This document shows positions 1 through 64,000 of a DNA stretch of 64,000 bases, piece by piece (positions within the stretch are counted from its first letter, which is position 1; the number at the start of each line of letters is the position of its first letter). A model generated the notes under the pieces. That model was not told where the DNA came from, made no database searches, and was given only the letters and a program-made list of their open reading frames with translations. Location: assembly GCA_026395995.1 (NCBI GenBank), contig JAPLXQ010000010.1, positions 69,296 to 133,295 on the forward strand, written 5' to 3'. A program made the position numbers and the translations under genes. This DNA is from Candidatus Nomurabacteria bacterium (GTDB lineage Bacteria > Patescibacteriota > Minisyncoccia > Phycocordibacterales > UBA9973).

Positions 1-497
1 ATTTAAGAGAATATTTAAAACAGCATATTCAGACATATAAAAATGAAAAAGAGAACAAAATAATTTTTCCTAAAATTATAGTTTCCCCATATACAGTTGA
101 AATGGTTAGTATCCTTTTGGTTGGTTCTGCTCCTTGTGGAGAGCCACTTTTAGGAGAAAGTAATATTGAAGAAATGATATCAGTTGAAAAAAGTAAAATT
201 AGAGCAGGTGTTCAATATTTTATAGTACGAGCGAGTGGTGATTCTATGAATCTTGCAGGCATCAATGATGGAGATTTAGTTTTATGTCGTTATGCTGAAA
301 AAGGGGAAACAGGAGATCGTGTTGTAGCTTTACTTGGTGGTGAAAATGTAACTATTAAATTTTATGACAAAAAAGATGGACGAAGAATTTTGTTACCAAA
401 AAGTACAAATAAAAGTCACCAGCCAATTATTCCAGAAGAAGGTGATGTTGTTCAGGGTATAGTACAAGAAGTTATTAAATTAATAGACGAAGAGTAA
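1..497 (+). CDS. LexA-like repressor / S24 peptidase, 5-prime partial (reading frame open to window start)
   Basis: The frame of the 102..497 ORF has no stop back to position 3. LexA-like autocleavage region (LLVGSAPCGEPLLGESNIEE) followed by S24 peptidase motifs (GDSMNLAGINDGDLVLC ... VVALL). Confidence 0.55.
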   Translation, partial: LREYLKQHIQTYKNEKENKIIFPKIIVSPYTVEMVSILLVGSAPCGEPLLGESNIEEMISVEKSKIRAGVQYFIVRASGDSMNLAGINDGDLVLCRYAEKGETGDRVVALLGGENVTIKFYDKKDGRRILLPKSTNKSHQPIIPEEGDVVQGIVQEVIKLIDEE

Positions 498-500
498 TTT

Positions 501-1004
501 ATGAATGAAAATCAATTTTCTAAAATAAACAATGAAGAACTATGGCTTTTATATGCTGATGCTGAATTGGAATTAAAAAATCGAGGTCTTGTTAGAACTC
601 GCAACATAGTAGGCGAAAGAGGTGAATTTCTTGCAATAGAAACATATAATTCAATTCCAGGTTTACCAAATCTTCAAGCTGCTCCAGAAGGAACACGAAA
701 TATTGATGCAATTAGTCGCAAAGGAGAAAGATATAGTATTAAAACAGTTTCAGAACCAGGTACAACTACTGGAGTATTCTATGGTATTGAAGAAAAAGGT
801 AATACTACGACTCCTGAAAAAAAGTTTGAGTATGTAATTATAGTTCAAATTTTTAAAAACTATCGTCCAAAAAGAATTATTGAATTAACATGGGAACAAT
901 TTTTGAAACATAAAAAATGGCATTCAACAATGAGGGCATGGAATCTTAGTGTAACAAAAGCTTTATTAGAAGAATCTAAGATTATTTTAGATAATATAAA
1001 ATAA
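501..1004 (+). CDS. hypothetical protein; a weak D...E.K pattern hints at a PD-(D/E)xK nuclease fold
   Basis: 167-aa ORF separated by 4-5 bp from both neighbours (operon-like). No family recognised with confidence. Confidence 0.35.
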   Translation: MNENQFSKINNEELWLLYADAELELKNRGLVRTRNIVGERGEFLAIETYNSIPGLPNLQAAPEGTRNIDAISRKGERYSIKTVSEPGTTTGVFYGIEEKGNTTTPEKKFEYVIIVQIFKNYRPKRIIELTWEQFLKHKKWHSTMRAWNLSVTKALLEESKIILDNIK

Positions 1005-1009
1005 TAAGT

Positions 1010-2542
1010 ATGAAAGTAAAAAAATTACAATTAAAAAATGGATACAAAAGATTTTTTAATCTTACTATTGACTTGGGAGATGACCCTAAAAGAATTATTG
1101 CTTTAGTTGGACCAAATGGTTGTGGTAAAAGTAGTGTTCTTGATGGAATGCTTTTTAAAAACAATGCTTACAAAGCATTAGGTAATAAAGGTCAAAAAAC
1201 GTTTGAATTTCATTCTTTAAATAAAGATCCAGGATTTAATCATACTAGTATCGAGATAGAATTTATAGATGGAAATTTTGAGTTGATTAGAAATTCTAAT
1301 GATTTAATTCAAAAACAAAATACTATATTTTCATTTAGAAGCCCTTATCGATATAATAGTAATCTTAAAGTGTCTCAGTCAAAAGCAACTACTGACATAA
1401 AAGAAAATAACTATGGAGCGACAGCTTCTTCTGATCTTGATGATAAAATGGAGGAAAACTATCGTAGGTTAAATATTAAATATAATAGATATTTAAACGA
1501 ACAAGATTGCACTCCTAGCCAAGCAAAAGCTAAAATTATTGGAGATTTAAATAATTCTTTGGTAAATTGTCTTGATTTAGAAATAAAAAGTATCGGTAAT
1601 ATTGAAGCAGGAGAAGGTACTTTGTATTTTAAAAAAAATGACCACTCAGTTGAATTTGAATTTAACGTCCTTTCTTCTGGTGAAAAAGAAGTTGTAGATA
1701 TTTTACTTGATTTATATTTAAGACAAGATGAGTATGACAATACAGTTTTTTTAATTGATGAGCCTGAACTTCATATTAATACTTCAATTCAAAAAAAGTT
1801 GCTTATTGAAATAAATAAGTTAATTGGGGAAAATTGTCAGATTTGGGTGGCTACGCACAGTATTGGATTTTTAAGAGCGCTACAAGAAGATTTAAAAAAC
1901 GATTGCCAAATTATTGAATTTAAAGAAGATTTGAAGTTAGCATCTGAAATAGTTACTTTGAAACCAATGTCGTTAACAAGATCAAATTGGCAAAATATTT
2001 TTAAAACTGCGCTAGATGATCTATCTACTCTTTTAGCACCTCAAGAGATTATTTATTGTGAGGGTAGTATTAGTAGATCATTAGATGAAAAAATGTTTAA
2101 TGATATTTTTTCATCTAAATATCATAATTCTTTATTTGTATCAAGTTTAGGAAAAGATGATAGTCAAAAATACGCAGGAATAGCATTAACTGTTATTAAT
2201 AAAGCTTTTTCAGGAGTAAAAATTAAAGTCGTTATAGATCGAGATGATAACTTAGAAATTCCTAAAGATGGTACTGTTGAAGTTAGAAAGTTAAAAAGAA
2301 GAGAGTTTGAAAATTATTTATATGATATTGAGATAGTAGAGAAGACTTACCCAAATTTAGTTTTAGAAAAATATAAAGAAATTTGTAAGGACATTACAAA
2401 TGATGATGTTAAATCTAAAACTAAAGAATTTATGGCTTTGTGTGGTGAAACTGATAATAAAACTTTTAGGTTAAATCTTGCCGAAAAATTAACAGAAGAA
2501 ACAGAAGTTTTTAAAGAATTAGAAAGAATTATATTTAACTAA
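1010..2542 (+). CDS. OLD-family ABC-type ATPase with C-terminal Toprim-like domain (overcoming-lysogenization-defect-like nuclease)
   Basis: Walker A LVGPNGCGKSSVLDG and Walker B VFLIDEPELHIN. C-terminal IIYCEGSISRSLDEK ... VVIDRDD resembles a Toprim Glu plus DxD pattern. Confidence 0.55.
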   Translation: MKVKKLQLKNGYKRFFNLTIDLGDDPKRIIALVGPNGCGKSSVLDGMLFKNNAYKALGNKGQKTFEFHSLNKDPGFNHTSIEIEFIDGNFELIRNSNDLIQKQNTIFSFRSPYRYNSNLKVSQSKATTDIKENNYGATASSDLDDKMEENYRRLNIKYNRYLNEQDCTPSQAKAKIIGDLNNSLVNCLDLEIKSIGNIEAGEGTLYFKKNDHSVEFEFNVLSSGEKEVVDILLDLYLRQDEYDNTVFLIDEPELHINTSIQKKLLIEINKLIGENCQIWVATHSIGFLRALQEDLKNDCQIIEFKEDLKLASEIVTLKPMSLTRSNWQNIFKTALDDLSTLLAPQEIIYCEGSISRSLDEKMFNDIFSSKYHNSLFVSSLGKDDSQKYAGIALTVINKAFSGVKIKVVIDRDDNLEIPKDGTVEVRKLKRREFENYLYDIEIVEKTYPNLVLEKYKEICKDITNDDVKSKTKEFMALCGETDNKTFRLNLAEKLTEETEVFKELERIIFN

Positions 2543-2557
2543 ATACAAATCAATCCC

Positions 2558-2785
2558 ATGAAAAACCACATTCACTATCATAAAGACGGGAGCCTGTGGG
2601 GCAAGGGGCAGATGGCGGGGGATGTGATGGAAGGATATTGGGAATGGTTTTGCAAGCCTGTAGCGGGAAAGAAGATCGGCACGAGGATGCGCTCGGGGTA
2701 TTTCAAAAACGGCAAACAAGTCGGCGAGTGGACTACGTATGACAAAACAGGTAAAGTTGTGAAAGTTACGAAAATGAAATCATAA
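2558..2785 (+). CDS. MORN-repeat-variant (YwqK-like) small protein; GC about 50% against a 30% background
   Basis: Repeated G..G.W..Y..G motifs (HKDGSLWGKG, YFKNGKQVGEWTTYDKTGK) and strong local GC elevation. Confidence 0.45.
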   Translation: MKNHIHYHKDGSLWGKGQMAGDVMEGYWEWFCKPVAGKKIGTRMRSGYFKNGKQVGEWTTYDKTGKVVKVTKMKS

Positions 2786-2790
2786 ATAAA

Positions 2791-3057
2791 ATGTCCAACA
2801 AATACGAACAAAAGGCGGAGGTGGAGATTGATCTGCATGGGCACACGATGCTCGAGGCGGGGGAGGTTTTGGATGCTTTGTTTCGAGAGATGAGATACAA
2901 ACATGTCCGCATCATCACTGGTAAAGGCAAGAATAGTGAGAATGGTCCCGTCTTGCCGAACTTTGTGCGAAACTATTTGAATTCCCGCGGGGTACATTAC
3001 AATCAATCCAAACTCCAATCCGGTGGCGAAGGCGCCCTCGAAGTTTTCCTACAATAA
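2791..3057 (+). CDS. Smr-domain protein
   Basis: IDLHGHT and ITGKGKNS motifs typical of the Smr/MutS2 C-terminal domain. Also GC-rich. Confidence 0.55.
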   Translation: MSNKYEQKAEVEIDLHGHTMLEAGEVLDALFREMRYKHVRIITGKGKNSENGPVLPNFVRNYLNSRGVHYNQSKLQSGGEGALEVFLQ

Positions 3058-3191
3058 CGTTTCAAACAATCTAAAATCTCTAATTTCAACCTTTTTATCT
3101 ATTTACCCATTCGTACGAATAGGTAAATGAATACAGTGGTGGTATAATATAGATATTAAAGTATTGTATTAAAAATTTAGTAAAATAAATT

Positions 3192-3458
3192 ATGAAAGAA
3201 AAAGAATACGAGAAAATTTTGAAAGCTTTGGCAAATCATCGTCGACTCAAGATCGTGATTTATCTTAAAGATAAAAAAATAGCGACTGTCGGCGCTCTCG
3301 CTTCCCATATCAAACTATCATTCAAATCAACATCCAAACACCTTACTGTTTTATATTCTGCTGGAATTTTAGAAAAAGAACAAAAGAATCTCTCCATGTT
3401 ATATAGTATCGCTGAACCGTTACCAAAGCTTGCTCGACAAATACTAAATACAATTTAG
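3192..3458 (+). CDS. ArsR/SmtB-family HTH transcriptional regulator
   Basis: [13 protein letters not shown] ... [30 protein letters not shown] winged-helix pattern. A TGGTATAAT -10 lies about 40 bp upstream. Confidence 0.55.
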
Positions 3459-3460
3459 AT

Positions 3461-3724
3461 ATGTACTATTTATATATTTTAAAATGTGCGGATCAGAGTT
3501 TGTATACTGGCATCACGACGGATTTGAAACGTCGGGTGGCGGAGCATAATGGTGAGAAGGGAAATAAACTCGGAGCGAAGTACACGAGTGCTCGTCGGCC
3601 GGTGGAAATGGTTTATTCTAATCGATTTAAAAATCGTTCTAATGCGAGCAAAGAAGAAGCGAGAATTAAAAGTCTGAGTAGGGAAAAGAAACTAGTTTTA
3701 ATAAATAAAAAGAAATCTGTGTAA
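3461..3724 (+). CDS. GIY-YIG nuclease-domain protein
   Basis: [29 protein letters not shown] is the canonical GIY-YIG motif. Confidence 0.7.
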
Positions 3725-3760
3725 GGGGAGTCCTTACACAGATTGTGTTAGAATTGGTGA

Positions 3761-4288
3761 ATGGATTTTAGTTATAATTTAAAAACGAATAGGCGGACGC
3801 GCGGAGTGCGGATCAGTGTCGGCGCTGGTGGAGAGGTGGTGGTGACTAGGTCACCGAGAATATCCATCGTACAAGTGGAAAGCCTTGTCACAAAAAGGGC
3901 GGAATGGATACGAGAGAAGATTGCAGAGATGGAAAAAAGGCCAAAGAAAATACTTGCTCATTTTAGTGTGAAGGAATACAAAGAGTTCAAGGAGCTCACA
4001 AGAGCTTTGGTAGAGGAAAGAATAAAAGTTTTAAATCAGAAATATAAATTTGAAGTAATGAGTATCAGCATTAGGAATCAAAAGACGAGGTGGGGAAGTT
4101 GTAGTGGAAAAAAGAATTTAAATTTTAAGTACAAACTTTTCTTTTTGCCACCCGAACTCTCGGATTATATTATCGTGCATGAATTATGTCATTTAAAAGA
4201 GATGAATCATTCGAAAAGGTTTTGGGATCTAGTCGCTTTGCAAGTGCCGAATCATAAAGAATGTCGAAAACAAATACAATTATATTAA
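3761..4288 (+). CDS. YgjP/DUF45-family metal-dependent hydrolase (HExxH)
   Basis: IIVHELCHLKEMNHSKRFWDLV near the C-terminus. Contains an in-frame 15-bp perfect palindrome GGTGACtaGGTCACC at 3840..3854. Confidence 0.65.
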   Translation: MDFSYNLKTNRRTRGVRISVGAGGEVVVTRSPRISIVQVESLVTKRAEWIREKIAEMEKRPKKILAHFSVKEYKEFKELTRALVEERIKVLNQKYKFEVMSISIRNQKTRWGSCSGKKNLNFKYKLFFLPPELSDYIIVHELCHLKEMNHSKRFWDLVALQVPNHKECRKQIQLY

Positions 4289-4305
4289 TAAAATAAAATA
4301 AAATT

Positions 4306-4785
4306 ATGAATACACATACACATCCGATAGTGGGGCATATACATCTAACAGTTTCTGACCTAGATCGAGCACTTTTGTTTTATCGAGACTTGCTCGGTTT
4401 CGAAGTTTCTGCGCGTTATGGAGACAGTGCAGTTTTTCTCTCTAGTGGTGGATATCATCACCATATTGGATTAAATACTTGGGCAGGCAAGGGTGCAAAG
4501 CCAGCACCTATGGGACACACTGGTATGTATCATGTCGCATTTTTATATCCGACGAGAAAAGCTCTCGCTATCGTTTTGAAAAAATTAATTGATGCAGAAT
4601 ATCCGCTCGAAGGCTCTGCTGATCATGGAGTTTCCGAGGCTGTGTATTTGAGGGACCCAGATAATAACGGAGTCGAGATTTATGTCGATCGTCCGAAAGA
4701 AACTTGGAAAGTTTCAAATGATGGGATGGTAGAAATGGTGACAGAAGTTTTAAACATAGAAGATGTGTTAAACGAGCTTGCATAG
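4306..4785 (+). CDS. VOC/glyoxalase-family protein
   Basis: N-terminal HIHLTVSDLDRALLFYRDLLGFEV and the second βαβββ module are typical of the glyoxalase/bleomycin-resistance/dioxygenase fold. Confidence 0.6.
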   Translation: MNTHTHPIVGHIHLTVSDLDRALLFYRDLLGFEVSARYGDSAVFLSSGGYHHHIGLNTWAGKGAKPAPMGHTGMYHVAFLYPTRKALAIVLKKLIDAEYPLEGSADHGVSEAVYLRDPDNNGVEIYVDRPKETWKVSNDGMVEMVTEVLNIEDVLNELA

Positions 4786-4872
4786 TTTTTTTGTGCTATA
4801 ATAAAAGTATTATTAATTTAATTTAAGAGATATTGTGCTTATTCGACACTGTGCAATATTTCTAAGAATCAA

Positions 4873-4938
4873 ATGTCAAAAGGAGATACGCATCAGCGTA
4901 AAGAAAAAAAGAAACCAAAGAAGGTCGTAGCAAAATAG
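4873..4938 (+). CDS. candidate tiny lysine-rich ORF (MSKGDTHQRKEKKKPKKVVAK) immediately upstream of a strong terminator
   Basis: Lies between a TGCTATAAT promoter at 4798..4806 and the terminator at 4951..4985. Could equally be a small RNA. Confidence 0.2.
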   Translation: MSKGDTHQRKEKKKPKKVVAK

Positions 4939-4950
4939 TTTTTTTGAAAA

Positions 4951-4985
4951 CAGTCCTAGTGAATAACTAGGACTGTTTTTATTTT
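4951..4985 (+). terminator. Rho-independent terminator
   Basis: ACAGTCCTAGTgaataaACTAGGACTGT followed by TTTTTATTTT. Confidence 0.6.
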
Positions 4986-5079
4986 GACGAATGAGGAGCA
5001 ATATAAAAATGTAGTTATTTTTATATTGTCCGAATGATGTCAAAAGAAGCTTAGCTTATTTTGTGAGTTTCTTTTTTTT

Positions 5080-5108
5080 TGACAAAAACTCTTTATTTTG
5101 CTATAGTA
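5080..5108 (+). promoter_or_regulatory. sigma70-like promoter
   Basis: TTGACA, 17-bp spacer, extended -10 TGcTATAGT. Confidence 0.5.
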
Positions 5109-5147
5109 TTTTCAGAAATAATAAGTAAATTAAAAAAAGAAAAAGAA

Positions 5148-5891
5148 ATGGGAAATTCTAAAGTATCAGCAATGAATAGAAAATTTGAAAGATTTTTAAT
5201 GGGACCTCGGGAATCTGAATATCCAAAAGCAAACCCTGAAGAATTATTGGCTCTAAAACAATTTAATTGTTTTCAAAAAATTATTTCAAAATTGTCATAT
5301 AATGGTTTTGAATATGTTGATGAAAAAATAATCAGAAAAAACCATGAAAGATTTGGTTATGTACCACCACCAGTAGCAAGAATAAAAGAAACATTAAAAC
5401 AGGTTTCTTTTCAAAAATGGTATGCTGGAGATATTTGTCTGACTATACATACTTCATTTGATGCAGAAAAAGGGTTGTATGGTGAATTTACAAAAAAGGG
5501 AACTGCTTGGGTTGTAGTTTCAGATGGAGTTACTAATGGAATTTATTTCCAACAAGTTAAACGTCATGTTCTTTTAGAAAATTTTGCAGATCGACTAATT
5601 AAAGCTGCTTTATTTATGGAAAACAGAATCAATGGACGTCCTACTGTTCCGGGTACAAATCAATTGTTTGAAATAAAACAAACGAATTCTGAGACATATT
5701 ATGTTTCTCCGTTAGATAAAAAAGATAAACGTTATTTTTTAAATGGAGAAATTCCAAAAGAATTGAGAAGTTATGCTACAACTCTGTTCAACAGGATTAA
5801 GTACTACCAGAAAAACAGGAAGAAAAATGGTATTAAAAAACGCCAAAGAAAAATTCGTAAAACGTGGACAATAAAACATCCACAAAAGTAA
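5148..5891 (+). CDS. hypothetical protein (basic C-terminus)
   Basis: The ORF-track start at 5079 overlaps the predicted promoter, so the start was moved to the first ATG downstream (MGNSKV). Confidence 0.4.
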   Translation: MGNSKVSAMNRKFERFLMGPRESEYPKANPEELLALKQFNCFQKIISKLSYNGFEYVDEKIIRKNHERFGYVPPPVARIKETLKQVSFQKWYAGDICLTIHTSFDAEKGLYGEFTKKGTAWVVVSDGVTNGIYFQQVKRHVLLENFADRLIKAALFMENRINGRPTVPGTNQLFEIKQTNSETYYVSPLDKKDKRYFLNGEIPKELRSYATTLFNRIKYYQKNRKKNGIKKRQRKIRKTWTIKHPQK

Positions 5892-5895
5892 GTAT

Positions 5896-5923
5896 ACGCA
5901 TGGGAAACTATGCGTTTTTTTAT
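5896..5923 (+). terminator. Rho-independent terminator
   Basis: ACGCATgggaaactATGCGT plus TTTTTTTATT. Confidence 0.55.
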
Positions 5924-6024
5924 TGGTTGTTTTTATCTTTTAGATATAGTATTGTAAAGAAAAATAACTAATACCTTAACAAATGAAAAGTGTGAAAAAT
6001 ACGACATTAAAAACAATGAATCAG

Positions 6025-7070
6025 ATGAAAGTCTGTATTTTTGGAATCCATGGACTAGTAGGTCAAAAGATAATTGAAGTTTTAAATGAAAGGTTCTTTA
6101 AAAATAAAGGTCTTTCAGAAGGTGATTTATCACCTGATAATATTATGCTTGTAGCGACAGATAAGTCGGTCGAAAATGGGGCTCGCTCTCATTTGATCGA
6201 TAGATTTCCTTTGACAAAAGGGTTGCCGATTATCAAAGCTATTGATGCAATTATTAAAAAACCAGATATCGTTCTGATGTCTGCTGGTTCGGAGGCTTCA
6301 AAAAAATGGGCAAAACAATTTGTAGAAGCCGGGTCTTATGTGATTGATAATTCTTCAGCTTGGAGAATGGATGACGATATTTCTTTGGTTATCCCTGGTG
6401 TCGCAGATTGGGGTGTGGGTGGAAGTATCCAACTCATTTCGAATCCAAATTGTGTGGCCATAATGGTAGCGACAGCTATCGCACCTCTGATACCTTTTGA
6501 TATGAGTGTCGTAGCTGTGGTGGCTTTGCAGTCGGCCTCTGGTGCTGGAGCTAAAGGACTTGAAGTTTTAGATTTTGAAGAACAGATGAATGAGAGACTG
6601 GCGACACCAAATGTTTTTCCTGGTAAATTGTACAACAATATTCTTCCGGCTTCAGGAAAATTTTCGAGTGAACTTTATAACGAAGAAGAGGAAAAGGGTA
6701 TTCATGAAATACGAAAAATATTTCGGAAAAATGATTTTAAAATATCTTTTCGATCGTTGAGGTATCCTGTGCCATACGGCCATGTAGCTAGTCTTAGAAT
6801 TAAATTTAAAGAAATTGTTTCTTTGGAAAAAATTCGAAACGCTTTAGCTATTGGTAACAATATTAAATATCAACTCGAACCATTTAATCTTGAAGGTGAT
6901 GTACTTGGTCATAATGAGTGTTTTGTTTTTTTGGGGGGGTGCGCCACGATCGAAACAATCATAAGGTGATTGAGATGATGGTAATGTCTGATAATCTTCG
7001 CCTTGGTGCTGCAGCAAACGCTGTTTCTATTATGGAAAAACTTATTGAAAATAAATTGATTCGTTTTTAA
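6025..7070 (+). CDS. asd: aspartate-semialdehyde dehydrogenase with an apparent frameshift in the homopolymer tract at 6934..6950
   Basis: MKVCIFGIHGLVGQ Rossmann N-terminus and SNPNCVAIMVATAIAPL active-site Cys motif. The ORF ends at 6969, but the conserved Asd C-terminus (VMSDNLRLGAAANAVSIMEKL) continues in another frame to 7070 after the tract. Confidence 0.65.
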
Positions 7071-7074
7071 CAAA

Positions 7075-7106
7075 AAAGCCCTGAACATTCGGGGCTTTTA
7101 TTTTTT
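7075..7106 (+). terminator. Rho-independent terminator after asd
   Basis: AAGCCCtgaacattcGGGGCTT followed by TTATTTTTT. Confidence 0.65.
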
Positions 7107-7129
7107 ATAAATATATAGTAGTATAAATA

Positions 7130-7311
7130 TACGAGCGTTGAAGGGCCCTTCCATGACAGTCAGGACAGGGATATCACCCTGGAGCTTTGGGAAGAAACCT
7201 CTAAAAAGGTAGTAGAACCCATTAAATGAGAAGTAAACAAGGTGGTACCACGATGAGAAACTCGTCCTTGTATAGCAATTTAATTATTGTTGTACGCGGA
7301 CGAGTTTTTTT
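7130..7311 (+). promoter_or_regulatory. T-box riboswitch leader, Ile specifier AUC, upstream of ileS
   Basis: Specifier loop cagggatATCAccctg with AUC at 7173..7175 followed by the conserved purine. T-box sequence AACAAGGTGGTACCACG at 7236..7252 (UGGU bulge to pair tRNA ACCA). Terminator CTCGTCC...GGACGAG plus T7 at 7261..7311. Confidence 0.6.
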
Positions 7312-7331
7312 AATTTTAATTTAATAAATAT

Positions 7332-10300
7332 ATGGAAGAAAAAAATAACACAAATAAATCAGAAGTAGCACTTCGTGAAGAAGCAGTTTTAGAATTTTGG
7401 AAAGAAAATGATATTTTCCAAAAAACTTTAAATAAAAAAGAAAATCCAAGAGGTGATTATATATTTTTCGATGGTCCGCCTACTGCGAATGGTATGCCAG
7501 GAATTCACCACATGGAAGCTCAAGCCTTCAAAGATGTCATGCCTCGTTATAAAACAATGAGAGGTTTTCATGTACCTAGAAAAGCTGGATGGGATACTCA
7601 CGGTCTTCCTGTGGAATTACAAGTAGAAAAAGCTCTCGGTTTGAAATCAAAAAAAGAAATTGAAAAATATGGTGTGGAACTTTTTAATCAAAAGTGTAAA
7701 GAAAGTGTTTGGAAATATCGAGATGAATGGATAAAATCACGTCAAAGAATGGGGTATTGGGTAGATATGGATAATGCTTATGTAACTTATAAAAATGATT
7801 ACATTGAAGCACTTTGGGGAGTAGTAGCAAAAGCCAATGATCGCGGACATTTATACAAAGACTTCAAAGTTCTTCCGTGGTGTACTCGTTGTGGAACAGC
7901 ACTTTCCAGTCACGAGCTTTCTCAACCAGGAGCATATAAAGATGTAAAGGATCTTTCAGTCTATGTGAAATTTAAAATAAAAGGTTTTGAAAATGGATAC
8001 TTTTTAGCTTGGACGACGACACCTTGGACTTTGCCTGGAAACGTGGGGCTAGCAGTCGGTAATGATTTTACTTATGTAGAAGCTAAAGTTGGTAATGATA
8101 TTTTGGTTCTTGCGAAAGAAAGATTAGAAATGATTACTGAGCCATACGAAATAATAGCAGAACATAAAGGTAGTGAAATGATTGGTATGGAATATGAACC
8201 ACTGTTTCCATATTTGAAAAATAATATAGAGAGTGATGTACGGACACAAATAGAAAATCTAAAAAACGCATTTAAAATTTATGGTGCAGATTTTGTGACG
8301 ACGACAGATGGTACAGGAATAGTACACACAGCAGTGATGTATGGAGCAGATGATTTTGACCTCGGTACAAAAGTTAACTTACCTAAATATCATACAGTAA
8401 ACGAAGAGGGAAGATTTGTTGCGGGTACTGATTTCCTCGAGGGACGATATGTAAAAGAAGCTGATGAGAATGGTAAGCCTACACTCGCGGTAGACATAAT
8501 AGACAATCTCACTGGCCGTGGACTTTTATTTAAAAAAGAAAATCACATGCACAGTTATCCGCATTGTTGGCGTTGTGATACACCGCTCATTTATTATGCG
8601 AGAACTTCTTGGTATTTCCGTATGAGTGCACTTCGTGATCAACTCCTAGCAGGAAATGAAAATATAAATTGGGAACCAAAACATATAAAAGAAGGACGTT
8701 TTGGTGAATGGCTCGACGGTATCAAGGATTGGGCTATTTCTCGTGATCGTTATTGGGGGACGCCGTTACCTATCTGGCAGAAGGCTGATGGAAGTTATAA
8801 AACTATTTCATCTCTTTTAGATTTGAAAAAATATACAAAGAAATCTGGAAATAAATATTTCATAATGCGCCACGGTGAGACAGAAGCCAATAAAAAAGGA
8901 ATTATTTGTTCATTACCTTCTGGTAAATGGCATCTAGATGAAGACGGAAAGAGGCAAGTAAATGAAACAGCTGAAAAATATAAAGATCAAAAAATTGATT
9001 TGATTTTTACTTCAGATTTTACTCGTACTCAAGAAACGGCAGAAATAATGGCTGATAAACTTGGATTAAATTCTGATCAAATTATCGTAGACCAAAGACT
9101 TCGTGAAATAGGTGCTTATTCTTTTGATGGAAAAAGTTGGAATGAATATCACGAGTATCATACAAAAACAGTTGAGAATTTCAACAAGCGTGTAAATGAA
9201 GATGAATCATATGAAGATGTAAAAATTCGTGTCACTTCTTTCCTTTATGAAATAGAAGAAAAATATAAAGATAAAAATATTTTATTTGTGACACATGGTG
9301 GACCAGCATGGTTGCTATTTGCTGGGGCTGAAGGTAAAGACCCAAAAGAAACATTAGACATGGTAATAGATAAGAAAGACTATCATTATTTCCAAAATGC
9401 AGAAATAAAAGAATTAAATTTTACTCCATTGCCACACAATGAAAAATTCGAATTAGATTTTCATAAACCATTTATTGATAATGTTGTATTAGAAAATAAC
9501 GGAGAAACACTTACTCGTACTTCAGAAGTGATGGACGTATGGTTCGACTCTGGGTCTATGCCTTATGCACAGGGTCATATACTTGGAGAAGAAATGAATT
9601 TCTCTCCCGCTAAAGCTGATTTTATTTCTGAAGGACTCGATCAGACTCGTGGTTGGTTTTATACTTTGCACGCTGTTTCAAATTTACTTTCAGACAAACC
9701 AAGTAATGCATATAACAATGTAATTTGTCTCGGGCTTATTCTGGATGCGAATGGACTCAAAATGTCCAAGTCTCGTGGTAATGCTGTAGACCCTTGGGCT
9801 ATGTTTGAAAAATATGGAGCAGACACTATTCGTCTCTGGATGTATTCTGTGAATCAGCCAGGGGAGTCAAAGAATTTTGACGAACGAACTGTGATGGAAC
9901 TTCACAGACAAGTTTTCGGACTTTTGTATAACATAGTTTCTTTTTATGAACTTTACCGAGACCATGACTTAGAAAGGTCTTTCCTTGAGGAGGAACATAG
10001 TGACGGGAAGGGTAAGTCCTTGCTAAGTCAGAACGTACTCGATATTTGGATTCTCGCTAGACTAAACGAATTAACAAAAAATGTTACAGAAAATTTGGAT
10101 GGCTACAAAACACTTGAACCAGTGCGCGCTATTCGTGATTTCATCGATGATTTATCTACATGGTATCTCCGTCGTTCACGTGAGAGAATTAAAGAAGGTG
10201 ATAAAAATGCAAAAGTTACTTTGTATTATGTTTTGAAAAACTTAACAAAACTTATGGCACCATTTGCACCATTTGCTAGTGAAGATATTTATCGAAAATT

Positions 10301-10862
10301 AAGAAATGAAAATGAGCCGGAATCTGTGCATCTTTGTGAATGGCCTAAATTCGAGGTTCTAGTTTCTAGTGATGAGGTTCTAGTGAAAATGCAGAAAACA
10401 AGAGACATTGTTTCTGTGGGATTAAAAGAGAGACAGAAATCAGGAATACCTGTGCGTCAGGTTTTGGGTAGTGTAAAGGTTCTTGTTGAAAAATTAGATA
10501 CTGAATACATTGATTTAATAAAAGAAGAATTGAACGTCAAAGAAGTAATACTAGAACCTAGCAACTCGAACCTAGAAACTAGTGTCGTACTCGACACAGT
10601 TATAACCCCTGAACTCAAAGAAGAAGGGAACTATCGCGAACTCGTTCGCGCTATTCAAGACATGCGTAAAAAAGCCGGACTTACTCCTTCAGACATAATT
10701 TCTCTTTCTATAGAAACTGATGAAATAGGAAAATCATTAATTCAAAAATTCGAAGCTGATTTCAAGAAAACTATTCTAATAAATGAAGTAAAATTTGAAA
10801 ATAACAGTGGGGAAGAGGTAAAAGTAGGCGCTTTAAATTTCAAAGTTAGTATTCTTAAATAA
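7332..10862 (+). CDS. ileS: isoleucyl-tRNA synthetase (type 2-like) carrying an inserted histidine-phosphatase domain at about 8790..9420
   Basis: HMEAQAF (HIGH-like), KMSKS, WAISRDRYWGTPLPIW and DVWFDSGSMPYAQ class-I editing aaRS motifs. The insert carries RHGETEAN, TRTQETAEI and VTHGG, the signature of the phosphoglycerate-mutase-like histidine phosphatase family. Confidence 0.85.
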   Translation: MEEKNNTNKSEVALREEAVLEFWKENDIFQKTLNKKENPRGDYIFFDGPPTANGMPGIHHMEAQAFKDVMPRYKTMRGFHVPRKAGWDTHGLPVELQVEKALGLKSKKEIEKYGVELFNQKCKESVWKYRDEWIKSRQRMGYWVDMDNAYVTYKNDYIEALWGVVAKANDRGHLYKDFKVLPWCTRCGTALSSHELSQPGAYKDVKDLSVYVKFKIKGFENGYFLAWTTTPWTLPGNVGLAVGNDFTYVEAKVGNDILVLAKERLEMITEPYEIIAEHKGSEMIGMEYEPLFPYLKNNIESDVRTQIENLKNAFKIYGADFVTTTDGTGIVHTAVMYGADDFDLGTKVNLPKYHTVNEEGRFVAGTDFLEGRYVKEADENGKPTLAVDIIDNLTGRGLLFKKENHMHSYPHCWRCDTPLIYYARTSWYFRMSALRDQLLAGNENINWEPKHIKEGRFGEWLDGIKDWAISRDRYWGTPLPIWQKADGSYKTISSLLDLKKYTKKSGNKYFIMRHGETEANKKGIICSLPSGKWHLDEDGKRQVNETAEKYKDQKIDLIFTSDFTRTQETAEIMADKLGLNSDQIIVDQRLREIGAYSFDGKSWNEYHEYHTKTVENFNKRVNEDESYEDVKIRVTSFLYEIEEKYKDKNILFVTHGGPAWLLFAGAEGKDPKETLDMVIDKKDYHYFQNAEIKELNFTPLPHNEKFELDFHKPFIDNVVLENNGETLTRTSEVMDVWFDSGSMPYAQGHILGEEMNFSPAKADFISEGLDQTRGWFYTLHAVSNLLSDKPSNAYNNVICLGLILDANGLKMSKSRGNAVDPWAMFEKYGADTIRLWMYSVNQPGESKNFDERTVMELHRQVFGLLYNIVSFYELYRDHDLERSFLEEEHSDGKGKSLLSQNVLDIWILARLNELTKNVTENLDGYKTLEPVRAIRDFIDDLSTWYLRRSRERIKEGDKNAKVTLYYVLKNLTKLMAPFAPFASEDIYRKLRNENEPESVHLCEWPKFEVLVSSDEVLVKMQKTRDIVSVGLKERQKSGIPVRQVLGSVKVLVEKLDTEYIDLIKEELNVKEVILEPSNSNLETSVVLDTVITPELKEEGNYRELVRAIQDMRKKAGLTPSDIISLSIETDEIGKSLIQKFEADFKKTILINEVKFENNSGEEVKVGALNFKVSILK

Positions 10863-11006
10863 TTGACAATTAATTTAAAAGTAATATCATATAAGTGTAT
10901 GAATATAAATTTTGTATTAAAAACAAAGAAGTCAAAGAAACTCTCAATCGAGGGCTCTTTTGCTTCATAATTTAGATACAACTTTCTCAAGTCAGTCTAT
11001 AAGCAA

Positions 11007-11035
11007 AAAGTCCCCCTCGATGGGGGCTTTTGTTT
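11007..11035 (+). terminator. Rho-independent terminator after ileS
   Basis: AGTCCCCCtcgatGGGGGCT followed by TTTTGTTT. Confidence 0.6.
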
Positions 11036-11465
11036 CGTAGTCTGACTCTTGTGTAGAAATTTTCCACCTAAAAGCCAGATTACCAAACAGTGTGCTTTGG
11101 TAAGGACTGGGATTAGTTATTTAACAATAAAATCAAAATAGGATGAAAAAAATCAACACATTTTTTCGGTTTATTATGTCTTTCTTTAAAAAGAAACAAA
11201 ATAAAAAAGTAGCAACATCACAAGAAAAACCATCTTTTCATCCAAATGATCCATTTGGTGAGGGGTGGAGCGGGCAAATATAATTTTGCTCGCTTTTTCT
11301 GTTTAGATAAGATAAATTGACTTTTTATATAAAATACTTTATAATAATTCAAATTCTAAGGTTCTTCGAAAATGTTATTTTTGTTGTATTCGTTTGAGTT
11401 ACTTTGTATTCCTATATGGAATTTAAGGTAATTCAAATTAATATTAACAATTAAAACCTATAAAA

Positions 11466-12305
11466 ATGAAAAATAATACTATCGAAAAAACGGTTTTCTC
11501 TATCAATGAACTTTTAGAGAGAAAAAAAGAAAATGAAGATTTATATATTCAAGATGAATTAAGATCTTTAATTAGTGACATATTTAAAAGCCCGAAAGAT
11601 GCTGCGGAGTTCTTTTCCAAAGAAGTTAAATCTACTCTAAAAAAAATTATCTGTATGGATAAAAGTACGGGTGCGTACAGTCTATATAAGTATTTGAAAG
11701 AAAGCGATTTTTCTTTTTCTGAAGGGCTTCTCATGTATGCAATAGACAATGAACCTTATTATAACAATAATGACAGTGCTTTCGTTTATTACTTATTAAA
11801 AGCTGTGCATAAAACAGAATTAGAAAAAAGTGTAACACTTTTTGTAAATCAAACTCTTCTCTTAGAAGGACATTTTTGGGATTATAAAGAGATATTTATA
11901 AATTCATACGAGTTGCACAGAAAAAATCTAATTCCTCAAATTCCTCAAAATATAGAAAGAGAAATAATTCATTCTGTAAGTACAGGTCAGCATCATCACC
12001 GCAAAATGAAAGCAATAGCTACTTCTGTTTTCTTGGGTATACAGGGAGCAACGCCTCATATTTTAAACACTTTCCTCTCAAAAGTAAGAGAGGTGATTAA
12101 AATGAAAGAGCAAGGAGAAATTAAAGTTAACTACAACATAAATAATTCAGTTCAAAATTTGGGATTTGTTCTGTATTGTTTAACTAATGAAGAAAAATAT
12201 AAGGAGTTAAGCATTTGCCCAACTGACGGACTATTTGACGGGGACGATGTAAGAATACCAATCTTTAACACTATATATGAAACTATTAAAAAATATAATT
12301 ATTAA
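11466..12305 (+). CDS. hypothetical protein
   Basis: 279-aa ORF. No family recognised. Confidence 0.4.
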   Translation: MKNNTIEKTVFSINELLERKKENEDLYIQDELRSLISDIFKSPKDAAEFFSKEVKSTLKKIICMDKSTGAYSLYKYLKESDFSFSEGLLMYAIDNEPYYNNNDSAFVYYLLKAVHKTELEKSVTLFVNQTLLLEGHFWDYKEIFINSYELHRKNLIPQIPQNIEREIIHSVSTGQHHHRKMKAIATSVFLGIQGATPHILNTFLSKVREVIKMKEQGEIKVNYNINNSVQNLGFVLYCLTNEEKYKELSICPTDGLFDGDDVRIPIFNTIYETIKKYNY

Positions 12306-12321
12306 TATAGTTATATTGAGG

Positions 12322-12352
12322 ACGGATACGAGTAATCGTATCCGTTTTTTTT
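12322..12352. terminator. bidirectional Rho-independent terminator between the converging 11466 gene and recG
   Basis: ACGGATACGagtaatCGTATCCGT flanked by T and A runs. Confidence 0.6.
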
Positions 12353-14570
12353 ATTCAAAATGCAATTCTAAATGCTTTTTGGAAAGCATAGTTTTTAGTA
12401 GAGGGTGGTGTATGAGGTCTGGGTCGGTGGCGATAATGTTTGTCGCTTCGAGGCGGGCGGCTTCAACCATTTTTATATTTTTTATGGCTTCCATTCCGAG
12501 GTCAGTGATGCCCCATTGTTTCGCGCCGCCTAGTTCACCTGCACCGCGAAGTGTGAGGTCGAGTTCGGAAAGTTCAAAACCATTTTTAGCAGTTTTGAGA
12601 GCATTCAATCTGTGCATAGTTTTTTCAGATTTTGCTTCTGCGAAAACATAGCAAAAAGCTTGGTGATTACTACGGATCACGCGTCCACGGAGCTGGTGTA
12701 GTTGTGCGAGCCCAAATCTCTCTGCACCTTCGATGATTATTATCGTCGCATTCGGAACATTCACGCCCACTTCGATTACAGATGTTGCAACGAGAATATC
12801 AATAGCACCCAAAGTAAAACGCTCCATCACTTCTTCTTTTTTTTCTTTACTCATCTTGCTATGAAGTACTCCGATTTCACAATCTGTAAATATTTCTTTT
12901 TTAAGTCTTTTTGCTTCAGCTACTGCAGACTTCATTGTGAGAGCTAGTTCCTTTTCCGGATCTGGTTCGTCGATACGAGGGCAGATGACATAGAGCTGTC
13001 TACCTTTGGCCATTTCTTCTTTTATTTTTTTATAAGTATCTTCTCTTTTGTCTGGAGTAATTATTTCTGTAATCACTGGTTTTCTACCTGCTGGCATTTC
13101 GTTGAGCAAACTTAAATCAAGGTCACCATAAATAGTGAGCGCAAGAGTGCGGGGAATCGGTGTCGCTGTCATTGAAAGTAGATGAGGGGCGAAGCCGTCT
13201 TTGCGAACAAGATTTCTTCTTTGGTTTGTACCGAAACGATGTTGTTCATCGATTATTGTGAGTGCGAGGTTTTTAAATTTCACCGATTTTGAAATGAGTG
13301 CGTGGGTGCCGATAAGTATTGGAATTTCACCATTAGCAGTCCATTTCAAAAGTTGAGCTCTGGAAATATTTGTCCAGCCGTCAGGACTAACCTTTGAAGG
13401 AAACTTCCGACAGGTCTTGCCTGTCAGCAAGGCGACGTTGATCGGTAAATGTTTAAAATATTTTATAAACGATTCAAAATGTTGAGTTGCTAAAATTTCC
13501 GTCGGTGCCATATATGCGACTTGGAGATTTCCGAATGTTTGAGGCTTGCCCTGAGCGGAGTCGAAGGGTCTTTGAGTAACTGTCGCATAAGTCACAGTCG
13601 CTGCGACGGCAGTTTTACCAGAGCCTACGTCGCCTTCGAGAAGGCGAGACATTGGGTGGTCCGCTTTAATATCAGTGAGAATTGTATTAATAGCATCGAC
13701 TTGTCCTTGAGTCGCTTGAAAAGGAAAACGTTCCAAGAATTCTTGCACCTTAGCTTCATCTGGATTAACGCAAAATGATTTATTATTTTTATATTCTCTG
13801 CGGTCTTGTTGTCTTTGTAATTGGATGAAAAAAACTTCTTCAAAAGCAAAACGCTTTCTAGCTGAAAGGGAATCGTGTTCATTTTGCGGTGTATGAATCC
13901 AAATGAGTGCAGTCTTCAAACTCGGTAAATGATATTTATCTAAAATGTCTTTTGGTATGTAATCGAAAAAACTATCCAATACACCACTGTTAAATATTTT
14001 TTGTATTGTATGATAAATCCACTTTGAAGTAATACCTCTAGTTTCTCTGTATACAGGATATGAAAGTCCTACTCCCTCTCCTTTATAAGGAGAGGGTCGG
14101 GGTGAGGTGGATTTTTCAGGGGGTGAATTCTTAAATAAACTCTCATGTTTATCTATAGGAAGGCTTCCAATTTTTTCAAATTCTGGATTAGTAAGATATA
14201 AACCGCTTTTACTTTCGGTAACTTTCCCTGTGAGTTTGATGTTTTCTCCTTCATGAATCATTTTTGCAAGGTAAGCTTGGTGAAACCAAATTATTTTTAT
14301 TCTTCCTGAGAGGTCTTCGATGTAAGCTTCGCCCATAGGAATCTTTGAACGGAAACCTTTTTTTGTTTTTAAATTTGTTACTTTTCCATACACTGTGGCT
14401 GTTTCACCAGCTACTAACTCATCAATTTGTTTTATTTGAGAAATATCTGAGTAACGAACAGGGAAGTAGAATAGTAGGTCGGCAACAGAAAAAAGCCCGA
14501 GCTTGTGAAGGGCTTTTTTCTGATTGATGTCGAGGCGTGAAATGTCCTCAAGTTTGTCACCTATATTCAT
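12351..14570 (-). CDS. recG: ATP-dependent DNA helicase RecG, with an in-frame GC-rich palindromic insert near its N-terminus
   Basis: DVGSGKTAVAA Walker A and DEQHRFG DEAH box, plus the N-terminal wedge-domain region. 739 aa. Confidence 0.8.
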   Translation of the reverse strand: MNIGDKLEDISRLDINQKKALHKLGLFSVADLLFYFPVRYSDISQIKQIDELVAGETATVYGKVTNLKTKKGFRSKIPMGEAYIEDLSGRIKIIWFHQAYLAKMIHEGENIKLTGKVTESKSGLYLTNPEFEKIGSLPIDKHESLFKNSPPEKSTSPRPSPYKGEGVGLSYPVYRETRGITSKWIYHTIQKIFNSGVLDSFFDYIPKDILDKYHLPSLKTALIWIHTPQNEHDSLSARKRFAFEEVFFIQLQRQQDRREYKNNKSFCVNPDEAKVQEFLERFPFQATQGQVDAINTILTDIKADHPMSRLLEGDVGSGKTAVAATVTYATVTQRPFDSAQGKPQTFGNLQVAYMAPTEILATQHFESFIKYFKHLPINVALLTGKTCRKFPSKVSPDGWTNISRAQLLKWTANGEIPILIGTHALISKSVKFKNLALTIIDEQHRFGTNQRRNLVRKDGFAPHLLSMTATPIPRTLALTIYGDLDLSLLNEMPAGRKPVITEIITPDKREDTYKKIKEEMAKGRQLYVICPRIDEPDPEKELALTMKSAVAEAKRLKKEIFTDCEIGVLHSKMSKEKKEEVMERFTLGAIDILVATSVIEVGVNVPNATIIIIEGAERFGLAQLHQLRGRVIRSNHQAFCYVFAEAKSEKTMHRLNALKTAKNGFELSELDLTLRGAGELGGAKQWGITDLGMEAIKNIKMVEAARLEATNIIATDPDLIHHPLLKTMLSKKHLELHFE
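14071..14125. repeat. GC-rich palindromic element inside recG (CCCTCTCCtttataaGGAGAGGG followed by TCGGGGTGAGGTGG)
   Basis: Perfect 8+8 palindrome plus conserved tail. Encodes SPRPSPYKGEGVG in frame. Related copies at 39371..39418 and 33567..33600. Confidence 0.6.
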
Positions 14571-14578
14571 AGGGTTTA

Positions 14579-14953
14579 TTAGTTACCGATTAAATCTTTA
14601 ACCTTCTTGGTGAGTTCATCAAGAGTAAAATTGGACTTTACCATAAATTCACTGATACCGAGCTTTTGGGCACGAGCAATATCTTTTTCTTCTGAAAGGT
14701 TTGAGAAAACTATTACAGGCACTGTGAGCATTGCTTTATTTTCACGAATTTTCTCTAGAATCATAAAACCGTCGACTTCAGGAAGAAGAAGGTCTAATAA
14801 GATTAAATCAATTTTTTCTCCACCGTCAATGATCTTAAAGGCTTCTTTGCTGTTTACAGCTGTGACTAGTTCATAGCCATCCTTTTTAAGCTTGGTTGCT
14901 TCTAAACCTTGAAGGAATAAATCGTCTTCTATTATAAGTATTTTTTTAGCCAT
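14579..14953 (-). CDS. response regulator, receiver domain only (CheY-like)
   Basis: KILIIEDD ... DLILLDLLLP ... phosphoacceptor Asp context. 124 aa. Confidence 0.7.
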   Translation of the reverse strand: MAKKILIIEDDLFLQGLEATKLKKDGYELVTAVNSKEAFKIIDGGEKIDLILLDLLLPEVDGFMILEKIRENKAMLTVPVIVFSNLSEEKDIARAQKLGISEFMVKSNFTLDELTKKVKDLIGN

Positions 14954-14990
14954 ATGTATATTTTACTCTGATATATTTTTTTTGCAAATC

Positions 14991-15746
14991 TTAGCTTTTC
15001 CAGACCGGTACAGTAAATAAAAACGTCGCCCCTTGGCCTTCCAGTGATTCAAACCAAACTTTACCACCATGAGTCTCTATTATTTTCTTTGAAGTATAAA
15101 GTCCAATACCAGAACCCATGGCTTCTTTCTTCTGGGCCTTATCTGTACGATAAAATTTCTCAAATATTTTTCCTTTACTGTCTTCAGAAATACCAATACC
15201 AGAATCTTTTACTGAAACTTCAACAAAATCATCCTCATTTACTTTTATTGAAACAAAAATCTTTCCATGGTAATTGCTATATTTGATAGCATTTTCAATT
15301 AAATTTTGAAGCACAACACGAATTTTTTCTTTATCAGCTTTTACATGCGGAATTGTATTAATTGGTTTTAAGAAAATTAATTCAATACCACGAGCAGCTG
15401 ACTCTCCAGAAAAATCAAAAATTGTATTTTCTATAGTATCTATTAAATTTGTGTTTTCAAAAATATATTCTTTTTCTACGACATCTTCTGACTTATTGAT
15501 TAATAAGATTTCACTGACTAAACCAATAGATCTTTCATTACCCTCATAAGCTCTTCGCAAAAGAGTCTCTTGTTCAGAAGTTAATTTGCCGAGATCACCA
15601 TCGAGAAACATTTTAATAATCCATTTGAGAGCAGCAAGGGATGTACGTATTTGGTGCGCCCCAATAGAAACTATTTCTGATTTTACAGCATTTAGCTTTA
15701 TAAGTCTCTCATTTTCTTCAAGTAATTTTTGAATGTCTTCTGTCAT
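14991..15746 (-). CDS. cytoplasmic sensor histidine kinase (HisKA + HATPase_c, no transmembrane or sensor domain)
   Basis: H-box SIGAHQIRTSLAAL, N-box NLIENAIKYS, G-boxes DSGIGI and GSGIGL. Confidence 0.7.
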   Translation of the reverse strand: MTEDIQKLLEENERLIKLNAVKSEIVSIGAHQIRTSLAALKWIIKMFLDGDLGKLTSEQETLLRRAYEGNERSIGLVSEILLINKSEDVVEKEYIFENTNLIDTIENTIFDFSGESAARGIELIFLKPINTIPHVKADKEKIRVVLQNLIENAIKYSNYHGKIFVSIKVNEDDFVEVSVKDSGIGISEDSKGKIFEKFYRTDKAQKKEAMGSGIGLYTSKKIIETHGGKVWFESLEGQGATFLFTVPVWKS

Positions 15747-15811
15747 ATAAATATTTTAGCACAAGATTTGTCTATTAGATATTCTTTAAGAGAAGTATTA
15801 TAATATAGCCT

Positions 15812-16786
15812 ATGAATAAAAAAGTCTTTATAACAAGGAAAATTCCAGACCTCGGAATTACAATGTTAAAAAATAAGGGTTATGAGGTAGATGTTTATCC
15901 AAAGAATAAAATAATGTCTCAGAAGGAGCTGGTATCTGTTCTTAAAAAGAAAGATTATGATGCTGTTTTGTGTTTATTGACCGATAAAATAGATGCTAAG
16001 ATTTATAGTGCTGCACCAAACACAAAGTTGTACGTGAACTATGCGACCGGCTTTGATAATTTAGATTTGGCTGAAGCTAAAAAACGTGGAATTTTGATTG
16101 CCAATGCTCCTGCCGATTTAGCCTCAGAAGCTGTCGCCGAGCATGCTCTCGTAATGATGCTAGCTCTTGCAGCGAGAATTGTCGAAGCCGATGATTTTGT
16201 TCGTCGTGGAAAGTATAAAGGTTGGGATCCGATGCATTTTATCGGTACAGATATTTTAGGGAAAACTCTCGGTCTTGTCGGTGCTGGTAGAATAGGGGAA
16301 CGAGTAGCTTTTTATGCAAAAGGGTTAGGAATGAAAATAATCTATACTGATGTCACAAAAAATTCTAGGATTGAAGAATCGGTCGGTGCAGAATACGTTT
16401 CTTCTATTGAAGAACTTTTACCAAAAGCTGATCTTGTGAGTTTGCATGTTCCACTACTTGATTCGACAAAGCACCTGATGAATGAAAAACATTTTAAGAT
16501 GATGAAATCGACTGCTTTTTTAGTAAATACTTCTCGTGGCCCTGTCGTTGATGAAAAAGCTCTCGTAAAAGCTTTGAAAGAAAAAGTTATTGCTGGAGCC
16601 GGTCTTGATGTTTTTGAGTTTGAACCAAAATTGGTTTCTGGTTTAGCAAAACTTAATAATGTTATTTTGACACCACACATAGGTTCAGCCAGTGTCGAAG
16701 CACGCAATCAAATGGCTGAGGTCGCAGTAAATAATATAATAGATTTTTTTGAAGGAAAACTTCCAAAGAATATTGTAAATAAATAA
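15812..16786 (+). CDS. D-isomer-specific 2-hydroxyacid dehydrogenase (D-lactate / glycerate / hydroxypyruvate reductase-like)
   Basis: [16 protein letters not shown]-binding motif and the catalytic region LHVPL ... [10 protein letters not shown] ... HIGSAS. Confidence 0.7.
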
Positions 16787-16790
16787 AAAT

Positions 16791-18218
16791 ATGAATGGAA
16801 AATTAATTATCGCAAGGCATGAAGAATCAGAATGGAATAAACTCGGCAAATGGACTGGTTCTGTGAATATTGGTTTAACTGGTGAAGGCTTTAATCAGTC
16901 CAGAAAAATGGGTGAACTCATTCGTGGTATTCCTATGGATCAAGCTTTTGCTTCAGCGCAAATCAGATCACTTGAAACACTTCTTTGTATGGAGGACGAC
17001 ATTTGTATTGATTTACCGATTACTCGATCCGATGCTTTAAATGAAAGAGATTATGGTGATTATACTGGAAAAAATAAATGGGAAATGAAAGATATTCTAG
17101 GCGAAGAAGAGTTTGATAAGCTTCGTCGTGATTGGGATTATTCTGTGCCAAATGGTGAGACTTTGAAAATGGTTTATGAAAGAATTGTGCCATACTACCT
17201 AAACACTATTTTGCCAATCTTAAAAGAAGGGAAGACCGTGCTTCTCGTCGCTCACGGAAATTCTTTGCGAGCCTTGATGAAATATTTAGAAAATATTTCT
17301 GATGAAAACATCTCTCATTTAGAAATGCTTTTTGATACTGTAGTAATTTATGAAATAAATGAAGAAGGAAAAATGGTTAGTAAGGAAGAGAGACATTTGC
17401 CAGCCATAAAAAATGATACAAAAAAGGTTGCACAAATTGTCGCAACGATTGGAATAAATTCTGGAAATAGAGAAACTCTTTTAGAATTGTTTAAAAATGG
17501 TATGAATATTGCTCGTTTGAATTTTTCTTGGTCTAGCCTAGATTGGCATGCAGAAAAAATAGCTTTAATTAAAGCTTCAGCCAAAGAGGCTGGAAAAAAT
17601 ATTTTGATTATTCAGGATTTACCAGGACCTAGAATTCAAGAAGAACATGGGCATACATATGACAAGACTACGACTTTCGATATGACAGAGCAAGATAAAA
17701 ATTTTGTGAAATTTGGTGTCGAGCAAGAGGTAGACTACACAGCACTTTCATTTGTCGGTAGTAAAAAAGAAATATTAGAATGTCGTGAACTTATAAAAAG
17801 TCTTGGTGGTACACAAAAAATAATTGCGAAAGTAGAGAGAAAAATCGCCGTCGATAACCTCGAAGAAATTATTTCTTCGGCTGATGCAGTGATGGTAGCC
17901 AGGGGAGATCTGGGCGATGAATTTCCACTTGAACAAGTTCCATTTATACAAGATAAAATTATTAAAGCTTGTAATAAGGCTGGTAAGCCCGTAATCACTG
18001 CTACACAAATGATGCTGTCGATGACAAATAGTCCGACGCCGACACGTGCTGAAGTAACAGATGTTTACTCTGCAATCTCACAAGGTAGCGATGCAGTAAT
18101 GCTTTCAGAAGAAACAGCCACAGGTAAATATCCAGTCGAAGCTGTGACTATGATGGAGAAAATTATTCTAGAAGCCGAAAGCCATATGACTAGTGATAAA
18201 AAATTAAATCTTTTGTAA
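16791..18218 (+). CDS. fusion of 2,3-BPG-dependent phosphoglycerate mutase (N-terminal) with a minimal pyruvate kinase A-domain (C-terminal)
   Basis: N-terminus: [15 protein letters not shown] and [13 protein letters not shown] (dPGM). C-terminus: [10 protein letters not shown] ... [10 protein letters not shown] ... IIAKVE ... [12 protein letters not shown] ... [20 protein letters not shown] ... [32 protein letters not shown] (pyruvate kinase), but with no B-domain lid and no C-terminal regulatory domain. Confidence 0.75.
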
Positions 18219-18220
18219 AA

Positions 18221-18253
18221 CTGCAGGGCGGAGGGGAACCCTCCGCCCTGCAG
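18221..18253. repeat. 15-bp perfect GC-rich inverted repeat CTGCAGGGCGGAGGG/CCCTCCGCCCTGCAG with 3-nt loop, no U-tract
   Basis: Lies directly after the pgm-pyk stop and before the TA pair. Highly atypical composition for this genome. Confidence 0.6.
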
Positions 18254-18298
18254 TTATCCACTTGACTTCTATATACACTCTATATATACTGTGTGTAT

Positions 18299-18571
18299 AT
18301 GTCAGAAACAGTAATAAATTTTAAAACAAGTGCAAAGCTTAAAGCACAAGCGAAAGAGGTCCTCGATGAAATGGGACTCAATTTTTCTATTGCTTTAAAT
18401 GATTATTTAAAAAAAATAATTCTCGAAAAGAGAATTGAATTCACTGTGCCTGAAATCCCAAATGCTCGTTTACGAAAAGCTATCAAAGAATCTAGGGAAG
18501 ATTATAAAAATGGAAAATCTTTTGGACCATTTAAGAATCATGAAGATTTTGAAAAATCATTAATGTCCTAA
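18299..18571 (+). CDS. dinJ: type II antitoxin, DinJ/RelB family
   Basis: MSETVINFKTSAKLKAQAKEVLDEMGLNFSIALNDYLKKII ribbon-helix-helix pattern. Immediately upstream of the toxin. Confidence 0.6.
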   Translation: MSETVINFKTSAKLKAQAKEVLDEMGLNFSIALNDYLKKIILEKRIEFTVPEIPNARLRKAIKESREDYKNGKSFGPFKNHEDFEKSLMS

Positions 18572-18575
18572 ATTT

Positions 18576-18839
18576 ATGCTTAATGCTATTTTCTCTAAAA
18601 ACTTTAAAAAATCTTTCAAAAAGAAAGATAAAATTATTCAAGAAAAAGTAAAAATACGCATTAGACTCTTTAGAGAAGATCCAAATAATTTAATTTTAAA
18701 TAATCATAAACTTTCAGGTGAGTATGAGGGTTGTAGTAGTATAAATATAACTGGTGATTATAGAGTAGTTTTTGAATTTCTTGATAAAAATACTGTGAAC
18801 TTAGTAGATATCGGAACTCATTCAGAATTGTATGAGTAA
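18576..18839 (+). CDS. yafQ: type II toxin, YafQ/RelE family
   Basis: NHKLSGEYEGCSSINITGDYRVVFEF ... VDIGTHSELY matches the YafQ/RelE mRNA-interferase core. Confidence 0.6.
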   Translation: MLNAIFSKNFKKSFKKKDKIIQEKVKIRIRLFREDPNNLILNNHKLSGEYEGCSSINITGDYRVVFEFLDKNTVNLVDIGTHSELYE

Positions 18840-18868
18840 TGATAAAAATTAAATCTTTTGTAAAAATT

Positions 18869-20122
18869 ATGACAAAAATAAAAAAAGTTACGGGGAGGGA
18901 AATAATAGATTCACGGGGGAATCCGACTGTCGAAGTCGAGTGTGAACTTGAGAGTGGGGCAGTGGCTGTGGCGGGTGTGCCGTCTGGGGCGAGTACAGGA
19001 ATACATGAAGCTTTGGAATTGCGAGATGCAGATAAGGCTAGGTACAACGGCCTCGGAGTTTTGAATGCAGTAAATAATGTAAACACAATAATCAATGAAA
19101 ATATTTCTGGAAAAGAATTTGATCAGAAATCTTTAGATGAGGCATTGATAAATTTAGATGGAACAAAAAATAAATCCAAACTCGGAGCGAATGCAATACT
19201 CGGTGTGTCGCTCGCTTTTGCTCGTGCAGTCGCAAATGAAAAGAAAATAAATTTATATGAATATTTAGGGAGCTTAGTAGGGAATACAGAATATGCTTTA
19301 CCCGAGCCGATGTTTAATGTTATCAATGGTGGTAAACATGCCGACAGTGGACTCGACATTCAAGAATTTATGATTATCCCTGTCGGTATAAAAACTTTTA
19401 AAGAAAAAGTCCGTGTAGTTTCAGAAGTGATTTCAGCTTTGAAAAAAGTTTTAGTGGAAAAAGGATTTGGTGTCGGAGTAGGGGATGAAGGTGGCTTTGC
19501 ACCAAAACTCGCTTCCAATGAAGAAGCTTTTGATATTTTAATTATGGCGATACAAAATGCTGGTTATACTACAGAGCAAATAAAGATCGGTATTGATGCT
19601 GCAGCATCTAGCTTCTTCTTCGAGGGAATGTATAAATTAAAAATAGCAGGGGAGGAGAAAAGTTTTAATACCGATGAAATGATAGCTTGGTATGAAAAGC
19701 TCGTATCTACATACCCGATAATTTCTATCGAAGATGGACTCGACGAAGAAGACTGGGCGGGATTTGTATCATTAAATAAAAAACTCGGAGACAAGATAAA
19801 AATAATAGGGGATGACCTTCTTGTGACGAATATAGAAAAAATCCAAAAAGCTATTTCAGAAAATGCTGTGAATTCTGTTTTGATAAAATTGAATCAAATC
19901 GGAACTTTGTCTGAGACAATCGACGCAATACAAATGACTAAAAAACAAAATTGGAACGCTATCGTTTCGCACCGTTCAGGGGAGACAAATGATACATTTA
20001 TCGCCGACCTTGCCGTAGGACTATCATGTGGTTACATAAAATCTGGCTCACTAACCCGCGAAGAAAGAGTCTGTAAATATAATCGTTTGATGGAGATAGA
20101 AGAGAATTTACTATCTAAATAA
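18869..20122 (+). CDS. eno: enolase
   Basis: MTKIKKVTGREIIDSRGNPTVEVE N-terminus and SHRSGETNDTFIADLAVG active-site motif. Confidence 0.9.
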   Translation: MTKIKKVTGREIIDSRGNPTVEVECELESGAVAVAGVPSGASTGIHEALELRDADKARYNGLGVLNAVNNVNTIINENISGKEFDQKSLDEALINLDGTKNKSKLGANAILGVSLAFARAVANEKKINLYEYLGSLVGNTEYALPEPMFNVINGGKHADSGLDIQEFMIIPVGIKTFKEKVRVVSEVISALKKVLVEKGFGVGVGDEGGFAPKLASNEEAFDILIMAIQNAGYTTEQIKIGIDAAASSFFFEGMYKLKIAGEEKSFNTDEMIAWYEKLVSTYPIISIEDGLDEEDWAGFVSLNKKLGDKIKIIGDDLLVTNIEKIQKAISENAVNSVLIKLNQIGTLSETIDAIQMTKKQNWNAIVSHRSGETNDTFIADLAVGLSCGYIKSGSLTREERVCKYNRLMEIEENLLSK

Positions 20123-20128
20123 AAATTG

Positions 20129-20215
20129 CGGAGGATGTGAGATTCGAACTCACGGACCCTTTTACAGGTCGGCGGTTTAGTAAACCGCTAGTTTAAACCA
20201 CTCACTCAATCCTCC
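20129..20215 (-). tRNA. type II (long variable arm) Ser-like tRNA with anticodon loop UUACUAA (anticodon ACU, i.e. A34)
   Basis: Acceptor GGAGGAT/ATCCTCC, D-loop with GG, anticodon stem GCGGU/ACCGC, long variable arm, T-arm GTGAG-TTCGAAT-CTCAC, discriminator G. Same architecture as the tRNA-Ser(GCU) copies but G34 to A. Confidence 0.55.
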
Positions 20216-20265
20216 AAGATTGTATTGCTATTGTAATTTATTTTGTAATTTTATACAATAGAAGT

Positions 20266-21303
20266 ATGGTAGAGACGTTAATATTAAATAGGATAAAATT
20301 TAATAAAAAAGGAATTCAAAAAAAGCTTATTTTGCAAGCTAAAAAGTCTTTAAATTTAACATGGTCTGAATTTGCTAAAGAATTAGGTGTAAGTACTAGA
20401 ACACTTACAAATTGGAGTTGTGAAAAGTTAAATATGTCTTTTGTCTCTGCTGAAAGAATTTCAAAATTAACAGATCTTAAAATTCCTAAAGGCTATTTAG
20501 TTATAAAATGGGATGATCATTTAAGAAAGATTAGTGCATCTGGTGGAAAGAGTAGTTTCAAAAAACATGGAAGAGTTGGTGGTGATGAAATATATAGAAA
20601 AAATAAATGGAAAGAATGGTGGACTAAAAATGGAAAGTATCAAAAAGCTCCTAGTGGTTATAATTCATTGTTAAATATAAAAAAACCAAAACATAATAAA
20701 TTGCTTGCTGAATATGTCGGTATTATGCTAGGTGATGGTGGAATAGCAAAATATTCTACGACAATTACTCTTTCAAATGAAGAAATAAATTATGTTAATT
20801 ATATATCAAGTTTGATAAATAAATTATTCGGTTTGACCCCAAAAGTTTATAAAAAGAAAAACGCTAATGCTGTCGATATAGTAGTTCAAAGAAAAGCTTT
20901 GGTAGATTTTTGCCAAAGTATTGGACTTGTTCAGGGAAATAAAGTTAAACATCAAGTAGATATTCCAAGCTGGGTCAAAGAGAATAAAAGTTTTTCGATA
21001 GAATGTGTTAGGGGATTAATAGATACTGATGGGTGCTTTTACACTAATTCGTATTATGTGAATGGTAAAAAATATTTTTATTTTAAAATTGCTTTTAAAA
21101 ACAGTTCTTTGCCGTTAATTAAATCAGTGGCAGAGATTTTAGCTAGTTTAGGAGTAAAAGTGAGAATAAGTAGAAATTTAAAAGACGTGCGAATTGAAGA
21201 AAAAGAATCAGTTTTAAAATATATAAAGGAAATAGGGACATATAATGATAAACATTTACAAAAAATAATAAAATGGAAAAATAGCAAAAATATGTTAGAG
21301 TAG
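20266..21303 (+). CDS. free-standing LAGLIDADG-family homing-endonuclease-like protein with an N-terminal HTH domain
   Basis: Two LAGLIDADG-type motifs (VGIMLGDGG and RGLIDTDGCF) and an N-terminal HTH (SEFAKELGVSTRTLTNW). Sits between two tRNA genes. Confidence 0.6.
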   Translation: MVETLILNRIKFNKKGIQKKLILQAKKSLNLTWSEFAKELGVSTRTLTNWSCEKLNMSFVSAERISKLTDLKIPKGYLVIKWDDHLRKISASGGKSSFKKHGRVGGDEIYRKNKWKEWWTKNGKYQKAPSGYNSLLNIKKPKHNKLLAEYVGIMLGDGGIAKYSTTITLSNEEINYVNYISSLINKLFGLTPKVYKKKNANAVDIVVQRKALVDFCQSIGLVQGNKVKHQVDIPSWVKENKSFSIECVRGLIDTDGCFYTNSYYVNGKKYFYFKIAFKNSSLPLIKSVAEILASLGVKVRISRNLKDVRIEEKESVLKYIKEIGTYNDKHLQKIIKWKNSKNMLE

Positions 21304-21313
21304 TTGGGTCAAA

Positions 21314-21402
21314 GGAACCGTGTCTGAGCGGTCTAAGGTACCTCTTTGCTAAAGAGGCAGGGGCTTTAAAACCCCTCGCGAGTTCGAATCTCGCCGGTTC
21401 CG
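21314..21402 (+). tRNA. tRNA-Ser(GCU), copy 1
   Basis: Acceptor GGAACCG/CGGTTCC, anticodon arm CCTCT-TTGCTAA-AGAGG, long variable arm, T-loop TTCGAAT, discriminator G. Confidence 0.75.
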
Positions 21403-21423
21403 CAACAAATCTAAACCCAAATC

Positions 21424-21447
21424 CGCGGCGACCGCGTTTTTCGCGTG
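21424..21447 (+). terminator. Rho-independent terminator after tRNA-Ser copy 1
   Basis: CGCGGcgaCCGCG followed by TTTTT. Confidence 0.45.
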
Positions 21448-21629
21448 AATTTGGATTTTTTACGGTATCTGATGGACAAAGTTCGAAATTACTTCGAGCA
21501 GAACCCCAATGATTTAAAAAGCTTTAGCTTTTTATTTTGGCGAAATTCGGGCGGGCTTCCATAAATACATACTATCATATTATTCTAAGTTTGAATATCC
21601 TTGTTGTGAATATACACTTATGATATACT

Positions 21630-21851
21630 ATGGGTAAATCAATTAGAACAAAAGAATACGGAGTATTCGTCAAAAGTCTTCGCCAAGCTCGTGAAGAAAT
21701 GGGATTAACACAGGTTGAGGTCGCAAAGAAACTTAAAAGACCACAATCGTACATTTCTAAATGTGAAGCTGGCGAACAAAGGATTGATGTGGTTGAATTA
21801 AATAAGTTTGCGAAACTTTATAAAAAAAACATTGGATACTTTATAAGTTAA
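21630..21851 (+). CDS. XRE-family HTH regulator
   Basis: LTQVEVAKKLKRPQSYISKCEAGEQRIDVVELNKFAKLY matches the Cro/C1-type HTH. Confidence 0.65.
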   Translation: MGKSIRTKEYGVFVKSLRQAREEMGLTQVEVAKKLKRPQSYISKCEAGEQRIDVVELNKFAKLYKKNIGYFIS

Positions 21852-21861
21852 TTATAAAATT

Positions 21862-22512
21862 ATGGAAAACAAAGAAAAACAAAATAATTTGCCTTGGATA
21901 ATTGTTGGTGTAGTTGTAATCGTTTTTATTATTTTTTTGGTAAGTAGTTCTAACAAAGGAAACACGAATCAATCAGGTAATTCTCCAACAAATAGTATAA
22001 CTGGATTTTTTACGCCAGAAAGTGATGCTCAAATAAAATGCAAATCAGTTACTCAAAAAGCCTTCGATAATTGGTCGGGGAAATTATCTAAGCAACTTTA
22101 CGATTCCATAATGATTGGTACCGACACAGGTCAAATAATCAATACTGGCTCAACTGTTGATTACAAATATAATTACAATACTGATGTAAATCTTTGTTTT
22201 ATGGAATATGTTTTTTCATGGAAAGTTAAAAAGGTTAGTTCGGGAAATGAAGGACAGGTTGATATAAAAGTTGTGCAAACACTCTTTTCTGATACCAACG
22301 ACCCTACAACCACAGGAAATACAGCTCTCGCAACTTTAGCTACAGGAACTGGCCCAAGTGGAAGTCAACTAGTACAACTTTGTTCTGTTATGGTGCCAGG
22401 GCATTATGACGACCCAACACAAAAACCAGTAGGCGAATTACTTGCTCCTACACAATGCAAGTCGGAATCAGAGTTTAATTCATTGGTGCTCGAAAGATTT
22501 GGCATTAAGTAG
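21862..22512 (+). CDS. membrane-anchored extracytoplasmic protein (N-terminal TM helix)
   Basis: LPWIIVGVVVIVFIIFLV signal-anchor followed by a Thr/Gly-rich region. Confidence 0.4.
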   Translation: MENKEKQNNLPWIIVGVVVIVFIIFLVSSSNKGNTNQSGNSPTNSITGFFTPESDAQIKCKSVTQKAFDNWSGKLSKQLYDSIMIGTDTGQIINTGSTVDYKYNYNTDVNLCFMEYVFSWKVKKVSSGNEGQVDIKVVQTLFSDTNDPTTTGNTALATLATGTGPSGSQLVQLCSVMVPGHYDDPTQKPVGELLAPTQCKSESEFNSLVLERFGIK

Positions 22513-22520
22513 TAAATTTT

Positions 22521-22925
22521 GTGCAAAAACTTTCAAAAAAATCCTTAATATCATTAGTAGTAATAATTCTTTTGATATTTTTGGGTTTATATTTCTCGCG
22601 AGATTCTATAACCAAACAATGGAAAGAATTTCAATTGAATAAAGAATTCGTTTGCCCAGAAAATCAAACTGCTGAACAAGCTGACGCTTATCGGTATAAG
22701 CAAACTAAATTTTACGTAGATAATTACCCCGATATAACCTTTCAGAATTTTTTAAGTAGGCGTATGCAACTTTTAGTTTCTCATAAATGTTCAGTTACTC
22801 TGCAGAATCTAGCGAATGATAATAATGGTGTATTGCCAGATCAAAATTCTGTTAATGAACTTAAAAATGCACCTTACGGACCAAACAATCTAACTCTAAA
22901 AGAAATGGCGAAAAATTTAAAATAA
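22521..22925 (+). CDS. small membrane-anchored protein
   Basis: N-terminal hydrophobic helix SLISLVVIILLIFLGLYF. Confidence 0.4.
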   Translation: MQKLSKKSLISLVVIILLIFLGLYFSRDSITKQWKEFQLNKEFVCPENQTAEQADAYRYKQTKFYVDNYPDITFQNFLSRRMQLLVSHKCSVTLQNLANDNNGVLPDQNSVNELKNAPYGPNNLTLKEMAKNLK

Positions 22926-22930
22926 TTAAG

Positions 22931-23497
22931 ATGGAAAGCGCAGAACAAGATTGTCATATGTTGGAAGAATATCTAAAGGTATTTCAAGATTTGATGTTGA
23001 CCATTTTACAGCGTCGCGCTCTTTTTAGAGCTTTTGAGGAATCCTTGATTGGTAAAAATATATCTGATGAAAATCCTTTTTTAAAATTTTATGCAGGTGA
23101 TTATAGGCGTTCTCAATTTGCTGATTTAAGAAAATTTTTTGATAATAACAAACGATACCCGACTTATAAGTTTTCTTTTATTACGGAACATTGTTCCGAT
23201 AAAACTATTCTAGATAGCCATAAAGAATTATTAAAAAGTTGGCAAGATAAATTTCAGGACATCGCAAATAAAATTGATTTTCATATTGAACAAGGGTTTG
23301 TGGCTACTCCTGTCTTCAAAAAACAATTTGATGATTTCACTGACGAAGTAAATGAATATATTGATAAGGTCATTGAGGTTTTGGTAAAGGACGGTCATAA
23401 AATAAGTTATCAAATGGGAAGAAAATCAGAATCTGATTTTCTAGTGAATTGGCAAAAAGAATATTTTGATGAGTTTAAGAAGATTGTTTGCGAATAG
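22931..23497 (+). CDS. hypothetical protein
   Basis: 188-aa ORF. No family recognised. Confidence 0.35.
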   Translation: MESAEQDCHMLEEYLKVFQDLMLTILQRRALFRAFEESLIGKNISDENPFLKFYAGDYRRSQFADLRKFFDNNKRYPTYKFSFITEHCSDKTILDSHKELLKSWQDKFQDIANKIDFHIEQGFVATPVFKKQFDDFTDEVNEYIDKVIEVLVKDGHKISYQMGRKSESDFLVNWQKEYFDEFKKIVCE

Positions 23498-23885
23498 GGA
23501 GCAATCCCCGCCGTTTTATAATGTTTCTTCAAAACGGCGTGGATTTGTGCGCGAACGGGTGGGTGGGTCAAGCACATAAAGAAATTTAGGACTCGCCATC
23601 CTTTTTTTTGTTATAATTGTATGGTGAGACATTTTTTTGAATTTATAAGCCCGCCCGAATTTCGCCAAAACAAAAAGAGGAGCAAGCGGAGGATTCCTCC
23701 CCAGACCCCTCCTCCTCCGTTTGCGACATCCGAATTCAGAAAAAAGGAATCAGCCGAAGTTTTGCGGAATCCTTTCCCCAGAAAATTGTTTCCGCAAAAC
23801 TTCGTCCGCATTGTTTCAGATTTCTTTTTCTGGATTTTCTTCGAAAAAAGTTCGAATTTTGTCCAGAATATACCGCAAATGTTTT

Positions 23886-23974
23886 TGGAACCGTGTCTGA
23901 GCGGTCTAACGTACCTCTTTGCTAAAGAGGCAGGGGCTTTAAAACCCCTCGCGAGTTCGAATCTCGCCGGTTCC
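23886..23974 (+). tRNA. tRNA-Ser(GCU), copy 2 (2 mismatches to copy 1)
   Basis: 89 nt, same cloverleaf as 21314..21402. Differs only at taaggt/taacgt in the D-region. Confidence 0.75.
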
Positions 23975-24012
23975 GCTTGTAATAATTTTATACATTTAAC
24001 GGCAATAATAAT

Positions 24013-24270
24013 ATGAACGGTACAAATTGGTCGGAAGTTTTCTTTTTTATTTCTTCAATAGGTTTTATATCTCTATGGGTTTTAACTATAGTATTTTTAT
24101 TTTACTTGATAAAAACTATGCACACTTTTTCTAGAATTATGAACAAATTAGAAAAAGATATAGAGAATATAAGTGAAGAAGCAAAAGATATGATAGACGA
24201 TGTGCGAGACAATATGATTTTCAAATTTTTATTCGGGAAAAAGAAGAAACATCACAAGGTTAAAAAATAG
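24013..24270 (+). CDS. small membrane protein
   Basis: N-terminal TM helix FFFISSIGFISLWVLTIVFLFYLI. Confidence 0.35.
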   Translation: MNGTNWSEVFFFISSIGFISLWVLTIVFLFYLIKTMHTFSRIMNKLEKDIENISEEAKDMIDDVRDNMIFKFLFGKKKKHHKVKK

Positions 24271-24288
24271 TTTTAATAATAATTAATT

Positions 24289-24630
24289 GTGCAAATCACA
24301 ATTGAAAAAAGAATGAAAAAAACAAAAGGAATGTCAGTAGGGAAGAAGGTGGCAATAGGTGCAGGAGTAGCAGCTATCGGAGCAATAGGAGCGTATGCTT
24401 TTATGGGTCCAAATGGAAAAAAGAATCAAAAGAAAGCGAAAGTTTTAGTAAATAAAATGGTTAAGACAGAAAAGAAAATCCAAAAAGATTGGAAAAATTT
24501 AAAAACAAAAGCCGGACCATCTCTAAAAGAATTCAAAGCTACCGTAAAGAAAGTAGCAGGCCAAACAAAAAAAGAAATTAAGAAAGAGGTAAAGAAAGCT
24601 AAAAAAGTAATAAAAAAGATTAGTAAGTAA
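24289..24630 (+). CDS. lysine-rich small protein with N-terminal hydrophobic segment
   Basis: VAIGAGVAAIGAIGAYAF followed by a KKxK-rich tail. Confidence 0.35.
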   Translation: MQITIEKRMKKTKGMSVGKKVAIGAGVAAIGAIGAYAFMGPNGKKNQKKAKVLVNKMVKTEKKIQKDWKNLKTKAGPSLKEFKATVKKVAGQTKKEIKKEVKKAKKVIKKISK

Positions 24631-24731
24631 ATACAATAATTATTGATTCTTGCAACAAAAAGTCACTCAAATAGACTTGTAGTTTTTACTGATAAAATAT
24701 AAGGAGGATTTACTATTTTCTTTATAGTGTT

Positions 24732-25007
24732 ATGATTCTTTCTATGGCAACAATAACAAAAAAGATTGATACAGAGTGGTTTGAATTAATTTTGTCTGGA
24801 AAGAAAAAATATGAGCTTCGACTTGCTGATTTTGATATTCAAGAAGGGGATACAATCAGGCTTGAAGAGTATAATGAAGAAAAAATACCTACTGGAAGAT
24901 TTATCGAAAAGATCGTGACTTACGTTCGAAAACCAGATTTATCTGAATGGATAGAAAAACAACCAGAACTTTTAGAAAAGTCTTTTTATGTTATTTCGTT
25001 TGAGTAA
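24732..25007 (+). CDS. ASCH/DUF3850-like (PUA-like) small protein
   Basis: WFELILSGKKKYELRLADFDIQEGDTIRLEE pattern. Confidence 0.45.
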   Translation: MILSMATITKKIDTEWFELILSGKKKYELRLADFDIQEGDTIRLEEYNEEKIPTGRFIEKIVTYVRKPDLSEWIEKQPELLEKSFYVISFE

Positions 25008-25015
25008 TATTTTTT

Positions 25016-25522
25016 ATGGCTTTGAATATTCAAACAAAAAATAATACAGAACAAGAATTAGCCACTAAAGTGGTTATTGAATATGTTATTAAAAAGTATT
25101 CTGTACCTTTGTATACTTCCAATGTACTTATTGAAGAAAAGGTTATTCCACATTCTCATCCTGTTTTGACTTTAAATACTCGAACGACTGAGCCGTTATT
25201 TGTATTAAAGACTTTTGTACATGAGCAGTTTCATTGGTTTGTACAAAATAATGAAAAATATGCTGAATGTATTATGTATTTAAAAAAGTACCCTGATTTA
25301 GGAGATTGTAATAAAACTGGCACGTATCCAAACAGTTTTTGGGAGCATTTGATTGTTTGCTGGAATACGAAAAATTTCTTGAATCAATTGCTTGATATAG
25401 AAAAAATTAATTTCATTGATACTGATCGAAAAGTATATCCATTGACAGAAAAGTTTGTTGAGGAAAATTTTGAAACTTTAAAGAAAGATTTATCTAAATG
25501 GCAAATGGTATATAATTTTTAA
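25016..25522 (+). CDS. hypothetical protein
   Basis: 168-aa ORF. No family recognised. Confidence 0.35.
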   Translation: MALNIQTKNNTEQELATKVVIEYVIKKYSVPLYTSNVLIEEKVIPHSHPVLTLNTRTTEPLFVLKTFVHEQFHWFVQNNEKYAECIMYLKKYPDLGDCNKTGTYPNSFWEHLIVCWNTKNFLNQLLDIEKINFIDTDRKVYPLTEKFVEENFETLKKDLSKWQMVYNF

Positions 25523-26190
25523 TGCGCTAAAGTAAAAGCTATTACTTTTTTAGCTCCAGCATTTTTTAGTATTTTTCTAGCTTCGTTTAAGGTTGCGCCG
25601 GTGGTCGTCACATCGTCTATTAATATTATATTTCTATTTTTTATTTTAGCTTCATTGATAATTCCAAAAGTCCCGATGAGATTTTGTAATCTTTTATTTC
25701 GATCACGAATGAGGGCTTGATGCTCAGTCTCTTTTGTTTTTATTAAAACATTATTTACTAATTCCCAATATACGCCATGGCGTATATTGTTTGATTGATT
25801 ATTTATTTTAATTAAATGTTTACAGACTAATTCGGCTTGGTTGAAACCCCGCTCATTTGTTCTCTTTTTAGAAAGGGGAATAGGGATCAGGATTGGCTCG
25901 CGGAAATTTTCGAAAATTGAGAGATCAGTAAGTTCTTCATTTATTTTTCCATATAAGCTTTCTGCGAAAATTTCCGCGAGCCTTTTTTTACCTTTATATT
26001 TTAGTAGACTAATAGCTTTTTTAATCGGTGGATGTCGATAATCATATAAAGCAAAAATCCATTTTACCGTTTCTCTTTCGGCTATGGGAAAACTAGAAAT
26101 ACAATCTAAACATAAAATTTCTCCAGATTTTTTACAAGAGAGGCAATTCACAGGAAATATTAAATTCAATATAGTATTTAAAATACTCAT
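25519..26190 (-). CDS. comF: ComF-family phosphoribosyltransferase-domain competence protein
   Basis: N-terminal Cys4 (CLSCKKSGEILCLDC) and the PRTase motif ILIDDVTTTGATL. Confidence 0.7.
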   Translation of the reverse strand: MSILNTILNLIFPVNCLSCKKSGEILCLDCISSFPIAERETVKWIFALYDYRHPPIKKAISLLKYKGKKRLAEIFAESLYGKINEELTDLSIFENFREPILIPIPLSKKRTNERGFNQAELVCKHLIKINNQSNNIRHGVYWELVNNVLIKTKETEHQALIRDRNKRLQNLIGTFGIINEAKIKNRNIILIDDVTTTGATLNEARKILKNAGAKKVIAFTLAH

Positions 26191-26220
26191 ATGTTATAAT
26201 ATATAGATATTTTATCATAT

Positions 26221-27351
26221 ATGGCGAACCCATTTCAAAAATTAATAGATGCAAGTAAAGGTATCTTCTCTAGTAGCTCATCAGAGAGTGCTGTAGGTAT
26301 TGATATAGGAACTTCTGCTATAAAAGTAGTTCAAATAAAAAAGAAAGCTGGACGTGCTGTTCTTGAGACTTATGGTGCTGTCTCTCTCGGTCCCTATGCT
26401 GGTATTGATATTGGACGAGTGACAAATTTAAATGAAGAAAAAATAATTGAAGCATTAAAAGAAGTTATTAAACAATCTGGTGTCACTACTATATCATCAG
26501 CCTTAGCTATTCCTTCTCAGTCTAGCTTGGTTTTTTCTTTTGAACTTCCGTCTCAGGTAAAAGAAAGTGATATGGCAAGTATAGTGCCAACAGAAGCACG
26601 TAAATATATTCCTGTACCAATGTCAGAAGTTACTCTTGATTGGTTTTTATTACCTAAAAAACAACCTAGTTTTGAAGAAGAAAATAATCCAAATATTCCT
26701 ATTGTACAAGAGCAAAATAATGAAGTTTTAGTTGTGGCTATACAAAATGAAGCAGTTTCCAAATATAGTACAATTATGAATCAGTCAGGTCTCGATGCTA
26801 GTTTTTTTGAATTAGAAATATTCTCTTCTATTCGTTCTAATTTTGAACACGAACTTTCTCCAGTTTTAATTCTTGATTTTGGTGCAAGTAAAACAAAGCT
26901 TTCAATTGTAGAATTTGGTTCTGTAAAAAGTTTTCATACAATCACTCGTGGTTCAGCTGATATTACAGAATCTATTTCTAAATCCTTAGATATTACTTTT
27001 GGCAAAGCAGAAGAAATGAAAAAAGAATTTGGTTTGTTTGGTAATGGAGCAGAAAAAAGTTTAACAGATATTATTAAAATTCATACAGACTATTTGTTTT
27101 CAGAAACAAATAGTGTTTTATTAAACTATGAAAAGAAGTATAATAAAGCTATTAGTAAAGTTATTTTAACAGGTGGCGGATCTCTCCTAAAAGGTTTTAA
27201 GGAAGTAGCAATTAGTAATTTTCCAACTCAAGTAGAAATGGGTAACCCGTTTTCAAAGGTTGATGCACCGGTTTTCTTGGAAAAAGTTTTAGAATCCACA
27301 GGTCCAGAGTTTGCAGTTGCTTTGGGTCTTGCTTTGAGGAAGTTACAATGA
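26221..27351 (+). CDS. pilM: type IV pilus assembly ATPase-fold protein PilM
   Basis: VGIDIGTSAIKVV actin-like fold. Confidence 0.7.
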   Translation: MANPFQKLIDASKGIFSSSSSESAVGIDIGTSAIKVVQIKKKAGRAVLETYGAVSLGPYAGIDIGRVTNLNEEKIIEALKEVIKQSGVTTISSALAIPSQSSLVFSFELPSQVKESDMASIVPTEARKYIPVPMSEVTLDWFLLPKKQPSFEEENNPNIPIVQEQNNEVLVVAIQNEAVSKYSTIMNQSGLDASFFELEIFSSIRSNFEHELSPVLILDFGASKTKLSIVEFGSVKSFHTITRGSADITESISKSLDITFGKAEEMKKEFGLFGNGAEKSLTDIIKIHTDYLFSETNSVLLNYEKKYNKAISKVILTGGGSLLKGFKEVAISNFPTQVEMGNPFSKVDAPVFLEKVLESTGPEFAVALGLALRKLQ

Positions 27352-27392
27352 GATAATGTATATACACCGAGTGTGATCTTTTTAAATCAACT

Positions 27393-28004
27393 ATGGAACA
27401 AAATTTTCAAACATCATTTATACCAAAAAAACCAATGGTAGAAGAACAAGTTGTACGTTCACGTCCGACTAGTTTTTTTACGATCCTTTCTATTTTTATT
27501 TTCTTCACTGTTGTATTGGCTTCAGGTGGTGTTTATTTCTATCAAATATCGTTGACTAATCAAGCTGATCAAATGGCCAAGGATTTGAGTATTGCTCAAA
27601 ATCGTTTTGAGCCGACTTTGATATCCAAATTACAACAATTAGACAAAAGATTGAATTCTGCAAATCAAATATTATCAAAGCACGTAGCAGTCTCTCCAGT
27701 TTTTGATTTGTTGCAAAAGGTTACACTGAAGACTATTCGTTATTCTAAATTTTCTTATACTTTAGGTGATACTGCTAGCTCAAAAATTAATATTACAATG
27801 ACAGGGCAGGCAATAGGTTATCGATCAATAGCTTTACAATCTGATGTTTTTACAAAATACAGTCAGGATATAATAGACCCAGTTTTTTCTAATCTTTCTT
27901 TGGATGCTAAAAATAATGTTGTCTTTAACTTAGATTTTTCTATTAATCCTTCTTTTGTAAATTATAAACAGTTGATTTCTCAAGGTAATCTTTCAACACA
28001 ATAA
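27393..28004 (+). CDS. pilN: PilN-like bitopic protein
   Basis: Single N-terminal TM helix. Position after pilM. Confidence 0.55.
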   Translation: MEQNFQTSFIPKKPMVEEQVVRSRPTSFFTILSIFIFFTVVLASGGVYFYQISLTNQADQMAKDLSIAQNRFEPTLISKLQQLDKRLNSANQILSKHVAVSPVFDLLQKVTLKTIRYSKFSYTLGDTASSKINITMTGQAIGYRSIALQSDVFTKYSQDIIDPVFSNLSLDAKNNVVFNLDFSINPSFVNYKQLISQGNLSTQ

Positions 28005-28005
28005 T

Positions 28006-28605
28006 ATGAGATTTTTAATTCCAATCATTTTAATACTAATATCAGTTGCAGGGTTTTTCATGTTTTTAAATCCAAACTATGCTCAAATAAAACTTTTAAC
28101 AAATAAAATTACTTCTTACAATACAGCCCTAACTAATTCTAAATCTTTAGAAAACGAAAGAGATAAACTTGCAACAAAATATAACTCAATAGACACAGAA
28201 AATTTAAAGAAACTATCTGTTATGTTGCCGGACAATGTAGATAATATTAGACTTATTTTGGAGATTGAAAAAATAGCAGCACCATACGGTATGGTCTTAA
28301 AAGATGTAAAATATAGTGCTGTAGTAGAACCAGTAGTTACTACTAAGGTAAAGCTAGCAAAAACAGCTGTCGTCAAAAAAGATTATGGAGATTGGGATCT
28401 AGAATTTTCTACTTCTGGTACTTATACTAATTTCATTAAACTCTTAAAAGACCTAGAACACAATCTTCGTATTGTCGACATTGCGTCTATAGATTTTTCT
28501 TCTGACGTTTCTACTGCTCCAAATACTGGAGCCTCTCTTTCTACTTCTTCACCTGATACCTATAAATTTAATTTTAAAATTAAAACTTATTGGCTTAAAA
28601 ATTAA
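28006..28605 (+). CDS. pilO: PilO-like bitopic protein
   Basis: N-terminal TM helix and a coiled-coil region. Gene order. Confidence 0.5.
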   Translation: MRFLIPIILILISVAGFFMFLNPNYAQIKLLTNKITSYNTALTNSKSLENERDKLATKYNSIDTENLKKLSVMLPDNVDNIRLILEIEKIAAPYGMVLKDVKYSAVVEPVVTTKVKLAKTAVVKKDYGDWDLEFSTSGTYTNFIKLLKDLEHNLRIVDIASIDFSSDVSTAPNTGASLSTSSPDTYKFNFKIKTYWLKN

Positions 28606-28607
28606 AT

Positions 28608-29090
28608 ATGAACCCACAAATAAAAAAAATAATATTGTTCGTAGGTATAGCATTAGTAGTTATTTTAGTTGCAATTTTTTTCTTTAAAAAATCACCGACT
28701 ACTACAGTAAGTTTAACTTCTTCTGCTAAAAATTCTGCACCAGTGACGACTAGTGGAACAGTAGCTAAGGCTTCTCCTGTTGTCGGACAACAATTTTTAA
28801 CCACATTACTCAATATAAATAATATTAAATTAGATGATAGTATTTTTTCTGATCCTAGTTTTGCTACATTAACTAATTCAAGTATTGAACTAGTTTCTGA
28901 GGGAAATGAAGGAAGACTATGCCCATTTCTTCCAATTGGAACCGAATGTTCACCTATACTTTCTAACACAAATCCTCTTACTGGAGCTGTTTTGCCACCT
29001 ACTCCCGACAGTAGTATTATCCCTCCAGGAAATACTGTGCAAAATCCTCCAGTTAATCCACCTGCTCCATTAACAGGTGGAACAAATTAA
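28608..29090 (+). CDS. PilP-like membrane-anchored Pro/Thr-rich protein
   Basis: TM helix followed by low-complexity PPxNPP repeats. Gene order. Confidence 0.4.
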   Translation: MNPQIKKIILFVGIALVVILVAIFFFKKSPTTTVSLTSSAKNSAPVTTSGTVAKASPVVGQQFLTTLLNINNIKLDDSIFSDPSFATLTNSSIELVSEGNEGRLCPFLPIGTECSPILSNTNPLTGAVLPPTPDSSIIPPGNTVQNPPVNPPAPLTGGTN

Positions 29091-29092
29091 AT

Positions 29093-30841
29093 ATGAGCTT
29101 TTTAGAAGAACTTGCAAAACAAGGCTTGATAAACGAGAGCCAAATAGGGGAAATCAAAGGAAAAGCAGAAGAGAAATATGCTGGTGATATTGATGATGCT
29201 CTTTTAGAATTTGGTATTAATAAAGATAAGGCTCTAGAAATAAAGGGGCAGTATTTTTCTATGCCAATAAAAAAAATTTTAACAAAAACTCTTTCTTTTG
29301 AAGCCTTAAAATATATTCCGGAAGATTCAGCGACACATTATCATTTTGCCCCAATTGGTTTCAAAGAGGGTGTACTAGAAGTAGGTATTACTGATCCAGA
29401 AAATATTCAAGCGATGGATGCTTTGCAATTTATTTCTGCCAAATTAAACACTCCTTTTAAAATTTTTCTTATTTCCAAGAGTGACTATATGGATATCATG
29501 GAAAATTATAAAGGTATATCTGGCGAAGTAAATCCAGAGCTTAATGAAATAAATAAAGAAGAGACTGCTGATTTAAAAGATTTGAGTGAGGCCTCTCTTA
29601 GTAAGGATATAAAAGAAATAAAAATTGGTGAAGAAGCTAAAATAGTAGAATCAGCTCCGGTAATAAAAATCGTAGCTGTTATTTTGCGTAATGCTATTGA
29701 AGGAAATGCTTCAGATATACACATAGAATATACTGGTGAAAAAGTAAAAGTCCGATATCGTGTGGACGGAATACTTCATACTACAATTGTCTTACCATCA
29801 AATGTTTACAATGGTATTGTTTCCCGTATTAAAATATTAGCTAAGATGCGTTTAGATGAAAAAAGAAAACCACAAGATGGGTCTTTTTCTACAAATATTG
29901 ATGGACGAAAAATTGATTTTCGTGTTTCCACAATGCCAGCTTATTATGGAGAAAAAGTCGTGATGCGTATACTGGATTCTGAAAAGGGGGTAAAGCCACT
30001 AGATACTCTAGGTCTTTCAAAAAGAAATTTGGAAATGGTCAGAGAAGCTTTGACTCGTCCATATGGACTGATTCTTATCACTGGTCCGACTGGTTCCGGA
30101 AAATCTACTACTCTTTATTCTATGATCAATGAGTTAGACAAAGACAGAAGCAATATTGTGTCCCTTGAAGATCCAGTAGAATATCATATTCCAGATGTAA
30201 ACCAAAGTCAGATGATGCCAGAAATTGGTTATGATTTTGCTTCCGGACTCCGATCTATTTTACGTCAGGATCCAGATATTATTATGGTGGGAGAAATTCG
30301 TGACAAAGAAACAGCTCAGCTCGCTATTCAAGCAGCTTTGACGGGTCACCTTGTTCTTTCAACATTACACACTAATAATGCTATTGGTGCTGTGCCTAGA
30401 CTTGTCGATATGGGTATTGATCCATATCTAATAGCTCCAACATTGATATTGTCTATTGGTGAGAGACTTTCTCGTCTTACTTGTCCTTCTTCTAAAAAAT
30501 TATCTCAAATGGATCCTAGTGTTCGAGCTCAGCTTGAAAAATCATTAATTGATTTACCAGAAGAATATAAAAAAGAGATTACAATAGGTGAACAAATGTA
30601 TGAAACAGTTCCTTCGCCTGAGTGTCCTTCTGGAACTCGTGGACGTATTGCTGTCTTTGAAATGTTTAAGGTTGATAAGGGTATGCAAGAGGTTATTTTG
30701 AAAAACCCCGTCGGTTCTGAAATTTATAAACAAGCTAGGTCTAAGGGCATGCTAACAATGAAAGAAGATGCTATGATTAAAGCAATCGAAGGTACAATAC
30801 CTTTTCAAGAAGTTTACAATTTTACCACTGATATAGATTAA
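29093..30841 (+). CDS. pilB: type IV pilus assembly ATPase PilB (GspE family)
   Basis: Walker A GPTGSGKSTTLY, Asp box, His box and Cys4 zinc motif (CPSS...CPSGTRGR). Confidence 0.85.
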   Translation: MSFLEELAKQGLINESQIGEIKGKAEEKYAGDIDDALLEFGINKDKALEIKGQYFSMPIKKILTKTLSFEALKYIPEDSATHYHFAPIGFKEGVLEVGITDPENIQAMDALQFISAKLNTPFKIFLISKSDYMDIMENYKGISGEVNPELNEINKEETADLKDLSEASLSKDIKEIKIGEEAKIVESAPVIKIVAVILRNAIEGNASDIHIEYTGEKVKVRYRVDGILHTTIVLPSNVYNGIVSRIKILAKMRLDEKRKPQDGSFSTNIDGRKIDFRVSTMPAYYGEKVVMRILDSEKGVKPLDTLGLSKRNLEMVREALTRPYGLILITGPTGSGKSTTLYSMINELDKDRSNIVSLEDPVEYHIPDVNQSQMMPEIGYDFASGLRSILRQDPDIIMVGEIRDKETAQLAIQAALTGHLVLSTLHTNNAIGAVPRLVDMGIDPYLIAPTLILSIGERLSRLTCPSSKKLSQMDPSVRAQLEKSLIDLPEEYKKEITIGEQMYETVPSPECPSGTRGRIAVFEMFKVDKGMQEVILKNPVGSEIYKQARSKGMLTMKEDAMIKAIEGTIPFQEVYNFTTDID

Positions 30842-30876
30842 AAGTCGTAATTATAATATAATAAAGATATAAAAAT

Positions 30877-31278
30877 ATGGAAGGAGACAAGAAAAAAATT
30901 TTAATAGTAGATGATGATACATTCCTTATTGATATGTATGCTTTGAAATTTAGCCAAGGTCCTTTTGAAGTCTATACTGCTCAAAGTGCCATGGAAGCTT
31001 TAGAAAAAATAAAAAATGGATTAACTCCAAATATTATTTTGTTAGATATTATGATGCCAGAAATGGATGGTTTTGAAATGTTAGAAAAAATGATTAATGA
31101 AAAATTGGCATTAGATTCTTTAAAAATAATTCTCTCAAACAAAGGACAACAGTCAGATATTGACCGTGGTTTACAATTGGGTGCTTCTGGTTATATTGTC
31201 AAAGCTAGTAGTACACCAGCAGAAGTGATAGATAAAGTTATGGAAATTTTAAATAAAAAATTAGCAGCAGCTAAATAA
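30877..31278 (+). CDS. receiver-only response regulator (PilH/CheY-like) embedded in the pilus cluster
   Basis: KILIVDDD ... ILLDIMMPEMDGFE. Confidence 0.65.
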   Translation: MEGDKKKILIVDDDTFLIDMYALKFSQGPFEVYTAQSAMEALEKIKNGLTPNIILLDIMMPEMDGFEMLEKMINEKLALDSLKIILSNKGQQSDIDRGLQLGASGYIVKASSTPAEVIDKVMEILNKKLAAAK

Positions 31279-31283
31279 TATCT

Positions 31284-32345
31284 ATGGATTATCAAAAAAC
31301 ACTTGAAGAATTAATATTGACAGTAATGCGAGAAGGGGGTTCAGACCTTCATCTTGGTGCTTTGCGTGTACCTGCTGTTCGTGTTTCAGGTGAACTTATT
31401 TTTTTAGTCAAAATGCCTGTCTTATCAAAAGAGGATATGTCGGCTATTTTAAATATTTTGATTGGTCAAAAAAAGTTTGATGATTTTCTTCTTAAACAAG
31501 AAATTGATTTTTCTTATGATTTTAATAACGGGCAAGCTAGACTTCGTGGTAATGCTTTTTTTCAAAAAGGTCTTATTAGTATTGCACTTCGTTTGATACC
31601 AAAAGTTCTTCCTCTCGAGGAATTAAATTTATCTCCAATGATTGCTGAGATTGCTAGAAAAAAACAAGGATTTTTTCTTTGTGTTGGCCCTGTCGGACAA
31701 GGTAAATCTACTACTCTTTCAGCGATGATTAATCTTATAAATAATGAACAAGCTCGCCATATTGTAACCATTGAAGATCCTATTGAGCATATTTATGTTC
31801 CAAATAAATCTATTATTGATCAACGCGAAGTAGGTATTGATACCGAAGATTTTCATATTGCTTTAAAATCTGCTTTTCGTGAAGATGTAAATGTTATCAT
31901 GATCGGTGAAATGCGTAATACTGAAACTATTGGGACAGCTGTCACTGCTGCTGAGACAGGACACTTGGTGCTTTCTACTCTTCATACAAATAATGCCTCT
32001 CAAACTATCGACCGTATTATTGATTCCTTCCCTGGAAGTCAGCAAGATCAAATTCGAATCCAGCTCGCTTCATCTTTGCTTGGTATATTTTCTCAAAGAC
32101 TTGTACCAAAAATAACTGGTGGATTGATACCTGCCTATGAACTACTTTTAAATAATAATGCTGTCTCGAATCTGATTCGAGAAAAGAGAACTCATGAAAT
32201 AGATGTCGTCATTGAAACAGGAACTGAAAATGGAATGATAGACCTCAATCGCTCTTTACTAGAATTGGTTCGAAAAGGTGAAATTTCAATGGAAACTGCT
32301 TATCAATATTCTTTAAATCCAAAAGGTTTAGAGAGAATGGTCTAA
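31284..32345 (+). CDS. pilT: twitching-motility / retraction ATPase PilT
   Basis: Walker A GPVGQGKSTT, AIRNLIRE-like motif AVSNLIREKR. Confidence 0.8.
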   Translation: MDYQKTLEELILTVMREGGSDLHLGALRVPAVRVSGELIFLVKMPVLSKEDMSAILNILIGQKKFDDFLLKQEIDFSYDFNNGQARLRGNAFFQKGLISIALRLIPKVLPLEELNLSPMIAEIARKKQGFFLCVGPVGQGKSTTLSAMINLINNEQARHIVTIEDPIEHIYVPNKSIIDQREVGIDTEDFHIALKSAFREDVNVIMIGEMRNTETIGTAVTAAETGHLVLSTLHTNNASQTIDRIIDSFPGSQQDQIRIQLASSLLGIFSQRLVPKITGGLIPAYELLLNNNAVSNLIREKRTHEIDVVIETGTENGMIDLNRSLLELVRKGEISMETAYQYSLNPKGLERMV

Positions 32346-32352
32346 TAAAAAT

Positions 32353-33558
32353 ATGCTTTTTAAATATAAGGTTGTTGATGACAAAGGAATAAATCGAGAG
32401 GGAAGTATTGATGCACCTAATAAGGATTTTGCTATTTCCGGTCTTCAACATCGTGGTTTCATTGTCGTTTCTATTTTTGAAGAAGATGAAGTTAAAAATA
32501 TTTTTAACTTTTCTTTTTTGATGCGTATACCAGTGAAGGATGTAGTGATACTTTCTCGTCAGATCTCTACTCTTTTCGGTGCTCAGGTTTCTGCTTTGAA
32601 AGCTTTTTCTTTACTTGCTAGTAATACTGAAAACAAACTCTTAGCTAAAAAATTAACCCAAGTAGCAGATGACTTGCAATCCGGTGTATCTATTTCTGGA
32701 GCATTAGCTAAGCATCCAGATGTTTTTTCTGAGTTTTATGTGAACATGGTCAAGGCTGGTGAAGAAACAGGAAAATTAAATGAAACATTTTTATACTTGG
32801 CTGACTACTTAGATAGACAGTATGAACTCACTTCTAAAACAAAGAATGCTTTGATTTATCCGATTTTTGTTATTATTACATTTTTTGTAGTTATGGGTCT
32901 TATGTTTGTCGTCGTTATTCCGAAGCTTTCAGCTATTATACAAGACACAGCACAAACAATTCCTTTTTATACAAAAGTCGTTATTGCTATTTCCGATTTC
33001 TTTGTAAATTATGGTTTTATTTTCTTAATTTTTATTGTGCTTATGGGTATTTGGGTTTGGAGACTTTCTAGTACTGAGGCAGGTAAGACTTATTTGGATA
33101 GATTAAAATTGAACACTCCAGGTATTGGTAATTTGTATAAAAAATTGTATCTTTCTCGTATTGCTGACAATATGGACACTATGCTTTCTTCTGGGATTCC
33201 TATTGTTCGAGCGATAGATATCACTGCTGAAGTCGTGGATAGTAAAGTCTATAAAATAATCTTAAAAGATGCTGCTGAAGGCGTGAAGTCTGGACTTTCT
33301 TTTTCTATGGCCTTAGAACGTCATCCAGAATTACCTAGTATTTTGGTGCAGATGGTAAAAGTCGGAGAAGAGACAGGGGGGCTCGGTTCTATTTTAAAAA
33401 CATTAGCAACTTTTTATAAAAGAGAAGTGGATGATGCTATTGATACTCTCGTCGGACTCATTGAGCCGGTGATGATTGTCGTCCTTGGTCTTGGTGTCGG
33501 AATTTTACTTGTGTCTGTTCTCGTACCTATCTACAACGTCGCTGGAAGTATTAAATAA
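32353..33558 (+). CDS. pilC: type IV pilus platform protein PilC (GspF family)
   Basis: Two GspF repeats and three TM segments. Confidence 0.8.
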   Translation: MLFKYKVVDDKGINREGSIDAPNKDFAISGLQHRGFIVVSIFEEDEVKNIFNFSFLMRIPVKDVVILSRQISTLFGAQVSALKAFSLLASNTENKLLAKKLTQVADDLQSGVSISGALAKHPDVFSEFYVNMVKAGEETGKLNETFLYLADYLDRQYELTSKTKNALIYPIFVIITFFVVMGLMFVVVIPKLSAIIQDTAQTIPFYTKVVIAISDFFVNYGFIFLIFIVLMGIWVWRLSSTEAGKTYLDRLKLNTPGIGNLYKKLYLSRIADNMDTMLSSGIPIVRAIDITAEVVDSKVYKIILKDAAEGVKSGLSFSMALERHPELPSILVQMVKVGEETGGLGSILKTLATFYKREVDDAIDTLVGLIEPVMIVVLGLGVGILLVSVLVPIYNVAGSIK

Positions 33559-33566
33559 AACAACCT

Positions 33567-33600
33567 CACCCTAACCCTCTCCTGGAAAGGAGAGGATGGA
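33567..33600. repeat. intergenic copy (reverse orientation) of the GC-rich palindromic element: CCTCACCCTAACCCTCTCCtggaaaGGAGAGG
   Basis: Matches the recG and ligA elements (CCTCACCCcgACCCTCTCC reverse-complemented). Confidence 0.55.
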
Positions 33601-33717
33601 GAATGGGGTACGTTTTCCACAGGTAGTATTGTTATAATTTAAACCATGTTATAATTAACCTATTAAAAATAAGTCGAAATTATTTTATTAATTATTAGTT
33701 TAAGTTTAAAAAAATTT

Positions 33718-34169
33718 ATGAAGAAAATGAATCTTAAAAAAGGTTTCACATTAATCGAATTGTTGGTTGTTATTGCAATCATCGGTATCTTGGCCTCAGT
33801 CGTATTGGCATCACTTAACTCTGCACGTACAAAAGGAAAGGATGCATCTGCAAAGACACAAGTGTTCGTTCACAAGCTGAAATATTTTACAATACTGTAG
33901 GCACAACACCTGCTAACTCTTATGGTGCTGCTGACGTTGCTGGTGCTAACCAAGCTGGTAGTGTCTGTCAAGATGGTACTGTAGCTGGTTTACTTACAGC
34001 TGCTGGTACTCAAACAGGAACTACAGCAAGTTGTCACGTTGCTGCTGATCATGGATCATACGCAACTGAAATAGTACTAGCAGACGCTAGTAGATTCTGT
34101 GTTGATAGTACAGGTTTTGCTGGTGCATCATCAGTTGCTCTTGGTTCAGGAACAGTTTGTACTCGTTAA
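33718..34169 (+). pseudogene. type IV pilin gene 1; +1 frameshift at about 33865..33875 between the N-terminal module and the C-terminal domain
   Basis: Prepilin leader plus [23 protein letters not shown]. After DASAKTQV the pilin-like C-terminus ([13 protein letters not shown] ... FCVDSTGFAG) continues in another frame to the stop at 34167. Confidence 0.6.
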
Positions 34170-34207
34170 TAGTACTTTTATAGTATAAAAATACTATAAT
34201 ATTTTTT

Positions 34208-34254
34208 CAAAAACCACCTTCGGGTGGTTTTTGTTTTGTGTAACATGCTATAAT
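34208..34254 (+). promoter_or_regulatory. repeated terminator-promoter unit (AAAAACCACCttcgGGTGGTTTTTGTTTT ... TGCTATAAT); further copies at 34834..34878 and 35463..35510
   Basis: Three near-identical units, each between consecutive pilin genes. Hairpin plus T-run followed by an extended -10. Confidence 0.6.
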
Positions 34255-34292
34255 AGTACTATTATTAAAGTAATTAAAAATTAACATTTTAT

Positions 34293-34809
34293 ATGAAGAA
34301 AATGAATCTTAAAAAAGGTTTCACATTAATCGAATTGTTGGTTGTTATTGCAATCATCGGTATCTTGGCCTCAGTCGTATTGGCATCACTTAACTCTGCA
34401 CGTACAAAAGGAAAGGATGCATCTGCAAAGACCCACTCCACCTAATTCTTACGGAGTACCACCTACTAGTGTTTGTGAAGATTTACAAGTTCAGAAGTTG
34501 TTTACAGCCGCACATCTTCAAACACAAAGCAATGCTAGTTGTTTTGTTTCTGCTGATAGTAATTCTTATTCTGCTAGTGTAACCCTCAATGATCATACAG
34601 ATTTTTGTGTGGATAGTTCTGGTTTTGCGGGAGTAGGAACAGCTGTTCCTGTTGATGCAGATGGTAATGCTAGTTGTGGCGCTGCTGGTACTGGTGGAAA
34701 TAATAATCCTTTACCTCCTTGTGATCTTGAATCTGCACCTGGTAGTGGTTTGTTCAATTTGTTAGCTGGTGGTGCACCTGGTGGTGGTGATTGTACAATT
34801 AATCCTTAA
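34293..34809 (+). pseudogene. type IV pilin gene 2; first 140 bp identical to pilin 1, joined out of frame to a divergent pilin C-terminal domain
   Basis: 34293..34432 is identical to 33718..33857. The N-terminal frame stops at 34443, while the C-terminal ORF (PTPPNSYG ... FCVDSSGFAG ...) is in the -1 frame. Confidence 0.55.
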
Positions 34810-34914
34810 AAGATTTTTACATAATCACAAAACAAAAACCACCTTCGGGTGGTTTTTGTTTTGTGTACTTGATATAATGGTTCTATTATTAAAGTAATTT
34901 AGAAAAGATATTTT

Positions 34915-35445
34915 ATGAAGAAATTAAGTTTCAAGAAAGGTTTTACATTGATAGAACTGTTGGTTGTTATTGCTATTATCGGAGTACTCGCTAGTGTTAT
35001 TTTAGCTTCAATCAATACTGCTCGTACAAAGGGAACAGATGCTGCTATTAAATCACAATTAGCAAATGCTCGTGTTCAGGCAGAGCTTACTTATGATGCA
35101 AACGGTTGTTATGGTGCTACTTGTTCTGCTTCAGCTCCAGCGATTCTTGCTCCAGGGGCATGTTCTGTCGGTATTGCACTTGCTAATAGTATTTTTAATA
35201 CATCTGTGGATTCAAAATTTTCAGCACAGATTAGTGGTGCTATTGCCAATGATATAGGAGGATATAATGCTTGTTCTGCAGCTGTCGGAGGTACTACTTG
35301 GGCTGCTTCAGTCGGTCTTCGTACAAATCCTACGATACAAGCATGGTGTGTAGATAGTAGTGGTACATCAAAACTTGAGACAATTGCTGCCAATTCACAG
35401 GCTGCTTTAAATGGAACAGTTACTGCAGCAGGTCTTTGTTTATAA
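34915..35445 (+). CDS. type IV pilin (intact)
   Basis: [32 protein letters not shown]-methylation/cleavage motif. C-terminal Cys pair. Confidence 0.75.
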   Translation: MKKLSFKKGFTLIELLVVIAIIGVLASVILASINTARTKGTDAAIKSQLANARVQAELTYDANGCYGATCSASAPAILAPGACSVGIALANSIFNTSVDSKFSAQISGAIANDIGGYNACSAAVGGTTWAASVGLRTNPTIQAWCVDSSGTSKLETIAANSQAALNGTVTAAGLCL

Positions 35446-35543
35446 TTACTTTTAATCTCTCAAAAACCACCTAAATAGGTGGTTTTTGTTTTGTGTAGAT
35501 ATGCTATAATTATAATGTTTATTAATATAATTTTTAAAATTAA

Positions 35544-36332
35544 ATGATTCTTACTATTACAATACTTTTCTTTCTTTTTGGTGCTATTATAGGCAGTTTT
35601 TTGAACGTCGTAATTTACCGTTTTAATACTGGTAAAACATTTGGTGGACGTAGTATGTGTATGGCTTGCAGTAAAAGTCTTTCTTGGTATGAGCTTGTAC
35701 CTGTTTTTAGTTTTTTAATTCAAAAAGGGAAGTGTCGTAATTGTAAAGCTAAAATTTCTATTCAATACCCGTTGGTCGAAGTTTTGACTGGTTTTGTTTT
35801 TGCAGCTATTTTCTTAAAATATCAGCTTTTGTTTTGGCTTAATACTGTCGACTTCACAATAACTTTGGCTTATTATGCGACACTATTTTCTTTGTTGATT
35901 GTGATTGCTGTCTATGATGTTCGTCATAAAATAATTCCAGATATTTTAGCTTTTGTTTTTGGTTTAATTTCTTTTATTGGAATTTTCTTTTTCTTGAATG
36001 GTAATTTTTACCCACACCTTCCAGCTCTTTTAGAATATTTGTCTGGTTTAATTTTGGCTTTACCATTTGCTTTCTTTTGGCTTGTCTCTCGTGGACGATG
36101 GATGGGGCTCGGTGATGCTAAGCTATCTCTCGGACTCGGATGGATGCTCGGTCTATCTCTTGGTCTTTCTGGTCTAGTCTTAGCTTTTTGGCTTGGAGCT
36201 ATTCTGGGTATTGGACTTTTGATTTTTTCTAAAAAACATAATATAAAAAGTGAAATTCCATTTGCACCATTTTTGATTATTGGTACATTTTTGACTTTCA
36301 TTTTTGAAATGAATTTCTTCCCGTTTTATTAA
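35544..36332 (+). CDS. pilD: prepilin peptidase / N-methyltransferase PilD (A24 family)
   Basis: Cys4 motif CMACSKS ... CRNC and catalytic Asp regions VYDVRHKIIPD and GLGDAKL. Confidence 0.8.
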   Translation: MILTITILFFLFGAIIGSFLNVVIYRFNTGKTFGGRSMCMACSKSLSWYELVPVFSFLIQKGKCRNCKAKISIQYPLVEVLTGFVFAAIFLKYQLLFWLNTVDFTITLAYYATLFSLLIVIAVYDVRHKIIPDILAFVFGLISFIGIFFFLNGNFYPHLPALLEYLSGLILALPFAFFWLVSRGRWMGLGDAKLSLGLGWMLGLSLGLSGLVLAFWLGAILGIGLLIFSKKHNIKSEIPFAPFLIIGTFLTFIFEMNFFPFY

Positions 36333-36340
36333 TTTAAAAT

Positions 36341-37084
36341 ATGGTAAATTTTTTAAAAAAAATAAAGAATAATTTATTTCACCCTTTTATTAAAAAGGGT
36401 AGTAGTCAATCTGGAATGACATATATAGAGCTAATCGTAGTCCTTACTATTTTTGGAATTATGTCTACTGTGTTGCTTTTTAAGTACGGCACATTTAATG
36501 CTCAGATTGATTTACAAAATTTATCTCAAGATATTGCCTTGCAAATAGTTTCTGCTCAAAAATCTGCTTTATCAGGTAAGTTGCCTGACATTGGTGGAGC
36601 TGGCTATGACTTAGTAAATCCTACTTCATTTCCAAATTGGAGACCTGCTTATGGTGTTTATTTTAATTCAAATCCAGCTACTGTCGCTAGTACTATTGCT
36701 AATCCAGATAACAAAAAAATTATTTCTTTTGTTGATACAAATAATGTGAAATATTACCAAGAAGGATGTAATGATTTGAATAGACCTGGTGAGACATCAG
36801 ATCAGTGTATTGATGTAATAAATATTCAAAAAGGAGATTATGTTAGTAATATTTGTACAAAGCAGAATATTTCTGATGCTGACTGCGTTAGACATGAATC
36901 TGTTTCCATTACTTTTACTCGTCCTGATTCTAGTGCTTTTATTGTCACAGAAACAAATCCTGATTTAGCAGACCTTTCTATAAACCAAGCTGCTGTGGTT
37001 ATTATTACTATTTCTTCAGAAAATGATAATACTTTAATTAAACAAATCACTATCGACGCCTCTGGTCGTATTTCAGTAAGTTAA
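36341..37084 (+). CDS. minor pilin / pseudopilin
   Basis: GMTYIELIVVLTIFGIMS prepilin N-terminus. Confidence 0.55.
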   Translation: MVNFLKKIKNNLFHPFIKKGSSQSGMTYIELIVVLTIFGIMSTVLLFKYGTFNAQIDLQNLSQDIALQIVSAQKSALSGKLPDIGGAGYDLVNPTSFPNWRPAYGVYFNSNPATVASTIANPDNKKIISFVDTNNVKYYQEGCNDLNRPGETSDQCIDVINIQKGDYVSNICTKQNISDADCVRHESVSITFTRPDSSAFIVTETNPDLADLSINQAAVVIITISSENDNTLIKQITIDASGRISVS

Positions 37085-37085
37085 T

Positions 37086-37757
37086 ATGCAAAAAATTATT
37101 AATAAAAAAGAATCAGGTTTTACTATAATTGAAGTGATGATTTCAGTCGCACTTTTTACGACTATTATTATTGTCGGTATTGGTGCTTTGATAAATGCTG
37201 GTAATTTGCATAATAAATCTTCAAAAGTCAGATCAATCCTAGATAACTTATCTTTTGTGATGGAAGATATGTCTCGTAATTTACGAACAGGTGATACTTA
37301 TTTGTGTACCAGTGACGTAGAAGCTGGTCCTGATTGTTCTGATGGAAAGCAAATTATTTTTAATAATAATACCGCTGGAGTAGCTGGTGAAAAATGGTTA
37401 TATGCTTTTACTGATTCATCTATGTACACAGGAAGTGTCAATATTATTAAAGCTACTTCTACAGACTTACAGACATTTCCAGTAATGTCTGTCGATAATA
37501 TTATTCAACTAAACCCAGACGAAATTAGACTAGACTCTTCTTCTGGTTTTACTGTAGTCGGAGCTAATACAGATGATACATTTCAACCATATGTAATAAT
37601 TAGACTTTCAGGTAAAATTATTTATAAGAATAATGAAATACCTTTTAAATTAGAGACTTCGGTATCACAAAGGTTTAATGATATTGTTTCACCTCCACCA
37701 CCAGTAGCTGGTGCACTTGGTGCAGGTCCCGTCGTGCCAGCGGTCACAATTCCTTAA
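37086..37757 (+). CDS. minor pilin / pseudopilin
   Basis: SGFTIIEVMISVALFTTIIIVG prepilin N-terminus. Confidence 0.55.
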   Translation: MQKIINKKESGFTIIEVMISVALFTTIIIVGIGALINAGNLHNKSSKVRSILDNLSFVMEDMSRNLRTGDTYLCTSDVEAGPDCSDGKQIIFNNNTAGVAGEKWLYAFTDSSMYTGSVNIIKATSTDLQTFPVMSVDNIIQLNPDEIRLDSSSGFTVVGANTDDTFQPYVIIRLSGKIIYKNNEIPFKLETSVSQRFNDIVSPPPPVAGALGAGPVVPAVTIP

Positions 37758-38334
37758 ATATATTATGATTAATTTTTTATTAAAAACAAATAAGAATTCA
37801 AAAGGTTTCACTTTGGTTGAAACACTTGTCGCTATTTCAATATTTACTATTTCTATTTTAGGAATGATTTCAATTTTATCTAATGGTATTACTGATACAA
37901 ATTATGCTAAAGATAAGATTATTGCTACTTATTTAGCTCAAGAGGGGGTTGAATTTGTTCGTAATGTTCGAGATGATAGTGTTTTGTATAATACTACAAA
38001 TTCAGGCTGGAGTGATTTTTTAAATAGGACAACAAATTGTGTTCCAAGTGGCACAGATCAAATTTTGGGTTGTCGTATGAATGATGATTTATCAACTACT
38101 GATAATTTTGCTGCATGTGCAGATTTTTCTAGTTGTGAGTTGTATATAAATACTGGGACTAATAAATATAGCTCTGATCCTCAAAGCGGTGACGATTCTG
38201 GTTTTAGTCGTATTATTACATTGAACACTGGTGTCAGTCCTAATAAAGTTACTATAACATCAAATGTTTCTTGGATGCAAAAATCAGGAAGACAAAGTGT
38301 TTCATTTACCGAAGATTTATTTAATTTATATTAA
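37757..38334 (+). CDS. minor pilin / pseudopilin
   Basis: KGFTLVETLVAISIFTISILG prepilin N-terminus. Start moved to the ATG overlapping the stop of the previous gene. Confidence 0.5.
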
Positions 38335-38336
38335 AA

Positions 38337-40927
<2,591 letters not shown>

Positions 40928-40957
40928 AAAAAGTCTTTATTTTGTTATACTTTTAGT

Positions 40958-41233
40958 ATGGAAATCAAAGATGTGGAAAACTTGGCAGAGATGTCAAAAA
41001 TAGAGCTTACAGACGCAGAAAAACAGCAAATCCTCAAAGATATGGATGGTATTTTAGGCTATGTGAAGCAAGTGGAAGAAGTTCAAGTTCCTGACACAAA
41101 AATGGAGTATGCACACAGAAATATTTGGCGTGAAGATGATAGTGAGAGAGGTGCAGAATTTTCTGCAGATTTAATCAAAGGTCAATTCCCAGACAAAGAC
41201 GGAGATTATATAAAAGTGAAGAAGGTTTTATAA
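40958..41233 (+). CDS. gatC: aspartyl/glutamyl-tRNA amidotransferase subunit C
   Basis: 91 aa, ELTDAEKQQILKDMDGILGYVKQVEEV pattern, immediately upstream of gatA. Confidence 0.65.
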   Translation: MEIKDVENLAEMSKIELTDAEKQQILKDMDGILGYVKQVEEVQVPDTKMEYAHRNIWREDDSERGAEFSADLIKGQFPDKDGDYIKVKKVL

Positions 41234-41287
41234 AAATGTTACAGATTCTGCTATCGCAGAAAATCTAACAAATATTATATAAAAAAT

Positions 41288-42703
41288 ATGACAGAAAATA
41301 TTGATATAAAAAATTTAAATATAGAGAAGGCAAGTGAGATGCTACGAGACGGAAAAATAACTTCTGTCGGTTTGGTGGAAGCTTGTTTGAAAAATATTAC
41401 AGAGAGAAATGGAGAATTGAATGCAATACTCGAAGTTTTTTCTGATGCACTTGAAAATGCAAAAAAAGCAGATGAAATGATTACGAGAGGGGAGGGAGAC
41501 CAATTGACTGGTATACCTCTCGTTATCAAAGACAATATTTTTATCACAGGGAAAAAAGTTTCAGCTTCTTCAAAAATTTTGGAAAATTATGTTGCATCTT
41601 ATGATGCATTTGTTATAGAAAAATTAAAAAAAACTGGAGCAGTATTTATCGGCCGAGCAAATATGGATGAATTTGCGATGGGAAGTTCTACAGAAAACTC
41701 AGCTTATGGTCCGACAAAAAATCCATTTGATATTACTCGTGTTCCTGGTGGAAGTTCTGGTGGCTCAGCTTGTTCTGTAGCTGCTGGTTTTTGTCTGGGA
41801 GCACTTGGTACTGATACTGGAGGTTCTATTCGTCAGCCAGCAAGTTTTTGTGGACTCGTCGGCATGAAGCCTACATATGGTGGAGTATCGCGCCGCGGAA
41901 CTATCGCTATGTCTTCATCTCTCGATCAGATCGGCCCGATAACAAAAACAGTTGAAGATGCAAAAATTATTTTTAATACTATTGTTGGGAAAGATAGTAT
42001 GGATGCGACTTCAATAGATTTAAATTCTACTGGTTCAGATATTACTGGAGCAAAAATCGGTATTCCACGAGACTGGCTCAAAGAAGGTATTGATGCTGAT
42101 ATTATGGAAAACTTTAATATTTCAGTTGAGAAATTAAAAAAACTTGGTTATGAAATAGTAGACATCGATTTACCTTATGCAAAATATTCTCTAGCTGTGT
42201 ATTATATTTTGATGCCAGCAGAAGTGAGTACAAATTTGTCACGACTCGATGGTATTCGATATGGAAATCGTGTAGAAGGGGAGAATATTTTTGATACTTA
42301 CAAAAAAACCAGAAGTGCAGGTTTTGGTCCTGAGACTCGTCGTCGTATTATTCTCGGCTCATATGTTCTTTCTCATGGATATTATGATGCTTATTACAAT
42401 AAAGCTTGGAAGGTTCGTCATGCTATAGAAAAAGAATTTGAAGATATTTTCAAAAAAGTTGATTTTGTTTTAACTCCTACTACTCCTTCTGTGGCATTTA
42501 AATTTGGTGCCAAAAAAGATCCACTACAAATGTATTTGTCAGATATTTTTACAGTACCAGCAAACATAGCAGGTGTTCCGTCTTTATCTGTACCTAGTGG
42601 TTTTTCTTCTGAAGGATTGCCTTACGGTGTTCAATTTATGGCTCCTTTATGTGCAGATGAAAAATTATTTGCAATAAGTCTCGAATTAGAGGAAAATATA
42701 TAA
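41288..42703 (+). CDS. gatA: aspartyl/glutamyl-tRNA amidotransferase subunit A (amidase signature)
   Basis: GGSSGGSACSVAAG amidase signature, Ser-cisSer-Lys triad context. Confidence 0.85.
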   Translation: MTENIDIKNLNIEKASEMLRDGKITSVGLVEACLKNITERNGELNAILEVFSDALENAKKADEMITRGEGDQLTGIPLVIKDNIFITGKKVSASSKILENYVASYDAFVIEKLKKTGAVFIGRANMDEFAMGSSTENSAYGPTKNPFDITRVPGGSSGGSACSVAAGFCLGALGTDTGGSIRQPASFCGLVGMKPTYGGVSRRGTIAMSSSLDQIGPITKTVEDAKIIFNTIVGKDSMDATSIDLNSTGSDITGAKIGIPRDWLKEGIDADIMENFNISVEKLKKLGYEIVDIDLPYAKYSLAVYYILMPAEVSTNLSRLDGIRYGNRVEGENIFDTYKKTRSAGFGPETRRRIILGSYVLSHGYYDAYYNKAWKVRHAIEKEFEDIFKKVDFVLTPTTPSVAFKFGAKKDPLQMYLSDIFTVPANIAGVPSLSVPSGFSSEGLPYGVQFMAPLCADEKLFAISLELEENI

Positions 42704-42704
42704 T

Positions 42705-43349
42705 ATGCAACCAAATATCATTGATACAGTCACTTCTAAGCCAGTATTTAATCCAACTTATATAAACTTAGAATATGTCTTTAATAAAATATATGAGTTT
42801 TTTCATGCTATTTATAATGCTTTGTTTGCTGCTAATAATACAAGCACTAGTAGTAGCCAGGGTGTTTCTAATTTTCAAGGAATTTTAATTTTATTTTGTA
42901 TTTTTTTTATTATTATAATAATTTACTGCACGGTTAGAATTTTTGAAATTAGAAAACAAGAGCAAGAATACATGGATAATGAATTTGCTGTCTATGCAAA
43001 AAAACATGAAGAAAAGGATAAATACATTCCTTTAAATAATCAACGTTGGGAAAATGTTTTGAAATATTTACACTCTCAAAGTCCGAGTGATTGGCGTGTA
43101 GCTATTATTGAAGCAGATTTGATTCTTGAAGATATGACAAAAGATATTGGTTTGGAAGGGTTGAATTTAGGGGATCGTTTAAAATCAGCCAATCGAGACA
43201 AATTTAAAACACTCAATGATGCCTGGGAAGCACATCTTGTACGTAATAGAATTGCTCATGATGGAACAAAATTTGAAATCAATCAACGTGAAGCACAAAG
43301 AGTTGTTTTTCTTTATGAAAAAGTCTTTAACGAGTTTCGTATTATATAG
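42705..43349 (+). CDS. hypothetical membrane protein occupying the position where gatB would be expected
   Basis: One strong TM helix (ILILFCIFFIIIIIYCTV). No GatB motifs. Confidence 0.35.
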   Translation: MQPNIIDTVTSKPVFNPTYINLEYVFNKIYEFFHAIYNALFAANNTSTSSSQGVSNFQGILILFCIFFIIIIIYCTVRIFEIRKQEQEYMDNEFAVYAKKHEEKDKYIPLNNQRWENVLKYLHSQSPSDWRVAIIEADLILEDMTKDIGLEGLNLGDRLKSANRDKFKTLNDAWEAHLVRNRIAHDGTKFEINQREAQRVVFLYEKVFNEFRII

Positions 43350-43374
43350 ATACTTATAAACTCTTGTTTCTTGT

Positions 43375-43444
43375 TGCGGGGCCAGGAATCGAACCTAGGT
43401 CCTAAGGTTATGAGCCTTATGAGATACCACTTCTCCACCCCGCT
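43375..43444 (-). tRNA. tRNA with CAU anticodon (elongator Met or Ile2/lysidine type)
   Basis: Anticodon arm TAAGG-CTCATAA-CCTTA, D-arm GAGA/TCTC with GG loop, T-loop TTCGATT, 4-nt variable loop. The anticodon stem lacks the 3 GC pairs of an initiator. Exact 5-prime end uncertain by 1 nt. Confidence 0.6.
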
Positions 43445-43480
43445 ATGTAGTGGAATCTATTATACTACATTTTTAAAAAT

Positions 43481-44242
43481 ATGCAAAAGATTTTCAAGAA
43501 TATAATTTTGTTAAATAAAAAAGAAGGAGAGACTCCGCTTGAATCTTTGGAGTCTTTTCGATTGAAACATGCAGAATATAAAAATTTACCAATGACATAT
43601 GCAGGGAGGCTTGACCCTATGGCCGAAGGTTTGATGATTGTTTTGACAGGAGAAGAATGTAAAAACAAAGAAAAATATTTATCTTTTGATAAAGAATATG
43701 AATTTCAAGTTTTATTTGGTTTTGCTACTGATACTTATGATATTTTAGGGAAGGTGACCCAACCCCATAGGCAAGGCCTATGGGGTAAAAAAGAATTAGA
43801 AAAAGTTTTGAAAGAATTTTTAGGAAAAAGGAAACAAAAGTATCCTGTATATTCTTCAAAGACTGTAGACGGTAAACCGCTTTTTTCTTATGCACGTAAT
43901 GGTGAAAATGTGGAGATACCAGAAAAGGAAGTGGAAATAAAAAGTTTGAAATTAATAAAAATACAAAGTATTAAAAAAGAAAAACTTTTGAAAAATATTG
44001 AAAAGAGAATAAATAAAGTAAAAGGGGACTTTAGACAAAAAGAAATTATAAAAATTTGGAAGAAAAACTTAAACACAAAAAATGTTCAACACCGAGTGTT
44101 GAACATAGCGAGTTTTAAAGTTAAATGCTCCAGTGGTACCTATGTCCGTTCTATCTCAAATGAAATGGGAGAAAAACTCGGTATCCCAACACTTGCATAT
44201 TCAATCAAAAGAACAAAAATAGGGAAGTATAGCTTGAAATAA
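43481..44242 (+). CDS. truB: tRNA pseudouridine(55) synthase TruB
   Basis: GRLDPMAEGLMIVLTGE with catalytic Asp. Contains an in-frame perfect palindrome CCCCATAGGcaaggCCTATGGGG at 43763..43785. Confidence 0.75.
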   Translation: MQKIFKNIILLNKKEGETPLESLESFRLKHAEYKNLPMTYAGRLDPMAEGLMIVLTGEECKNKEKYLSFDKEYEFQVLFGFATDTYDILGKVTQPHRQGLWGKKELEKVLKEFLGKRKQKYPVYSSKTVDGKPLFSYARNGENVEIPEKEVEIKSLKLIKIQSIKKEKLLKNIEKRINKVKGDFRQKEIIKIWKKNLNTKNVQHRVLNIASFKVKCSSGTYVRSISNEMGEKLGIPTLAYSIKRTKIGKYSLK

Positions 44243-44246
44243 AACG

Positions 44247-44255
44247 TGCTATAAT
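44247..44255 (+). promoter_or_regulatory. extended -10 TGCTATAAT placed 6 bp before the ATG at 44262 (probable leaderless transcript)
   Basis: The same TGnTATAAT motif recurs at 4798, 34246, 35502 and 59986. Confidence 0.4.
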
Positions 44256-44261
44256 TTGCCT

Positions 44262-45173
44262 ATGCTATTTTCAGCAATTTTTACAATATTAGGTCTTTCA
44301 GTTTTTGAGGCAATTTCATCTATAGATAATGCGGTTATAAATGCCGAAGTGCTTTCGACGATGGGGAATAAGGCTCGTAAATGGTTCCTTCTTTGGGGCT
44401 TTTTAATAGCTGTTATTGTGGTCCGTGGAGTCTTGCCATTTATTATCGTTTGGGGCTTTAATCCTTCATTATCAGCCTCACAGGTCCTATCTGCTGCTTG
44501 GTCATCTGATCCAATAGTCCATGAGTCAATAGTGAAATCAGCCCCGATACTCCTTGTAGCTGGTGGAATATTTCTTTTATTTTTATTTTTACATTGGTTA
44601 TTCTTAGAAGATAAACATTTTGGAATACCAAAGACTGAAAAATTCTTTATGAAAAATGGTCTTTGGTTTTATACAATTGTTTCCATCCTTCTCACATTTA
44701 TTTGTTGGTTTGCTTTAAAACAAAATCCTATGATGGCCTTCGGGGCGGTGATAGGTTCGACTTTGTTTTTTATCACTCACGGCTTCAAACAAAATGCTGA
44801 AGCTGAAGAAAAAAGTTTATCAACATCAGCTCGTAGTGATTTGAGTAAATTATTTTTCTTGGAAATTATTGATGCTACATTCTCTATTGATTCTGTGCTC
44901 GGAGCTTTCGCTTTTACATTATCTGTGCCACTTATATTGTTAGGTAATGGACTTGGTGCATATTTAGTTCGTAAGCTTACAATAGGTAATATAGAAAATA
45001 TTAAAAAATACGTCTTATTAAAAAACGGAGCAATGTACTCTATTTTGGTCCTCGGTATTATTATGATTTTGCAAAGTTTTGGTCATGAAATTCCTGAATA
45101 TGTTTCTCCATTACTTACAATTATGATTATTACTTTTTTCTTCTTAAAATCTAAAAAACTTCTAAAATCTTAA
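44262..45173 (+). CDS. TerC/DUF475-like integral membrane protein
   Basis: Repeated SIDNAVINAEVL / FSIDSVLGAF motifs in a multi-TM protein. The ORF-track start at 44256 is a TTG overlapping the -10 box, so the ATG at 44262 is preferred. Confidence 0.5.
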   Translation: MLFSAIFTILGLSVFEAISSIDNAVINAEVLSTMGNKARKWFLLWGFLIAVIVVRGVLPFIIVWGFNPSLSASQVLSAAWSSDPIVHESIVKSAPILLVAGGIFLLFLFLHWLFLEDKHFGIPKTEKFFMKNGLWFYTIVSILLTFICWFALKQNPMMAFGAVIGSTLFFITHGFKQNAEAEEKSLSTSARSDLSKLFFLEIIDATFSIDSVLGAFAFTLSVPLILLGNGLGAYLVRKLTIGNIENIKKYVLLKNGAMYSILVLGIIMILQSFGHEIPEYVSPLLTIMIITFFFLKSKKLLKS

Positions 45174-45288
45174 GTATCTTTTAATTGTCTGGACAATTTT
45201 TGTTAATTTCGCTAGAATTGTAAGCTGTTAGGGTTAATAGCCATATTAGCCTTATATTATAAAAATATGATAATGTATTTGTGTATAT

Positions 45289-45822
45289 ATGAATCTTTTT
45301 CTAAAAATATTTAAGACTTCAAAAAATTTAATTTCTGTAAAAGATATTAATTCTGAAAAAACAGAAATAATTGAAGTTGGTGAAAAAATAAATAAAAAAA
45401 TAAAAAAACTATTTAATGGTTCTTTGGCTATTCGGCAAGTAGATGCTGGTTCAGATAATGCTTGTGAACAAGAACTTGTTGCGCTATCAAATGCTTTTTA
45501 TGACGTTGAGCGTTTTGGTATACATTTTGTAGCTTCTCCAAGACATGCCGATATGCTCATGGTTACTGGTCCTGTAACACGTAATATGGCTGAAGCCCTA
45601 AAAAGGGCATATGAAGCGACACCAGAACCAAAAATAATAATTGCTGTCGGAGATGATGCAATAAATGGTGGTATATATAAAGATTCTTATGCTGTTGTTG
45701 GTGGTGTTGATTCTGTGATACCTGTTCATTATCAAATTCCTGGTGATCCACCAAGTCCAAAAGTTATTTTATTTCATCTTTTAAATATTCTTGAAATTAT
45801 TGAGAATAAAAAATTAATTTAA
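45289..45822 (+). CDS. NuoB / group-4 [NiFe]-hydrogenase small-subunit homologue lacking three of the four [4Fe-4S] Cys ligands
   Basis: SPRHADMLMVTGPVTRNMAEAL ... EPKIIIAVGDDAINGG ... PGDPPSP. CC(A/V)E becomes ACEQE, GxCxxxGG becomes GDDAINGG, PGCPP becomes PGDPP. Confidence 0.7.
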   Translation: MNLFLKIFKTSKNLISVKDINSEKTEIIEVGEKINKKIKKLFNGSLAIRQVDAGSDNACEQELVALSNAFYDVERFGIHFVASPRHADMLMVTGPVTRNMAEALKRAYEATPEPKIIIAVGDDAINGGIYKDSYAVVGGVDSVIPVHYQIPGDPPSPKVILFHLLNILEIIENKKLI

Positions 45823-45827
45823 ATATT

Positions 45828-47876
45828 ATGATAAATTTTATTACATCAGAATTTAGTTTTGAGATTTTGTTTTTACTTTTTAGTGTTGGGGCTATTGGTT
45901 CTCTGTTTTTAAATAAAAACGACAAATTGGCAAACTTCTGGAGTAGTTTCTTTTCAATCAGTAGCTCTATTTGGGGTTTGATAATATCTATCTGTGCTAT
46001 TTCTTTTGGACAAGATCTTCTTTTTTCTGTAGGTCATTCAGTCTTCTCTGTTTTTTCAGTGTCTTTTCATGTTGATAAATTATCTGCTTTTTTTATCTTT
46101 ATAATTTCTTTAATTTCTTTGTTTTGTTCTATTTATGGTATTGGTTATGTAAAGCATTTTTATAAAAAATATAATATTGGTGCTTTAGGGTTCTTTTATA
46201 ATACTTTTATTTTAGGAATGTTACTCGTCGTCTCATCTTCCAATGGAATATTTTTCCTTTTAGCTTGGGAATTGATGTCTCTAGCTTCTTATTTCCTTGT
46301 TGTTTACGATAGAAATGATGAAGAAAATATAAAAGCTGGTTTTTTATATTTTATAATGACTCATGTCGGTACTGCTTTTATTATATTGGCATTATTATTG
46401 TTGTATAAATTTACAGGCTCATTTGATTTTGATATTGTTAAATCAAACATGGGATTAGTTCCTCTATATATTAAAAATCTTGTTTTTATATTCTCAATAA
46501 TTGGTTTTGGCACAAAAGCAGGTATTGTACCTTTCCATGTTTGGCTTCCTAGCGCTCACCCAGCAGCACCTTCACATGTTTCAGCTTTAATGTCTGGGGT
46601 GATGATCAAGACAGGTATTTTTATGATGATCAAAATTTTTCTTGATATTCTTCAGCCAGTACCTGTTTGGTGGGGGCTTACTATTTTAGTTATTGGTTCT
46701 GTCTCTTCTTTGCTTGGAGTTTTATATGCACTTACAGAACATGATTTAAAAAGACTTTTGGCTTATCATAGTATTGAAAATATTGGTATTATTTTGCTTG
46801 GTCTTGGTAGTGCTCTTACTTTTACATCTCTCGGTTTACCAGCATTAGCATTACTTGGTCTTATTGCTGCACTTTTTCACACATTAAACCATGCCACATT
46901 TAAATCATTACTTTTCCTTAGTGCTGGTTCAGTAATTAGTCAAACACACACTAGAAATATGGAAGAATTTGGTGGTCTTATAAAATACATGCCACAGACA
47001 GCCTTCTTCTTTTTAATTGGTTCAATGGCGATATCAGCACTTCCTCCTTTTAATGGATTCTTTAGTGAATGGTTAACTTTTCAATCACTTTTCCAAGGTA
47101 TAATGTCCTTAGATTTTTATTCTAAAGGAATTTTTATTTTTGCAGTTGGTTCATTAGCCTTTACTGGGGGATTAGCTTTAGCTTGTTTCGTAAAAGCATT
47201 TGGTGCTACATTTTTAGCTCGTCCTAGAAGTGAAGAGGTTAAACATGCTAAAGAATCTTCCTTCTCTTTACTTTTTGGTATGGGAGCTTTAGCTTTATTG
47301 TCTTTAGTATTTGGTATTTTTTCTGGATACTTGGGATCTTTTTTTGAAAAGATAGCTAAGAGTTTTACTTTTGCTCAAAATGTTTTTTATCCATCTTTCT
47401 CTACTGACTCTATGTTAAAAGTCGGTAACAGTTTCTCTTCTGTTTCAGCCCCAGCTATTTTTATATTTTTTGCTATTATCTTTTTAATTGTTATTTTTGT
47501 GACTAAGTTTTTGATTAATAGAAATCAAAAAGTAACTATAAATTCTACTTGGGATTGTGGTACAGATTTGACTCCACGTATGGAAATTACTGCGACAGGA
47601 TTTTCTAGATCTATTATTGTTATTTTAAAAGGAATACTTCGACCAAATATTAAAAAAGAAATAGTATATAATGATGCCGGTAGTAAATATCTACCAAAAT
47701 CACGTTTTGTTATTTTGAGTATTAAAGATATATATCAAGCATATTTTTACACACCCTTACATAAAATTACAACTTTCCTTTCTTTGCAGATAAAAAAGAT
47801 ACAAAATGGAAATGTAAATTCTTATATTTTGTATATCTTTTTTGCATTAATAGTCACTTTATTTTTAGCGATATAA
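45828..47876 (+). CDS. NuoL/MrpA/HyfB-like antiporter-type membrane subunit
   Basis: LLAWELMSLASYFLV and VPFHVWLPSAHPAAPSHVSALMSGVMIKTG motifs. 682 aa. Confidence 0.7.
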   Translation: MINFITSEFSFEILFLLFSVGAIGSLFLNKNDKLANFWSSFFSISSSIWGLIISICAISFGQDLLFSVGHSVFSVFSVSFHVDKLSAFFIFIISLISLFCSIYGIGYVKHFYKKYNIGALGFFYNTFILGMLLVVSSSNGIFFLLAWELMSLASYFLVVYDRNDEENIKAGFLYFIMTHVGTAFIILALLLLYKFTGSFDFDIVKSNMGLVPLYIKNLVFIFSIIGFGTKAGIVPFHVWLPSAHPAAPSHVSALMSGVMIKTGIFMMIKIFLDILQPVPVWWGLTILVIGSVSSLLGVLYALTEHDLKRLLAYHSIENIGIILLGLGSALTFTSLGLPALALLGLIAALFHTLNHATFKSLLFLSAGSVISQTHTRNMEEFGGLIKYMPQTAFFFLIGSMAISALPPFNGFFSEWLTFQSLFQGIMSLDFYSKGIFIFAVGSLAFTGGLALACFVKAFGATFLARPRSEEVKHAKESSFSLLFGMGALALLSLVFGIFSGYLGSFFEKIAKSFTFAQNVFYPSFSTDSMLKVGNSFSSVSAPAIFIFFAIIFLIVIFVTKFLINRNQKVTINSTWDCGTDLTPRMEITATGFSRSIIVILKGILRPNIKKEIVYNDAGSKYLPKSRFVILSIKDIYQAYFYTPLHKITTFLSLQIKKIQNGNVNSYILYIFFALIVTLFLAI

Positions 47877-47878
47877 AT

Positions 47879-48805
47879 ATGAATATTTTAATTTGGATAA
47901 TTCAAATAGTTTTTATACCAATAATGTCACCATTGTGTGTCGGTATTATTAGAAAAATAAAAGCCAAACTTCAAAATAGAAAAGGGGCTAGTATTTTTCA
48001 ACCATATAATGATTTATGGAAACTCTTTAATAAAGATGAAGTTATCAGTAAAGATGCTTCTTGGGTTTTTAGATATGCCCCTTTTGTTATTTTTTCAGTG
48101 ACTATCTTTGTCGGTATGAGTGTTCCAATTTTTATGTCTTTTGTAAACAACACTTTTACTAGTGACATATTGGTAATTATTTATATGCTTGCATTGGGAA
48201 CATTTTTCTTGGCTCTTTCTGGTTTAGATACAGGTGGAGCTTTTGGTGGTTTTGGTTCAAGTCGTGAAATGACTATGTCTGCTTTAGCAGAAGGTGGTTT
48301 TATCTTCTCTCTTTTAACAATTTCTTTCATAGCTGGTACTACCAATCTATTGGCTATTTCTAATGTTGGAATTCTTCAACATGGACATTTGCTACTTTCA
48401 TCTATATTGGCTTTTATATCATTCTTCATAATATTATTAGCAGAAAATACAAGATATCCTTTTGATAATCCGTCTACTCACTTGGAATTAACTATGATTC
48501 ATGAAGCTATGATTTTAGAATATTCTGGAAAAAGATTAGCTCTTATTGAATGGGCATCTTCAAATAAACTTTTAATTTTTATTTCTTTGGGCTCCAGTTT
48601 GTTTTTCCCTTGGGGTATAGCTGGGGCACTTAGTTTAAGTGCGTTACTTTTCGGTTTATTTATTTTTTGTTTAAAGGTATTTATTTTTTGTTTAGCAATA
48701 GCTGTATTGGAATCAAGTATAGCAAAATTGCGATTCTTTAAATTACCTGATTTATTGTTGATAGCCTTTATTCTTAATGTGATAGCAATTATTTTAATTT
48801 TTTAA
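47879..48805 (+). CDS. NuoH/HyfC/EchB-like membrane subunit
   Basis: ENTRYPFDNPSTHLELTMIHEAMILEYSG conserved loop. Confidence 0.7.
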   Translation: MNILIWIIQIVFIPIMSPLCVGIIRKIKAKLQNRKGASIFQPYNDLWKLFNKDEVISKDASWVFRYAPFVIFSVTIFVGMSVPIFMSFVNNTFTSDILVIIYMLALGTFFLALSGLDTGGAFGGFGSSREMTMSALAEGGFIFSLLTISFIAGTTNLLAISNVGILQHGHLLLSSILAFISFFIILLAENTRYPFDNPSTHLELTMIHEAMILEYSGKRLALIEWASSNKLLIFISLGSSLFFPWGIAGALSLSALLFGLFIFCLKVFIFCLAIAVLESSIAKLRFFKLPDLLLIAFILNVIAIILIF

Positions 48806-48807
48806 TT

Positions 48808-49455
48808 ATGAATATTTTATTTTATACAATTTTGCCGGAGATAGTTTTATTAAGTATTATTTCTTTACATTTAGTAAAGAAAAATAGTGAGATGGTCTTT
48901 CTTTATGGTTTTCAATCAATCGCAATTGTTTTAATGTTGTTTTGTTCGTTTTTAACGACAGGTAAACTTTCTTTGTTATTGGTTACGGTTGTTGTATTAC
49001 TTGCCAAGGTAATATTAGCACCATTATTTTTTAATAAATTAATTTTAAAACACAAGCTGGTTTTTTCTGTAAAAAAGTATGTTAATACATCTTTTAGTTT
49101 GGTAATTATAGCTATTTTAATTATCACAGCTTATTCAGATAAATTTACTTCATTAACAAATATTATTCCAGCAAATCACGCATCGCTATCTCTAGCATTT
49201 TCTGCAATGTTATTGTCTTTGTTTTTGATTGTGAATAGTAGGGGAGCATTGTCTCAAATTGTAGCCATTCTTTCTTTGGAAAATAGTATTGTCGCTTTTG
49301 CTGTTTTTGCAGAACTAGAACAATCTGCTGGTTTGCAAATAGGTATAGTTTTTGATATCTTTGTTTGGATGATAGTAGCAACAATGTTTGTTTCAATGAT
49401 TCAAAAGCATTTCGGGTCGATTGACGTTACTTCAATGAAAAACCTAAAAGATTAA
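48808..49455 (+). CDS. HyfE-like small membrane subunit
   Basis: About 215-aa polytopic protein in the HyfE position. Confidence 0.45.
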   Translation: MNILFYTILPEIVLLSIISLHLVKKNSEMVFLYGFQSIAIVLMLFCSFLTTGKLSLLLVTVVVLLAKVILAPLFFNKLILKHKLVFSVKKYVNTSFSLVIIAILIITAYSDKFTSLTNIIPANHASLSLAFSAMLLSLFLIVNSRGALSQIVAILSLENSIVAFAVFAELEQSAGLQIGIVFDIFVWMIVATMFVSMIQKHFGSIDVTSMKNLKD

Positions 49456-49459
49456 ATTT

Positions 49460-50902
49460 ATGGAATTATTATTTATTTTTACATTTTTATTACTTGCTTC
49501 ACTTATTGGCCTCTTTACTAAAAAGAGATTATTTATTGAGTTTGTTTCTGTTTTTGCTTCTATTTTTGCTTTGTTTGGGTCAATCAACGTTGCTATGAAG
49601 GTAGTAGCTCTTGGTTCTTATAGTCCATTTAGTTTTTTATATGTTGAATCTTTTGGAGCAGTTTTACTACTTATTATTTCTTTGATTGGTTTGTCAACGA
49701 CTGTTTATTCTATACAATATCTTCGTCAAGAAAGTGCTAAAAATATTATTGGACCTGCTAGAGTTAGACAGTATTTTGTCTTGTTGAATTTATTTATTCT
49801 TTTTATGTTTTTAGCAACAACAGTAAATAGTCCAATTTTTAGTTGGATTTTTATTGAGGCTACAACATTATCGACTGTTTTTCTTATTAGTTTTTATAAT
49901 AAATCATCTTCAGTTGAGGCTGCTTGGAAATATCTAGTAGTGAACTCTGTTGGATTATTATTTGGTTTCTTTGGAACACTTTTATATTTTACTTCTTTAC
50001 ATTCCGTTGATAATGGTTCAATCGTTAGTTGGAATGGTCTTTTGAATGGCGCAACAAGCCTCGATCCTGTTATTGCCAAAATAGCTTTCATATTCGTCTT
50101 GATTGGTTATGGTGCTAAAGTGGGTCTTGCACCTATGCATACATGGAAGCCAGATGCTTATAGTAAGGCCCCAACACCGCTAGGAGCATTGTTTTCAGGT
50201 GCTTTGTTGCCGGTGGCTTTTGTAACTATTTTAAAATTTAAAACAATAACTGATACTGTTGTTGGTTTGTCATTTAGTCAAAATCTACTTATTTTATTTG
50301 GAACACTATCTGTTTTTATCTCAGCCTTTATTATTTTTTCTTCTAGAAATTATAAAAGACTATTAGCTTATTCTGGTATAGAAAATGCTGGAATTATGGC
50401 TCTCGGTTTTGGTTTTGGTGGGTTGGGTATTTTTGCTGGAACCTTACATATGATTTATCATTCTTTGATTAAATCTGCTCTTTTCTTTTGCTCAGGTAAT
50501 TTTTTATTGAAATATGGTTCAGCAAAAATAAAAAATATTAGAGGTGCTATAAATGTCCTTCCTTTCACTAGTGTTGTTTTTGTTGTTGGATTTTTGGCCT
50601 TGATTGGTATGCCACCATTTGGTGTATTTTTTACAAAGTTAACAATTCTTTCTGCTGGAATAAAAAATCATCAATTGTTTTCAATAGTTCTTATTTTCCT
50701 AGTCTCTCTTTTGTTTATTGGTTTTTTGAAACATGTGACTGCTATGGTTTTTGGAAAAAAACCAGAGGACATGTCTATTAAAAAAGAGAGTGTTTGGTTG
50801 ATCATTCCACCATTAGTATTGATTGGTGTTGTTATTTGTTTAAGTTTTTATATACCACCATTTTTATATACCTTATTTAATAATATAGTTTTACATTACT
50901 AA
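49460..50902 (+). CDS. NuoN/NuoM/HyfF-like antiporter-type membrane subunit
   Basis: GLAPMHTWKPDAYSKAPTPLGALFSGALL motif. Confidence 0.7.
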   Translation: MELLFIFTFLLLASLIGLFTKKRLFIEFVSVFASIFALFGSINVAMKVVALGSYSPFSFLYVESFGAVLLLIISLIGLSTTVYSIQYLRQESAKNIIGPARVRQYFVLLNLFILFMFLATTVNSPIFSWIFIEATTLSTVFLISFYNKSSSVEAAWKYLVVNSVGLLFGFFGTLLYFTSLHSVDNGSIVSWNGLLNGATSLDPVIAKIAFIFVLIGYGAKVGLAPMHTWKPDAYSKAPTPLGALFSGALLPVAFVTILKFKTITDTVVGLSFSQNLLILFGTLSVFISAFIIFSSRNYKRLLAYSGIENAGIMALGFGFGGLGIFAGTLHMIYHSLIKSALFFCSGNFLLKYGSAKIKNIRGAINVLPFTSVVFVVGFLALIGMPPFGVFFTKLTILSAGIKNHQLFSIVLIFLVSLLFIGFLKHVTAMVFGKKPEDMSIKKESVWLIIPPLVLIGVVICLSFYIPPFLYTLFNNIVLHY

Positions 50903-50903
50903 T

Positions 50904-52478
50904 ATGAATAAAGAAATAATAAAAAATTATATACCAGAAAATACAAAAGTAGATTTTGTTGGAAATATTGCTCTTGTAAAAGTTGAAGCAGTAAATATTT
51001 TAGAAATTGCTAATGATTTATATAATCATAAAAATCTTCCGCTTAAACTCGTTACAGCGACAGATGAAAGGTTTGAAAATGGATGTTTTAAAATTTGGTA
51101 TATTTTTGGAATTCCAAAAGAAAATATTTTTATAGCCTTATTTATTGAACTTAAGAATATTGAGGAATTCCCATCAATAGTCTCAGTTGTTTTTGAGGCT
51201 GGTAACTATGAAAGAAAAATAAAAACTTTTTTCGGTCTTACTCCAGCAGGGGCTTTTGATACAAGGCCAATAATTTTACATGAAAATTGGCCAATTGATG
51301 TTTTTCCACTTCGAAAAGATTTTAATTTACAAACAAAAGTAAAACAATCAACTGGAACATATGAATTTCAAAGAGTTGATGGTGAGGGTATTTATGAGAT
51401 TCCTGTCGGTCCAATTCATGCTGGTATTATAGAACCTGGTCATTTTCGATTTAGTGTCGCTGGAGAAGAAATAATGCTCTTAGAAGCAAGACTTGGTTTT
51501 GTGCATAAAAGTATAGAAAAAATATTTGAATCAGAAATATCAATAGATGAAAAAATAAAACTTTCTGAAAAAATTTCAGGAGATAGTTCTTTCTCTTATT
51601 CTGCTGCTTTTTGTCGATCGATAGAAAATTTAGCTGGAATTGAAGTTTCTAAAAGAGCTGAGTATTTGCGTGCTATTTATTCTGAATTAGAAAGATTAAC
51701 AAATCATTTTGGCGATGTTGGTGCTATGATGCTAGATACAGGGTTTAATTTTGGTGGAGCAAACGGTTCTCGTTTACGTGAGATAGTTATGCAACTAAAT
51801 GAAAGACTTACTGGTAGTAGGTTTTTGCGTGGAGTAAATGTCGTAGGTGGTGTGACTAAAGATATAGATTTAAATGAAAAACAAATTTTATTAAACAACC
51901 TTGAAAAGATATTTAAAGATTTTGAAGAAGTTATTGAAGTAGTAGAAAGTAAAATTTCTTTATTGAATCGTTTACGAGGAACTGGAGCTATTACTCATAC
52001 TATTGCTAAAGATTTTGGAGTGCTGGGTGTACCTGCTAGGGCTGTAGGCATTGAAAATGATACACGTTTAGATTTTCCATATAGTGTGTATCAAGAATTA
52101 GATTTTAGTAAAGCTGAAGTTCAAACTACAGGAGATGTATATGCTCGTTTCTATGTTCGAATAAAAGAAATTCGTACTTCATTTAACCTTATTGAAAAAG
52201 CCCTAATCAATTTACCAGAAGGAAAAATAAATTCATCATTAGATAAAATAGTTTTAAAGAAGAATTCTGTAGTTATTACCCTTGTGGAGGGGTGGAGAGG
52301 GGAAATAGCATATTTCATTACTACCGATTTAAATGGAAATATTAGTAGAGTTTATCCTCGTGATCCATCTTTTCTAAACTGGTCAGCCGTCGGCTGTGCT
52401 GGTCCTGGCAATGTCGTTCCAGATTTCCCACTCATAAACAAAAGCTTCAATCTTTCTTATACAGGAAATGATTTGTAA
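50904..52478 (+). CDS. fused NuoC-NuoD / hydrogenase large-subunit homologue with NiFe-binding Cys motifs replaced
   Basis: PVGPIHAGIIEPGHFRF and IENLAGIEVSKRAEYLRAIYSELERL are conserved. The L1 motif RxCGxCxxxH is ISGDSSFSY. The C-terminal DPCxxCxxH-equivalent is NKSFNLSYTGNDL. Confidence 0.7.
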   Translation: MNKEIIKNYIPENTKVDFVGNIALVKVEAVNILEIANDLYNHKNLPLKLVTATDERFENGCFKIWYIFGIPKENIFIALFIELKNIEEFPSIVSVVFEAGNYERKIKTFFGLTPAGAFDTRPIILHENWPIDVFPLRKDFNLQTKVKQSTGTYEFQRVDGEGIYEIPVGPIHAGIIEPGHFRFSVAGEEIMLLEARLGFVHKSIEKIFESEISIDEKIKLSEKISGDSSFSYSAAFCRSIENLAGIEVSKRAEYLRAIYSELERLTNHFGDVGAMMLDTGFNFGGANGSRLREIVMQLNERLTGSRFLRGVNVVGGVTKDIDLNEKQILLNNLEKIFKDFEEVIEVVESKISLLNRLRGTGAITHTIAKDFGVLGVPARAVGIENDTRLDFPYSVYQELDFSKAEVQTTGDVYARFYVRIKEIRTSFNLIEKALINLPEGKINSSLDKIVLKKNSVVITLVEGWRGEIAYFITTDLNGNISRVYPRDPSFLNWSAVGCAGPGNVVPDFPLINKSFNLSYTGNDL

Positions 52479-52496
52479 TTTTTTTTAAATAAAAAA

Positions 52497-52523
52497 ATCG
52501 CATAGTGTTTTTCACTATGCGAT
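52497..52523. terminator. bidirectional terminator
   Basis: ATCGCATAGTGtttttCACTATGCGAT flanked by A/T runs. Confidence 0.6.
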
Positions 52524-52527
52524 AATA

Positions 52528-53667
52528 TTAATTTTCTGAAATTTTACTTATAAAGGTTAATTCCTCCGGATAAACAATCGTTCCTTGTTCAAAAGTTTTT
52601 TCGAATTCTGTCGGGTCGAATTCTGTAAAAAGTCTTGTATCGTGACTTGTTACTCCTACTACGTATTCCAAATTATAATTTAATAATTCTGGAACTCTTT
52701 TTTCAATAACCTTTTTTGCTGTTTTGTAAAGAAAATGAGCACGCATTTTTTGTGCTTCATCGTTTGTGTGTTCTTTAAACAACAAACCAGCGCACATAAT
52801 GGTTACACCGTCTTTTTCATCAACTCTTCCTGATTTGATATTTTTTAAGATTATACTAGCTGCAATAGCTATACAATCATCAAGGGTTTTTAAATGACTC
52901 CTGAAAGGGCTAACAATAAGAGCTTTGTTTGGTATATGCAACCAATCAAAACCTAATCCTATACAAAGAGAAAGTTCTTTATGCTCTCTGTCTAATGCAA
53001 CTTCTTCACTTGTGGAATTTTTAATATAGTTATAGTTTCCCATAACCAATTCCATTAATGCGTTCATCACCTCATCAGAAACATCTGGAAATATCTTCAA
53101 CATTTTAAGAATTATTTCTTCTCTCGAAGAATTTAAATTTTCAAAAACATTAAAAATTTCTCCATTTTTATTGTGAAATATCAGAGACTGATTGTCTGTT
53201 TCTATACCCATCACAATAGAGTATAAAATACCCTCATTCCTCTTTTCAAGAAAAACTGATTTAAATTGGTCTCTTAGTCTCTTTGCCCATACTAAGGCTT
53301 GACCAGTATTATTATCATGTCCAGCACAGCAACGTTTCTCACTTCCTTTTGAAAAGTGGTATGTCGAAACTATTAAACAAGGTTTTTTACTTGAGCAGTG
53401 TTTAATTGTTTTTTCGATTAAGTCACTCAAATAAGAGTCTCCTAAGTCAAAAATTCCACCAAGTGTTCTATACGGTCGTAATATCCCAGTAGGAATATTG
53501 GTAAACTTTGCAATATGGACTCTTCCGTCCATACACTTGAATAGTAGTATTCTCGCAGGGTGTAACTCTTTGTAAAGCATTCTTGCGTGCTTTCTTTCAG
53601 GGCTACGGTGTTTAATGCTTTCCTCGATGTTATGACTAATCAAAAATTCAGTTGTTTTATTTGCCAT
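52528..53667 (-). CDS. hypothetical protein with a CxDGR motif and Cys/His-rich segment
   Basis: LFKCMDGRVH ... YHFSKGSEKRCCAGHD. Weak resemblance to β-carbonic-anhydrase ligand motifs, not convincing. Confidence 0.35.
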   Translation of the reverse strand: MANKTTEFLISHNIEESIKHRSPERKHARMLYKELHPARILLFKCMDGRVHIAKFTNIPTGILRPYRTLGGIFDLGDSYLSDLIEKTIKHCSSKKPCLIVSTYHFSKGSEKRCCAGHDNNTGQALVWAKRLRDQFKSVFLEKRNEGILYSIVMGIETDNQSLIFHNKNGEIFNVFENLNSSREEIILKMLKIFPDVSDEVMNALMELVMGNYNYIKNSTSEEVALDREHKELSLCIGLGFDWLHIPNKALIVSPFRSHLKTLDDCIAIAASIILKNIKSGRVDEKDGVTIMCAGLLFKEHTNDEAQKMRAHFLYKTAKKVIEKRVPELLNYNLEYVVGVTSHDTRLFTEFDPTEFEKTFEQGTIVYPEELTFISKISEN

Positions 53668-53776
53668 GCCTTAGATCTTTTTAAGGTTCAATTTGAATAC
53701 ATTATATCATATTAATTATAATTAGCAAGCTTATTTTAGAAATTATATTGCATATATTTTATGCTAAAATGGATGT

Positions 53777-56770
53777 ATGTCAGACATATTTACTGAAAAA
53801 TATAAAGCTTTAAATAAAGCCCAGAAAGAAGCTGTGGAATTTATAGATGGACCAGTGATGGTCGTCGCAGGGCCGGGAACAGGTAAAACTCAAGTCCTCG
53901 CTCTTCGCATAGGACATATTCTAAAAGAAACTGATACAAAAGCAGACAGTATTCTTTGTCTTACTTTTACCAATTCTGGAGTGAAAGCAATGAAGAAAAG
54001 ACTCGAAGAATATATAGGTACCGATGTAAATAATGTAAAAATTTCTACTTTCCATGCTTTTGCTATCAAACTCGTCGAAGATAATTATGAACTTTTGGAT
54101 TTTAAAAGAATGCCAAAATTGCTCGAAGATGACGAGGCTGTTTTTCTCGCAGATGAGATAATGCAAAACAATACTTGGGAATATTTGCGTCCTCGTTCAA
54201 ATCCGACGATGTATTTCAATGATTTGAAAAGTCTCATTTCAGTTTTAAAGAGAGAGCGCCTAACACCTGAAGAATTTTTGAAAGAAGTTGAACATGATAT
54301 TAAGTTTTTTAAAAATGATCCAGATAGTATTTCTACTCGTGGAGAAAGTAAGGGAAAATTAAAAAAAGAAATAGAGAAAAAAATAGAATCACTAGAACGC
54401 ACTCGTGAAGTTGTGGAATTTTATCGTATTTATGAAGAGAGAAAAAGGGAAGAGAATCTGATGGATTATGATGATGTTTTAGAATATGCAGTAAAACTCG
54501 TAGAAGAATATGAAGATGTTCGCGCTAGTGTTTACGAAGATTATTTATATGTATTAGTGGATGAACATCAGGATTCGAGTGGTGTGCAAAATAATTTCTT
54601 GAAAGCTGTTTGGAAAGATACAGAGAAGCCAAATATTTTCGTAGTGGGGGATGACAGGCAATTGATTTATGCTTTTTCTGGTGCAAAGCTTTCATATTTT
54701 GAAGAATTTGCACACTTCTTTGGTAAAGCGAAATTAATAATTCTCACAGAGAATTATCGTTCCACTACACCGATTCTCGCTCTCGCTGATAATTTACTCA
54801 GTAGTTCTATTACGAAAGAAAAATTAAATTCCAATACAAAGGGTGAAGAAAAAATATTACTGAATGAATATAGTTATCCGAGAGATGAGATAATCGGTGC
54901 AGGTTTGTATTTCAAAAATAAAATAGCAGAATCAACTGATAGAGATAAAATGAAACCAGAAGACTGTGCGATATTAGTGCCGAAGAATTTCCATGTTCGC
55001 ACAGCTATACAAATACTGGGAGATATGGGTTTGCCTGTTTCGACTGGTAAAAGTATGTCACTTTTTAATGTAAAAGAGACATATAGCTTTTTGCGAGTTT
55101 TAAATATTATCACTGAGCCTTTTAATTCTGTATTCCTGTCAGAAAGTTTACTCGATAAGACTAGCGGAGTAAGTCCTTTTGAAGCACATAAATTTTTGAA
55201 AACTTTAAAGCCAGATAGGATGACTATCGATGATTTGATAAACAATGGTGGTGGAGATGGGCTTTTTGCGGGGGAGAATGATATTTCAAAATGGGGTAAG
55301 GTTTTAAAATCTTGGACAGAATTAGCGAATGACAAACTCTCTATTATTGTGAGTAAAATAGGTAATGAACTTCTGATAGATAATTCCAAGACTCATACTG
55401 AGCTTTTGAAAAATGTCGAAGTGGTTCGTAGCTTTATTCATACTGCGATGATTTTTGAGCAAAAACATAACAACGCAAGTTTGAAAGATTTTATAGAATA
55501 TTTTAAGAGATTAGAAACTTATGGTAATCATATTACACTAGCTACTTTTGAATCTGATAATGGTATCCAAGTAATGACACTTCATAAGTCAAAAGGTTTG
55601 GAATATAAAAATGTCTGGATTGCACATATGAATGAAGAAGTTTTAATGTCTGAAAAGAGAAATGGTTTTACGCTTCCTGAAAAAGTAAAAGAGCACATAC
55701 ACGAGCGTGATATTGAAAATGCGAAGAGGGAACTCTATGTAGCCATAACCCGTGCGAAGGAGAATTGTATTATTTCACATGCAAATGAAAGCTATAATGG
55801 GGCGCAAATGGAACTCGCTCAAATAATTCGTGAATTACCTGGTACACATTTTGTTAAAAAAGAAAAAGAAGAAACAGAAAAAGAAATAATGGCAGGCGAG
55901 AGTGGAGTAAAAATATATACAAATATCGTTGAGAAAAAAGAAGGGAAGATCATTGATGAAATTAAAGATTTTGCACGAGAAAATTATAAAAATACGAAAG
56001 TTACAGTCACACTTCTCAATAACTTTTTTGAATGTCCTTGGAAATGGTATTTTAGAAATTTTTTGAAATTACCTGAAGTAAAAGGTACATCACTTGCTCT
56101 CGGTTCTGCTGTTCACTCTACTATAGAATTTATTTTGAAAAATAAAGAATTGCCGAGTGATAAAGTAATTAAAGAAAAAATACAAGAATCTTTAAATAAA
56201 GAAGGAGTTCAAGATGAGAAAGAGATTAAAACTTTAGCGAAAGATGCAGAAAAAGCTATTAAAAATTGGATTGATAATTATTATGCTAATTTAGCAAAAG
56301 ATTACAGTTCAGAGCGCTCCGTGCAATTCACCGATCCAAAATATCCTGATTTGCTTATGTATGGAAAGCTCGATTTGACAGAGAGAGAAAATGGAAATAT
56401 TACAATTACTGATTTTAAAACTGGTAAACCAAAAACAAAAAGTGAAATTGAAAAGATTGACGAAGAGGGTAGACTCTCTGGCTATATGCGCCAGCTCGCT
56501 ATGTATTCATATCTCGTGGCGGGAGCAGAACGTGGAAAGAGTGTAGAAAGTTCACGACTTCTTTTTCTCGAAGCAAAAGAAGATGATAAGAATGCTTTGT
56601 ATTCTATACACATAGACGAAGAAAAAATTGATTTATTAAAGCGTGACATTTCAGACTATGTTAAAAATCTCGAAACTGGAGAATGGACAAATTTAGAATG
56701 CCACTACAAACCTTGGGGAAGTAGTAAGGATGAGTGTGAATATTGCGCACTCGCTAAAAAGATTATTTAG
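53777..56770 (+). CDS. UvrD/PcrA-type SF1 helicase fused to a C-terminal Cas4/AddB-like PD-(D/E)xK nuclease with Cys4 cluster
   Basis: Walker A AGPGTGKTQVL and DExQD (VLVDEHQDSS). Nuclease core DLTERENG ... ITDFKTGKP ... RQLAMYSY. Cys ligands in FECPWKWY ... CHYKPWGSSKDECEYC. Confidence 0.75.
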   Translation: MSDIFTEKYKALNKAQKEAVEFIDGPVMVVAGPGTGKTQVLALRIGHILKETDTKADSILCLTFTNSGVKAMKKRLEEYIGTDVNNVKISTFHAFAIKLVEDNYELLDFKRMPKLLEDDEAVFLADEIMQNNTWEYLRPRSNPTMYFNDLKSLISVLKRERLTPEEFLKEVEHDIKFFKNDPDSISTRGESKGKLKKEIEKKIESLERTREVVEFYRIYEERKREENLMDYDDVLEYAVKLVEEYEDVRASVYEDYLYVLVDEHQDSSGVQNNFLKAVWKDTEKPNIFVVGDDRQLIYAFSGAKLSYFEEFAHFFGKAKLIILTENYRSTTPILALADNLLSSSITKEKLNSNTKGEEKILLNEYSYPRDEIIGAGLYFKNKIAESTDRDKMKPEDCAILVPKNFHVRTAIQILGDMGLPVSTGKSMSLFNVKETYSFLRVLNIITEPFNSVFLSESLLDKTSGVSPFEAHKFLKTLKPDRMTIDDLINNGGGDGLFAGENDISKWGKVLKSWTELANDKLSIIVSKIGNELLIDNSKTHTELLKNVEVVRSFIHTAMIFEQKHNNASLKDFIEYFKRLETYGNHITLATFESDNGIQVMTLHKSKGLEYKNVWIAHMNEEVLMSEKRNGFTLPEKVKEHIHERDIENAKRELYVAITRAKENCIISHANESYNGAQMELAQIIRELPGTHFVKKEKEETEKEIMAGESGVKIYTNIVEKKEGKIIDEIKDFARENYKNTKVTVTLLNNFFECPWKWYFRNFLKLPEVKGTSLALGSAVHSTIEFILKNKELPSDKVIKEKIQESLNKEGVQDEKEIKTLAKDAEKAIKNWIDNYYANLAKDYSSERSVQFTDPKYPDLLMYGKLDLTERENGNITITDFKTGKPKTKSEIEKIDEEGRLSGYMRQLAMYSYLVAGAERGKSVESSRLLFLEAKEDDKNALYSIHIDEEKIDLLKRDISDYVKNLETGEWTNLECHYKPWGSSKDECEYCALAKKII

Positions 56771-56829
56771 GAAAATAATAAAGCTAAAGCAAAATGTATT
56801 TTCTTTATGCAAAGCTTAGGAAAATAAAA

Positions 56830-56858
56830 ATCCCGTTGCAAGAACATTGCAACGGGAT
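56830..56858 (-). terminator. Rho-independent terminator (minus strand) directly after the 23S-like fragment
   Basis: Minus-strand CCCGTTGCAAtgttcTTGCAACGGG followed by ATTTTTATTTT. Confidence 0.6.
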
Positions 56859-57060
56859 TACCTGGGTACTTAGATGTTTCAGTTCTCCAGGGCAGTAAGA
56901 TCTATGGATCAAGTCGTAGTGTTCAATCCCCATAGCTTATCGTAAATGATTAAATCTACGTCCTACTATTAAATTTTTCGTGAGTAAGTTAAGTTTACTC
57001 CTGTCAAAGAACTATTTTTATTCTTCCAATCTTAACTTGGGTAATCTTCGTGCTTGTATT
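56859..57060 (-). rRNA. orphan 5-prime-domain fragment of 23S rRNA, truncated
   Basis: Minus-strand GATAAGCTATGGGGATTGAAC ... TTGATCCATAGATCTTACTGCCCTGGAGAACTGAAACATCTAAGTACCCAGG aligns to E. coli 23S positions about 60-200 (GAACTGAAACATCTAAGTACCC universal). No further 23S sequence follows. The upstream extent is uncertain. Confidence 0.5.
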
Positions 57061-57426
57061 GTTTCAATATTGTAGAGTTTTTGTTTAACCAAATCGGTTA
57101 ACTTTGTTCGGTAAACTAAACAAAAGTTTGTATACAGCCGGACTTTGTCTTAGTATGATTCCCAACGATGTATAGATCGTTACTAGGATTGACGCAGTTC
57201 ACATTGAAAGTAATACATCTTCAAAGTACCACTATTTAAAATAAAAATCAACTAGAAAAGACTAGGTCCGTTATCCATCCAGCCGAGAATAAGCCCTAAA
57301 AGGGTGAAAGTTATAATGAGTATTATTAAAAGATTGATATTCTTTTTCATAATTTAAGTATACTATAAAGTCTTGCAAATAAAGCCTTTTGCCGTTAATA
57401 TCATATGTATGTATAAAAAGGCTAAT

Positions 57427-58440
57427 ATGAAAAATAAAGAAGAGCTTTTGGCTGATTTAGCAAAAGAGAATTTTAAACGCCGAACTCTTTCTTTTTATAA
57501 ATATGTCAAAATAGAAAATCCAAAAGAAATGCGTGATATGCTTTTTGATAAACTTTCAGAGCTTAAATGTCTGGGTAGAATCTATGTCGCACATGAAGGT
57601 ATCAATGCGCAGATGAATGTACCTGAACACAATTGGGATGCTTTTAATTCTTTCTTACAAAATATTCCAGAATTCACAGGTGTACCATATAAATTCGCAG
57701 TAGAAGAAAAAGGTAGTAGTAGTTTTATAAAATTAATTATAAAAGTGCGAGAAAAAATTGTTGCTGATGGACTCGATGATAGTACTTTTGACCCGGCAAA
57801 TACAGGTGAATATGCTCTCGCAGAAGAAGTGAATGAAATGATAGATCGTGGTACGACAGTTATCGATATGCGAAATATTTACGAAGCAGCCATTGGTCAC
57901 TTTGAAAATGCAAAGATAATGAATGTCGATACTTTCCGAGAACAACTTCAAAAAGTGCAAGACATGTTCAAAGATAAAAAAGATGAAGAAGTTTTGCTAT
58001 ATTGTACTGGAGGAATTCGTTGTGAAAAAGCTTCTGCGTGGATGAAACATAATGGTTTTAAAAATGTGAAACATATAAAAGGTGGAATTATCGATTATGC
58101 TCACAGAGTAAAAGAATTAGGTTTACCAAATAAATTTAAAGGCAAGAATTTTGTCTTTGATGAGAGAATGGGGGAGAGAGTTGGCGATGAGATTATTTCT
58201 GCTTGTCAGATTTGTGAAAAGGAAAAGTCGGACGAATATATACACTGTAAAAATCTTTCTTGTCATATGTTATTCATATCTTGTAAAAAGTGTGAGAAAA
58301 ATTTAGATGGTTACTGTAGTCGCATTTGCCAAATTTGTGATAAATTTCCTAAAAAAGTAAATCAACTTTTTATCAATCGAAATCAACAAAAGCATTCAAA
58401 TCAATACAAGAAGAATTACAAGAGAACAAATGTGGTATAA
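57427..58440 (+). CDS. trhO: rhodanese-domain tRNA uridine(34) hydroxylase TrhO/YceA-like
   Basis: LSFYKY N-terminus, VAHEGINAQM, rhodanese loop LYCTGGIRCEKASAWMKHNGF and C-terminal Cys-rich tail. Confidence 0.65.
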   Translation: MKNKEELLADLAKENFKRRTLSFYKYVKIENPKEMRDMLFDKLSELKCLGRIYVAHEGINAQMNVPEHNWDAFNSFLQNIPEFTGVPYKFAVEEKGSSSFIKLIIKVREKIVADGLDDSTFDPANTGEYALAEEVNEMIDRGTTVIDMRNIYEAAIGHFENAKIMNVDTFREQLQKVQDMFKDKKDEEVLLYCTGGIRCEKASAWMKHNGFKNVKHIKGGIIDYAHRVKELGLPNKFKGKNFVFDERMGERVGDEIISACQICEKEKSDEYIHCKNLSCHMLFISCKKCEKNLDGYCSRICQICDKFPKKVNQLFINRNQQKHSNQYKKNYKRTNVV

Positions 58441-58472
58441 TTTATAAATTAAAAGATAACTTAAATTTTATT

Positions 58473-58709
58473 ATGAAACACGAAATAACTACAAAATACA
58501 GCGCTGTTCATGTTTTTTACGAAGGAGGTAGTTCTACTTTAGATGAATATAGTGTTCCTTGGTTTCAAAAACTACAATCTTCAGAAGTAAAAACATTTTG
58601 TGACTCTGCATACTCAAATGGTAAGGCAGATCTTGAAGATAATTATAGCAACAATCTTTCGCTTGTTTACAATGGTGATAGTACTTATACATTAAAATTA
58701 AGAGATTAA
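58473..58709 (+). CDS. small hypothetical protein
   Basis: 78-aa ORF. Confidence 0.3.
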   Translation: MKHEITTKYSAVHVFYEGGSSTLDEYSVPWFQKLQSSEVKTFCDSAYSNGKADLEDNYSNNLSLVYNGDSTYTLKLRD

Positions 58710-58721
58710 TAAAATAAAAAT

Positions 58722-59915
58722 ATGACAAGTTTAGAAAAAGCAAAAATAGAAATCCCAAAAGAAAATCCAGATTTACCCATGCAATTAAAATTTGATGTTT
58801 CTTCATCTGAAACAATAGAAAAACTTTTGTCCGTAAAAGATTTAACTTTACCTACAGAAAATGGAGAAAGTAGAAATATTATCGGTAAAGTTTTTGACCA
58901 AGTAATTAAAAAATTAGAAGAACATAATTTTTCTGATATAAATGTTGTGCGAGGTAATCCTATTGTTCTAGCTAGTGATAACTTTGATAGTCTTTTATTT
59001 ACTCCAGGAAATCCTGGAAGGTCTGCGACTTATACTAGATATACTGACGAAGATCACGTTCTCCGTACTCATACCTCTGCACTTATTCCACAAACATTTA
59101 AAAATTTCAAAAAGGAAATTGATCGTTCTACTTTTGTTTTACCTGGGCTCGTATACAGAAGGGATGTTATCGATCCTAGGCATTTAGATGTTTTTCATCA
59201 GATAGATGTTTGGACTTTACAGGATAATAGTAAGTACGGAAAAGTAAATCGAGAAAATTTATTAGAATTAGCTAGAACTGTTTTCGAAGCTGCTTGTCCT
59301 GATGCTGAGATGATAGTCTATGAAGCGAAGCATCCATATACAGTTGATGGTATTGAAGTCTATGCAAAAGTAAATGGTGTAGAAATAGAAGTTTTTGAAG
59401 CAGGTCTCGCTCATCCAGAAGTTTTGAAAAATTGTGGTATTGATCCTGAAAATTATTCCGGTCTCGCTCTCGGTATGGGAGTGGAGAGATTAATAATGGC
59501 TAGAAAGAATTTACCAGACATTCGCCTCATACGTTCTACTGATCCGAGAATTATCAAACAAATGACTGATATGGAACCATATAAAAATGTTTCTAATCAG
59601 CCAGCTATTTCTCGTGACATGTCTTATATTGTGAATAAAAATGATTCTGAAGAAGATCTTTGCGAAGATATCAGAAATGTTTTCGGTGAACATGCTGATC
59701 TACTCGAAGAAGTAAAAATATTAGAGAGAACTCCTTTTGATAAATTGCATCCAGTAGCAAAAGAAAAACTCGGAGCAGTCGAAGGCCAAGATAATGTTTT
59801 GGTACGTATTATTCTTCGTCACCCTGATAAAACTTTAACTAAAAAAGAAGCCGCTGATTTGTATGAAATGGCTTATCCAAAACTTCACAAGGGAAGTACT
59901 CAAGGATATAAGTAG
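58722..59915 (+). CDS. monomeric (mitochondrial-type) phenylalanyl-tRNA synthetase-like protein: PheS class-II core fused to an FDX-ACB anticodon-binding domain
   Basis: VLRTHTSALIPQ, VLPGLVYRRDVIDPRHLDVFHQID, motif 3 GLALGMGVERLIMARKNLPDIRL, then a C-terminal FDX-ACB-like region (PAISRDMSYIV ... ILRHPDKTLTKKE). 397 aa. No pheT adjacent. Confidence 0.65.
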   Translation: MTSLEKAKIEIPKENPDLPMQLKFDVSSSETIEKLLSVKDLTLPTENGESRNIIGKVFDQVIKKLEEHNFSDINVVRGNPIVLASDNFDSLLFTPGNPGRSATYTRYTDEDHVLRTHTSALIPQTFKNFKKEIDRSTFVLPGLVYRRDVIDPRHLDVFHQIDVWTLQDNSKYGKVNRENLLELARTVFEAACPDAEMIVYEAKHPYTVDGIEVYAKVNGVEIEVFEAGLAHPEVLKNCGIDPENYSGLALGMGVERLIMARKNLPDIRLIRSTDPRIIKQMTDMEPYKNVSNQPAISRDMSYIVNKNDSEEDLCEDIRNVFGEHADLLEEVKILERTPFDKLHPVAKEKLGAVEGQDNVLVRIILRHPDKTLTKKEAADLYEMAYPKLHKGSTQGYK

Positions 59916-59934
59916 AATAAACCTTAAAATTACT

Positions 59935-59994
59935 AAAAAATCCCCTAAAATAGGGGATTTTTTAGTTTTGTTTTAATAAAAAAAATGCTATAAT
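59935..59994 (+). promoter_or_regulatory. terminator (AAAAATCCCCTAaaaTAGGGGATTTTTT) followed by extended -10 TGCTATAAT at 59986..59994 for gyrB
   Basis: Hairpin with T-run, then the promoter 11 bp upstream of the gyrB ATG. Confidence 0.55.
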
Positions 59995-60004
59995 GGGTGT
60001 ATAT

Positions 60005-62047
60005 ATGGCAAAAGAAAAAGAACAAAAATATGGGGCAGAACAAATATCTGTCCTAGAGGGGCTTGAGCCGGTTCGCCGCCGTCCTGGTATGTATATCGGT
60101 ACTACTGGTATCGATGGTTTGCACCACCTCGTATGGGAAATATTCGACAACTCTCGTGACGAAGCCATGGGAGGATATTGTGATGAGATTGAAGTAGTCG
60201 TTTTACCTGGAGACATTATCCGTGTGACAGATAATGGTCGCGGAATTCCTACAGACATTCACCCTAAAACAAAAGTTTCTGCACTTGAGACAGTTATGAC
60301 TACACTCCATGCTGGAGGTAAATTCGGTGGAGAAAATTCTGGTTACAAAGTTTCCGGAGGATTGCACGGAGTGGGTGCTTCTGTGGTGAACGCTCTTTCT
60401 CTTTATACAAAAGCAGAAGTACATCACGATGGTGGAAAATTCATGCAAGAATATACCCAAGGCAAGAAAAAAGCTGCTGTTAAAAAAGTCGGTTCTTCAA
60501 AAGCTCATGGTACAGTCATCACTTTCCAGCCAGACCCAGAAATTTTTAAAGAAGGAGTTATTTTTGATTATGATACGATTGTAAATCGTTTTCGTCAGCA
60601 AGCATATCTTGTAAAAAAACTTCGCATTCGTGTGATCGATGCTAGAAAATATGAAGGAAAAATAAATACTGATGATGTGGTTTATTTTAGTGAACTTAAT
60701 TTGGAAGTTCCATCTACTACCTTTTATTTTGAAGGAGGATTGGTGTCTCTCGTAAAATATACAACACGTCTACAAAAATCTTTATCTAATAAAATCTTTT
60801 ATGTTGAAAAAGACCAAGACAATGTCGGAGTTGAAATAGCGCTTCGCTATGTCGATGATATGACAGATAAGATTATTCCTTTCGCAAACAATATTTATAC
60901 ACCAGAAGGTGGTACACATGTGACAGGTTTCAAAACTGCTCTCACAAGACTTTTGAATACTTACAGTAAAAAAAATAATGTCTTAAAAGAAACTGAAGGT
61001 GGTTTTACTGGTGAAGATGTTCTCGAAGGTTTAGTCGTCGTAGTCTCAGTCAAGCTTCCAGAAATTCAATTTGAAGGACAAACCAAAGCTAAGCTTGGAA
61101 GTATGGAAGCTCAGGGAGCGGTAGCGACAGTCTTTGGAGAAGCCTTCTCTGCTTTCTTGGAAGAGAACCCAGATGAAGCTAAAGTCATCATGAATAAGGC
61201 TATTTTGGCCCTCAAGGCACGTAAAGCAGCCAAAGCAGCCAAAGACTCAATCCTTCGTAAAGGAGCCCTAGAAGGTATGACTTTGCCTGGAAAGCTTGCA
61301 GACTGTCAAAGTAAATCAGCGGCTGAATCTGAAATATTCATCGTGGAGGGAGATTCCGCTGGAGGTACAGCTAAAATGGGGCGTGATAGAAAGACTCAAG
61401 CTATCTTGCCACTTCGTGGAAAGATTTTGAATGTCGAGCGTGCACGTCTCGATCGTATGCTAGGATCTGAACAAATAAAAAACCTAGTCATTGCGATGGG
61501 TACATCTATTGGTGATACTTTTGATCTTGAAAAAATCCGTTATCATAAAATAATTATTGCGACTGATGCCGACGTGGACGGAGCCCACATTACGACCTTG
61601 CTCTTAACTCTATTCTACAGATATTTCCGCCAAGTCATTGATGCTGGATATTTATATATTGCTCAACCTCCACTTTATAAAATTAAAAAAGGCAAACAAA
61701 TTTCTTACGCTTATACAGATGAAGAAAGAATTAAATTAGCAGGAGAGGGAGATGTAGAAATTGAAAACTTGGAAGATGGTGTCGTCGAAGAAGTAGAAGA
61801 GACAGAAGAAGACGTAAAAAAGAAAGCCAACAAAGTTCATATTCAAAGATATAAAGGTCTCGGAGAAATGAATGCCGAAGAACTTTGGGAGACTACTATG
61901 GATCCAGCTCACCGTATGATTAAAAAAGTAAATGTCGATGATGCTGAAGAAGCCAATAAAATCTTTGATATTTTGATGGGCTCAGAAGTGCCACCACGTA
62001 AATCTTTTATTCAATCAAATGCCAAGCTGGCAGAGATTGATATCTAG
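60005..62047 (+). CDS. gyrB: DNA gyrase subunit B (ParE not excluded)
   Basis: GHKL ATPase motifs, EGDSAGG, PLRGKILNVE, ATDADVDGAHI Toprim, C-terminal tail. Confidence 0.8.
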   Translation: MAKEKEQKYGAEQISVLEGLEPVRRRPGMYIGTTGIDGLHHLVWEIFDNSRDEAMGGYCDEIEVVVLPGDIIRVTDNGRGIPTDIHPKTKVSALETVMTTLHAGGKFGGENSGYKVSGGLHGVGASVVNALSLYTKAEVHHDGGKFMQEYTQGKKKAAVKKVGSSKAHGTVITFQPDPEIFKEGVIFDYDTIVNRFRQQAYLVKKLRIRVIDARKYEGKINTDDVVYFSELNLEVPSTTFYFEGGLVSLVKYTTRLQKSLSNKIFYVEKDQDNVGVEIALRYVDDMTDKIIPFANNIYTPEGGTHVTGFKTALTRLLNTYSKKNNVLKETEGGFTGEDVLEGLVVVVSVKLPEIQFEGQTKAKLGSMEAQGAVATVFGEAFSAFLEENPDEAKVIMNKAILALKARKAAKAAKDSILRKGALEGMTLPGKLADCQSKSAAESEIFIVEGDSAGGTAKMGRDRKTQAILPLRGKILNVERARLDRMLGSEQIKNLVIAMGTSIGDTFDLEKIRYHKIIIATDADVDGAHITTLLLTLFYRYFRQVIDAGYLYIAQPPLYKIKKGKQISYAYTDEERIKLAGEGDVEIENLEDGVVEEVEETEEDVKKKANKVHIQRYKGLGEMNAEELWETTMDPAHRMIKKVNVDDAEEANKIFDILMGSEVPPRKSFIQSNAKLAEIDI

Positions 62048-62080
62048 TTAGATAAAATAGAACTAATGTAAAATAAAAAA

Positions 62081-62118
62081 GGTTGAATCGCATTGTGCAA
62101 TTCAACCTTTTTGTTTTT
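62081..62118. terminator. bidirectional Rho-independent terminator
   Basis: GGTTGAATcgcattgtgcaATTCAACC followed by TTTTTGTTTTT. Confidence 0.6.
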
Positions 62119-62336
62119 CAGTCCTCCTCTTTTTTTGGAGGAAGAGACATTAACTTTTGCTCTTTTTGTTCTTGTTTTTTTACCGACCAGAGAACGGCAA
62201 TAACAACAACAATGATAAAACAAATAGACAGTGGATTATACTTCCCGGAATATGTTTCCGGACCAAAATCTGATGCCTCGGCTGTTACACTTACCATAAG
62301 TGTAAACAGTAATAAAAAAATTTTTTTCATGTACAA
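62118..62336 (-). CDS. small secreted/membrane protein (signal peptide plus TM helix)
   Basis: MYMKKIFLLLFTLMVSVTAEA ... ICFIIVVVIAVLWSV. Confidence 0.4.
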   Translation of the reverse strand: MYMKKIFLLLFTLMVSVTAEASDFGPETYSGKYNPLSICFIIVVVIAVLWSVKKQEQKEQKLMSLPPKKEED

Positions 62337-62436
62337 TTATTTTTTTAATTTATTCTAAAATAGAGAATATCATATCTATATTAAAAAGTCAAGGTAAATA
62401 TAGATAAAATAAAAATCACCCCGGAGGGTGATTAAC

Positions 62437-63012
62437 TTAAACAAGAAAATTAACTATTTTTATTATAGGTTCTCCTATTAATTTCTTTTGAAATGGACCA
62501 TAATGAAAAGTCGCTTCAATTTTTTTACCATCTAAAAGTATTGGCAGGAATAGCTTATCAGCAGGCATCATTTTTTTTAATGGTAAGTCGTGAATATGGA
62601 ATAATGTCGGTTTTAGCATCTCTTTAGTTTCTTTGATTTTACCTTTCCATTTTTCTGTAATATAAAAATGAACTCGGCATACAAAAGTAGTATTATCACT
62701 TTTTGTATTATGAAAATCAATAATAGCTACTTTTACCAAATTCTTCTGTAAGACTTTTACCTTACCTTCTTCTTTGGCTTCTCTGGTGGCTGCTTTTTTT
62801 TGAGTTTCTCCTTTTTTAATTCCACCTCCTAAGCCGTTCCAGCAACCTTTGCCAATTTTGTCAGCTTTAATGCTGAGCCAAATTTTATTTGTTTTTTTGA
62901 CCTTTAAATAAAGAACTGTGGCTTCTTTTAAAGTTTTCTCTTTTCTTTTCTTAAGTACCTTTTTCATGATCTTTATATTTTTAAATAAGTATTTTCTTTG
63001 CTGATTATACAA
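62437..63012 (-). CDS. NUDIX hydrolase
   Basis: Nudix box GGGIKKGETQKKAATREAKEEGKV. Confidence 0.6.
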   Translation of the reverse strand: MYNQQRKYLFKNIKIMKKVLKKRKEKTLKEATVLYLKVKKTNKIWLSIKADKIGKGCWNGLGGGIKKGETQKKAATREAKEEGKVKVLQKNLVKVAIIDFHNTKSDNTTFVCRVHFYITEKWKGKIKETKEMLKPTLFHIHDLPLKKMMPADKLFLPILLDGKKIEATFHYGPFQKKLIGEPIIKIVNFLV

Positions 63013-63067
63013 CCATTAAAATAAATAGCAAACAAAAAATCGAGGGTTAGCCTCGATTTTTTGTTTG

Positions 63068-64000
63068 CTATAGTTCTAAAGATTTTGAATTTATTTTCTC
63101 TAAAGTTTGATTTAAGAATTCTTCTGGAGAGATATTTTCTATTTTTGTATTATCTCGTTTTTCGATAGTCAGAGTGTTGGCATCTTTTTCTTTATCACCA
63201 ATGACGATGACATAAGGTGTTTTGTTTGTCTTAGCATTACGAATTCTTTTGCCGAGACTTTCATTCGAATCATCGAGTTCAACTCTGATATCACTATTTT
63301 GGAATAAATCAAAAACAGTCTTGGCGTAATTTCCATGATTTTCTGCAGAGATTGGAATAATGGTGACTTGGGCAGGAGAGAGCCAAAGAGGGAAATTACC
63401 AGCAGTATGCTCGATCATCACACCCATAAATCTTTCGAGTGAACCAGAGATGGCACGATGAATAACAACTGGGCGTTCTTTTTTGCCTTCGTTATTCACA
63501 AAACTTAAATCGAATCTTTCAGGAAGATTGAAATCACATTGTATTGTTGCTAGTTGCCACTCACGTCCGATAGCATCTTTAAACATGAAGTCTAATTTTG
63601 GTCCGTAAAAAGCCGCTTCATCTTTTGCTGGTTTATAAGGAAGGTTCTCTTCGATACAAACTTTTGTCAAAGCTGATTCTGCCTTGACCCAGACATCATC
63701 AGAACCTAAATATTTTGTTTTATCATCTCCACGCAAAGAGAGTCGTACCCAATATCCATCAATTAGACCCATTGTAGTATAAAATTCTTTAATAATACCA
63801 ACAATTGTTTTTATCTCATCTCCGATTTGATCACTAGTACAGAAAAGATGTCCATCATCTTGAGTGATAGATCGTACACGAGTCAATCCTCCTAATTGTC
63901 CAGATTTCTCATCACGATAGACTGTCGCTGGTTCAAAATATCGTATTGGCATATTACGATAAGAGAATTGGTTGTCTGCAAAGATTTGCATATGGTGAGG
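63068..64000 (-). CDS. thrS: threonyl-tRNA synthetase, C-terminal part (gene continues beyond the window end)
   Basis: Class-II core motif 3 region (GPKLDFMFKDAIGREWQLATIQCDFNLPERFDL, HRAISGSLERFMGVMIEH) and anticodon-binding domain. The reading frame is open past position 64000. Confidence 0.75.
   Translation of the reverse strand, partial: PHHMQIFADNQFSYRNMPIRYFEPATVYRDEKSGQLGGLTRVRSITQDDGHLFCTSDQIGDEIKTIVGIIKEFYTTMGLIDGYWVRLSLRGDDKTKYLGSDDVWVKAESALTKVCIEENLPYKPAKDEAAFYGPKLDFMFKDAIGREWQLATIQCDFNLPERFDLSFVNNEGKKERPVVIHRAISGSLERFMGVMIEHTAGNFPLWLSPAQVTIIPISAENHGNYAKTVFDLFQNSDIRVELDDSNESLGKRIRNAKTNKTPYVIVIGDKEKDANTLTIEKRDNTKIENISPEEFLNQTLEKINSKSLEL

What the first reader, a model, noticed from the sequence alone, without database searches (positions are those of the whole stretch)
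21314..23974. 2.5-kb islet bounded by two near-identical tRNA-Ser(GCU) genes with 25-bp inverted repeats at its inner edges
Two 89-nt tRNA-Ser(GCU) genes (2 mismatches) lie in direct orientation 2.57 kb apart. Just inside them are GC-richer non-coding stretches that contain a perfect 25-bp inverted repeat (TTTTGGCGAAATTCGGGCGGGCTTC at 21536..21560, and its reverse complement at 23647..23671) and a shared AAAGTTCGAAAT(T) motif. The enclosed cargo is an XRE-family regulator and three small membrane or hypothetical proteins. There is no integrase or transposase. The arrangement suggests a tRNA-targeted integrated or remnant element, or a duplication mediated by the tRNA, carrying surface-protein cargo. 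The right-hand flank (23500..23885) has further internal inverted repeats (GAAGTTTTGCGGAA...TTCCGCAAAACTTC) and might encode a small RNA.
Basis: seen in the sequence. Interest (0 to 1): 0.55.

Follow-up and report, generated by a model that had tools for sequence, protein, structure and literature searches.

The report
tRNA-flanked defence-type cassette with hairpin inverted repeats
The islet is a partly decayed copy of a small cassette family that is common in the ultra-small Patescibacteria (CPR) and that I found described nowhere: a regulator gene plus freely swapped, often anti-phage, cargo genes, bracketed by two inverted copies of a highly conserved 233-bp hairpin-forming sequence and inserted next to tRNA genes.

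Summary
The two tRNA-Ser(GCU) genes are 90 nt long and differ at 1 position, not 2. The perfect inverted repeat is 24 bp, not 25.

The repeat is not a local oddity. It is the inner tip of a 233-bp unit (window 23647-23879) found at 92-98% identity in more than 140 contigs, all identifiable ones from Patescibacteria. No phage, plasmid, viral-contig or Rfam match was found.

Among those contigs, 49 complete elements share one plan. Two units point outward. A 64-86 aa XRE gene sits just inside one unit (46/49). The cargo is hypervariable and includes type II restriction-modification genes, ThsB-TIR, AAA/OLD ATPases, HNH nucleases and ABC transporters.

The XRE-side unit usually faces a tRNA 3' end (10/26) or a large serine recombinase gene (7/26). 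One relative (L021) carries an 18-bp direct repeat of the tRNA 3' end. Homologous loci (L014, L067, L141) hold different cargo between near-identical units.

The unit contains two hairpins with conserved loops and covarying stems.

In the window the left unit has lost its middle, including both hairpins, and there is no recombinase, so this copy is probably immobile.

How the elements move, and what the hairpins do, is inferred, not shown.

The parts
21314..21403 (+). tRNA-Ser(GCU) copy 1, the left direct repeat. Its 3' end faces the XRE-side unit, which is the usual junction in the family.
   Evidence: ARAGORN. Rfam 45.9 bits. It carries G21337, as does the orthologous tRNA of the relative L127. 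The LAGLIDADG gene stops 10 nt upstream.
21404..21458 (+). Trailer of tRNA copy 1, with a terminator-like GC hairpin and a T run.
   Evidence: Terminator scan: 21424-21436 and 21433-21447 followed by T runs.
21459..21503 (-). Outer remnant ('B') of the left unit, matching roughly unit positions 185-233. Contains the GTTCGAA box.
   Evidence: 34/43 identical to the reverse complement of 23837-23879; score 40 against shuffles of 16 +/- 2.4. Gapped alignment to the intact unit.
21504..21527 (-). A 24-nt filler that replaces about 150 nt of the unit, including both hairpins. This is the internal deletion of the left unit.
   Evidence: Global alignment of the left arm against the intact unit.
21528..21558 (-). 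Inner remnant ('A') of the left unit, matching about unit positions 1-31.
   Evidence: 31 nt, 97% complementary to 23647-23677. The 24-bp perfect core is unique in the window.
21559..21629 (+). Regulatory region upstream of the XRE gene, carried together with XRE in many other cassettes. It holds the best-scoring promoter-like site of the region, on the minus strand, pointing into the left unit.
   Evidence: The stretch 21559-21870 is 91-96% identical in at least 13 other cassettes. TTCACA-17-TAGAAT at 21610-21582, minus strand, 10/12.
21630..21851 (+). XRE-family HTH regulator, 73 aa, first gene of the cassette.
   Evidence: PF01381 E = 3.4e-11. PDB relatives are XRE proteins, with a weak hit to controller protein C.BclI at E = 0.006. 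An XRE gene is the first gene in 46/49 cassettes.
21862..22512 (+). Cargo protein, 216 aa, with an N-terminal membrane anchor. Function unknown.
   Evidence: ORF listing. Only sub-threshold Pfam hits, to the transmembrane segment. No PADLOC hit.
22521..22925 (+). Cargo protein, 134 aa, with an N-terminal membrane anchor. Function unknown.
   Evidence: ORF listing. The gene is 80-83% identical at the DNA level in cassettes L038, L077, L124 and L067, where it sits among different neighbours.
22931..23497 (+). Cargo protein, 188 aa, all-helical and soluble. Function unknown.
   Evidence: Only 9 homologues. One lies between an N6_N4 methyltransferase and a ResIII helicase (L145). AlphaFold model with pLDDT 78, a helical bundle with no significant PDB match.
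23498..23646 (+). Conserved non-coding module next to the XRE-distal unit. It has terminator-like hairpins, a T8 run, and an extended -10 (TGTTATAAT at 23609-23617) pointing into the unit.
   Evidence: 81-93% identical in L113, L110, L003, L066, L053, L007 and L029, which carry different cargo. Sequence read directly.
23647..23879 (+). Intact 233-bp unit, the right bracket. Hairpin P1: 23682-23693 pairs with 23713-23724; loop TTCCTCCCCAGACCCCTCC. Hairpin P2: 23755-23769 pairs with 23790-23804; loop TCCTTTCCCCAGAAAATTGT. GTTCGAA box near the outer end.
   Evidence: 92-94% identical over its full length in many CPR contigs. Covarying stems. Folding z-score -4.9 on the + strand and -4.5 on the - strand.
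23887..23976 (+). tRNA-Ser(GCU) copy 2, the right direct repeat. Its 5' end lies 7 nt from the unit (8 nt from the nhmmer hit end). C23910 is the derived state.
   Evidence: ARAGORN. Rfam 40.8 bits, with one more non-standard D-stem pair than copy 1. Comparison with the L127 tRNA.

Best explanation
The islet is an integrated, non-autonomous and partly decayed member of a large family of small chromosomal cassettes in Patescibacteria (CPR).

Shown:
- The family plan is: tRNA 3' end (or large serine recombinase plus tRNA), then an outward-facing 233-bp unit, a small XRE regulator, variable cargo, and a second outward-facing unit.
- The window's right unit is intact.
- The left unit keeps only its two tips.
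- The element sits between two direct copies of tRNA-Ser(GCU).

Inferred:
- The element entered at the tRNA gene by recombination that duplicated the tRNA. One route is a single crossover between a circular intermediate carrying a tRNA copy and the chromosomal tRNA. Another is site-specific integration by a recombinase supplied in trans. The only recombinase that recurs next to these elements is a large serine recombinase.
- The conserved units then act as portable bookends. Cargo is exchanged between genomes by recombination in or next to the units, plausibly helped by natural transformation. This would explain why the units stay about 97-100% identical over their first 180 nt, while neighbouring genes are only about 68% identical at the DNA level.
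- The inverted orientation means that recombination between the two arms would invert the cargo rather than delete it.
- The XRE protein probably acts like a restriction-modification controller protein, timing the expression of potentially toxic cargo in a new host.
- The two hairpins, with conserved C-rich loops and covarying stems, are recognised in folded single-stranded form, as RNA or as DNA, by an unidentified partner.
For: Distribution:
- The 22-mer core occurs exactly in 21 loci from species-representative genomes. 19 are named as CPR lineages: Paceibacteria, Parcubacteria, Saccharibacteria, Moranbacteria, Doudnabacteria, Vogelbacteria and Nomurabacteria.
- nhmmer finds 182 unit copies.

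Architecture:
- 49 complete pairs were found, always with the minus copy on the left and the plus copy on the right, 1.4-4.4 kb apart.
- 46/49 start with an XRE gene.
- 221 cargo ORFs fall into 139 clusters, 113 of them singletons.

Cargo content:
- Restriction enzymes of the Tsp45I, HaeIII, HinP1I, TdeIII and BsaWI types.
- D12, N6_N4 and C5 methyltransferases.
- ThsB_TIR, AAA_15/AAA_21 (AriA-like) ATPases, HNH nucleases and ABC transporters.

Cargo exchange:
- L014 and L067 have flanks 86% and 77% identical and units 96-97% identical, but unrelated interiors. L141 holds a third cargo at the same locus.
- The window's own cargo is mosaic.

Polarity:
- XRE-proximal ends face a tRNA 3' end in 10/26 cases and a large serine recombinase in 7/26.
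- XRE-distal ends have neither in 35/40 cases; 36/40 have no tRNA within 650 nt.

Integration signature:
- L021 has an 18-bp direct repeat of the tRNA-Ser(ACU) 3' end on both sides of the element.
- The window has a 90-bp direct repeat ending exactly at the tRNA ends.

Chromosomal location: neighbouring genes are housekeeping genes such as Mur ligases, topoisomerase, TsaD and IMPDH.

Hairpins:
- There are at least 5 fully paired stem variants for P1 and at least 6 for P2, around conserved loops.
- 91.4% of cells are paired, against 36-52% when the partners are slid.
- 16/27 pairs show changes on both sides.
- The covariation score is 0.303 against 0.128 in shuffles, reached by 0/500.

Unit conservation against flanks: window and L127 units are 92.7% identical overall and nearly identical over the first 180 nt, while the syntenic ComF and PilM genes are 68-69% identical at the DNA level.

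Arm identity: the two arms of one cassette are 98-100% identical in 9/13 cases, but some cassettes combine arms of different subfamilies at 58-86%.

Left-arm deletion.
Against: - No excised form, empty site or polymorphic insertion was seen for the window's islet. The one relative with shared synteny (L127/L093) is also occupied.
- No target-site duplication was found at unit ends.
- No direct repeat was found in L014, L067, L027, L068 or L144.
- The serine recombinase is adjacent in only a minority of cases and lies outside the units. No test links it to them.
- The unit's extreme conservation could reflect strong purifying selection on an RNA or another function rather than recombination.
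- Transcription of the unit is unknown, and the G-U versus A-C evidence for a strand is weak: about 6 events against 3.
- The window's cargo has no recognised defence domain.
- If the weak 27-nt tRNA remnant in L127 is real (2/1000 shuffles), the duplication is old. The near-identity of the two window copies would then need gene conversion or selection to explain it.
Confidence: 0.65

Rival explanations
1. The 233-bp units are primarily genes or cis-elements for a structured RNA. Candidates are a regulatory or antitoxin-like small RNA, or a transcriptional insulator/terminator that shields the cargo from read-through. In this view, they are inverted because each must face outward or inward, not because they are recombination sites.
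For: - Covarying stems around conserved loops are the classic signature of a folded single strand.
- Both strands fold far better than shuffles.
- In the window, a promoter-like site points into each unit: TTCACA-17-TAGAAT on the minus strand and TGTTATAAT at 23609-23617.
- Read inward, hairpin P1 is followed by UCCUCUUUUUGUUUU, which resembles a terminator.
- The distal unit often follows the last cargo gene directly.
Against: - There is no Rfam match even at E <= 10.
- No consistent promoter position appears upstream of distal units across the family, and many cargo operons have their own terminator before the unit.
- Hairpin loops of 19-20 nt are atypical for intrinsic terminators.
- 97-100% identity over 180 nt across CPR classes is more than an insulator should need.
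- This reading does not by itself explain the tRNA and recombinase polarity or the tRNA direct repeats.
- It is compatible with, rather than exclusive of, the main explanation.
Confidence: 0.3
2. The element is a classical DNA transposon, or a pair of MITE-like repeats forming a composite transposon, moved by a DDE-type transposase encoded elsewhere in the genome.
For: - It has long terminal inverted repeats, no internal recombinase, many copies across genomes, and assemblies often break at the units.
- IS110-type transposase genes lie near two units.
Against: - No target-site duplication is present.
- No cassette among the 49 was seen to carry a transposase (only the 25 most frequent Pfam families were displayed).
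- The sharpest conserved boundary is the INNER end of the unit. The outer ends differ between subfamilies and in places extend into flanking tRNA sequence.
- Insertion sites show a fixed polarity relative to tRNA 3' ends.
- Only one copy occurs in the 64-kb window.
Confidence: 0.08
3. The segment is an invertible, phase-variable cassette, flipped between the two inverted units by a serine recombinase.
For: - The repeats are inverted, and a large serine recombinase is the commonest recombinase neighbour.
- Contigs frequently end inside the units.
Against: - Orientation is strongly fixed. The XRE end faces the tRNA or recombinase side in 17/26 cases; the distal end does so in 5/40: two tRNA 5' heads, two tRNA 3' tails and one assembly artefact.
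- Inversion would change nothing obvious, because the operon carries its own promoter region.
- Most elements have no recombinase nearby.
Confidence: 0.06
4. The islet is a purely local accident: a tRNA-mediated duplication with unrelated intervening DNA, the inverted repeat being a coincidence.
For: The duplicated segment is exactly the tRNA, and the two copies are nearly identical.
Against: The inverted repeat is part of a unit found in more than 140 other contigs with the same architecture. Chance expectation in the window is 0.
Confidence: 0.02

Closest known systems
tRNA-targeting genomic islets / integrative mobilizable elements (small non-autonomous islands at tRNA 3' ends)
   Same: - It lies next to a tRNA 3' end.
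- Direct repeats of tRNA sequence bound the element: 90 nt in the window, 18 nt in L021.
- Cargo is variable and often defensive.
- Some relatives have an adjacent recombinase.
   Different: - Most members, including the window's, have no integrase inside.
- The recurring recombinase is a large serine recombinase lying outside the brackets, not a tyrosine integrase.
- The element is additionally bracketed by 233-bp inverted hairpin-bearing units, which such islands do not have.
Integron gene cassettes and attC sites
   Same: - Promoter-proximal variable cargo is swapped between conserved structured sites.
- The sites are hairpins whose structure is conserved.
   Different: - There is no IntI integrase or attI.
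- Sites are inverted pairs around one multi-gene cassette, not direct arrays of single-gene cassettes.
- The unit sequence is itself highly conserved, whereas attC sites conserve structure and not sequence.
Minimal mobile elements of Neisseria, and defence hotspots of P2/P4-like elements (from my own knowledge, not tested here)
   Same: Different gene sets occupy the same position between conserved flanks, consistent with exchange by homologous recombination. Cargo is rich in restriction-modification and other defence genes.
   Different: In those systems the conserved flanks are ordinary genes of one species or one phage family. Here the flanks are a portable non-coding unit shared across CPR classes.
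Restriction-modification operons with a controller (C) protein
   Same: A small XRE-type HTH gene comes first in the operon, ahead of potentially toxic genes. Several cassettes carry type II restriction-modification systems behind it.
   Different: - Sequence similarity to solved C proteins is weak (C.BclI E = 0.006).
- No C-box operator was examined.
- The same regulator precedes many kinds of cargo that are not restriction-modification systems.
MITEs and composite transposons
   Same: Non-coding repeats in inverted orientation bracket passenger genes, occur in many copies, and break assemblies.
   Different: There are no target-site duplications, no cognate transposase, a fixed polarity relative to tRNA genes, and covarying hairpins with conserved loops.

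Membership tests
The unit-bracketed CPR cassette family defined here | 233-bp unit with the core AAGCCCGCCCGAATTTCGCCAAAA and hairpins P1 and P2 | tested here: met
   The right unit, 23647-23879, is 92-94% identical to units in L004, L007, L008, L013, L014, L017, L021 and others.
The unit-bracketed CPR cassette family defined here | A second unit in inverted orientation, both pointing outward | tested here: met
   The left arm keeps about unit positions 1-31 and about 185-233 in inverted orientation, but has lost the middle with both hairpins.
The unit-bracketed CPR cassette family defined here | A small XRE gene as first gene just inside one unit, followed by co-oriented cargo | tested here: met
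   XRE at 21630-21851 starts 71 nt inside the left unit. The regulatory region plus XRE is 91-96% identical in at least 13 other cassettes.
tRNA-integrating genomic island / integrative element | Location at the 3' end of a tRNA gene | tested here: met
   The tRNA copy 1 3' end lies 55 nt from the outer end of the left unit (57 nt from the nominal hit end). Family-wide, 10/26 XRE-proximal ends face a tRNA 3' end.
tRNA-integrating genomic island / integrative element | Direct repeats of tRNA sequence at both ends (attL/attR) | tested here: met
   A 90-nt direct repeat with 1 mismatch. In L021, an 18-bp repeat of the tRNA 3' end. Unusually, the window's repeat is the whole tRNA.
tRNA-integrating genomic island / integrative element | An integrase encoded within the element | tested here: not met
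   None of the four window cargo proteins has a recombinase domain. A large serine recombinase is adjacent in 7/26 relatives, outside the units.
tRNA-integrating genomic island / integrative element | An empty site in a related genome, or an excised circle | tested here: inconclusive
   The only syntenic relative (L127/L093) has a unit at the same place with different contents. Exact-protein look-ups returned only short contigs of the same strain. No read data were available.
DNA transposon / MITE-bounded composite | Terminal inverted repeats | tested here: met
DNA transposon / MITE-bounded composite | Target-site duplication flanking the repeats | tested here: not met
   Sequences immediately outside the units in L014, L017, L021, L067 and the window show no short direct duplication.
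DNA transposon / MITE-bounded composite | A cognate transposase, in an autonomous copy | tested here: not met
   No transposase family appears among the 25 most frequent Pfam families shown for the 86 representative cargo proteins. Only two IS110 genes were found among neighbours.
Integron cassette system | IntI tyrosine integrase with attI, and cassettes in direct arrays separated by attC | tested here: not met
   No tyrosine integrase was found among cargo or neighbours. Units always occur as inverted pairs, and no arrays of closely spaced cassettes were seen.
Integron cassette system | Recombination sites that fold as hairpins, with structure conserved | tested here: met
   Hairpins P1 and P2 have covarying stems. 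Whether they serve as recombination sites was not tested.
Restriction-modification controller (C) protein operon | A small HTH regulator of the C-protein family, first in the operon, with a C-box operator | tested here: inconclusive
   The XRE HTH assignment is clear. Similarity to C.BclI is only E = 0.006. The operator was not analysed.
Any described RNA family (Rfam 15) | A covariance-model match at or near the gathering score | tested here: not met
   Only tRNAs pass. In 20000-24300 at E <= 10, the only other hits are spurious microRNA/snoRNA-type hairpin matches.
Invertible (phase-variable) segment | Both orientations found relative to fixed flanks | tested here: not met
   The XRE end is on the tRNA/recombinase side in 17/26 cases. 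The distal end is on that side in only 5/40, one of them an assembly artefact.

The most novel reading that the evidence does not exclude
The units are the recombination sites of a so-far unrecognised cassette-exchange system specific to Patescibacteria. In this reading, folded hairpins with conserved C-rich loops are recognised, as single-stranded DNA taken up by transformation or as RNA, by a recombinase such as the associated large serine recombinase. That recombinase would capture and swap multi-gene defence cassettes at tRNA-linked sites. The system would resemble an integron in function while sharing none of its parts.
Probability: 0.2. Interest if true: 0.9.

Novelty: new variant of a known kind. 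Interest (0 to 1): 0.72.

Why it matters
- Patescibacteria have tiny genomes, and little is known about their mobile elements or how they acquire defence genes.
- A compact bracket shared across CPR classes, holding a regulator and interchangeable cargo (restriction-modification, TIR, ATPase-nuclease genes and many unknowns), would be a major route of gene flow in this group.
- It would also be a ready-made catalogue of candidate new defence genes: 113 of 139 cargo clusters are singletons.
- The 233-bp unit offers a simple sequence tag for mining such cassettes from metagenomes.
- Its two covarying hairpins point to an unidentified protein or RNA partner.
- For genome annotation, the result explains a recurrent cause of assembly breaks in CPR bins.

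Tried and rejected
RNA family and sequence searches that found nothing:
- Rfam at gathering and at E <= 10 gave nothing but tRNAs.
- The unit has no match in phage or plasmid collections, or in IMG/VR viral contigs.
- Six literature searches, including the core sequence as a text string, found no description.

Cargo function:
- Pfam and PADLOC gave no hit for the three window cargo proteins.
- An AlphaFold model of the 188-aa protein is a helical bundle with no significant PDB match. The afdb50 library was unavailable.

Empty site and integration signatures:
- Exact-protein look-ups of flanking genes returned only short contigs of the same strain, or nothing.
- No target-site duplications were found at unit ends.
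- No att-like direct repeats were found in L014, L067, L027, L068 or L144.

Ideas considered and rejected or left open:
- A protein-coding reading of the unit (the 131-aa ORF 23621-24016 and its counterparts) is rejected. Subfamilies differ by 1-nt indels, and the stems covary.
- Promoter position upstream of the units shows no consistent pattern for distal units.
- The strand of the folded form is unresolved: about 6 G-U-type events against 3 A-C-type.
- LAGLIDADG as part of the element is not supported. The window's and L144's enzymes are not detectably related, and no other locus has one.
- The first whole-family RNAalifold runs were degraded by divergent members. Loop-anchored counting was used instead.


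Full report
CHECK OF THE OBSERVATION

The window contains two tRNA-Ser(GCU) genes on the + strand, at 21314-21403 and 23887-23976 (ARAGORN; Rfam). The direct repeat is 90 nt with a single mismatch (G21337 versus C23910), and it stops exactly at the tRNA ends. Copy 2 scores lower against the tRNA model (40.8 versus 45.9 bits), because the change adds a non-standard pair in the D-stem.

The inverted repeat is real. Its perfect core is 24 bp (21535-21558 and 23647-23670). It extends to 31 nt with one mismatch, and to about 42 nt with a 2-nt gap. No match is expected by chance.

The shared AAAGTTCGAA motif belongs to a second, outer inverted repeat: 21459-21503 versus 23837-23879, score 40 against 16 +/- 2.4 in shuffles. 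The two non-coding flanks are therefore mirror images.

The 15-bp hairpin at 23755-23769 and 23790-23804 is perfect.

The cargo is one XRE HTH protein plus proteins of 216, 134 and 188 aa with no family assignment.

The window has 33% G+C. It carries enolase, a type II tRNA with anticodon ACU, and a free-standing LAGLIDADG gene just upstream of the islet.

WHAT THE REPEAT REALLY IS

An exact search for a 22-mer of the core in one genome per species returned 21 loci. 19 are explicitly named as Patescibacteria of many classes; the other two are unnamed bins.

Alignment showed that the window's whole right flank, 23634-23883, is 92-94% identical to these loci. In several of them, two inverted copies lie 2-2.7 kb apart.

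Multiple alignment defines a 233-bp unit, window 23647-23879:
- The inner boundary is sharp: (A/T)AGCCCGCCC.
- The outer end is ...ATACCGCAA.

IMG/VR viral contigs gave nothing, and neither did phage or plasmid collections.

With nhmmer I counted 182 unit copies.

The window's left arm is a deleted unit. It keeps about positions 1-31 and about 185-233, and has lost the middle.

FAMILY ARCHITECTURE

49 complete pairs were found. In all of them the units point outward, 1.4-4.4 kb apart. In 46 of 49, a 64-86 aa XRE gene starts 70-115 nt inside one unit and is followed by co-oriented genes.

Cargo is hypervariable: 221 ORFs fall into 139 clusters, 113 of them singletons.

Pfam and PADLOC scans of 86 representatives found:
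- type II restriction enzymes (Tsp45I, HaeIII, HinP1I, TdeIII, BsaWI);
- D12, N6_N4 and C5 methyltransferases;
- ThsB-type TIR proteins;
- AAA_15/AAA_21 (AriA-like) ATPases;
- HNH nucleases, trypsin-like proteases, a DprA-like protein and ABC transporters;
- many proteins with no hit.

Neighbours outside the units are ordinary housekeeping genes, so these are chromosomal insertions.

EVIDENCE FOR EXCHANGE AND MOBILITY

- Same locus, different cargo. L014 and L067 are homologous loci. Their flanks are 86% and 77% identical and their units 96-97% identical, yet the interiors are unrelated. L141 shows a third cargo beside the same flank.
- Mosaic cargo in the window.
  - The regulatory region plus XRE recurs at 91-96% in at least 13 cassettes.
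  - The 134-aa gene recurs at 80-83% in four cassettes.
  - The 150-nt non-coding module next to the right unit recurs at 81-93% in seven, each time with different companions.
- Arm identity. The two arms of one cassette are usually 98-100% identical, but some cassettes combine arms of different subfamilies.
- Conservation beyond the flanks. A relative of the window's organism (L127/L093) shares synteny through ComF, PilM and beyond at about 68% DNA identity. It has a unit at the same place that is 92.7% identical overall, and nearly identical over the first 180 nt. Its interior is different: an APH-like kinase, an HTH_17 protein, a large serine recombinase and an OLD-family nuclease.

POLARITY AND tRNA LINKAGE

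Units were classed by whether the XRE gene lies just inside them.
- XRE-proximal ends face a tRNA 3' end within 650 nt in 10 of 26 cases. They face a large serine recombinase gene in 7 of 26. In L013, L014 and L067 a tRNA-Ser lies just beyond the recombinase.
- XRE-distal ends have no tRNA within 650 nt in 36 of 40 cases. Two (the window and L017) abut the 5' end of a tRNA in the same direction.

The window's left junction (tRNA copy 1, terminator, unit, XRE) is therefore the canonical one. Copy 2 is the unusual feature.

In L021 the homologous element, whose XRE region is 94% identical, follows tRNA-Ser(ACU). The last 18 nt of that tRNA, TCTCACCGCCTCCGCAAA, recur as a direct repeat about 145 nt beyond the distal unit. 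That is an att-like signature.

The orthologous tRNA in L127 carries G at the variable position. C23910 in copy 2 is therefore the derived state.

A 27-nt stretch resembling the tRNA anticodon arm lies beyond the L127 unit, at the position equivalent to copy 2. Only 2 of 1000 shuffles score as well, so this is weak evidence that the duplication is old.

THE HAIRPINS

Two hairpins in the unit have conserved loops and variable, compensating stems.

Hairpin P1 (loop TTCCTCCCCAGACCCCTCC) occurs with these stems, all fully or almost fully paired:
- GCAAGCGGAGGA/TCCTCCGCTTGC, 86 copies;
- GCAAATGGAAAA/TTTTCCATTTGC, 40 copies;
- GCCCGCGCGGA/TCCGCGCGGGC;
- two further variants.

Hairpin P2 (loop TCCTTTCCCCAGAAAATTGT) has at least six paired stem variants.

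On an alignment of 33 diverse units:
- 91.4% of cells pair, against 36-52% when partners are slid;
- 16 of 27 pairs show changes on both sides;
- the covariation score is 0.303, against 0.128 +/- 0.010 in shuffles (0/500 reach it).

The caveat is that much of this covariation separates a few subfamilies, so the number of independent events is small.

Both strands fold well. Single-side changes favour the inner-to-outer strand only weakly.

An ORF runs through the unit, but 1-nt indels between subfamilies exclude a protein.

HOW IT MOST LIKELY WORKS

Shown:
- The islet belongs to this family.
- It is chromosomal.
- It is bounded by a duplicated tRNA.
- One of its brackets has decayed.
- It has no recombinase.

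Inferred:
- Entry at the tRNA. A single crossover between a circle carrying a tRNA copy and the chromosomal tRNA would produce exactly a whole-tRNA duplication whose ends coincide with the ends of homology. Alternatively, a recombinase supplied in trans did it. The large serine recombinase is the only recurrent candidate.
- Role of the units. They serve as portable bookends for cargo exchange. Patescibacteria are reported to be naturally transformable (my own knowledge, not tested here). The window encodes ComF-like and PilM-like proteins, identified by reading their translations, not by a family search. Exchange could therefore proceed by homologous recombination in the units. That would also keep the units homogeneous across lineages.
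- Role of XRE. It is probably a controller-type regulator. Its similarity to C.BclI is only weak.
- Partner of the hairpin loops. Unknown.

The rivals are described in their own section: a structured RNA or insulator, a classical transposon, and an invertible segment. The RNA reading is not exclusive of the main one.

COMPARISON WITH KNOWN SYSTEMS, AND NOVELTY

The element works like a small tRNA-linked integrative islet carrying a defence hotspot. It has an integron-like separation between conserved structured sites and swapped cargo. It fails the defining tests for:
- integrons (no IntI, no attI, no arrays);
- transposons (no target-site duplication, no transposase);
- invertons (fixed orientation).

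It matches no Rfam family.

I found no description of the unit or the architecture in six literature searches. This does not cover subscription-only literature.

I rate it a new variant of a known kind: a non-autonomous integrative cassette. There is a real chance that the bracket represents a new recombination or RNA system.

VERDICT

The main result of the follow-up is that the islet is one decayed copy of a widespread, cross-class CPR cassette family with a highly conserved hairpin-bearing bracket.

Noticed in passing
window 20129-20215 (- strand); also L127 13866-13955 and L021 242-329: A type II (long variable arm) tRNA with anticodon ACU, called tRNA-Ser(ACU), lies near tRNA-Ser(GCU) in three different organisms. 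A34 outside tRNA-Arg is unusual in bacteria. The gene is conserved at about 80-85% and scores 52 bits against the tRNA model.
   Followed up: partly
window 20266-21303 (+); L144 2732-3397: A free-standing LAGLIDADG endonuclease with an N-terminal HTH ends 10 nt before tRNA-Ser(GCU) copy 1. A different LAGLIDADG-like gene ends 22 nt before tRNA-Leu(GAG) in L144, beside a unit-less remnant of a related cassette. The two proteins are not detectably related, and no other locus has one.
   Followed up: partly
L014 2138-2257 and 3671-3790; same arrangement in L067, L013, L141: The large serine recombinase gene is bracketed by a ~125-nt inverted repeat. One copy directly follows the tRNA-Ser 3' end (…CCTCCG|CAATTTTTC…). 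The other directly follows the unit's outer end (…ATACCG|CAATTTTTC…). The recombinase ORF reads through the first copy into the tRNA in antisense.
   Followed up: partly
L021 1-232 and 3120-3200: The 3' end of tRNA-Ser(GCU) (CGCCGGCTCCGCAA) is repeated about 160 nt downstream, a second att-like scar. The inverted repeat of the cassette extends 36 nt beyond both units and includes 8 nt of the tRNA-Ser(ACU) 3' end in inverted orientation, followed by an antisense T-arm fragment.
   Followed up: partly
window 23498-23646: A 150-nt non-coding module between the last cargo gene and the right unit is conserved at 81-93% in seven cassettes with different cargo. It contains terminator-like hairpins, a T8 run, and a perfect extended -10 (TGTTATAAT, 23609-23617) that would drive transcription through the unit and into tRNA copy 2.
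   Followed up: partly
unit outer ends, e.g. window 23849-23861 and 21478-21490: A GTTCGAA box (AAAAAGGTTCGAAT in the consensus) near the outer end of the type 1 and type 3 units is identical to the T-loop core of tRNA genes (window tRNA-Ser: GAGTTCGAATCT). It may reflect a tRNA-derived origin or shared att homology.
   Followed up: no
L006, L073, L081, L086, L107, L115 (unit positions 2-62 only); L144 3613-3782: Solo remnants occur in several genomes: units truncated inside hairpin P1, and a truncated XRE gene without any unit. This shows that these cassettes decay in place.
   Followed up: no
L001 (= window 21374-23525) and L143 (~ window 20074-21367), sample SRR20698644: Unitig-level assemblies of a public run contain this strain at 100% identity. 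They break at the duplicated tRNA and inside the right flank. This run is a data set for testing excision or variation.
   Followed up: no
L062 (7017 nt): The contig is a near-perfect palindrome, with the same 1936-nt recombinase-bearing flank on both sides of the cassette. This is probably an assembly artefact caused by the inverted units.
   Followed up: no
L145 3528-8117: A 42%-identical homologue of the window's 188-aa cargo protein sits between an N6_N4 DNA methyltransferase and a ResIII helicase. This hints that the uncharacterised helical protein is an accessory of restriction-like systems.
   Followed up: partly

What the first reader, a model, noticed from the sequence alone, without database searches (positions are those of the whole stretch)
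45289..52478. Six-gene complex-I / group-4 [NiFe]-hydrogenase-like module in which both redox subunits have lost their cofactor ligands (Ehr-like)
Six co-directional, tightly packed genes encode NuoB-like, NuoL-like, NuoH-like, HyfE-like, NuoN-like and a fused NuoC-NuoD-like protein. The NuoB-like protein keeps the fold motifs (SPRHADMLMVTGPV, EPKIIIAVG) but replaces three of the four conserved Cys of the N2/proximal cluster (GDDAINGG for GxCxxxGG, PGDPP for PGCPP, one Cys of CC). The large-subunit-like protein keeps PVGPIHAGIIEPGHFRF and the ELERL region, but its L1 motif RxCGxCxxxH reads ISGDSSFSY and its C-terminal DPCxxCxxH equivalent reads NKSFNLSYTGNDL. No NuoI-like ferredoxin subunit is adjacent. 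This is a membrane-bound antiporter-type complex with a hydrophilic arm that cannot bind FeS or NiFe, in a fermentative, respiration-poor CPR-like genome. It matches the energy-converting-hydrogenase-related (Ehr) concept, but its function here (ion translocation driven by something other than electron transfer?) is unexplained. A CxDGR/Cys-His-rich protein (52528..53667) lies immediately downstream on the opposite strand.
Basis: partly seen in the sequence, partly recalled or inferred. Interest (0 to 1): 0.78.

Follow-up and report, generated by a model that had tools for sequence, protein, structure and literature searches.

The report
Cofactor-free Ehr (complex-I-like) membrane complex
Six tightly packed genes in a Nomurabacteria (CPR) genome encode a complex-I/hydrogenase-like membrane machine that keeps its ion-pumping parts but has lost every metal-cofactor ligand, so it cannot run on electron transfer; related copies sit next to ATP-synthase and carbonic-anhydrase genes, which gives a testable idea of what this long-orphan family does.

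Summary
The six co-directional ORFs at 45289-52478 encode EhrS, EhrA, EhrB, EhrC, EhrD and EhrL. Three of the four [4Fe-4S] Cys in the small subunit are Asp. All four [NiFe] Cys in the large subunit are Ser or Gly. The cluster and the window hold no NuoI/HycF-like gene.

The Ehr interpretation is supported. Ehr in CPR with Cys-less large subunits was already published (Jaffe 2020), and its function is still unknown.

Three results go beyond that report:
- Most Ehr complexes keep the small-subunit cluster (68 of 80 EhrS copies). The window belongs to a distinct FeS-less clade, whose replacement residues are themselves conserved.
- The ion-translocation residues of all four membrane subunits are intact.
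- F1Fo ATP-synthase genes lie next to Ehr in 9 of 22 FeS-less loci and in 0 of 109 others. Carbonic-anhydrase and SulP genes also recur beside Ehr. The window's convergent neighbour (52528-53667) is a CsoSCA-type beta-carbonic anhydrase by fold.

My best reading is a redox-independent ion-translocating module that works in the ATPase's proton circuit. It is plausibly coupled to CO2/bicarbonate conversion, as in DAB or NDH-1MS. The mechanism is inferred, not shown.

The parts
45289..45822 (+). ehrS: NuoB/HycG-like small subunit with no FeS ligands (D56, C59, D123, D153 at the four Cys positions)
   Evidence: PF01058 3.7e-26. Best PDB matches are HycG 7z0s_G (6e-32) and MbhJ 6cfw_J, with residue-level alignment. 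The ligand pattern D-C-D-D/N occurs in 118 of the 120 nearest homologues.
45828..47876 (+). ehrA: HyfB/HycC/NuoL-like antiporter-type subunit (682 aa)
   Evidence: PF00361 6e-59; NCBIfam HyfB 657 bits. Aligns to HycC 7z0s_C (5.5e-82) and MbhH. E148, K230, K261, H351, H355, K359 and E414 are conserved in at least 96% of 108 family members.
47879..48805 (+). ehrB: NuoH/HycD-like subunit (308 aa)
   Evidence: PF00146 6e-44. R129, E130, E138, E189, R192, D196, H201, E203, H208, E209, E214, E278 and R285 are conserved family-wide, including the loop motif AE..R.P.DNP.THLELTM.HE.M.LEYSG.
48808..49455 (+). ehrC: HyfE-like small membrane subunit (215 aa)
   Evidence: NCBIfam NF008556 (hydrogenase 4 membrane subunit) 2.7e-10; no Pfam hit. 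K67 and E158 are invariant in 72 family members.
49460..50902 (+). ehrD: HyfF/NuoN-like antiporter-type subunit (480 aa)
   Evidence: PF00361 2.9e-45; NCBIfam HyfF 398 bits. E133, K220, H330, H334 and K338 are conserved in 97-100%.
50904..52478 (+). ehrL: fused NuoC-NuoD/HycE-like large subunit with no [NiFe] ligands. It ends where mature HycE ends.
   Evidence: PF00329 + PF00346. HycE 7z0s_E 1.5e-69 with alignment. AF2 model pTM 0.83; best fold match is HycE, TM 0.81. The replacement motifs are conserved across about 165 loci.
52497..52523 (.). Perfect 11-bp-stem hairpin in the 49-nt spacer between the convergent ehrL and carbonic-anhydrase genes. It is a likely shared, bidirectional terminator.
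   Evidence: Terminator scan and the sequence itself. A T-run follows the stem on the - strand. Function is inferred.
52528..53667 (-). CsoSCA-type beta-carbonic anhydrase (379 aa). It is a candidate functional partner, not proven to belong to the complex.
   Evidence: C45-x-D47-x-R49, H104 and C114 are invariant in 20 homologues. AF2 pLDDT 90.5. Foldseek gives CsoSCA 9g4t/2fgy/8thm at E~1e-15, TM 0.68-0.71. Members of the same family lie beside Ehr on the P0131 contig, in L096 and in L100.

Best explanation
[quoted passage not shown] The complex has a four-subunit membrane arm: two Mrp/NuoL-type antiporter-like subunits, a NuoH-like subunit and a HyfE-like subunit. It also has a two-protein peripheral arm, made of a NuoB-like subunit and a fused NuoC-NuoD-like subunit. 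The peripheral arm keeps the hydrogenase/complex-I fold. It has none of the Cys or His ligands for [4Fe-4S] or [NiFe], so it cannot transfer electrons or make H2. All the charged residues that carry ions through complex I, MBH and FHL are retained.

**Mechanism (inferred).** The complex is a redox-independent ion (most likely proton) translocating module. It works in the chemiosmotic circuit set up by the F1Fo ATPase of an organism with no respiratory chain. Proton flux through the antiporter-like subunits would be coupled, through the conserved polar pocket that replaces the NiFe site and through the NuoH-like loop, to a non-redox reaction. The most likely reaction is directional interconversion of CO2 and bicarbonate, carried out together with a beta-carbonic anhydrase such as the CsoSCA-type enzyme encoded next to ehrL. 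This would be analogous to DabAB and to the CupA module of cyanobacterial NDH-1MS.

I put identity as a cofactor-free Ehr at about 0.95. I put 'gradient-coupled, not redox-coupled' at about 0.6. I put the specific CO2/bicarbonate coupling at about 0.3.
For: **Identity and ligand loss.**

**A distinct FeS-less clade.**
- 68 of 80 EhrS copies in species-representative loci keep all four Cys.
- Only the window's relatives lack them.
- All 27 FeS-less loci form one NJ clade, with bootstrap 67.

**Selection rather than decay.**
- EhrL is 60-66% identical and EhrS 70-81% identical across CPR phyla, Firestonebacteria and others.
- The replacement residues are themselves conserved: DCDD in 84 and DCDN in 34 of 120 homologues.
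- The SGD and NLSYSGNDL motifs are family-wide.

**Intact ion path.**

**Link to the ATP synthase.**
- atpA/G/D/C genes lie beside Ehr in 9 of 22 FeS-less loci against 0 of 109 others (Fisher p = 2e-8).
- They are directly upstream and co-directional in 7 loci, with gaps of 9-257 nt in 5 of them. These loci span both FeS-less subclades.
- The one c subunit that could be read (L093) is of the H+ type.

**Link to inorganic carbon.**
- The window neighbour is a CsoSCA-type carbonic anhydrase.
- The same family lies convergent after ehrL on the P0131 contig.
- It also occurs in ehrABCDLS-SulP-CA operon-like arrays in L096 and L100.
- PF20393 putative carbonic anhydrases lie directly after ehrL in L031 and L130.
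- SulP transporters abut Ehr in L011 and L060.
- A CsoSCA-like gene directly follows a complete atp operon in L168.

**Precedent.** DAB2 is a PMF-coupled vectorial carbonic anhydrase built on a complex-I antiporter-like subunit (PMC13144422).
Against: - No biochemical data exist for any Ehr.
- Most FeS-less loci (about 17 of 22) have no carbonic-anhydrase gene nearby.
- With only fold- or Pfam-supported carbonic anhydrases, the enrichment is modest: 3 of 22 against 2 of 109, p = 0.03.
- The 181/185-aa CSDGD...HxPCGAA neighbours in L086 and L093 resemble beta-carbonic anhydrases by motif only. hhalign gives no support.
- In the window the carbonic-anhydrase gene is convergent and separated from ehrL by a terminator-like hairpin. 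It is therefore not co-transcribed.
- A close relative has the same TruB-TerC-CA-UvrD synteny without Ehr (L169). Four more relatives have the carbonic anhydrase without Ehr. Adjacency in the window could therefore be an accident of where the cluster inserted.
- The window holds no ATP-synthase genes.
- The loci are phylogenetically non-independent, so the Fisher p-values are optimistic.
- The hypothesis does not explain why a large, highly conserved peripheral arm is retained.
Confidence: 0.4

Rival explanations
1. It is a plain secondary cation/proton antiporter, functionally Mrp-like. The complex exchanges Na+ or K+ for H+, using the proton gradient made by the F-ATPase, for pH and ion homeostasis. 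The peripheral arm is only a structural plug or regulator. The carbonic anhydrase, where present, only buffers cytoplasmic protons.
For: - There are two PF00361 Mrp/NuoL-type subunits with a full set of channel residues.
- Mrp subunits A and D are among the PDB and NCBIfam hits.
- The ATP-synthase linkage fits a gradient-conversion role.
- A CPA-type Na+/H+ exchanger lies directly downstream in L014.
Against: - Mrp needs MrpB, C, E, F and G, and has no NuoB/NuoD arm. None of those subunits is present.
- About 700 residues of peripheral arm are kept at 60-80% identity. The most invariant motifs sit at the former catalytic site. That is hard to explain for a passive plug.
- The only readable neighbouring c subunit has no Na+ motif.
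Confidence: 0.25
2. The former NiFe pocket of EhrL, possibly with the Asp-rich site of EhrS, is a new catalytic or ligand-binding site for an unknown non-redox reaction that drives or is driven by ion translocation. Candidates are a hydrolytic or (de)carboxylation step, or binding of a divalent metal. Alternatively it is a sensor that gates ion flow. No carbonic-anhydrase partner is needed.
For: - SGD[ST][ST]xxH, the C-terminal NLSYSGNDL-COOH and PVGPxHAGIIEPGHFRF are conserved across all Ehr, with or without FeS.
- D56, D122, D123 and D153 are conserved in EhrS.
- These segments have low pLDDT in the monomer model although they are the best conserved. That fits interface or active-site elements.
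Against: - No known catalytic motif is recognised by Pfam, NCBIfam or PDB sequence searches.
- In the second FeS-less subclade the EhrS positions vary (SEGD, TEGD, NEGD, TEGS). This argues against a fixed metal site.
- No substrate clue exists other than the carbonic-anhydrase and SulP neighbours.
Confidence: 0.2
3. It is still a redox enzyme. Electrons from an unlinked partner reach an acceptor in the arm through a cofactor bound by non-Cys ligands. The partner could be, for example, the formate dehydrogenase/NuoEF module proposed for FDH-Ehr, or ferredoxin.
For: - FDH-Ehr was proposed for Margulisbacteria and Saganbacteria (PMC6349859).
- Ehr subunits were more abundant in formate-grown Geobacter (PMC7894505).
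- Asp can ligate FeS clusters in some proteins (established knowledge).
Against: - Only one Cys remains at the cluster site, and most close EhrS homologues have one Cys in total.
- There is no ferredoxin-type motif and no FDH or NuoEF gene in the window.
- No FDH or NuoEF family recurs beside FeS-less loci.
- All four NiFe ligands are gone.
Confidence: 0.07
4. It is a decaying relic of a hydrogenase operon with no function.
For: All cofactor ligands are lost.
Against: - All six ORFs are intact and tightly packed.
- Thousands of homologues exist at 60-80% identity across phyla.
- The replacement residues and the channel residues are conserved.
- Synteny with the atp operon is conserved.
Confidence: 0.03

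Closest known systems
Ehr complexes (Geobacter sulfurreducens ehrABCDLS GSU0739-45; the CPR Ehr clade of Jaffe et al. 2020)
   Same: The six subunit types are the same. The large subunit lacks the L1/L2 Cys and carries the family motifs SGD.. and NLSYSGNDL. There is no HycF/NuoI-like or NuoEFG-like subunit. Function is unknown.
   Different: The window's clade has also lost the small-subunit [4Fe-4S] ligands, which 68 of 80 EhrS copies in the sampled loci keep. Its gene order is S-A-B-C-D-L rather than A-B-C-D-L-S. Only this clade is linked to atp operons.
E. coli formate hydrogenlyase / hydrogenase-4 (HycCDEG, HyfBCEFGI; PDB 7z0s), a group 4a [NiFe]-hydrogenase
   Same: These are the best sequence and fold matches for EhrS, EhrA and EhrL. 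The subunit order is hyf-like, with a HyfE-like subunit. EhrL ends at the position of the mature HycE C-terminus.
   Different: There are no NiFe ligands and no FeS ligands. There is no HycB/HycF/HyfA/HyfH ferredoxin subunit, no FdhF partner and no maturation protease site.
Pyrococcus furiosus MBH and MBX/MBS (PDB 6cfw, 6u8y)
   Same: The membrane-anchored NuoB/NuoD/NuoH/NuoL-type module is homologous. They are the second-best PDB hits.
   Different: MBH and MBS have 13-14 subunits. These include a full Mrp-like Na+ module and a NuoI-like 2x[4Fe-4S] subunit, and they keep the proximal cluster. None of this is present here.
DabAB (DAB1/DAB2) inorganic-carbon pumps and the cyanobacterial NDH-1MS CupA module
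   Same: In both, a complex-I-type antiporter-like subunit is combined with a beta-carbonic-anhydrase-like protein, giving gradient-coupled or pump-coupled one-way CO2 hydration (PMC13144422). Here, carbonic-anhydrase and SulP genes recur next to Ehr.
   Different: There is no DabA (PF10070) or CupA homologue. The carbonic anhydrases here are CsoSCA-type or PF20393-type and soluble. The complex has four membrane subunits plus a cofactor-free peripheral arm. Physical association is untested.
Mrp multisubunit cation/proton antiporters (PDB 7qru, 6z16, 7d3u)
   Same: EhrA and EhrD are homologous to MrpA and MrpD, with conserved Glu/Lys/His channel residues. Operation is redox-independent.
   Different: MrpB, C, E, F and G are absent. 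NuoH-, NuoB- and NuoCD-like subunits are present.

Membership tests
Ehr (energy-converting hydrogenase-related complex) | Cluster of NuoL-like, NuoH-like, HyfE-like, NuoN-like, large (NuoCD/HycE-like) and small (NuoB/HycG-like) subunit genes | tested here: met
   The same six genes occur in about 165 related loci.
Ehr (energy-converting hydrogenase-related complex) | Large subunit lacks the L1 (RxCGxCxxxH) and L2 (DPCxxCxxH/R) [NiFe] Cys ligands | tested here: met
   Alignment to HycE and MbhL gives S225, S228, S518 and G521. The same replacements occur family-wide.
Ehr (energy-converting hydrogenase-related complex) | Large subunit groups with Ehr sequences, not with bona fide group-4 hydrogenases | tested here: met
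   In the NJ tree of 166 EhrL-type sequences, the eight true NiFe members (CGxC/ELCYxC) cluster apart from the window's clade. This is NJ only, with bootstrap 67 for the FeS-less clade.
Ehr (energy-converting hydrogenase-related complex) | Small subunit with the four Cys of the proximal [4Fe-4S] cluster (the state in most Ehr) | tested here: not met
   The window has D56, C59, D123 and D153. 68 of 80 EhrS copies in the sampled loci are CCCC. I treat this as a variant-defining difference, not an exclusion.
Group 4 membrane-bound [NiFe]-hydrogenase | Four Cys ligands of the NiFe centre, plus the proximal [4Fe-4S] cluster and a HycF/NuoI-like subunit | tested here: not met
Respiratory complex I (Nuo/Nqo/NDH-1) | N2 cluster in NuoB; quinone-site Tyr/His in NuoD; NuoA, J, K and I (plus E, F, G) subunits | tested here: not met
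   The N2 ligands are absent. The position aligned to Nqo4 Tyr87 is Gly226. No NuoA/I/J/K/E/F/G genes are in the cluster or the window.
Mrp antiporter | Seven-subunit MrpA-G set with no peripheral arm | tested here: not met
   Only MrpA/D-type homologues are present. A peripheral arm is present.
DAB / CupA-type vectorial carbonic anhydrase | DabA (PF10070) or CupA carbonic-anhydrase-like subunit encoded with, and bound to, an antiporter-like subunit | tested here: not met
   There is no PF10070 or CupA hit. The neighbour is CsoSCA-type.
DAB / CupA-type vectorial carbonic anhydrase | Gradient-dependent, one-way CO2 hydration | not testable with these tools
   This needs complementation of carbonic-anhydrase-free E. 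coli, or transport assays.
CsoSCA-type beta-carbonic anhydrase (neighbour gene 52528-53667) | CsoSCA fold with the Cys-His-Cys zinc ligands and the Asp-Arg dyad | tested here: met
   C45, D47, R49, H104 and C114 are invariant. Foldseek to 9g4t/2fgy/8thm gives E~1e-15 and TM about 0.7. Homologues carry PF20686. Enzyme activity was not tested. The carboxysome-targeting N-terminal region and carboxysome genes were not found.

The most novel reading that the evidence does not exclude
FeS-less Ehr, and possibly Ehr in general, is a chemiosmotically coupled and redox-independent CO2/bicarbonate converter. It would work with beta-carbonic anhydrases (CsoSCA-type, PF20393-type) and, in some lineages, with SulP transporters. 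In CPR bacteria it would be wired to the F1Fo ATPase as an atp-ehr-CA module.

This would be a third independent recruitment of complex-I-type proton modules for inorganic-carbon handling, after NDH-1MS/CupA and DAB. It would give a function to an orphan family present in at least 591 species-level genomes, including nitrifiers, acetogens and methanogens. It would also help explain why respiration-less CPR bacteria keep an ATP synthase.
Probability: 0.3. Interest if true: 0.85.

Novelty: new variant of a known kind. Interest (0 to 1): 0.62.

Why it matters
Ehr complexes have been noted in genomes since 2005, and every paper I could read says their function is unknown. They occur in hundreds of lineages, including CPR, Nitrospira, ammonia-oxidising archaea, Acidobacteria, Verrucomicrobia, acetogens and methanogens.

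A clade that has dropped the last redox cofactor while conserving the arm and the ion channels is a natural experiment. It shows that this architecture can be selected for something other than electron-transfer-driven pumping. That bears on how the coupling machinery of complex I works.

The conserved links to ATP synthase, and to carbonic-anhydrase and SulP genes, turn an open question into specific experiments. For CPR biology, the result points to a second chemiosmotic device beside the ATPase in cells that lack a respiratory chain.

Tried and rejected
- **Dismissing the carbonic-anhydrase neighbour.** I first judged it incidental, because three homologues (L001-L003) lie beside UvrD without Ehr and blastp found none in 80 Ehr loci. 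I revised this after HMM and Pfam searches found carbonic-anhydrase and SulP genes beside Ehr in other loci. The caveat stands.
- **The 181/185-aa CSDGD...HxPCGAA proteins downstream of ehrL in L086 and L093.** I treated them as beta-carbonic-anhydrase-like. hhalign against both carbonic-anhydrase families and a PDB profile search gave nothing significant, so I count them only as an unexplained recurrent neighbour.
- **The FDH-Ehr model.** No FDH or NuoEF genes are in the window, and none recur near FeS-less loci.
- **A Na+ cycle.** The only readable adjacent c subunit (L093 10040-10267) has AEALG and lacks the Q...E-S/T...Y Na+ signature.
- **A NuoI-like partner.** There is no CxxCxxCxxxC motif in any window ORF. 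The rest of the genome could not be searched.
- **Rfam and tRNA scans.** Nothing relevant to the cluster was found.
- **Promoter scan.** The number of hits was no greater than expected from shuffles.
- **The original Ehr papers.** Coppi 2005 and Marreiros 2013 are not held. I could not check whether FeS-less small subunits were noted there.
- **Monomer AF2 model of EhrL.** It gives no coordinates, so the pocket geometry could not be analysed.

Full report
**1. The observation**

The region 45289-52478 holds six + strand ORFs of 177, 682, 308, 215, 480 and 524 aa, separated by 1-5 nt. Pfam and NCBIfam assign them as follows:
- NuoB/HycG-like, PF01058.
- HyfB/NuoL-like, PF00361. The HyfB model scores 657 bits, just under its cut-off of 667.
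- NuoH-like, PF00146.
- HyfE-like, NF008556.
- HyfF/NuoN-like, PF00361.
- A fused NuoC-NuoD/HycE-like protein, PF00329 + PF00346.

The best solved relatives are the E. coli formate hydrogenlyase subunits: HycG 6e-32, HycE 1.5e-69 and HycC 5.5e-82. P. furiosus MBH comes next.

- In the small subunit, CxxC becomes D56..C59, GxCxxxGG becomes GDD123AINGG, and PGCPP becomes PGD153PP.
- In the large subunit, RxCGxCxxxH becomes KIS225GDS228SFSY232, and DPCxxC becomes NLS518YTG521.

No ferredoxin-type CxxCxxCxxxC motif occurs in any ORF of the 64-kb window. The 100%-identical proteins are on a 287-kb NCBI MAG contig named Candidatus Nomurabacteria bacterium and on an independent Logan assembly. The rest of the window holds type IV pilus genes, LigA, GatA, TruB, a TerC/DUF475 protein, a UvrD-PDDEXK helicase-nuclease, PheS and GyrB. 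There are no respiratory or ATP-synthase genes.

**2. What family it is**

A scan of one genome per species found at least 591 relatives of the large subunit. They occur in CPR phyla, Firestonebacteria, Fibrobacteria, Nitrospira, ammonia-oxidising archaea, Rokubacteria, Acidobacteria, Verrucomicrobia, Firmicutes and methanogens. A metagenome scan gave a similar number.

In about 165 loci the same six genes recur in two orders. S-A-B-C-D-L is the order in the window. A-B-C-D-L-S is the Geobacter ehrABCDLS order.

The motifs that replace the NiFe ligands are conserved across the whole family. They are E[RKS][IV]SGD[ST/E][ST]xxH and PDFPLxNKSFNLSY[SA]GNDL. The protein ends three residues after the last former Cys position, which is where mature HycE ends.

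Eight loci in the same set have real CGxC and ELCYxCxDR motifs and cluster apart. So the window's protein is not inside a bona fide hydrogenase clade. This is the Ehr family as used in the literature.

Jaffe et al. 2020 already reported a monophyletic CPR Ehr clade whose large subunits lack the metal-binding Cys and 'likely cannot interact with H2' (PMC7304191). Other papers state that the function is unknown (PMC10284858, PMC10432482, PMC4378227, bioRxiv 765248). An FDH-Ehr complex was proposed for Margulisbacteria (PMC6349859). No Ehr structure is in the PDB.

**3. What is specific to this clade**

Of 80 EhrS copies in the species-representative loci, 68 keep all four Cys of the proximal [4Fe-4S] cluster. 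Only the window's nearest relatives and a second small group lack them.
- The nearest relatives are Firestonebacteria, Saccharibacteria, Daviesbacteria, Magasanikbacteria, Endomicrobiales and Thermoleophilia, with patterns DCDD, TCDD, DCGD and DCDN.
- The second group has the patterns SEGD, TEGD and NEGD.

Among the 120 nearest EhrS homologues the pattern is DCDD in 84, DCDN in 34, and other in 2. Seventy-five of the 120 have a single Cys in the whole protein. Among 150 cluster representatives at 50% identity, the Cys-less forms are a diverse minority.

In an NJ tree of EhrL, all 27 FeS-less loci form one clade. Bootstrap support is 67 of 100 on a taxon subsample, 66 for the DCDD-type subclade and 100 for the TEGD-type subclade. 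The EhrL pocket motifs are the same in FeS-less and FeS-containing Ehr.

I found no mention of the small-subunit loss in the papers I could read.

**4. Is it functional?**

Sequence conservation is high. EhrL is 60-66% identical and EhrS 70-81% identical across different phyla, and mean column identity is 72% in a 24-sequence EhrL alignment.

The window's membrane subunits carry every family-invariant charged residue:
- EhrA: E148 (TM5), K230 (TM7), K261 (TM8), H351/H355/K359 (TM11) and E414 (TM12). E414 is a Glu, as in HycC. Helix positions come from alignment to HycC and MbhH.
- EhrD: E133, K220, H330/H334/K338.
- EhrB: the dense acidic/basic loop AE..R.P.DNP.THLELTM.HE.M.LEYSG.
- EhrC: K67 and E158.

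The AF2 monomer model of EhrL has pTM 0.83. It matches HycE with TM 0.81 and E. coli NuoCD with TM about 0.75. Its low-confidence stretches are residues 124-202 and 504-524, which include the most conserved motifs. That fits interface elements, but this point is an inference.

The cluster is therefore under selection, with an intact ion path and a cofactor-free arm.

**5. Neighbourhood evidence for function**

(a) ATP synthase.
- atpA/G/D/C genes lie next to Ehr in L006, L010, L014, L031, L086, L090, L093, L105 and L130. All of these are FeS-less. None of the other loci has them: 9 of 22 against 0 of 109 with at least 1.5 kb of flank, Fisher p = 2e-8.
- In seven loci the order is atp..AGDC then ehrS, co-directional. 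The gaps are 9 nt (L086), 31 (L090), 100 (L130), 114 (L105) and 257 (L031).
- Both FeS-less subclades are represented.
- The loci are related, so the p-value overstates independence. Even so, retention of this synteny between lineages whose EhrL is only about 41% identical argues for a functional link.
- In L093 the atp operon follows ehr. Its c subunit has AEALG, an H+-type signature.

(b) Inorganic carbon.
- The window's convergent neighbour (52528-53667) belongs to a small family with invariant KCMDGR, YHFS and RGC motifs.
- Its AF2 model has pLDDT 90.5 and matches carboxysomal CsoSCA structures at E~1e-15 and TM 0.68-0.71.
- Members of this family lie convergent after ehrL on the P0131 contig.
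- They also occur in co-directional ehrABCDLS-SulP-CsoSCA-like arrays in two Nitrospira-like, FeS-containing loci, L096 and L100.
- One member lies 38 nt after a complete atpBEFHAGDC operon in L168.
- L031 and L130 carry a two-domain PF20393 'putative carbonic anhydrase' directly after ehrL, at 47.9 and 37.6 bits against a cut-off of 30. Its motifs are C[IM][ED][FY]R and HHAxCGAY.
- SulP transporters abut Ehr in L011 (25 nt after ehrL) and L060.
- Single-locus neighbours include malic enzyme (L009), PEP carboxylase (L084), a Na+/H+ exchanger (L014) and CODH/ACS (L004).

**6. Caveats to that evidence**

- With only fold- or Pfam-supported carbonic anhydrases, the enrichment in FeS-less loci is 3 of 22 against 2 of 109, p = 0.03.
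- The 181/185-aa proteins after ehrL in L086 and L093 are 29% identical to each other (E 5e-24) and carry CSDGD...HxPCGAA. They resemble beta-carbonic anhydrases by motif only. hhalign and PDB profile searches are not significant.
- In the window the carbonic-anhydrase gene is convergent and separated from ehrL by a perfect 11-bp hairpin at 52497-52523.
- L169, a relative whose carbonic anhydrase is 46% identical, has TruB...TerC/DUF475-CA-UvrD with no Ehr. The window's Ehr cluster therefore looks like an insertion between TerC and the carbonic-anhydrase gene.
- Five other family members have neither Ehr nor atp nearby.
- Canonical beta, gamma or alpha carbonic anhydrases in the flanks were not searched systematically.

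**7. Mechanism**

The following points are shown:
- There are no ligands for FeS or NiFe.
- The ion-channel residues are intact.
- The arm is under strong purifying selection.
- There is clade-specific linkage to atp operons.
- Carbonic-anhydrase and SulP neighbours recur.

The mechanism itself is inferred. I read the complex as a redox-independent proton-translocating module in the circuit of the F-ATPase. In a CPR cell without a respiratory chain, the F-ATPase probably makes the gradient by ATP hydrolysis.

The most specific reading is gradient-coupled, one-way CO2/bicarbonate conversion with a beta-carbonic anhydrase. The precedents are DabAB, recently shown by structure to be a PMF-coupled vectorial carbonic anhydrase built on a complex-I-type subunit (PMC13144422), and NDH-1MS/CupA.

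Three rivals remain. One is a Mrp-like antiporter. Another is an unknown non-redox reaction or ligand at the conserved EhrL pocket. The third, much less likely, is residual redox chemistry or decay. The direction of operation, the coupling ion and any physical contact with a carbonic anhydrase are all untested.

**8. Verdict**

The core of it, Ehr in CPR with a Cys-less large subunit, is published.

Three things appear new relative to the literature I could search:
- the FeS-less clade as a distinct, monophyletic variant;
- its operon-level association with ATP synthase;
- the association of Ehr with CsoSCA-type or putative carbonic anhydrases and SulP.

I rate the finding as a new variant of a known kind, with interest 0.62.

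Noticed in passing
window 52528-53667 (-): A CsoSCA-type (carboxysome-shell-type) beta-carbonic anhydrase sits in a CPR genome with no carboxysome genes in sight. It lacks a Pfam hit of its own. Only 20 relatives were found by the word-indexed search of 5.8 billion proteins. All catalytic residues are invariant.
   Followed up: yes
window 44256-53667 compared with L169 8981-14193: A relative has the same TruB...TerC/DUF475 - CA - UvrD-PDDEXK order but no Ehr genes, and its carbonic-anhydrase gene is in the opposite orientation. The six-gene Ehr cluster in the window therefore looks like an insertion, consistent with the patchy, HGT-like distribution reported for CPR Ehr.
   Followed up: partly
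L086 11640-12185 (-) and L093 8512-9069 (-): An uncharacterised 181/185-aa protein family has invariant CSDGD, H-x-P-C-G-A-A and C-H-V motifs. The two proteins are 29% identical (E 5e-24). In two distant FeS-less Ehr lineages the gene lies convergent, directly after ehrL. There is no Pfam, PDB or hhalign match.
   Followed up: partly
L168 3676-11122: A CsoSCA-like gene follows a complete atpBEFHAGDC operon by 38 nt, co-directional, with no Ehr. This suggests a direct link between carbonic anhydrase and ATP synthase in some CPR-like genomes.
   Followed up: no
L026, L027, L059, L067, L080, L081, L083, L099 (EhrL-type gene at about 10001-11550 in most): These close relatives of Ehr have the same gene order but intact ERICGxCxxSH and ELCYxCxDR motifs and a CCCC small subunit. 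They are presumably true group-4 hydrogenases, and include Thermincola, Desulfotomaculum and Ectobacillus funiculus. They are useful outgroups and cultivable models.
   Followed up: partly
L044 4772-19841 and L066 22-13835: Two complete Ehr clusters lie in tandem in Nitrospirota genomes, with different EhrL pocket variants (SGTSSF against SGDTTV).
   Followed up: no
flanks of FeS-containing Ehr loci (e.g. L039 4043-4405, L079 3393-4736, L137 9325-10806): ArsR-type HTH regulators (16 loci), sigma-54 response regulators (15 loci) and HAMP histidine kinases (14 loci) recur next to canonical Ehr clusters. This suggests regulated expression, and none of these occurs next to the FeS-less clade.
   Followed up: partly
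L031 6582-8180 and L130 6822-8420: In the TEGD/SEGD-type subclade the NuoH-like ORF is about 530 aa, and no separate HyfE-like gene was detected. This may be an EhrB-EhrC fusion.
   Followed up: no
window 20128-20215 (-), 21314-21403 (+), 23887-23976 (+): ARAGORN calls three tRNA-Ser genes within 4 kb. Two have anticodon GCT and one has the unusual anticodon ACT. The ACT call is not supported by Rfam at gathering score.
   Followed up: no
window 26221-38334 (+): A large type IV pilus gene cluster is present: PilM, PilO, two T2SSE ATPases, T2SSF, a prepilin peptidase and several N-methyl pilins. This is typical of episymbiotic CPR bacteria.
   Followed up: no
window 42705-43349 (+): A 214-aa ORF with one predicted hydrophobic stretch and no Pfam hit lies between gatA and tRNA-Met.
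   Followed up: no

What the first reader, a model, noticed from the sequence alone, without database searches (positions are those of the whole stretch)
56830..57060. Orphan 5-prime fragment of 23S rRNA with its own terminator (5.8S-like piece or relic)
On the minus strand, about 150-200 nt align convincingly to the 5-prime domain of 23S rRNA, including the universal GAACTGAAACATCTAAGTACCC block. The homology stops near position 200 and runs straight into a strong intrinsic terminator. There is no 16S, no remainder of 23S and no tRNA nearby. It may be a pseudogene fragment. It may instead be a separately encoded 5-prime 23S fragment (fragmented rRNA), which would be unusual but not unprecedented given the rRNA oddities reported in CPR genomes.
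Basis: seen in the sequence. Interest (0 to 1): 0.52.

Follow-up and report, generated by a model that had tools for sequence, protein, structure and literature searches.

The report
Cut-down 23S rRNA copy, not split rRNA
A short, dispensable copy of the start of the large ribosomal RNA gene sits alone in this candidate-phyla-radiation (CPR) bacterium. It keeps its rRNA-operon leader signal and has its own terminator. It is not the missing front end of the real gene, but relatives conserve longer versions so tightly that it may be an rRNA-mimicking small RNA.

Summary
On the minus strand only about 100 nt (56964-56898 and 56891-56862) are homologous to 23S. They correspond to helices H5-H7 and the H11-H12 hairpin. 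The first ~50 nt of 23S, H8-H10 and everything after position ~215 are absent, and Rfam's LSU model does not hit.

Upstream is a canonical rRNA-spacer boxA (57012-57002). Downstream is a strong intrinsic terminator (56859-56829).

The same unit sits at the same place (between a helicase-nuclease gene and trhO) in a few related Nomurabacteria/Paceibacteria genomes:
- Two relatives carry a long form (LSU positions 46-471). It is closed by an AU-rich leader/trailer stem and is 96% identical between genomes whose synonymous sites are saturated.
- Two relatives carry a short form like the window's.
- One close relative carries only the other half, partly decayed.
- One close relative has an empty site, and most relatives have nothing.

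It is therefore a dispensable, rRNA-operon-derived mini-gene, not a separately encoded essential 5' piece of 23S. Covariation, structure-sparing substitutions and an invariant loop argue for selection on an rRNA-mimic RNA. Neutral decay of the window copy cannot be excluded, and the genome's main 23S could not be retrieved.

The parts
57252..57350 (-). Small ORF (32 aa, MKKNINLLIILIITFTLLGLILGWMDNGPSLF). It lies upstream on the same strand as the rRNA-like unit and divergent from trhO. It is context and a possible shared transcript.
   Evidence: ORF list. A peptide with the GW(L/M)DNGP motif is found at the same place in L003, L004, L006, L007, L009, L020, L021, L023, L035 and L036, with or without the rRNA-like unit.
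57013..57251 (-). Spacer between the small ORF and boxA. It is strongly conserved with L003/L004 (its first ~60 nt are identical) and carries a 43-nt insertion in the window. Function unknown; it may be a promoter or leader.
   Evidence: Alignment A1 and blastn at 87-94% identity. TrhO four-fold sites are only 70-73% identical between the same genomes. The spacer is absent from the empty site in L217.
57002..57012 (-). boxA-like element GTTCTTTGACA, the antitermination signal normally found about 100 nt upstream of 23S in rRNA operons.
   Evidence: 86 of 103 real 23S loci have a match with at most 2 mismatches within 350 nt upstream (21 are exact; median distance ~100 nt). The background rate is 0.03 per 350 nt. 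The same motif precedes the fragments in L003, L004, L006, L020 and L031.
56982..57000 (-). Short hairpin GAGUAA-N7-UUACUC directly after boxA.
   Evidence: MFE and centroid fold. Not compared across relatives.
56893..56968 (-). Three-way junction equivalent to 23S H5, H6 and H7. H5 is lengthened to 8 bp (UAGUAGGA/UCUUACUG) and H6 to 7 bp, with the universal H6 loop replaced. The AUAAGC junction is kept.
   Evidence: 23S profile hit at 56964-56898. Fold. Rfam consensus structure for the homologous part of L006. Covariation in H6 and H7.
56861..56891 (-). Hairpin equivalent to 23S H11-H12. The stem is CCUGG/CCAGG and the loop carries the invariant block GAACUGAAACAUCUAAGUAC (56885-56866).
   Evidence: Profile hit with E 2.7e-7. 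A 30/30 match to real 23S genes. The stem covaries among relatives (CCUGG/CCAGG, UGCAG/CUGCA, UCUGG/UCAGA, UCCGG/CCGGA) while the loop is identical in 4 of 5 copies.
56821..56859 (-). Intrinsic terminator: a 13-bp stem (6 G-C pairs), a 5-nt loop, then UUUUUAUUUU.
   Evidence: Terminator scan and fold. Every relative's unit also ends in a terminator, but with a different stem sequence.
57238..57249 (-). GATTTTTATTTT, a 12-nt direct repeat of the terminator tail at 56832-56821. The two copies bracket the ~430-nt segment that is missing from the empty site in L217.
   Evidence: Read directly from the sequence and compared with L217. It may be only two T-rich tails; significance was not tested.

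Best explanation
**What it is.** The locus is a small, dispensable transcription unit derived from an rRNA operon. On the minus strand it runs: spacer boxA, a short hairpin, a cut-down piece of 23S domain I (the H5-H6-H7 three-way junction fused to the H11-H12 hairpin), then an intrinsic terminator. It belongs to a locus-specific family found in one Nomurabacteria/Paceibacteria subclade, between a UvrD/PD-(D/E)XK helicase-nuclease gene and trhO. It is not the missing 5' end of the cell's 23S rRNA.

**How it most likely works (inferred, not shown).**
- It is transcribed with or just after the upstream small ORF.
- boxA shields the untranslated transcript from premature termination, as it does in rRNA operons.
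- The RNA folds on its own. In the long forms an AU-rich leader/trailer stem resembles an rRNA processing stem.
- It displays the invariant H11-H12 loop, so it would act as a mimic or decoy of the 5' domain of 23S for whatever protein recognises that site in the ribosome. Candidates are an early-assembly large-subunit protein or an assembly factor.

**What is shown.** The anatomy, the synteny, the dispensability, and structure-preserving evolution.

**What is inferred.** Transcription, processing and the binding partner. The window's copy is a shortened member and may itself be drifting out of function.
For: **Anatomy.**

**Family at one syntenic site.** L006 and L020 carry LSU model positions 37-483 or 46-471 (223 bits) plus a terminator. 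L008 and L031 carry the short form.

**Selection on the long form.**
- L006 and L020 have saturated four-fold sites in trhO (44% identical) and an unalignable upstream spacer.
- The same two genomes are about 96% identical from boxA through roughly the first 265 aligned columns.
- They are about 93-95% identical in the trailer and terminator.
- In the rRNA-like part, all five single substitutions fall in loops or bulges and one double change is compensatory (CGU/ACG to CGC/GCG).
- A whole helix is swapped for another perfect hairpin.

**Autonomous fold.** A 14-23-bp closing stem joins leader and trailer.

**Covariation across five copies.** 94% of cells are paired, 13 of 24 pairs have changes on both sides, and 0 of 500 shuffles reach the observed value.

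**Uneven conservation in the window copy.** It is only 50-61% identical to the others overall, yet its 30-nt H11-H12 segment is 30/30 identical to real 23S genes.

**Not an essential ribosome part.**
- H1-H3 are absent.
- H18-H20 are removed in L006.
- The site is empty in L217 and carries a different half in L004.
- The unit is absent in about 34 related loci.
Against: - **No expression data.**
- **Main 23S never seen.** Repeated gene conversion from it cannot be excluded as the cause of the conservation and covariation.
- **Patchy distribution.** Among the window's close relatives there are three different states: 5' half, partly decayed 3' half, and deletion. This is what relaxed selection would give.
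- **Weak fold signal.** The window core folds only modestly better than shuffles (z -2.1; 7 of 200 shuffles fold as well).
- **Few sequences.** Only 5 to 8 copies from 4 lineages support the covariation, and that structure is inherited from real 23S anyway.
- **No partner or downstream target identified.**
Confidence: 0.5

Rival explanations
1. Neutral relic. An old extra or relocated 23S copy once sat at this site and is being whittled away by deletions. The window keeps a functionless stub that happens to retain the promoter-proximal boxA and the old operon terminator.
For: - The fragment's extent differs between lineages, and the site is empty in L217.
- L004's copy has a degraded helix region.
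- Most relatives have nothing there.
- The window copy fails Rfam and is 50-61% identical to the other copies.
- Its fold z-score is only -2.1.
- Internal deletions naturally leave both ends of a gene in place.
Against: - L006 and L020 are 96% identical across the unit, junctions and AU-rich leader/trailer included, while four-fold sites are saturated and the neighbouring spacer cannot be aligned.
- No substitution breaks a pair.
- A 30-nt segment is perfectly kept in a copy that is otherwise about half diverged.
- H5 and H6 are lengthened in the window.
- Many relatives join the helicase gene directly to the small ORF or trhO, so a full rRNA gene at this site is not the evident ancestral state.
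Confidence: 0.3
2. Conserved without function. The fragment is repeatedly overwritten by gene conversion from the genome's real 23S and its leader, which keeps it rRNA-like.
For: - The conservation pattern (invariant loop, covarying stems) mirrors that of real 23S.
- Contigs of three close relatives end at or inside this locus: L002, L003 (28 nt after boxA) and the contig carrying P0041. This is expected if the boxA/leader sequence is repeated elsewhere in the genome.
Against: - The deletion junctions unique to the fragments (leader joined to position ~46, position ~470 joined to the trailer, H10 and H14-15 trimmed) are themselves conserved between L006 and L020.
- The window's H6 loop and L031's C-to-A change inside the block differ from the near-invariant 23S sequence.
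- The short copies offer only ~30-70 nt of homology for conversion.
Confidence: 0.12
3. Genuine split rRNA. The piece is the separately encoded 5' part of 23S and assembles into the ribosome in trans (5.8S-like).
For: - It has a boxA, a processing-like closing stem and its own terminator, and the long form evolves at an rRNA-like slow rate.
- The main 23S was not seen, so its 5' end is unknown.
Against: - It lacks the H1-H3 strands needed to pair with the rest of 23S.
- The long form has about 10 mismatches at columns conserved at >=95% between E. coli positions 49 and 440, against a mean of 1.9 in real 23S genes (measured over E. coli positions 40-480), and it lacks H18-H20 in L006.
- Genomes with 93-96% identical TrhO carry the complementary half or nothing, which would require different main genes in near neighbours.
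- Surveys of CPR genomes report full-length ~2.8-kb 23S genes, one per genome (PMC9297842).
Confidence: 0.03
4. Assembly artefact. A chimeric join of an rRNA read path into this contig.
For: rRNA genes commonly break or tangle metagenome assemblies, and contig ends cluster at this locus in relatives.
Against: The same architecture at the same syntenic place appears in independent assemblies from different studies: L006, L008, L020, L031 and L218. The unit has lineage-specific deletions and its own terminator, which a chimera would not create.
Confidence: 0.02

Closest known systems
Naturally fragmented large-subunit rRNAs (eukaryotic 5.8S; Chlamydomonas chloroplast 7S/3S; bacterial 23S cut at intervening sequences in H9, H25 or H45). 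Cited from general knowledge.
   Same: It is a short RNA corresponding to the 5' part of 23S. The long relatives have flanking complementary sequences that resemble a processing stem.
   Different: - Those pieces sit next to the rest of the gene and are co-transcribed with it, keep the strands that pair with the main rRNA, and are universal within their lineage.
- This one sits alone, lacks H1-H3, has internal deletions, and is absent or different in close relatives.
Orphan or partial rRNA gene fragments (rRNA pseudogenes) in bacterial genomes
   Same: It is a truncated copy of an rRNA gene away from any operon, with variable extent and presence or absence between relatives.
   Different: The long form evolves far more slowly than neutral DNA, with structure-sparing and compensatory changes. 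The unit also keeps boxA, a closing stem and a terminator.
rRNA-mimicking leaders of ribosomal-protein operons (for example the L20, L10, L1 and S15 leaders). Cited from general knowledge.
   Same: It is an RNA outside the ribosome that reproduces a local rRNA structure, which in those cases is a protein-binding site.
   Different: Those are 5' UTRs of the regulated ribosomal-protein mRNA and resemble rRNA only locally, by convergence or a short motif. This one is a stand-alone terminated RNA with true sequence homology to 23S and no ribosomal-protein gene downstream.
rRNA-operon boxA / Nus-factor antitermination leader
   Same: The exact motif GTTCTTTGACA occurs as in the spacers of real operons.
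   Different: Here it precedes a ~150-nt RNA that ends in an intrinsic terminator, not a 2.8-kb rRNA. Binding of NusB/NusE was not tested.

Membership tests
Bacterial LSU rRNA gene (Rfam RF02541) | Reaches the family's gathering score against the covariance model | tested here: not met
   The window gives no LSU hit at the gathering threshold or at E<=10. The relatives L006 and L020 do reach it, but only for model positions 37-483 of 2925.
Bacterial LSU rRNA gene (Rfam RF02541) | Contains domains II-VI, including the peptidyl-transferase centre | tested here: not met
   No other 23S similarity exists in the 64-kb window or within 10 kb of the fragment in relatives.
Split or fragmented LSU rRNA (5.8S-like separate 5' piece) | The piece keeps the strands (H1-H3 and similar) that pair it with the rest of the rRNA | tested here: not met
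   Homology starts near E. coli position ~50. Conserved columns 13-48 are all mismatched.
Split or fragmented LSU rRNA (5.8S-like separate 5' piece) | The main gene lacks exactly the part carried by the piece | not testable with these tools
Split or fragmented LSU rRNA (5.8S-like separate 5' piece) | Present, with the same content, in all close relatives (essential) | tested here: not met
   L217 (93% TrhO identity) has an empty site. L004/L003 (96%) carry a different half. L219, L220 and about 34 other loci have none.
Neutral rRNA pseudogene | Evolves at about the neutral rate, with helices breaking down | tested here: inconclusive
   Not met for the long form: 96% identity against 44% at four-fold sites, with no broken pairs. 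L004 shows decay. The window copy has no near-identical comparator, and its z-score is -2.1.
rRNA-operon boxA antitermination element | Consensus motif in a leader or spacer upstream of the rRNA sequence | tested here: met
   GTTCTTTGACA at 57012-57002. The same or a near-same motif lies upstream of 86 of 103 real 23S genes.
rRNA-operon boxA antitermination element | Bound by NusB/NusE and modifies RNA polymerase | not testable with these tools
   This needs biochemistry.
Ribosomal-protein autoregulatory leader (rRNA mimic) | Lies in the 5' UTR of a ribosomal-protein gene or operon | tested here: not met
   The unit ends in a terminator and faces the 3' end of a convergent helicase-nuclease gene. 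The neighbours are trhO, pheS-like and gyrB.
Intrinsic (Rho-independent) terminator | G+C-rich stem-loop followed by a U-run | tested here: met
   A 13-bp stem with 6 G-C pairs and a 5-nt loop, followed by TTTTTATTTT.

The most novel reading that the evidence does not exclude
A previously undescribed family of stand-alone RNAs in CPR bacteria that mimic 23S domain I. They are born from the rRNA operon (boxA, processing stem, minimised H5-H7 and H11-H12, terminator). They are kept by selection to bind and titrate a large-subunit protein, an assembly factor or the Nus antitermination machinery, so coupling ribosome production to supply. The same invariant H11-H12 loop, presented in a hairpin, also occurs next to a homing-endonuclease gene on a T4-like viral contig (L212). 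That hints the loop alone is a recognisable module.
Probability: 0.3. Interest if true: 0.75.

Novelty: new variant of a known kind. Interest (0 to 1): 0.5.

Why it matters
Orphan rRNA fragments are usually dismissed as junk or annotation noise. Here one retains its operon leader signal, folds on its own, and in sister genomes is conserved like a real gene.

If it is a functional mimic of the 5' domain of 23S, it would be a new way for very small genomes to regulate ribosome assembly or rRNA transcription. It would also be a natural minimal model of the H5-H7 and H11-H12 sites.

There are two practical consequences:
- Partial LSU hits in CPR assemblies need not mean split or missing rRNA genes.
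- This locus is a recurrent break point in assemblies.

Tried and rejected
- **Rfam on the window.** The whole window at gathering and the region at E<=10 gave no LSU hit.
- **blastn to E. coli.** Only 28-34 nt match.
- **Metagenome scan.** The pattern CCYGGAGAACTGAAACATCTAAGTACCCRG returned 120 ordinary full 23S genes from diverse bacteria and no fragments or close relatives.
- **Spurious-ORF route to the clade's real 23S.** I searched with the open antisense frame of L006's fragment. It found only distant 23S genes (Bacteroidota and two unplaced ones), at most 79% identical to the fragment.
- **Supplement of PMC9297842.** The supplementary rRNA alignments are not held.
- **Viral scans.** The stem-plus-block pattern gave 0 hits. 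AGTAGTGGTGAGCGAAA hit only unrelated, non-rRNA sequence. The 20-nt block hit two rRNA contaminants and one real hairpin, L212.
- **Cultured-phage collection.** Only host-rRNA contaminants matched.
- **Protein-coding reading of the intergenic region.** Rejected: only chance ORFs of 42 aa or fewer.
- **TTGACA inside the boxA motif as a -35 promoter box.** Rejected: there is no -10 at 16-18 nt in any copy (read directly; one search lists none).
- **L004's GCGAAAGCGAGTC motif as a domain II piece.** Rejected: it aligns to the H18-H20 region of L020.
- **Extra contig look-ups of TrhO relatives.** They added one empty site, two loci with no element and one duplicate of the L020 lineage, but no close comparator for the window's short form.

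Full report
**Setting.** The window is a low-GC chromosome segment (about 29-39% G+C across 2-kb windows) from a Candidatus Nomurabacteria / Paceibacteria (CPR) bacterium, judged from the titles of the closest genome contigs. The finding lies in a 602-nt intergenic region, 56771-57372. On one side is a 997-aa UvrD-type helicase with a PD-(D/E)XK nuclease domain (53777-56770, +). On the other is a TrhO-like rhodanese gene (57373-58440, +). Everything of interest is on the minus strand.

**Checking the observation.** The block GAACTGAAACATCTAAGTACCC is at 56885-56864. A 13-bp G+C-rich stem-loop with a T-run follows at 56859-56829. It is the only terminator-like site in 56000-58000. Rfam finds three tRNAs and no rRNA in the 64 kb, and no LSU match in the region even at E<=10. 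ARAGORN lists four tRNAs, the nearest 13 kb away. Against E. coli only 28-34 nt match, at 23S positions 183-210.

It hits the window at exactly two colinear places: 56964-56898 (E 1.3e-3, about E. coli 50-115) and 56891-56862 (E 2.7e-7, about E. coli 183-212). True homology is therefore about 100 nt in two blocks, not 150-200 nt. The first ~50 nt of 23S and helices H8-H10 are missing, and nothing follows position ~215.

**Anatomy.**
- Thirty-seven nucleotides upstream of the homology lies GTTCTTTGACA (57012-57002). This is the spacer boxA of rRNA operons. In 86 of 103 real 23S loci a match with at most 2 mismatches lies within 350 nt upstream of the gene (21 exact, median distance ~100 nt), against a background of 0.03 per 350 nt.
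- The RNA from boxA to the terminator is predicted to fold into four elements: a small hairpin (57000-56982); a three-way junction (56968-56893); the H11-H12 hairpin (56891-56861); and the terminator.
- The three-way junction corresponds to H5, H6 and H7 of 23S, judged by comparison with the Rfam structure line for a relative. Relative to rRNA, H5 is lengthened to 8 bp and H6 to 7 bp, and the universal H6 loop is replaced.
- Without the terminator, the core folds only modestly better than shuffles (z -2.1).
- No ORF longer than 42 aa crosses the region.
- Upstream on the same strand is a conserved 32-aa hydrophobic ORF (57350-57252).

**Relatives.** A scan with TrhO returned 39 Patescibacteria loci, and contig look-ups added four more. 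The rRNA-like unit occurs at the same syntenic place in only a few of them.
- **Long form (L006, L020, and L218, which duplicates the L020 lineage).** It matches LSU model positions 37-483 or 46-471 at 214-223 bits with almost every pair canonical. H10 is trimmed, and in L006 H18-H20 are cut out. The core is enclosed by a 14-23-bp AU-rich stem between leader and trailer, followed by a hairpin and a terminator.
- **Short form (L008, L031).** These resemble the window.
- **Other half (L003, L004; 96% TrhO identity to the window).** They share the small ORF, spacer and boxA. After boxA, L004 carries a different piece, homologous to E. coli ~245-450 of L020. Its last helix region is degraded and its terminator stem is different. 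The downstream flank is again homologous to the window's. L003's contig ends 28 nt after boxA.
- **Empty site (L217; 93% identity).** The small ORF's stop codon is joined directly to that downstream flank.
- **No element.** L219, L220 and most other loci join the helicase gene or another gene directly to the small ORF or trhO.
- The covariance model built from the five copies finds no second copy in the window or in any related locus.

**Is it an essential piece of a split 23S? No.**
- The piece lacks the strands that would pair it with the rest of the molecule.
- The long form is missing the H18-H20 platform in L006, and its rate of mismatch at near-universal positions is several times that of real 23S genes.
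- Near relatives carry complementary halves or nothing. Their main 23S genes must therefore be complete, and by parsimony so is this genome's.
- Published surveys find full-length ~2.8-kb 23S genes, about one per genome, across CPR (PMC9297842; PMC11270868).
- I could not retrieve the main 23S itself, so the direct test remains open.

**Is it a neutral relic? Not simply.**
- L006 and L020 differ at 56% of four-fold sites in trhO, which is saturation, and their spacers upstream of boxA cannot be aligned.
- From boxA onward the same two genomes are about 96% identical over ~265 columns and about 93-95% identical in the trailer and terminator. This includes the AU-rich, non-rRNA parts and the deletion junctions.
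- Read against the Rfam structure, the single substitutions in the rRNA-like part all fall in loops or bulges. One double change is compensatory (CGU/ACG to CGC/GCG). One helix is replaced wholesale by a different perfect hairpin.
- Across the five copies, 94% of cells are paired and 13 of 24 pairs show changes on both sides. No shuffle out of 500 and no slid register comes close.
- The window copy is only 50-61% identical to the others overall, yet its 30-nt H11-H12 segment is identical to real 23S genes.
- These are marks of selection on an RNA, or of repeated gene conversion from the real 23S. Conversion is hard to reconcile with the conserved fragment-specific junctions, but I cannot exclude it.

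**Counter-evidence.** The family is patchy. Among the window's close relatives there are three different states: a 5' half, a decaying 3' half and a deletion. That looks like relaxed selection there. The window copy may be a member on its way out.

**Most likely mechanism (inferred).**
- The unit is a dispensable rRNA-operon-derived RNA gene.
- boxA lets RNA polymerase traverse an untranslated, structured transcript.
- The RNA folds autonomously, and the long forms are probably trimmed at the closing stem as rRNA precursors are.
- It presents the invariant H11-H12 loop, with H5-H7, as a mimic of the 5' domain of 23S to a protein that normally reads that site.
- I cannot name the partner. Which large-subunit proteins contact H5-H7 and H11-H13 I know only from memory and did not test.

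**Side observation bearing on this.** One T4-like viral contig (L212) carries only this loop, with the block and its inner stem bases identical to real 23S over 25 nt. It sits atop an ~18-bp hairpin followed by a T-run, between a structural-looking gene and a homing-endonuclease gene. No cultured phage record shows it apart from host-rRNA contaminants.

**Verdict.** The sequence feature is real, smaller than described, and not a split-rRNA piece. It is an orphan, cut-down 23S domain-I unit with boxA and a terminator, and it belongs to a small syntenic family whose long members are clearly under constraint. My estimates:
- selected rRNA-mimic RNA: about 0.5;
- neutral relic: about 0.3;
- conserved by gene conversion only: about 0.1;
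- split rRNA or assembly artefact: 0.05 or less.

Noticed in passing
L212 ~9000-9070 (+) (IMGVR_UViG_3300050014_001170, 60 kb, GC 0.31): A T4-like viral contig (clamp loader, exonuclease) has a ~18-bp hairpin whose loop is the 23S block (GGAGAACTGAAACATCTAAGTACCCGG), followed by a T-run. It lies just after a gene end and just before a homing-endonuclease gene. Nothing else on the locus resembles 23S.
   Followed up: partly
window 57252-57350 (-): A 32-aa hydrophobic ORF ending in GWMDNGPSLF is conserved divergent from trhO in many related genomes, with or without the rRNA-like unit. Its last ~45 nt and the following TTGATTTTT are identical between L006 and L020, although the rest of the ORF differs.
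   Followed up: partly
window 57190-57251 (-): The ~60 nt after the small ORF's stop codon are 100% identical in the window, L003 and L004, while four-fold sites of the adjacent trhO are only ~72% identical. This is an unexplained conserved non-coding stretch. No Rfam hit and no promoter-like site were reported there.
   Followed up: no
window 21314-21403 and 23887-23976 (+); also 20128-20215 (-): Two full-length tRNA-Ser(GCT) genes differ by 1 nt and lie 2573 nt apart. Only the tRNA itself is repeated, and three ORFs lie between the copies. ARAGORN alone also calls a tRNA-Ser(ACT) on the other strand, which Rfam does not report.
   Followed up: partly
window 58722-59915 (+): This 397-aa protein combines the PheS catalytic core (tRNA-synt_2d) with an FDX-ACB anticodon-binding domain, and no separate PheT gene is next to it. 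L220 has the same arrangement. The relatives L217 and L218 instead have separate PheS-like (235-262 aa) and PheT-like (404-607 aa) genes at this position. It resembles the single-chain mitochondrial type of PheRS.
   Followed up: no
window 50904-52478 (+): This 524-aa protein fuses the Complex1_30kDa and Complex1_49kDa (NuoC/NuoD-like) domains. It stands at the end of a long same-strand gene row (about 45289-52478). From memory, CPR genomes usually lack respiratory complexes, so this would be unexpected. It may be a hydrogenase-type module.
   Followed up: no
L002, L003, L004 and the contig carrying P0041 (relatives of the window locus): Contigs of several close relatives end inside or right next to this intergenic region, at 172, 355, 773 and 11 nt from trhO. 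L003 ends 28 nt after boxA. This suggests a repeat (the real rRNA leader?) or strain variation that breaks assemblies here.
   Followed up: partly
L217 735-860 (-): The empty-site relative has a tandem duplication of a ~55-nt unit (AAGYTTTGCATAAAGAAAATAYATTTCGCTTTCGCTTYATTATTTTCCT). This is the same sequence as the flank that follows the terminator in the window.
   Followed up: no
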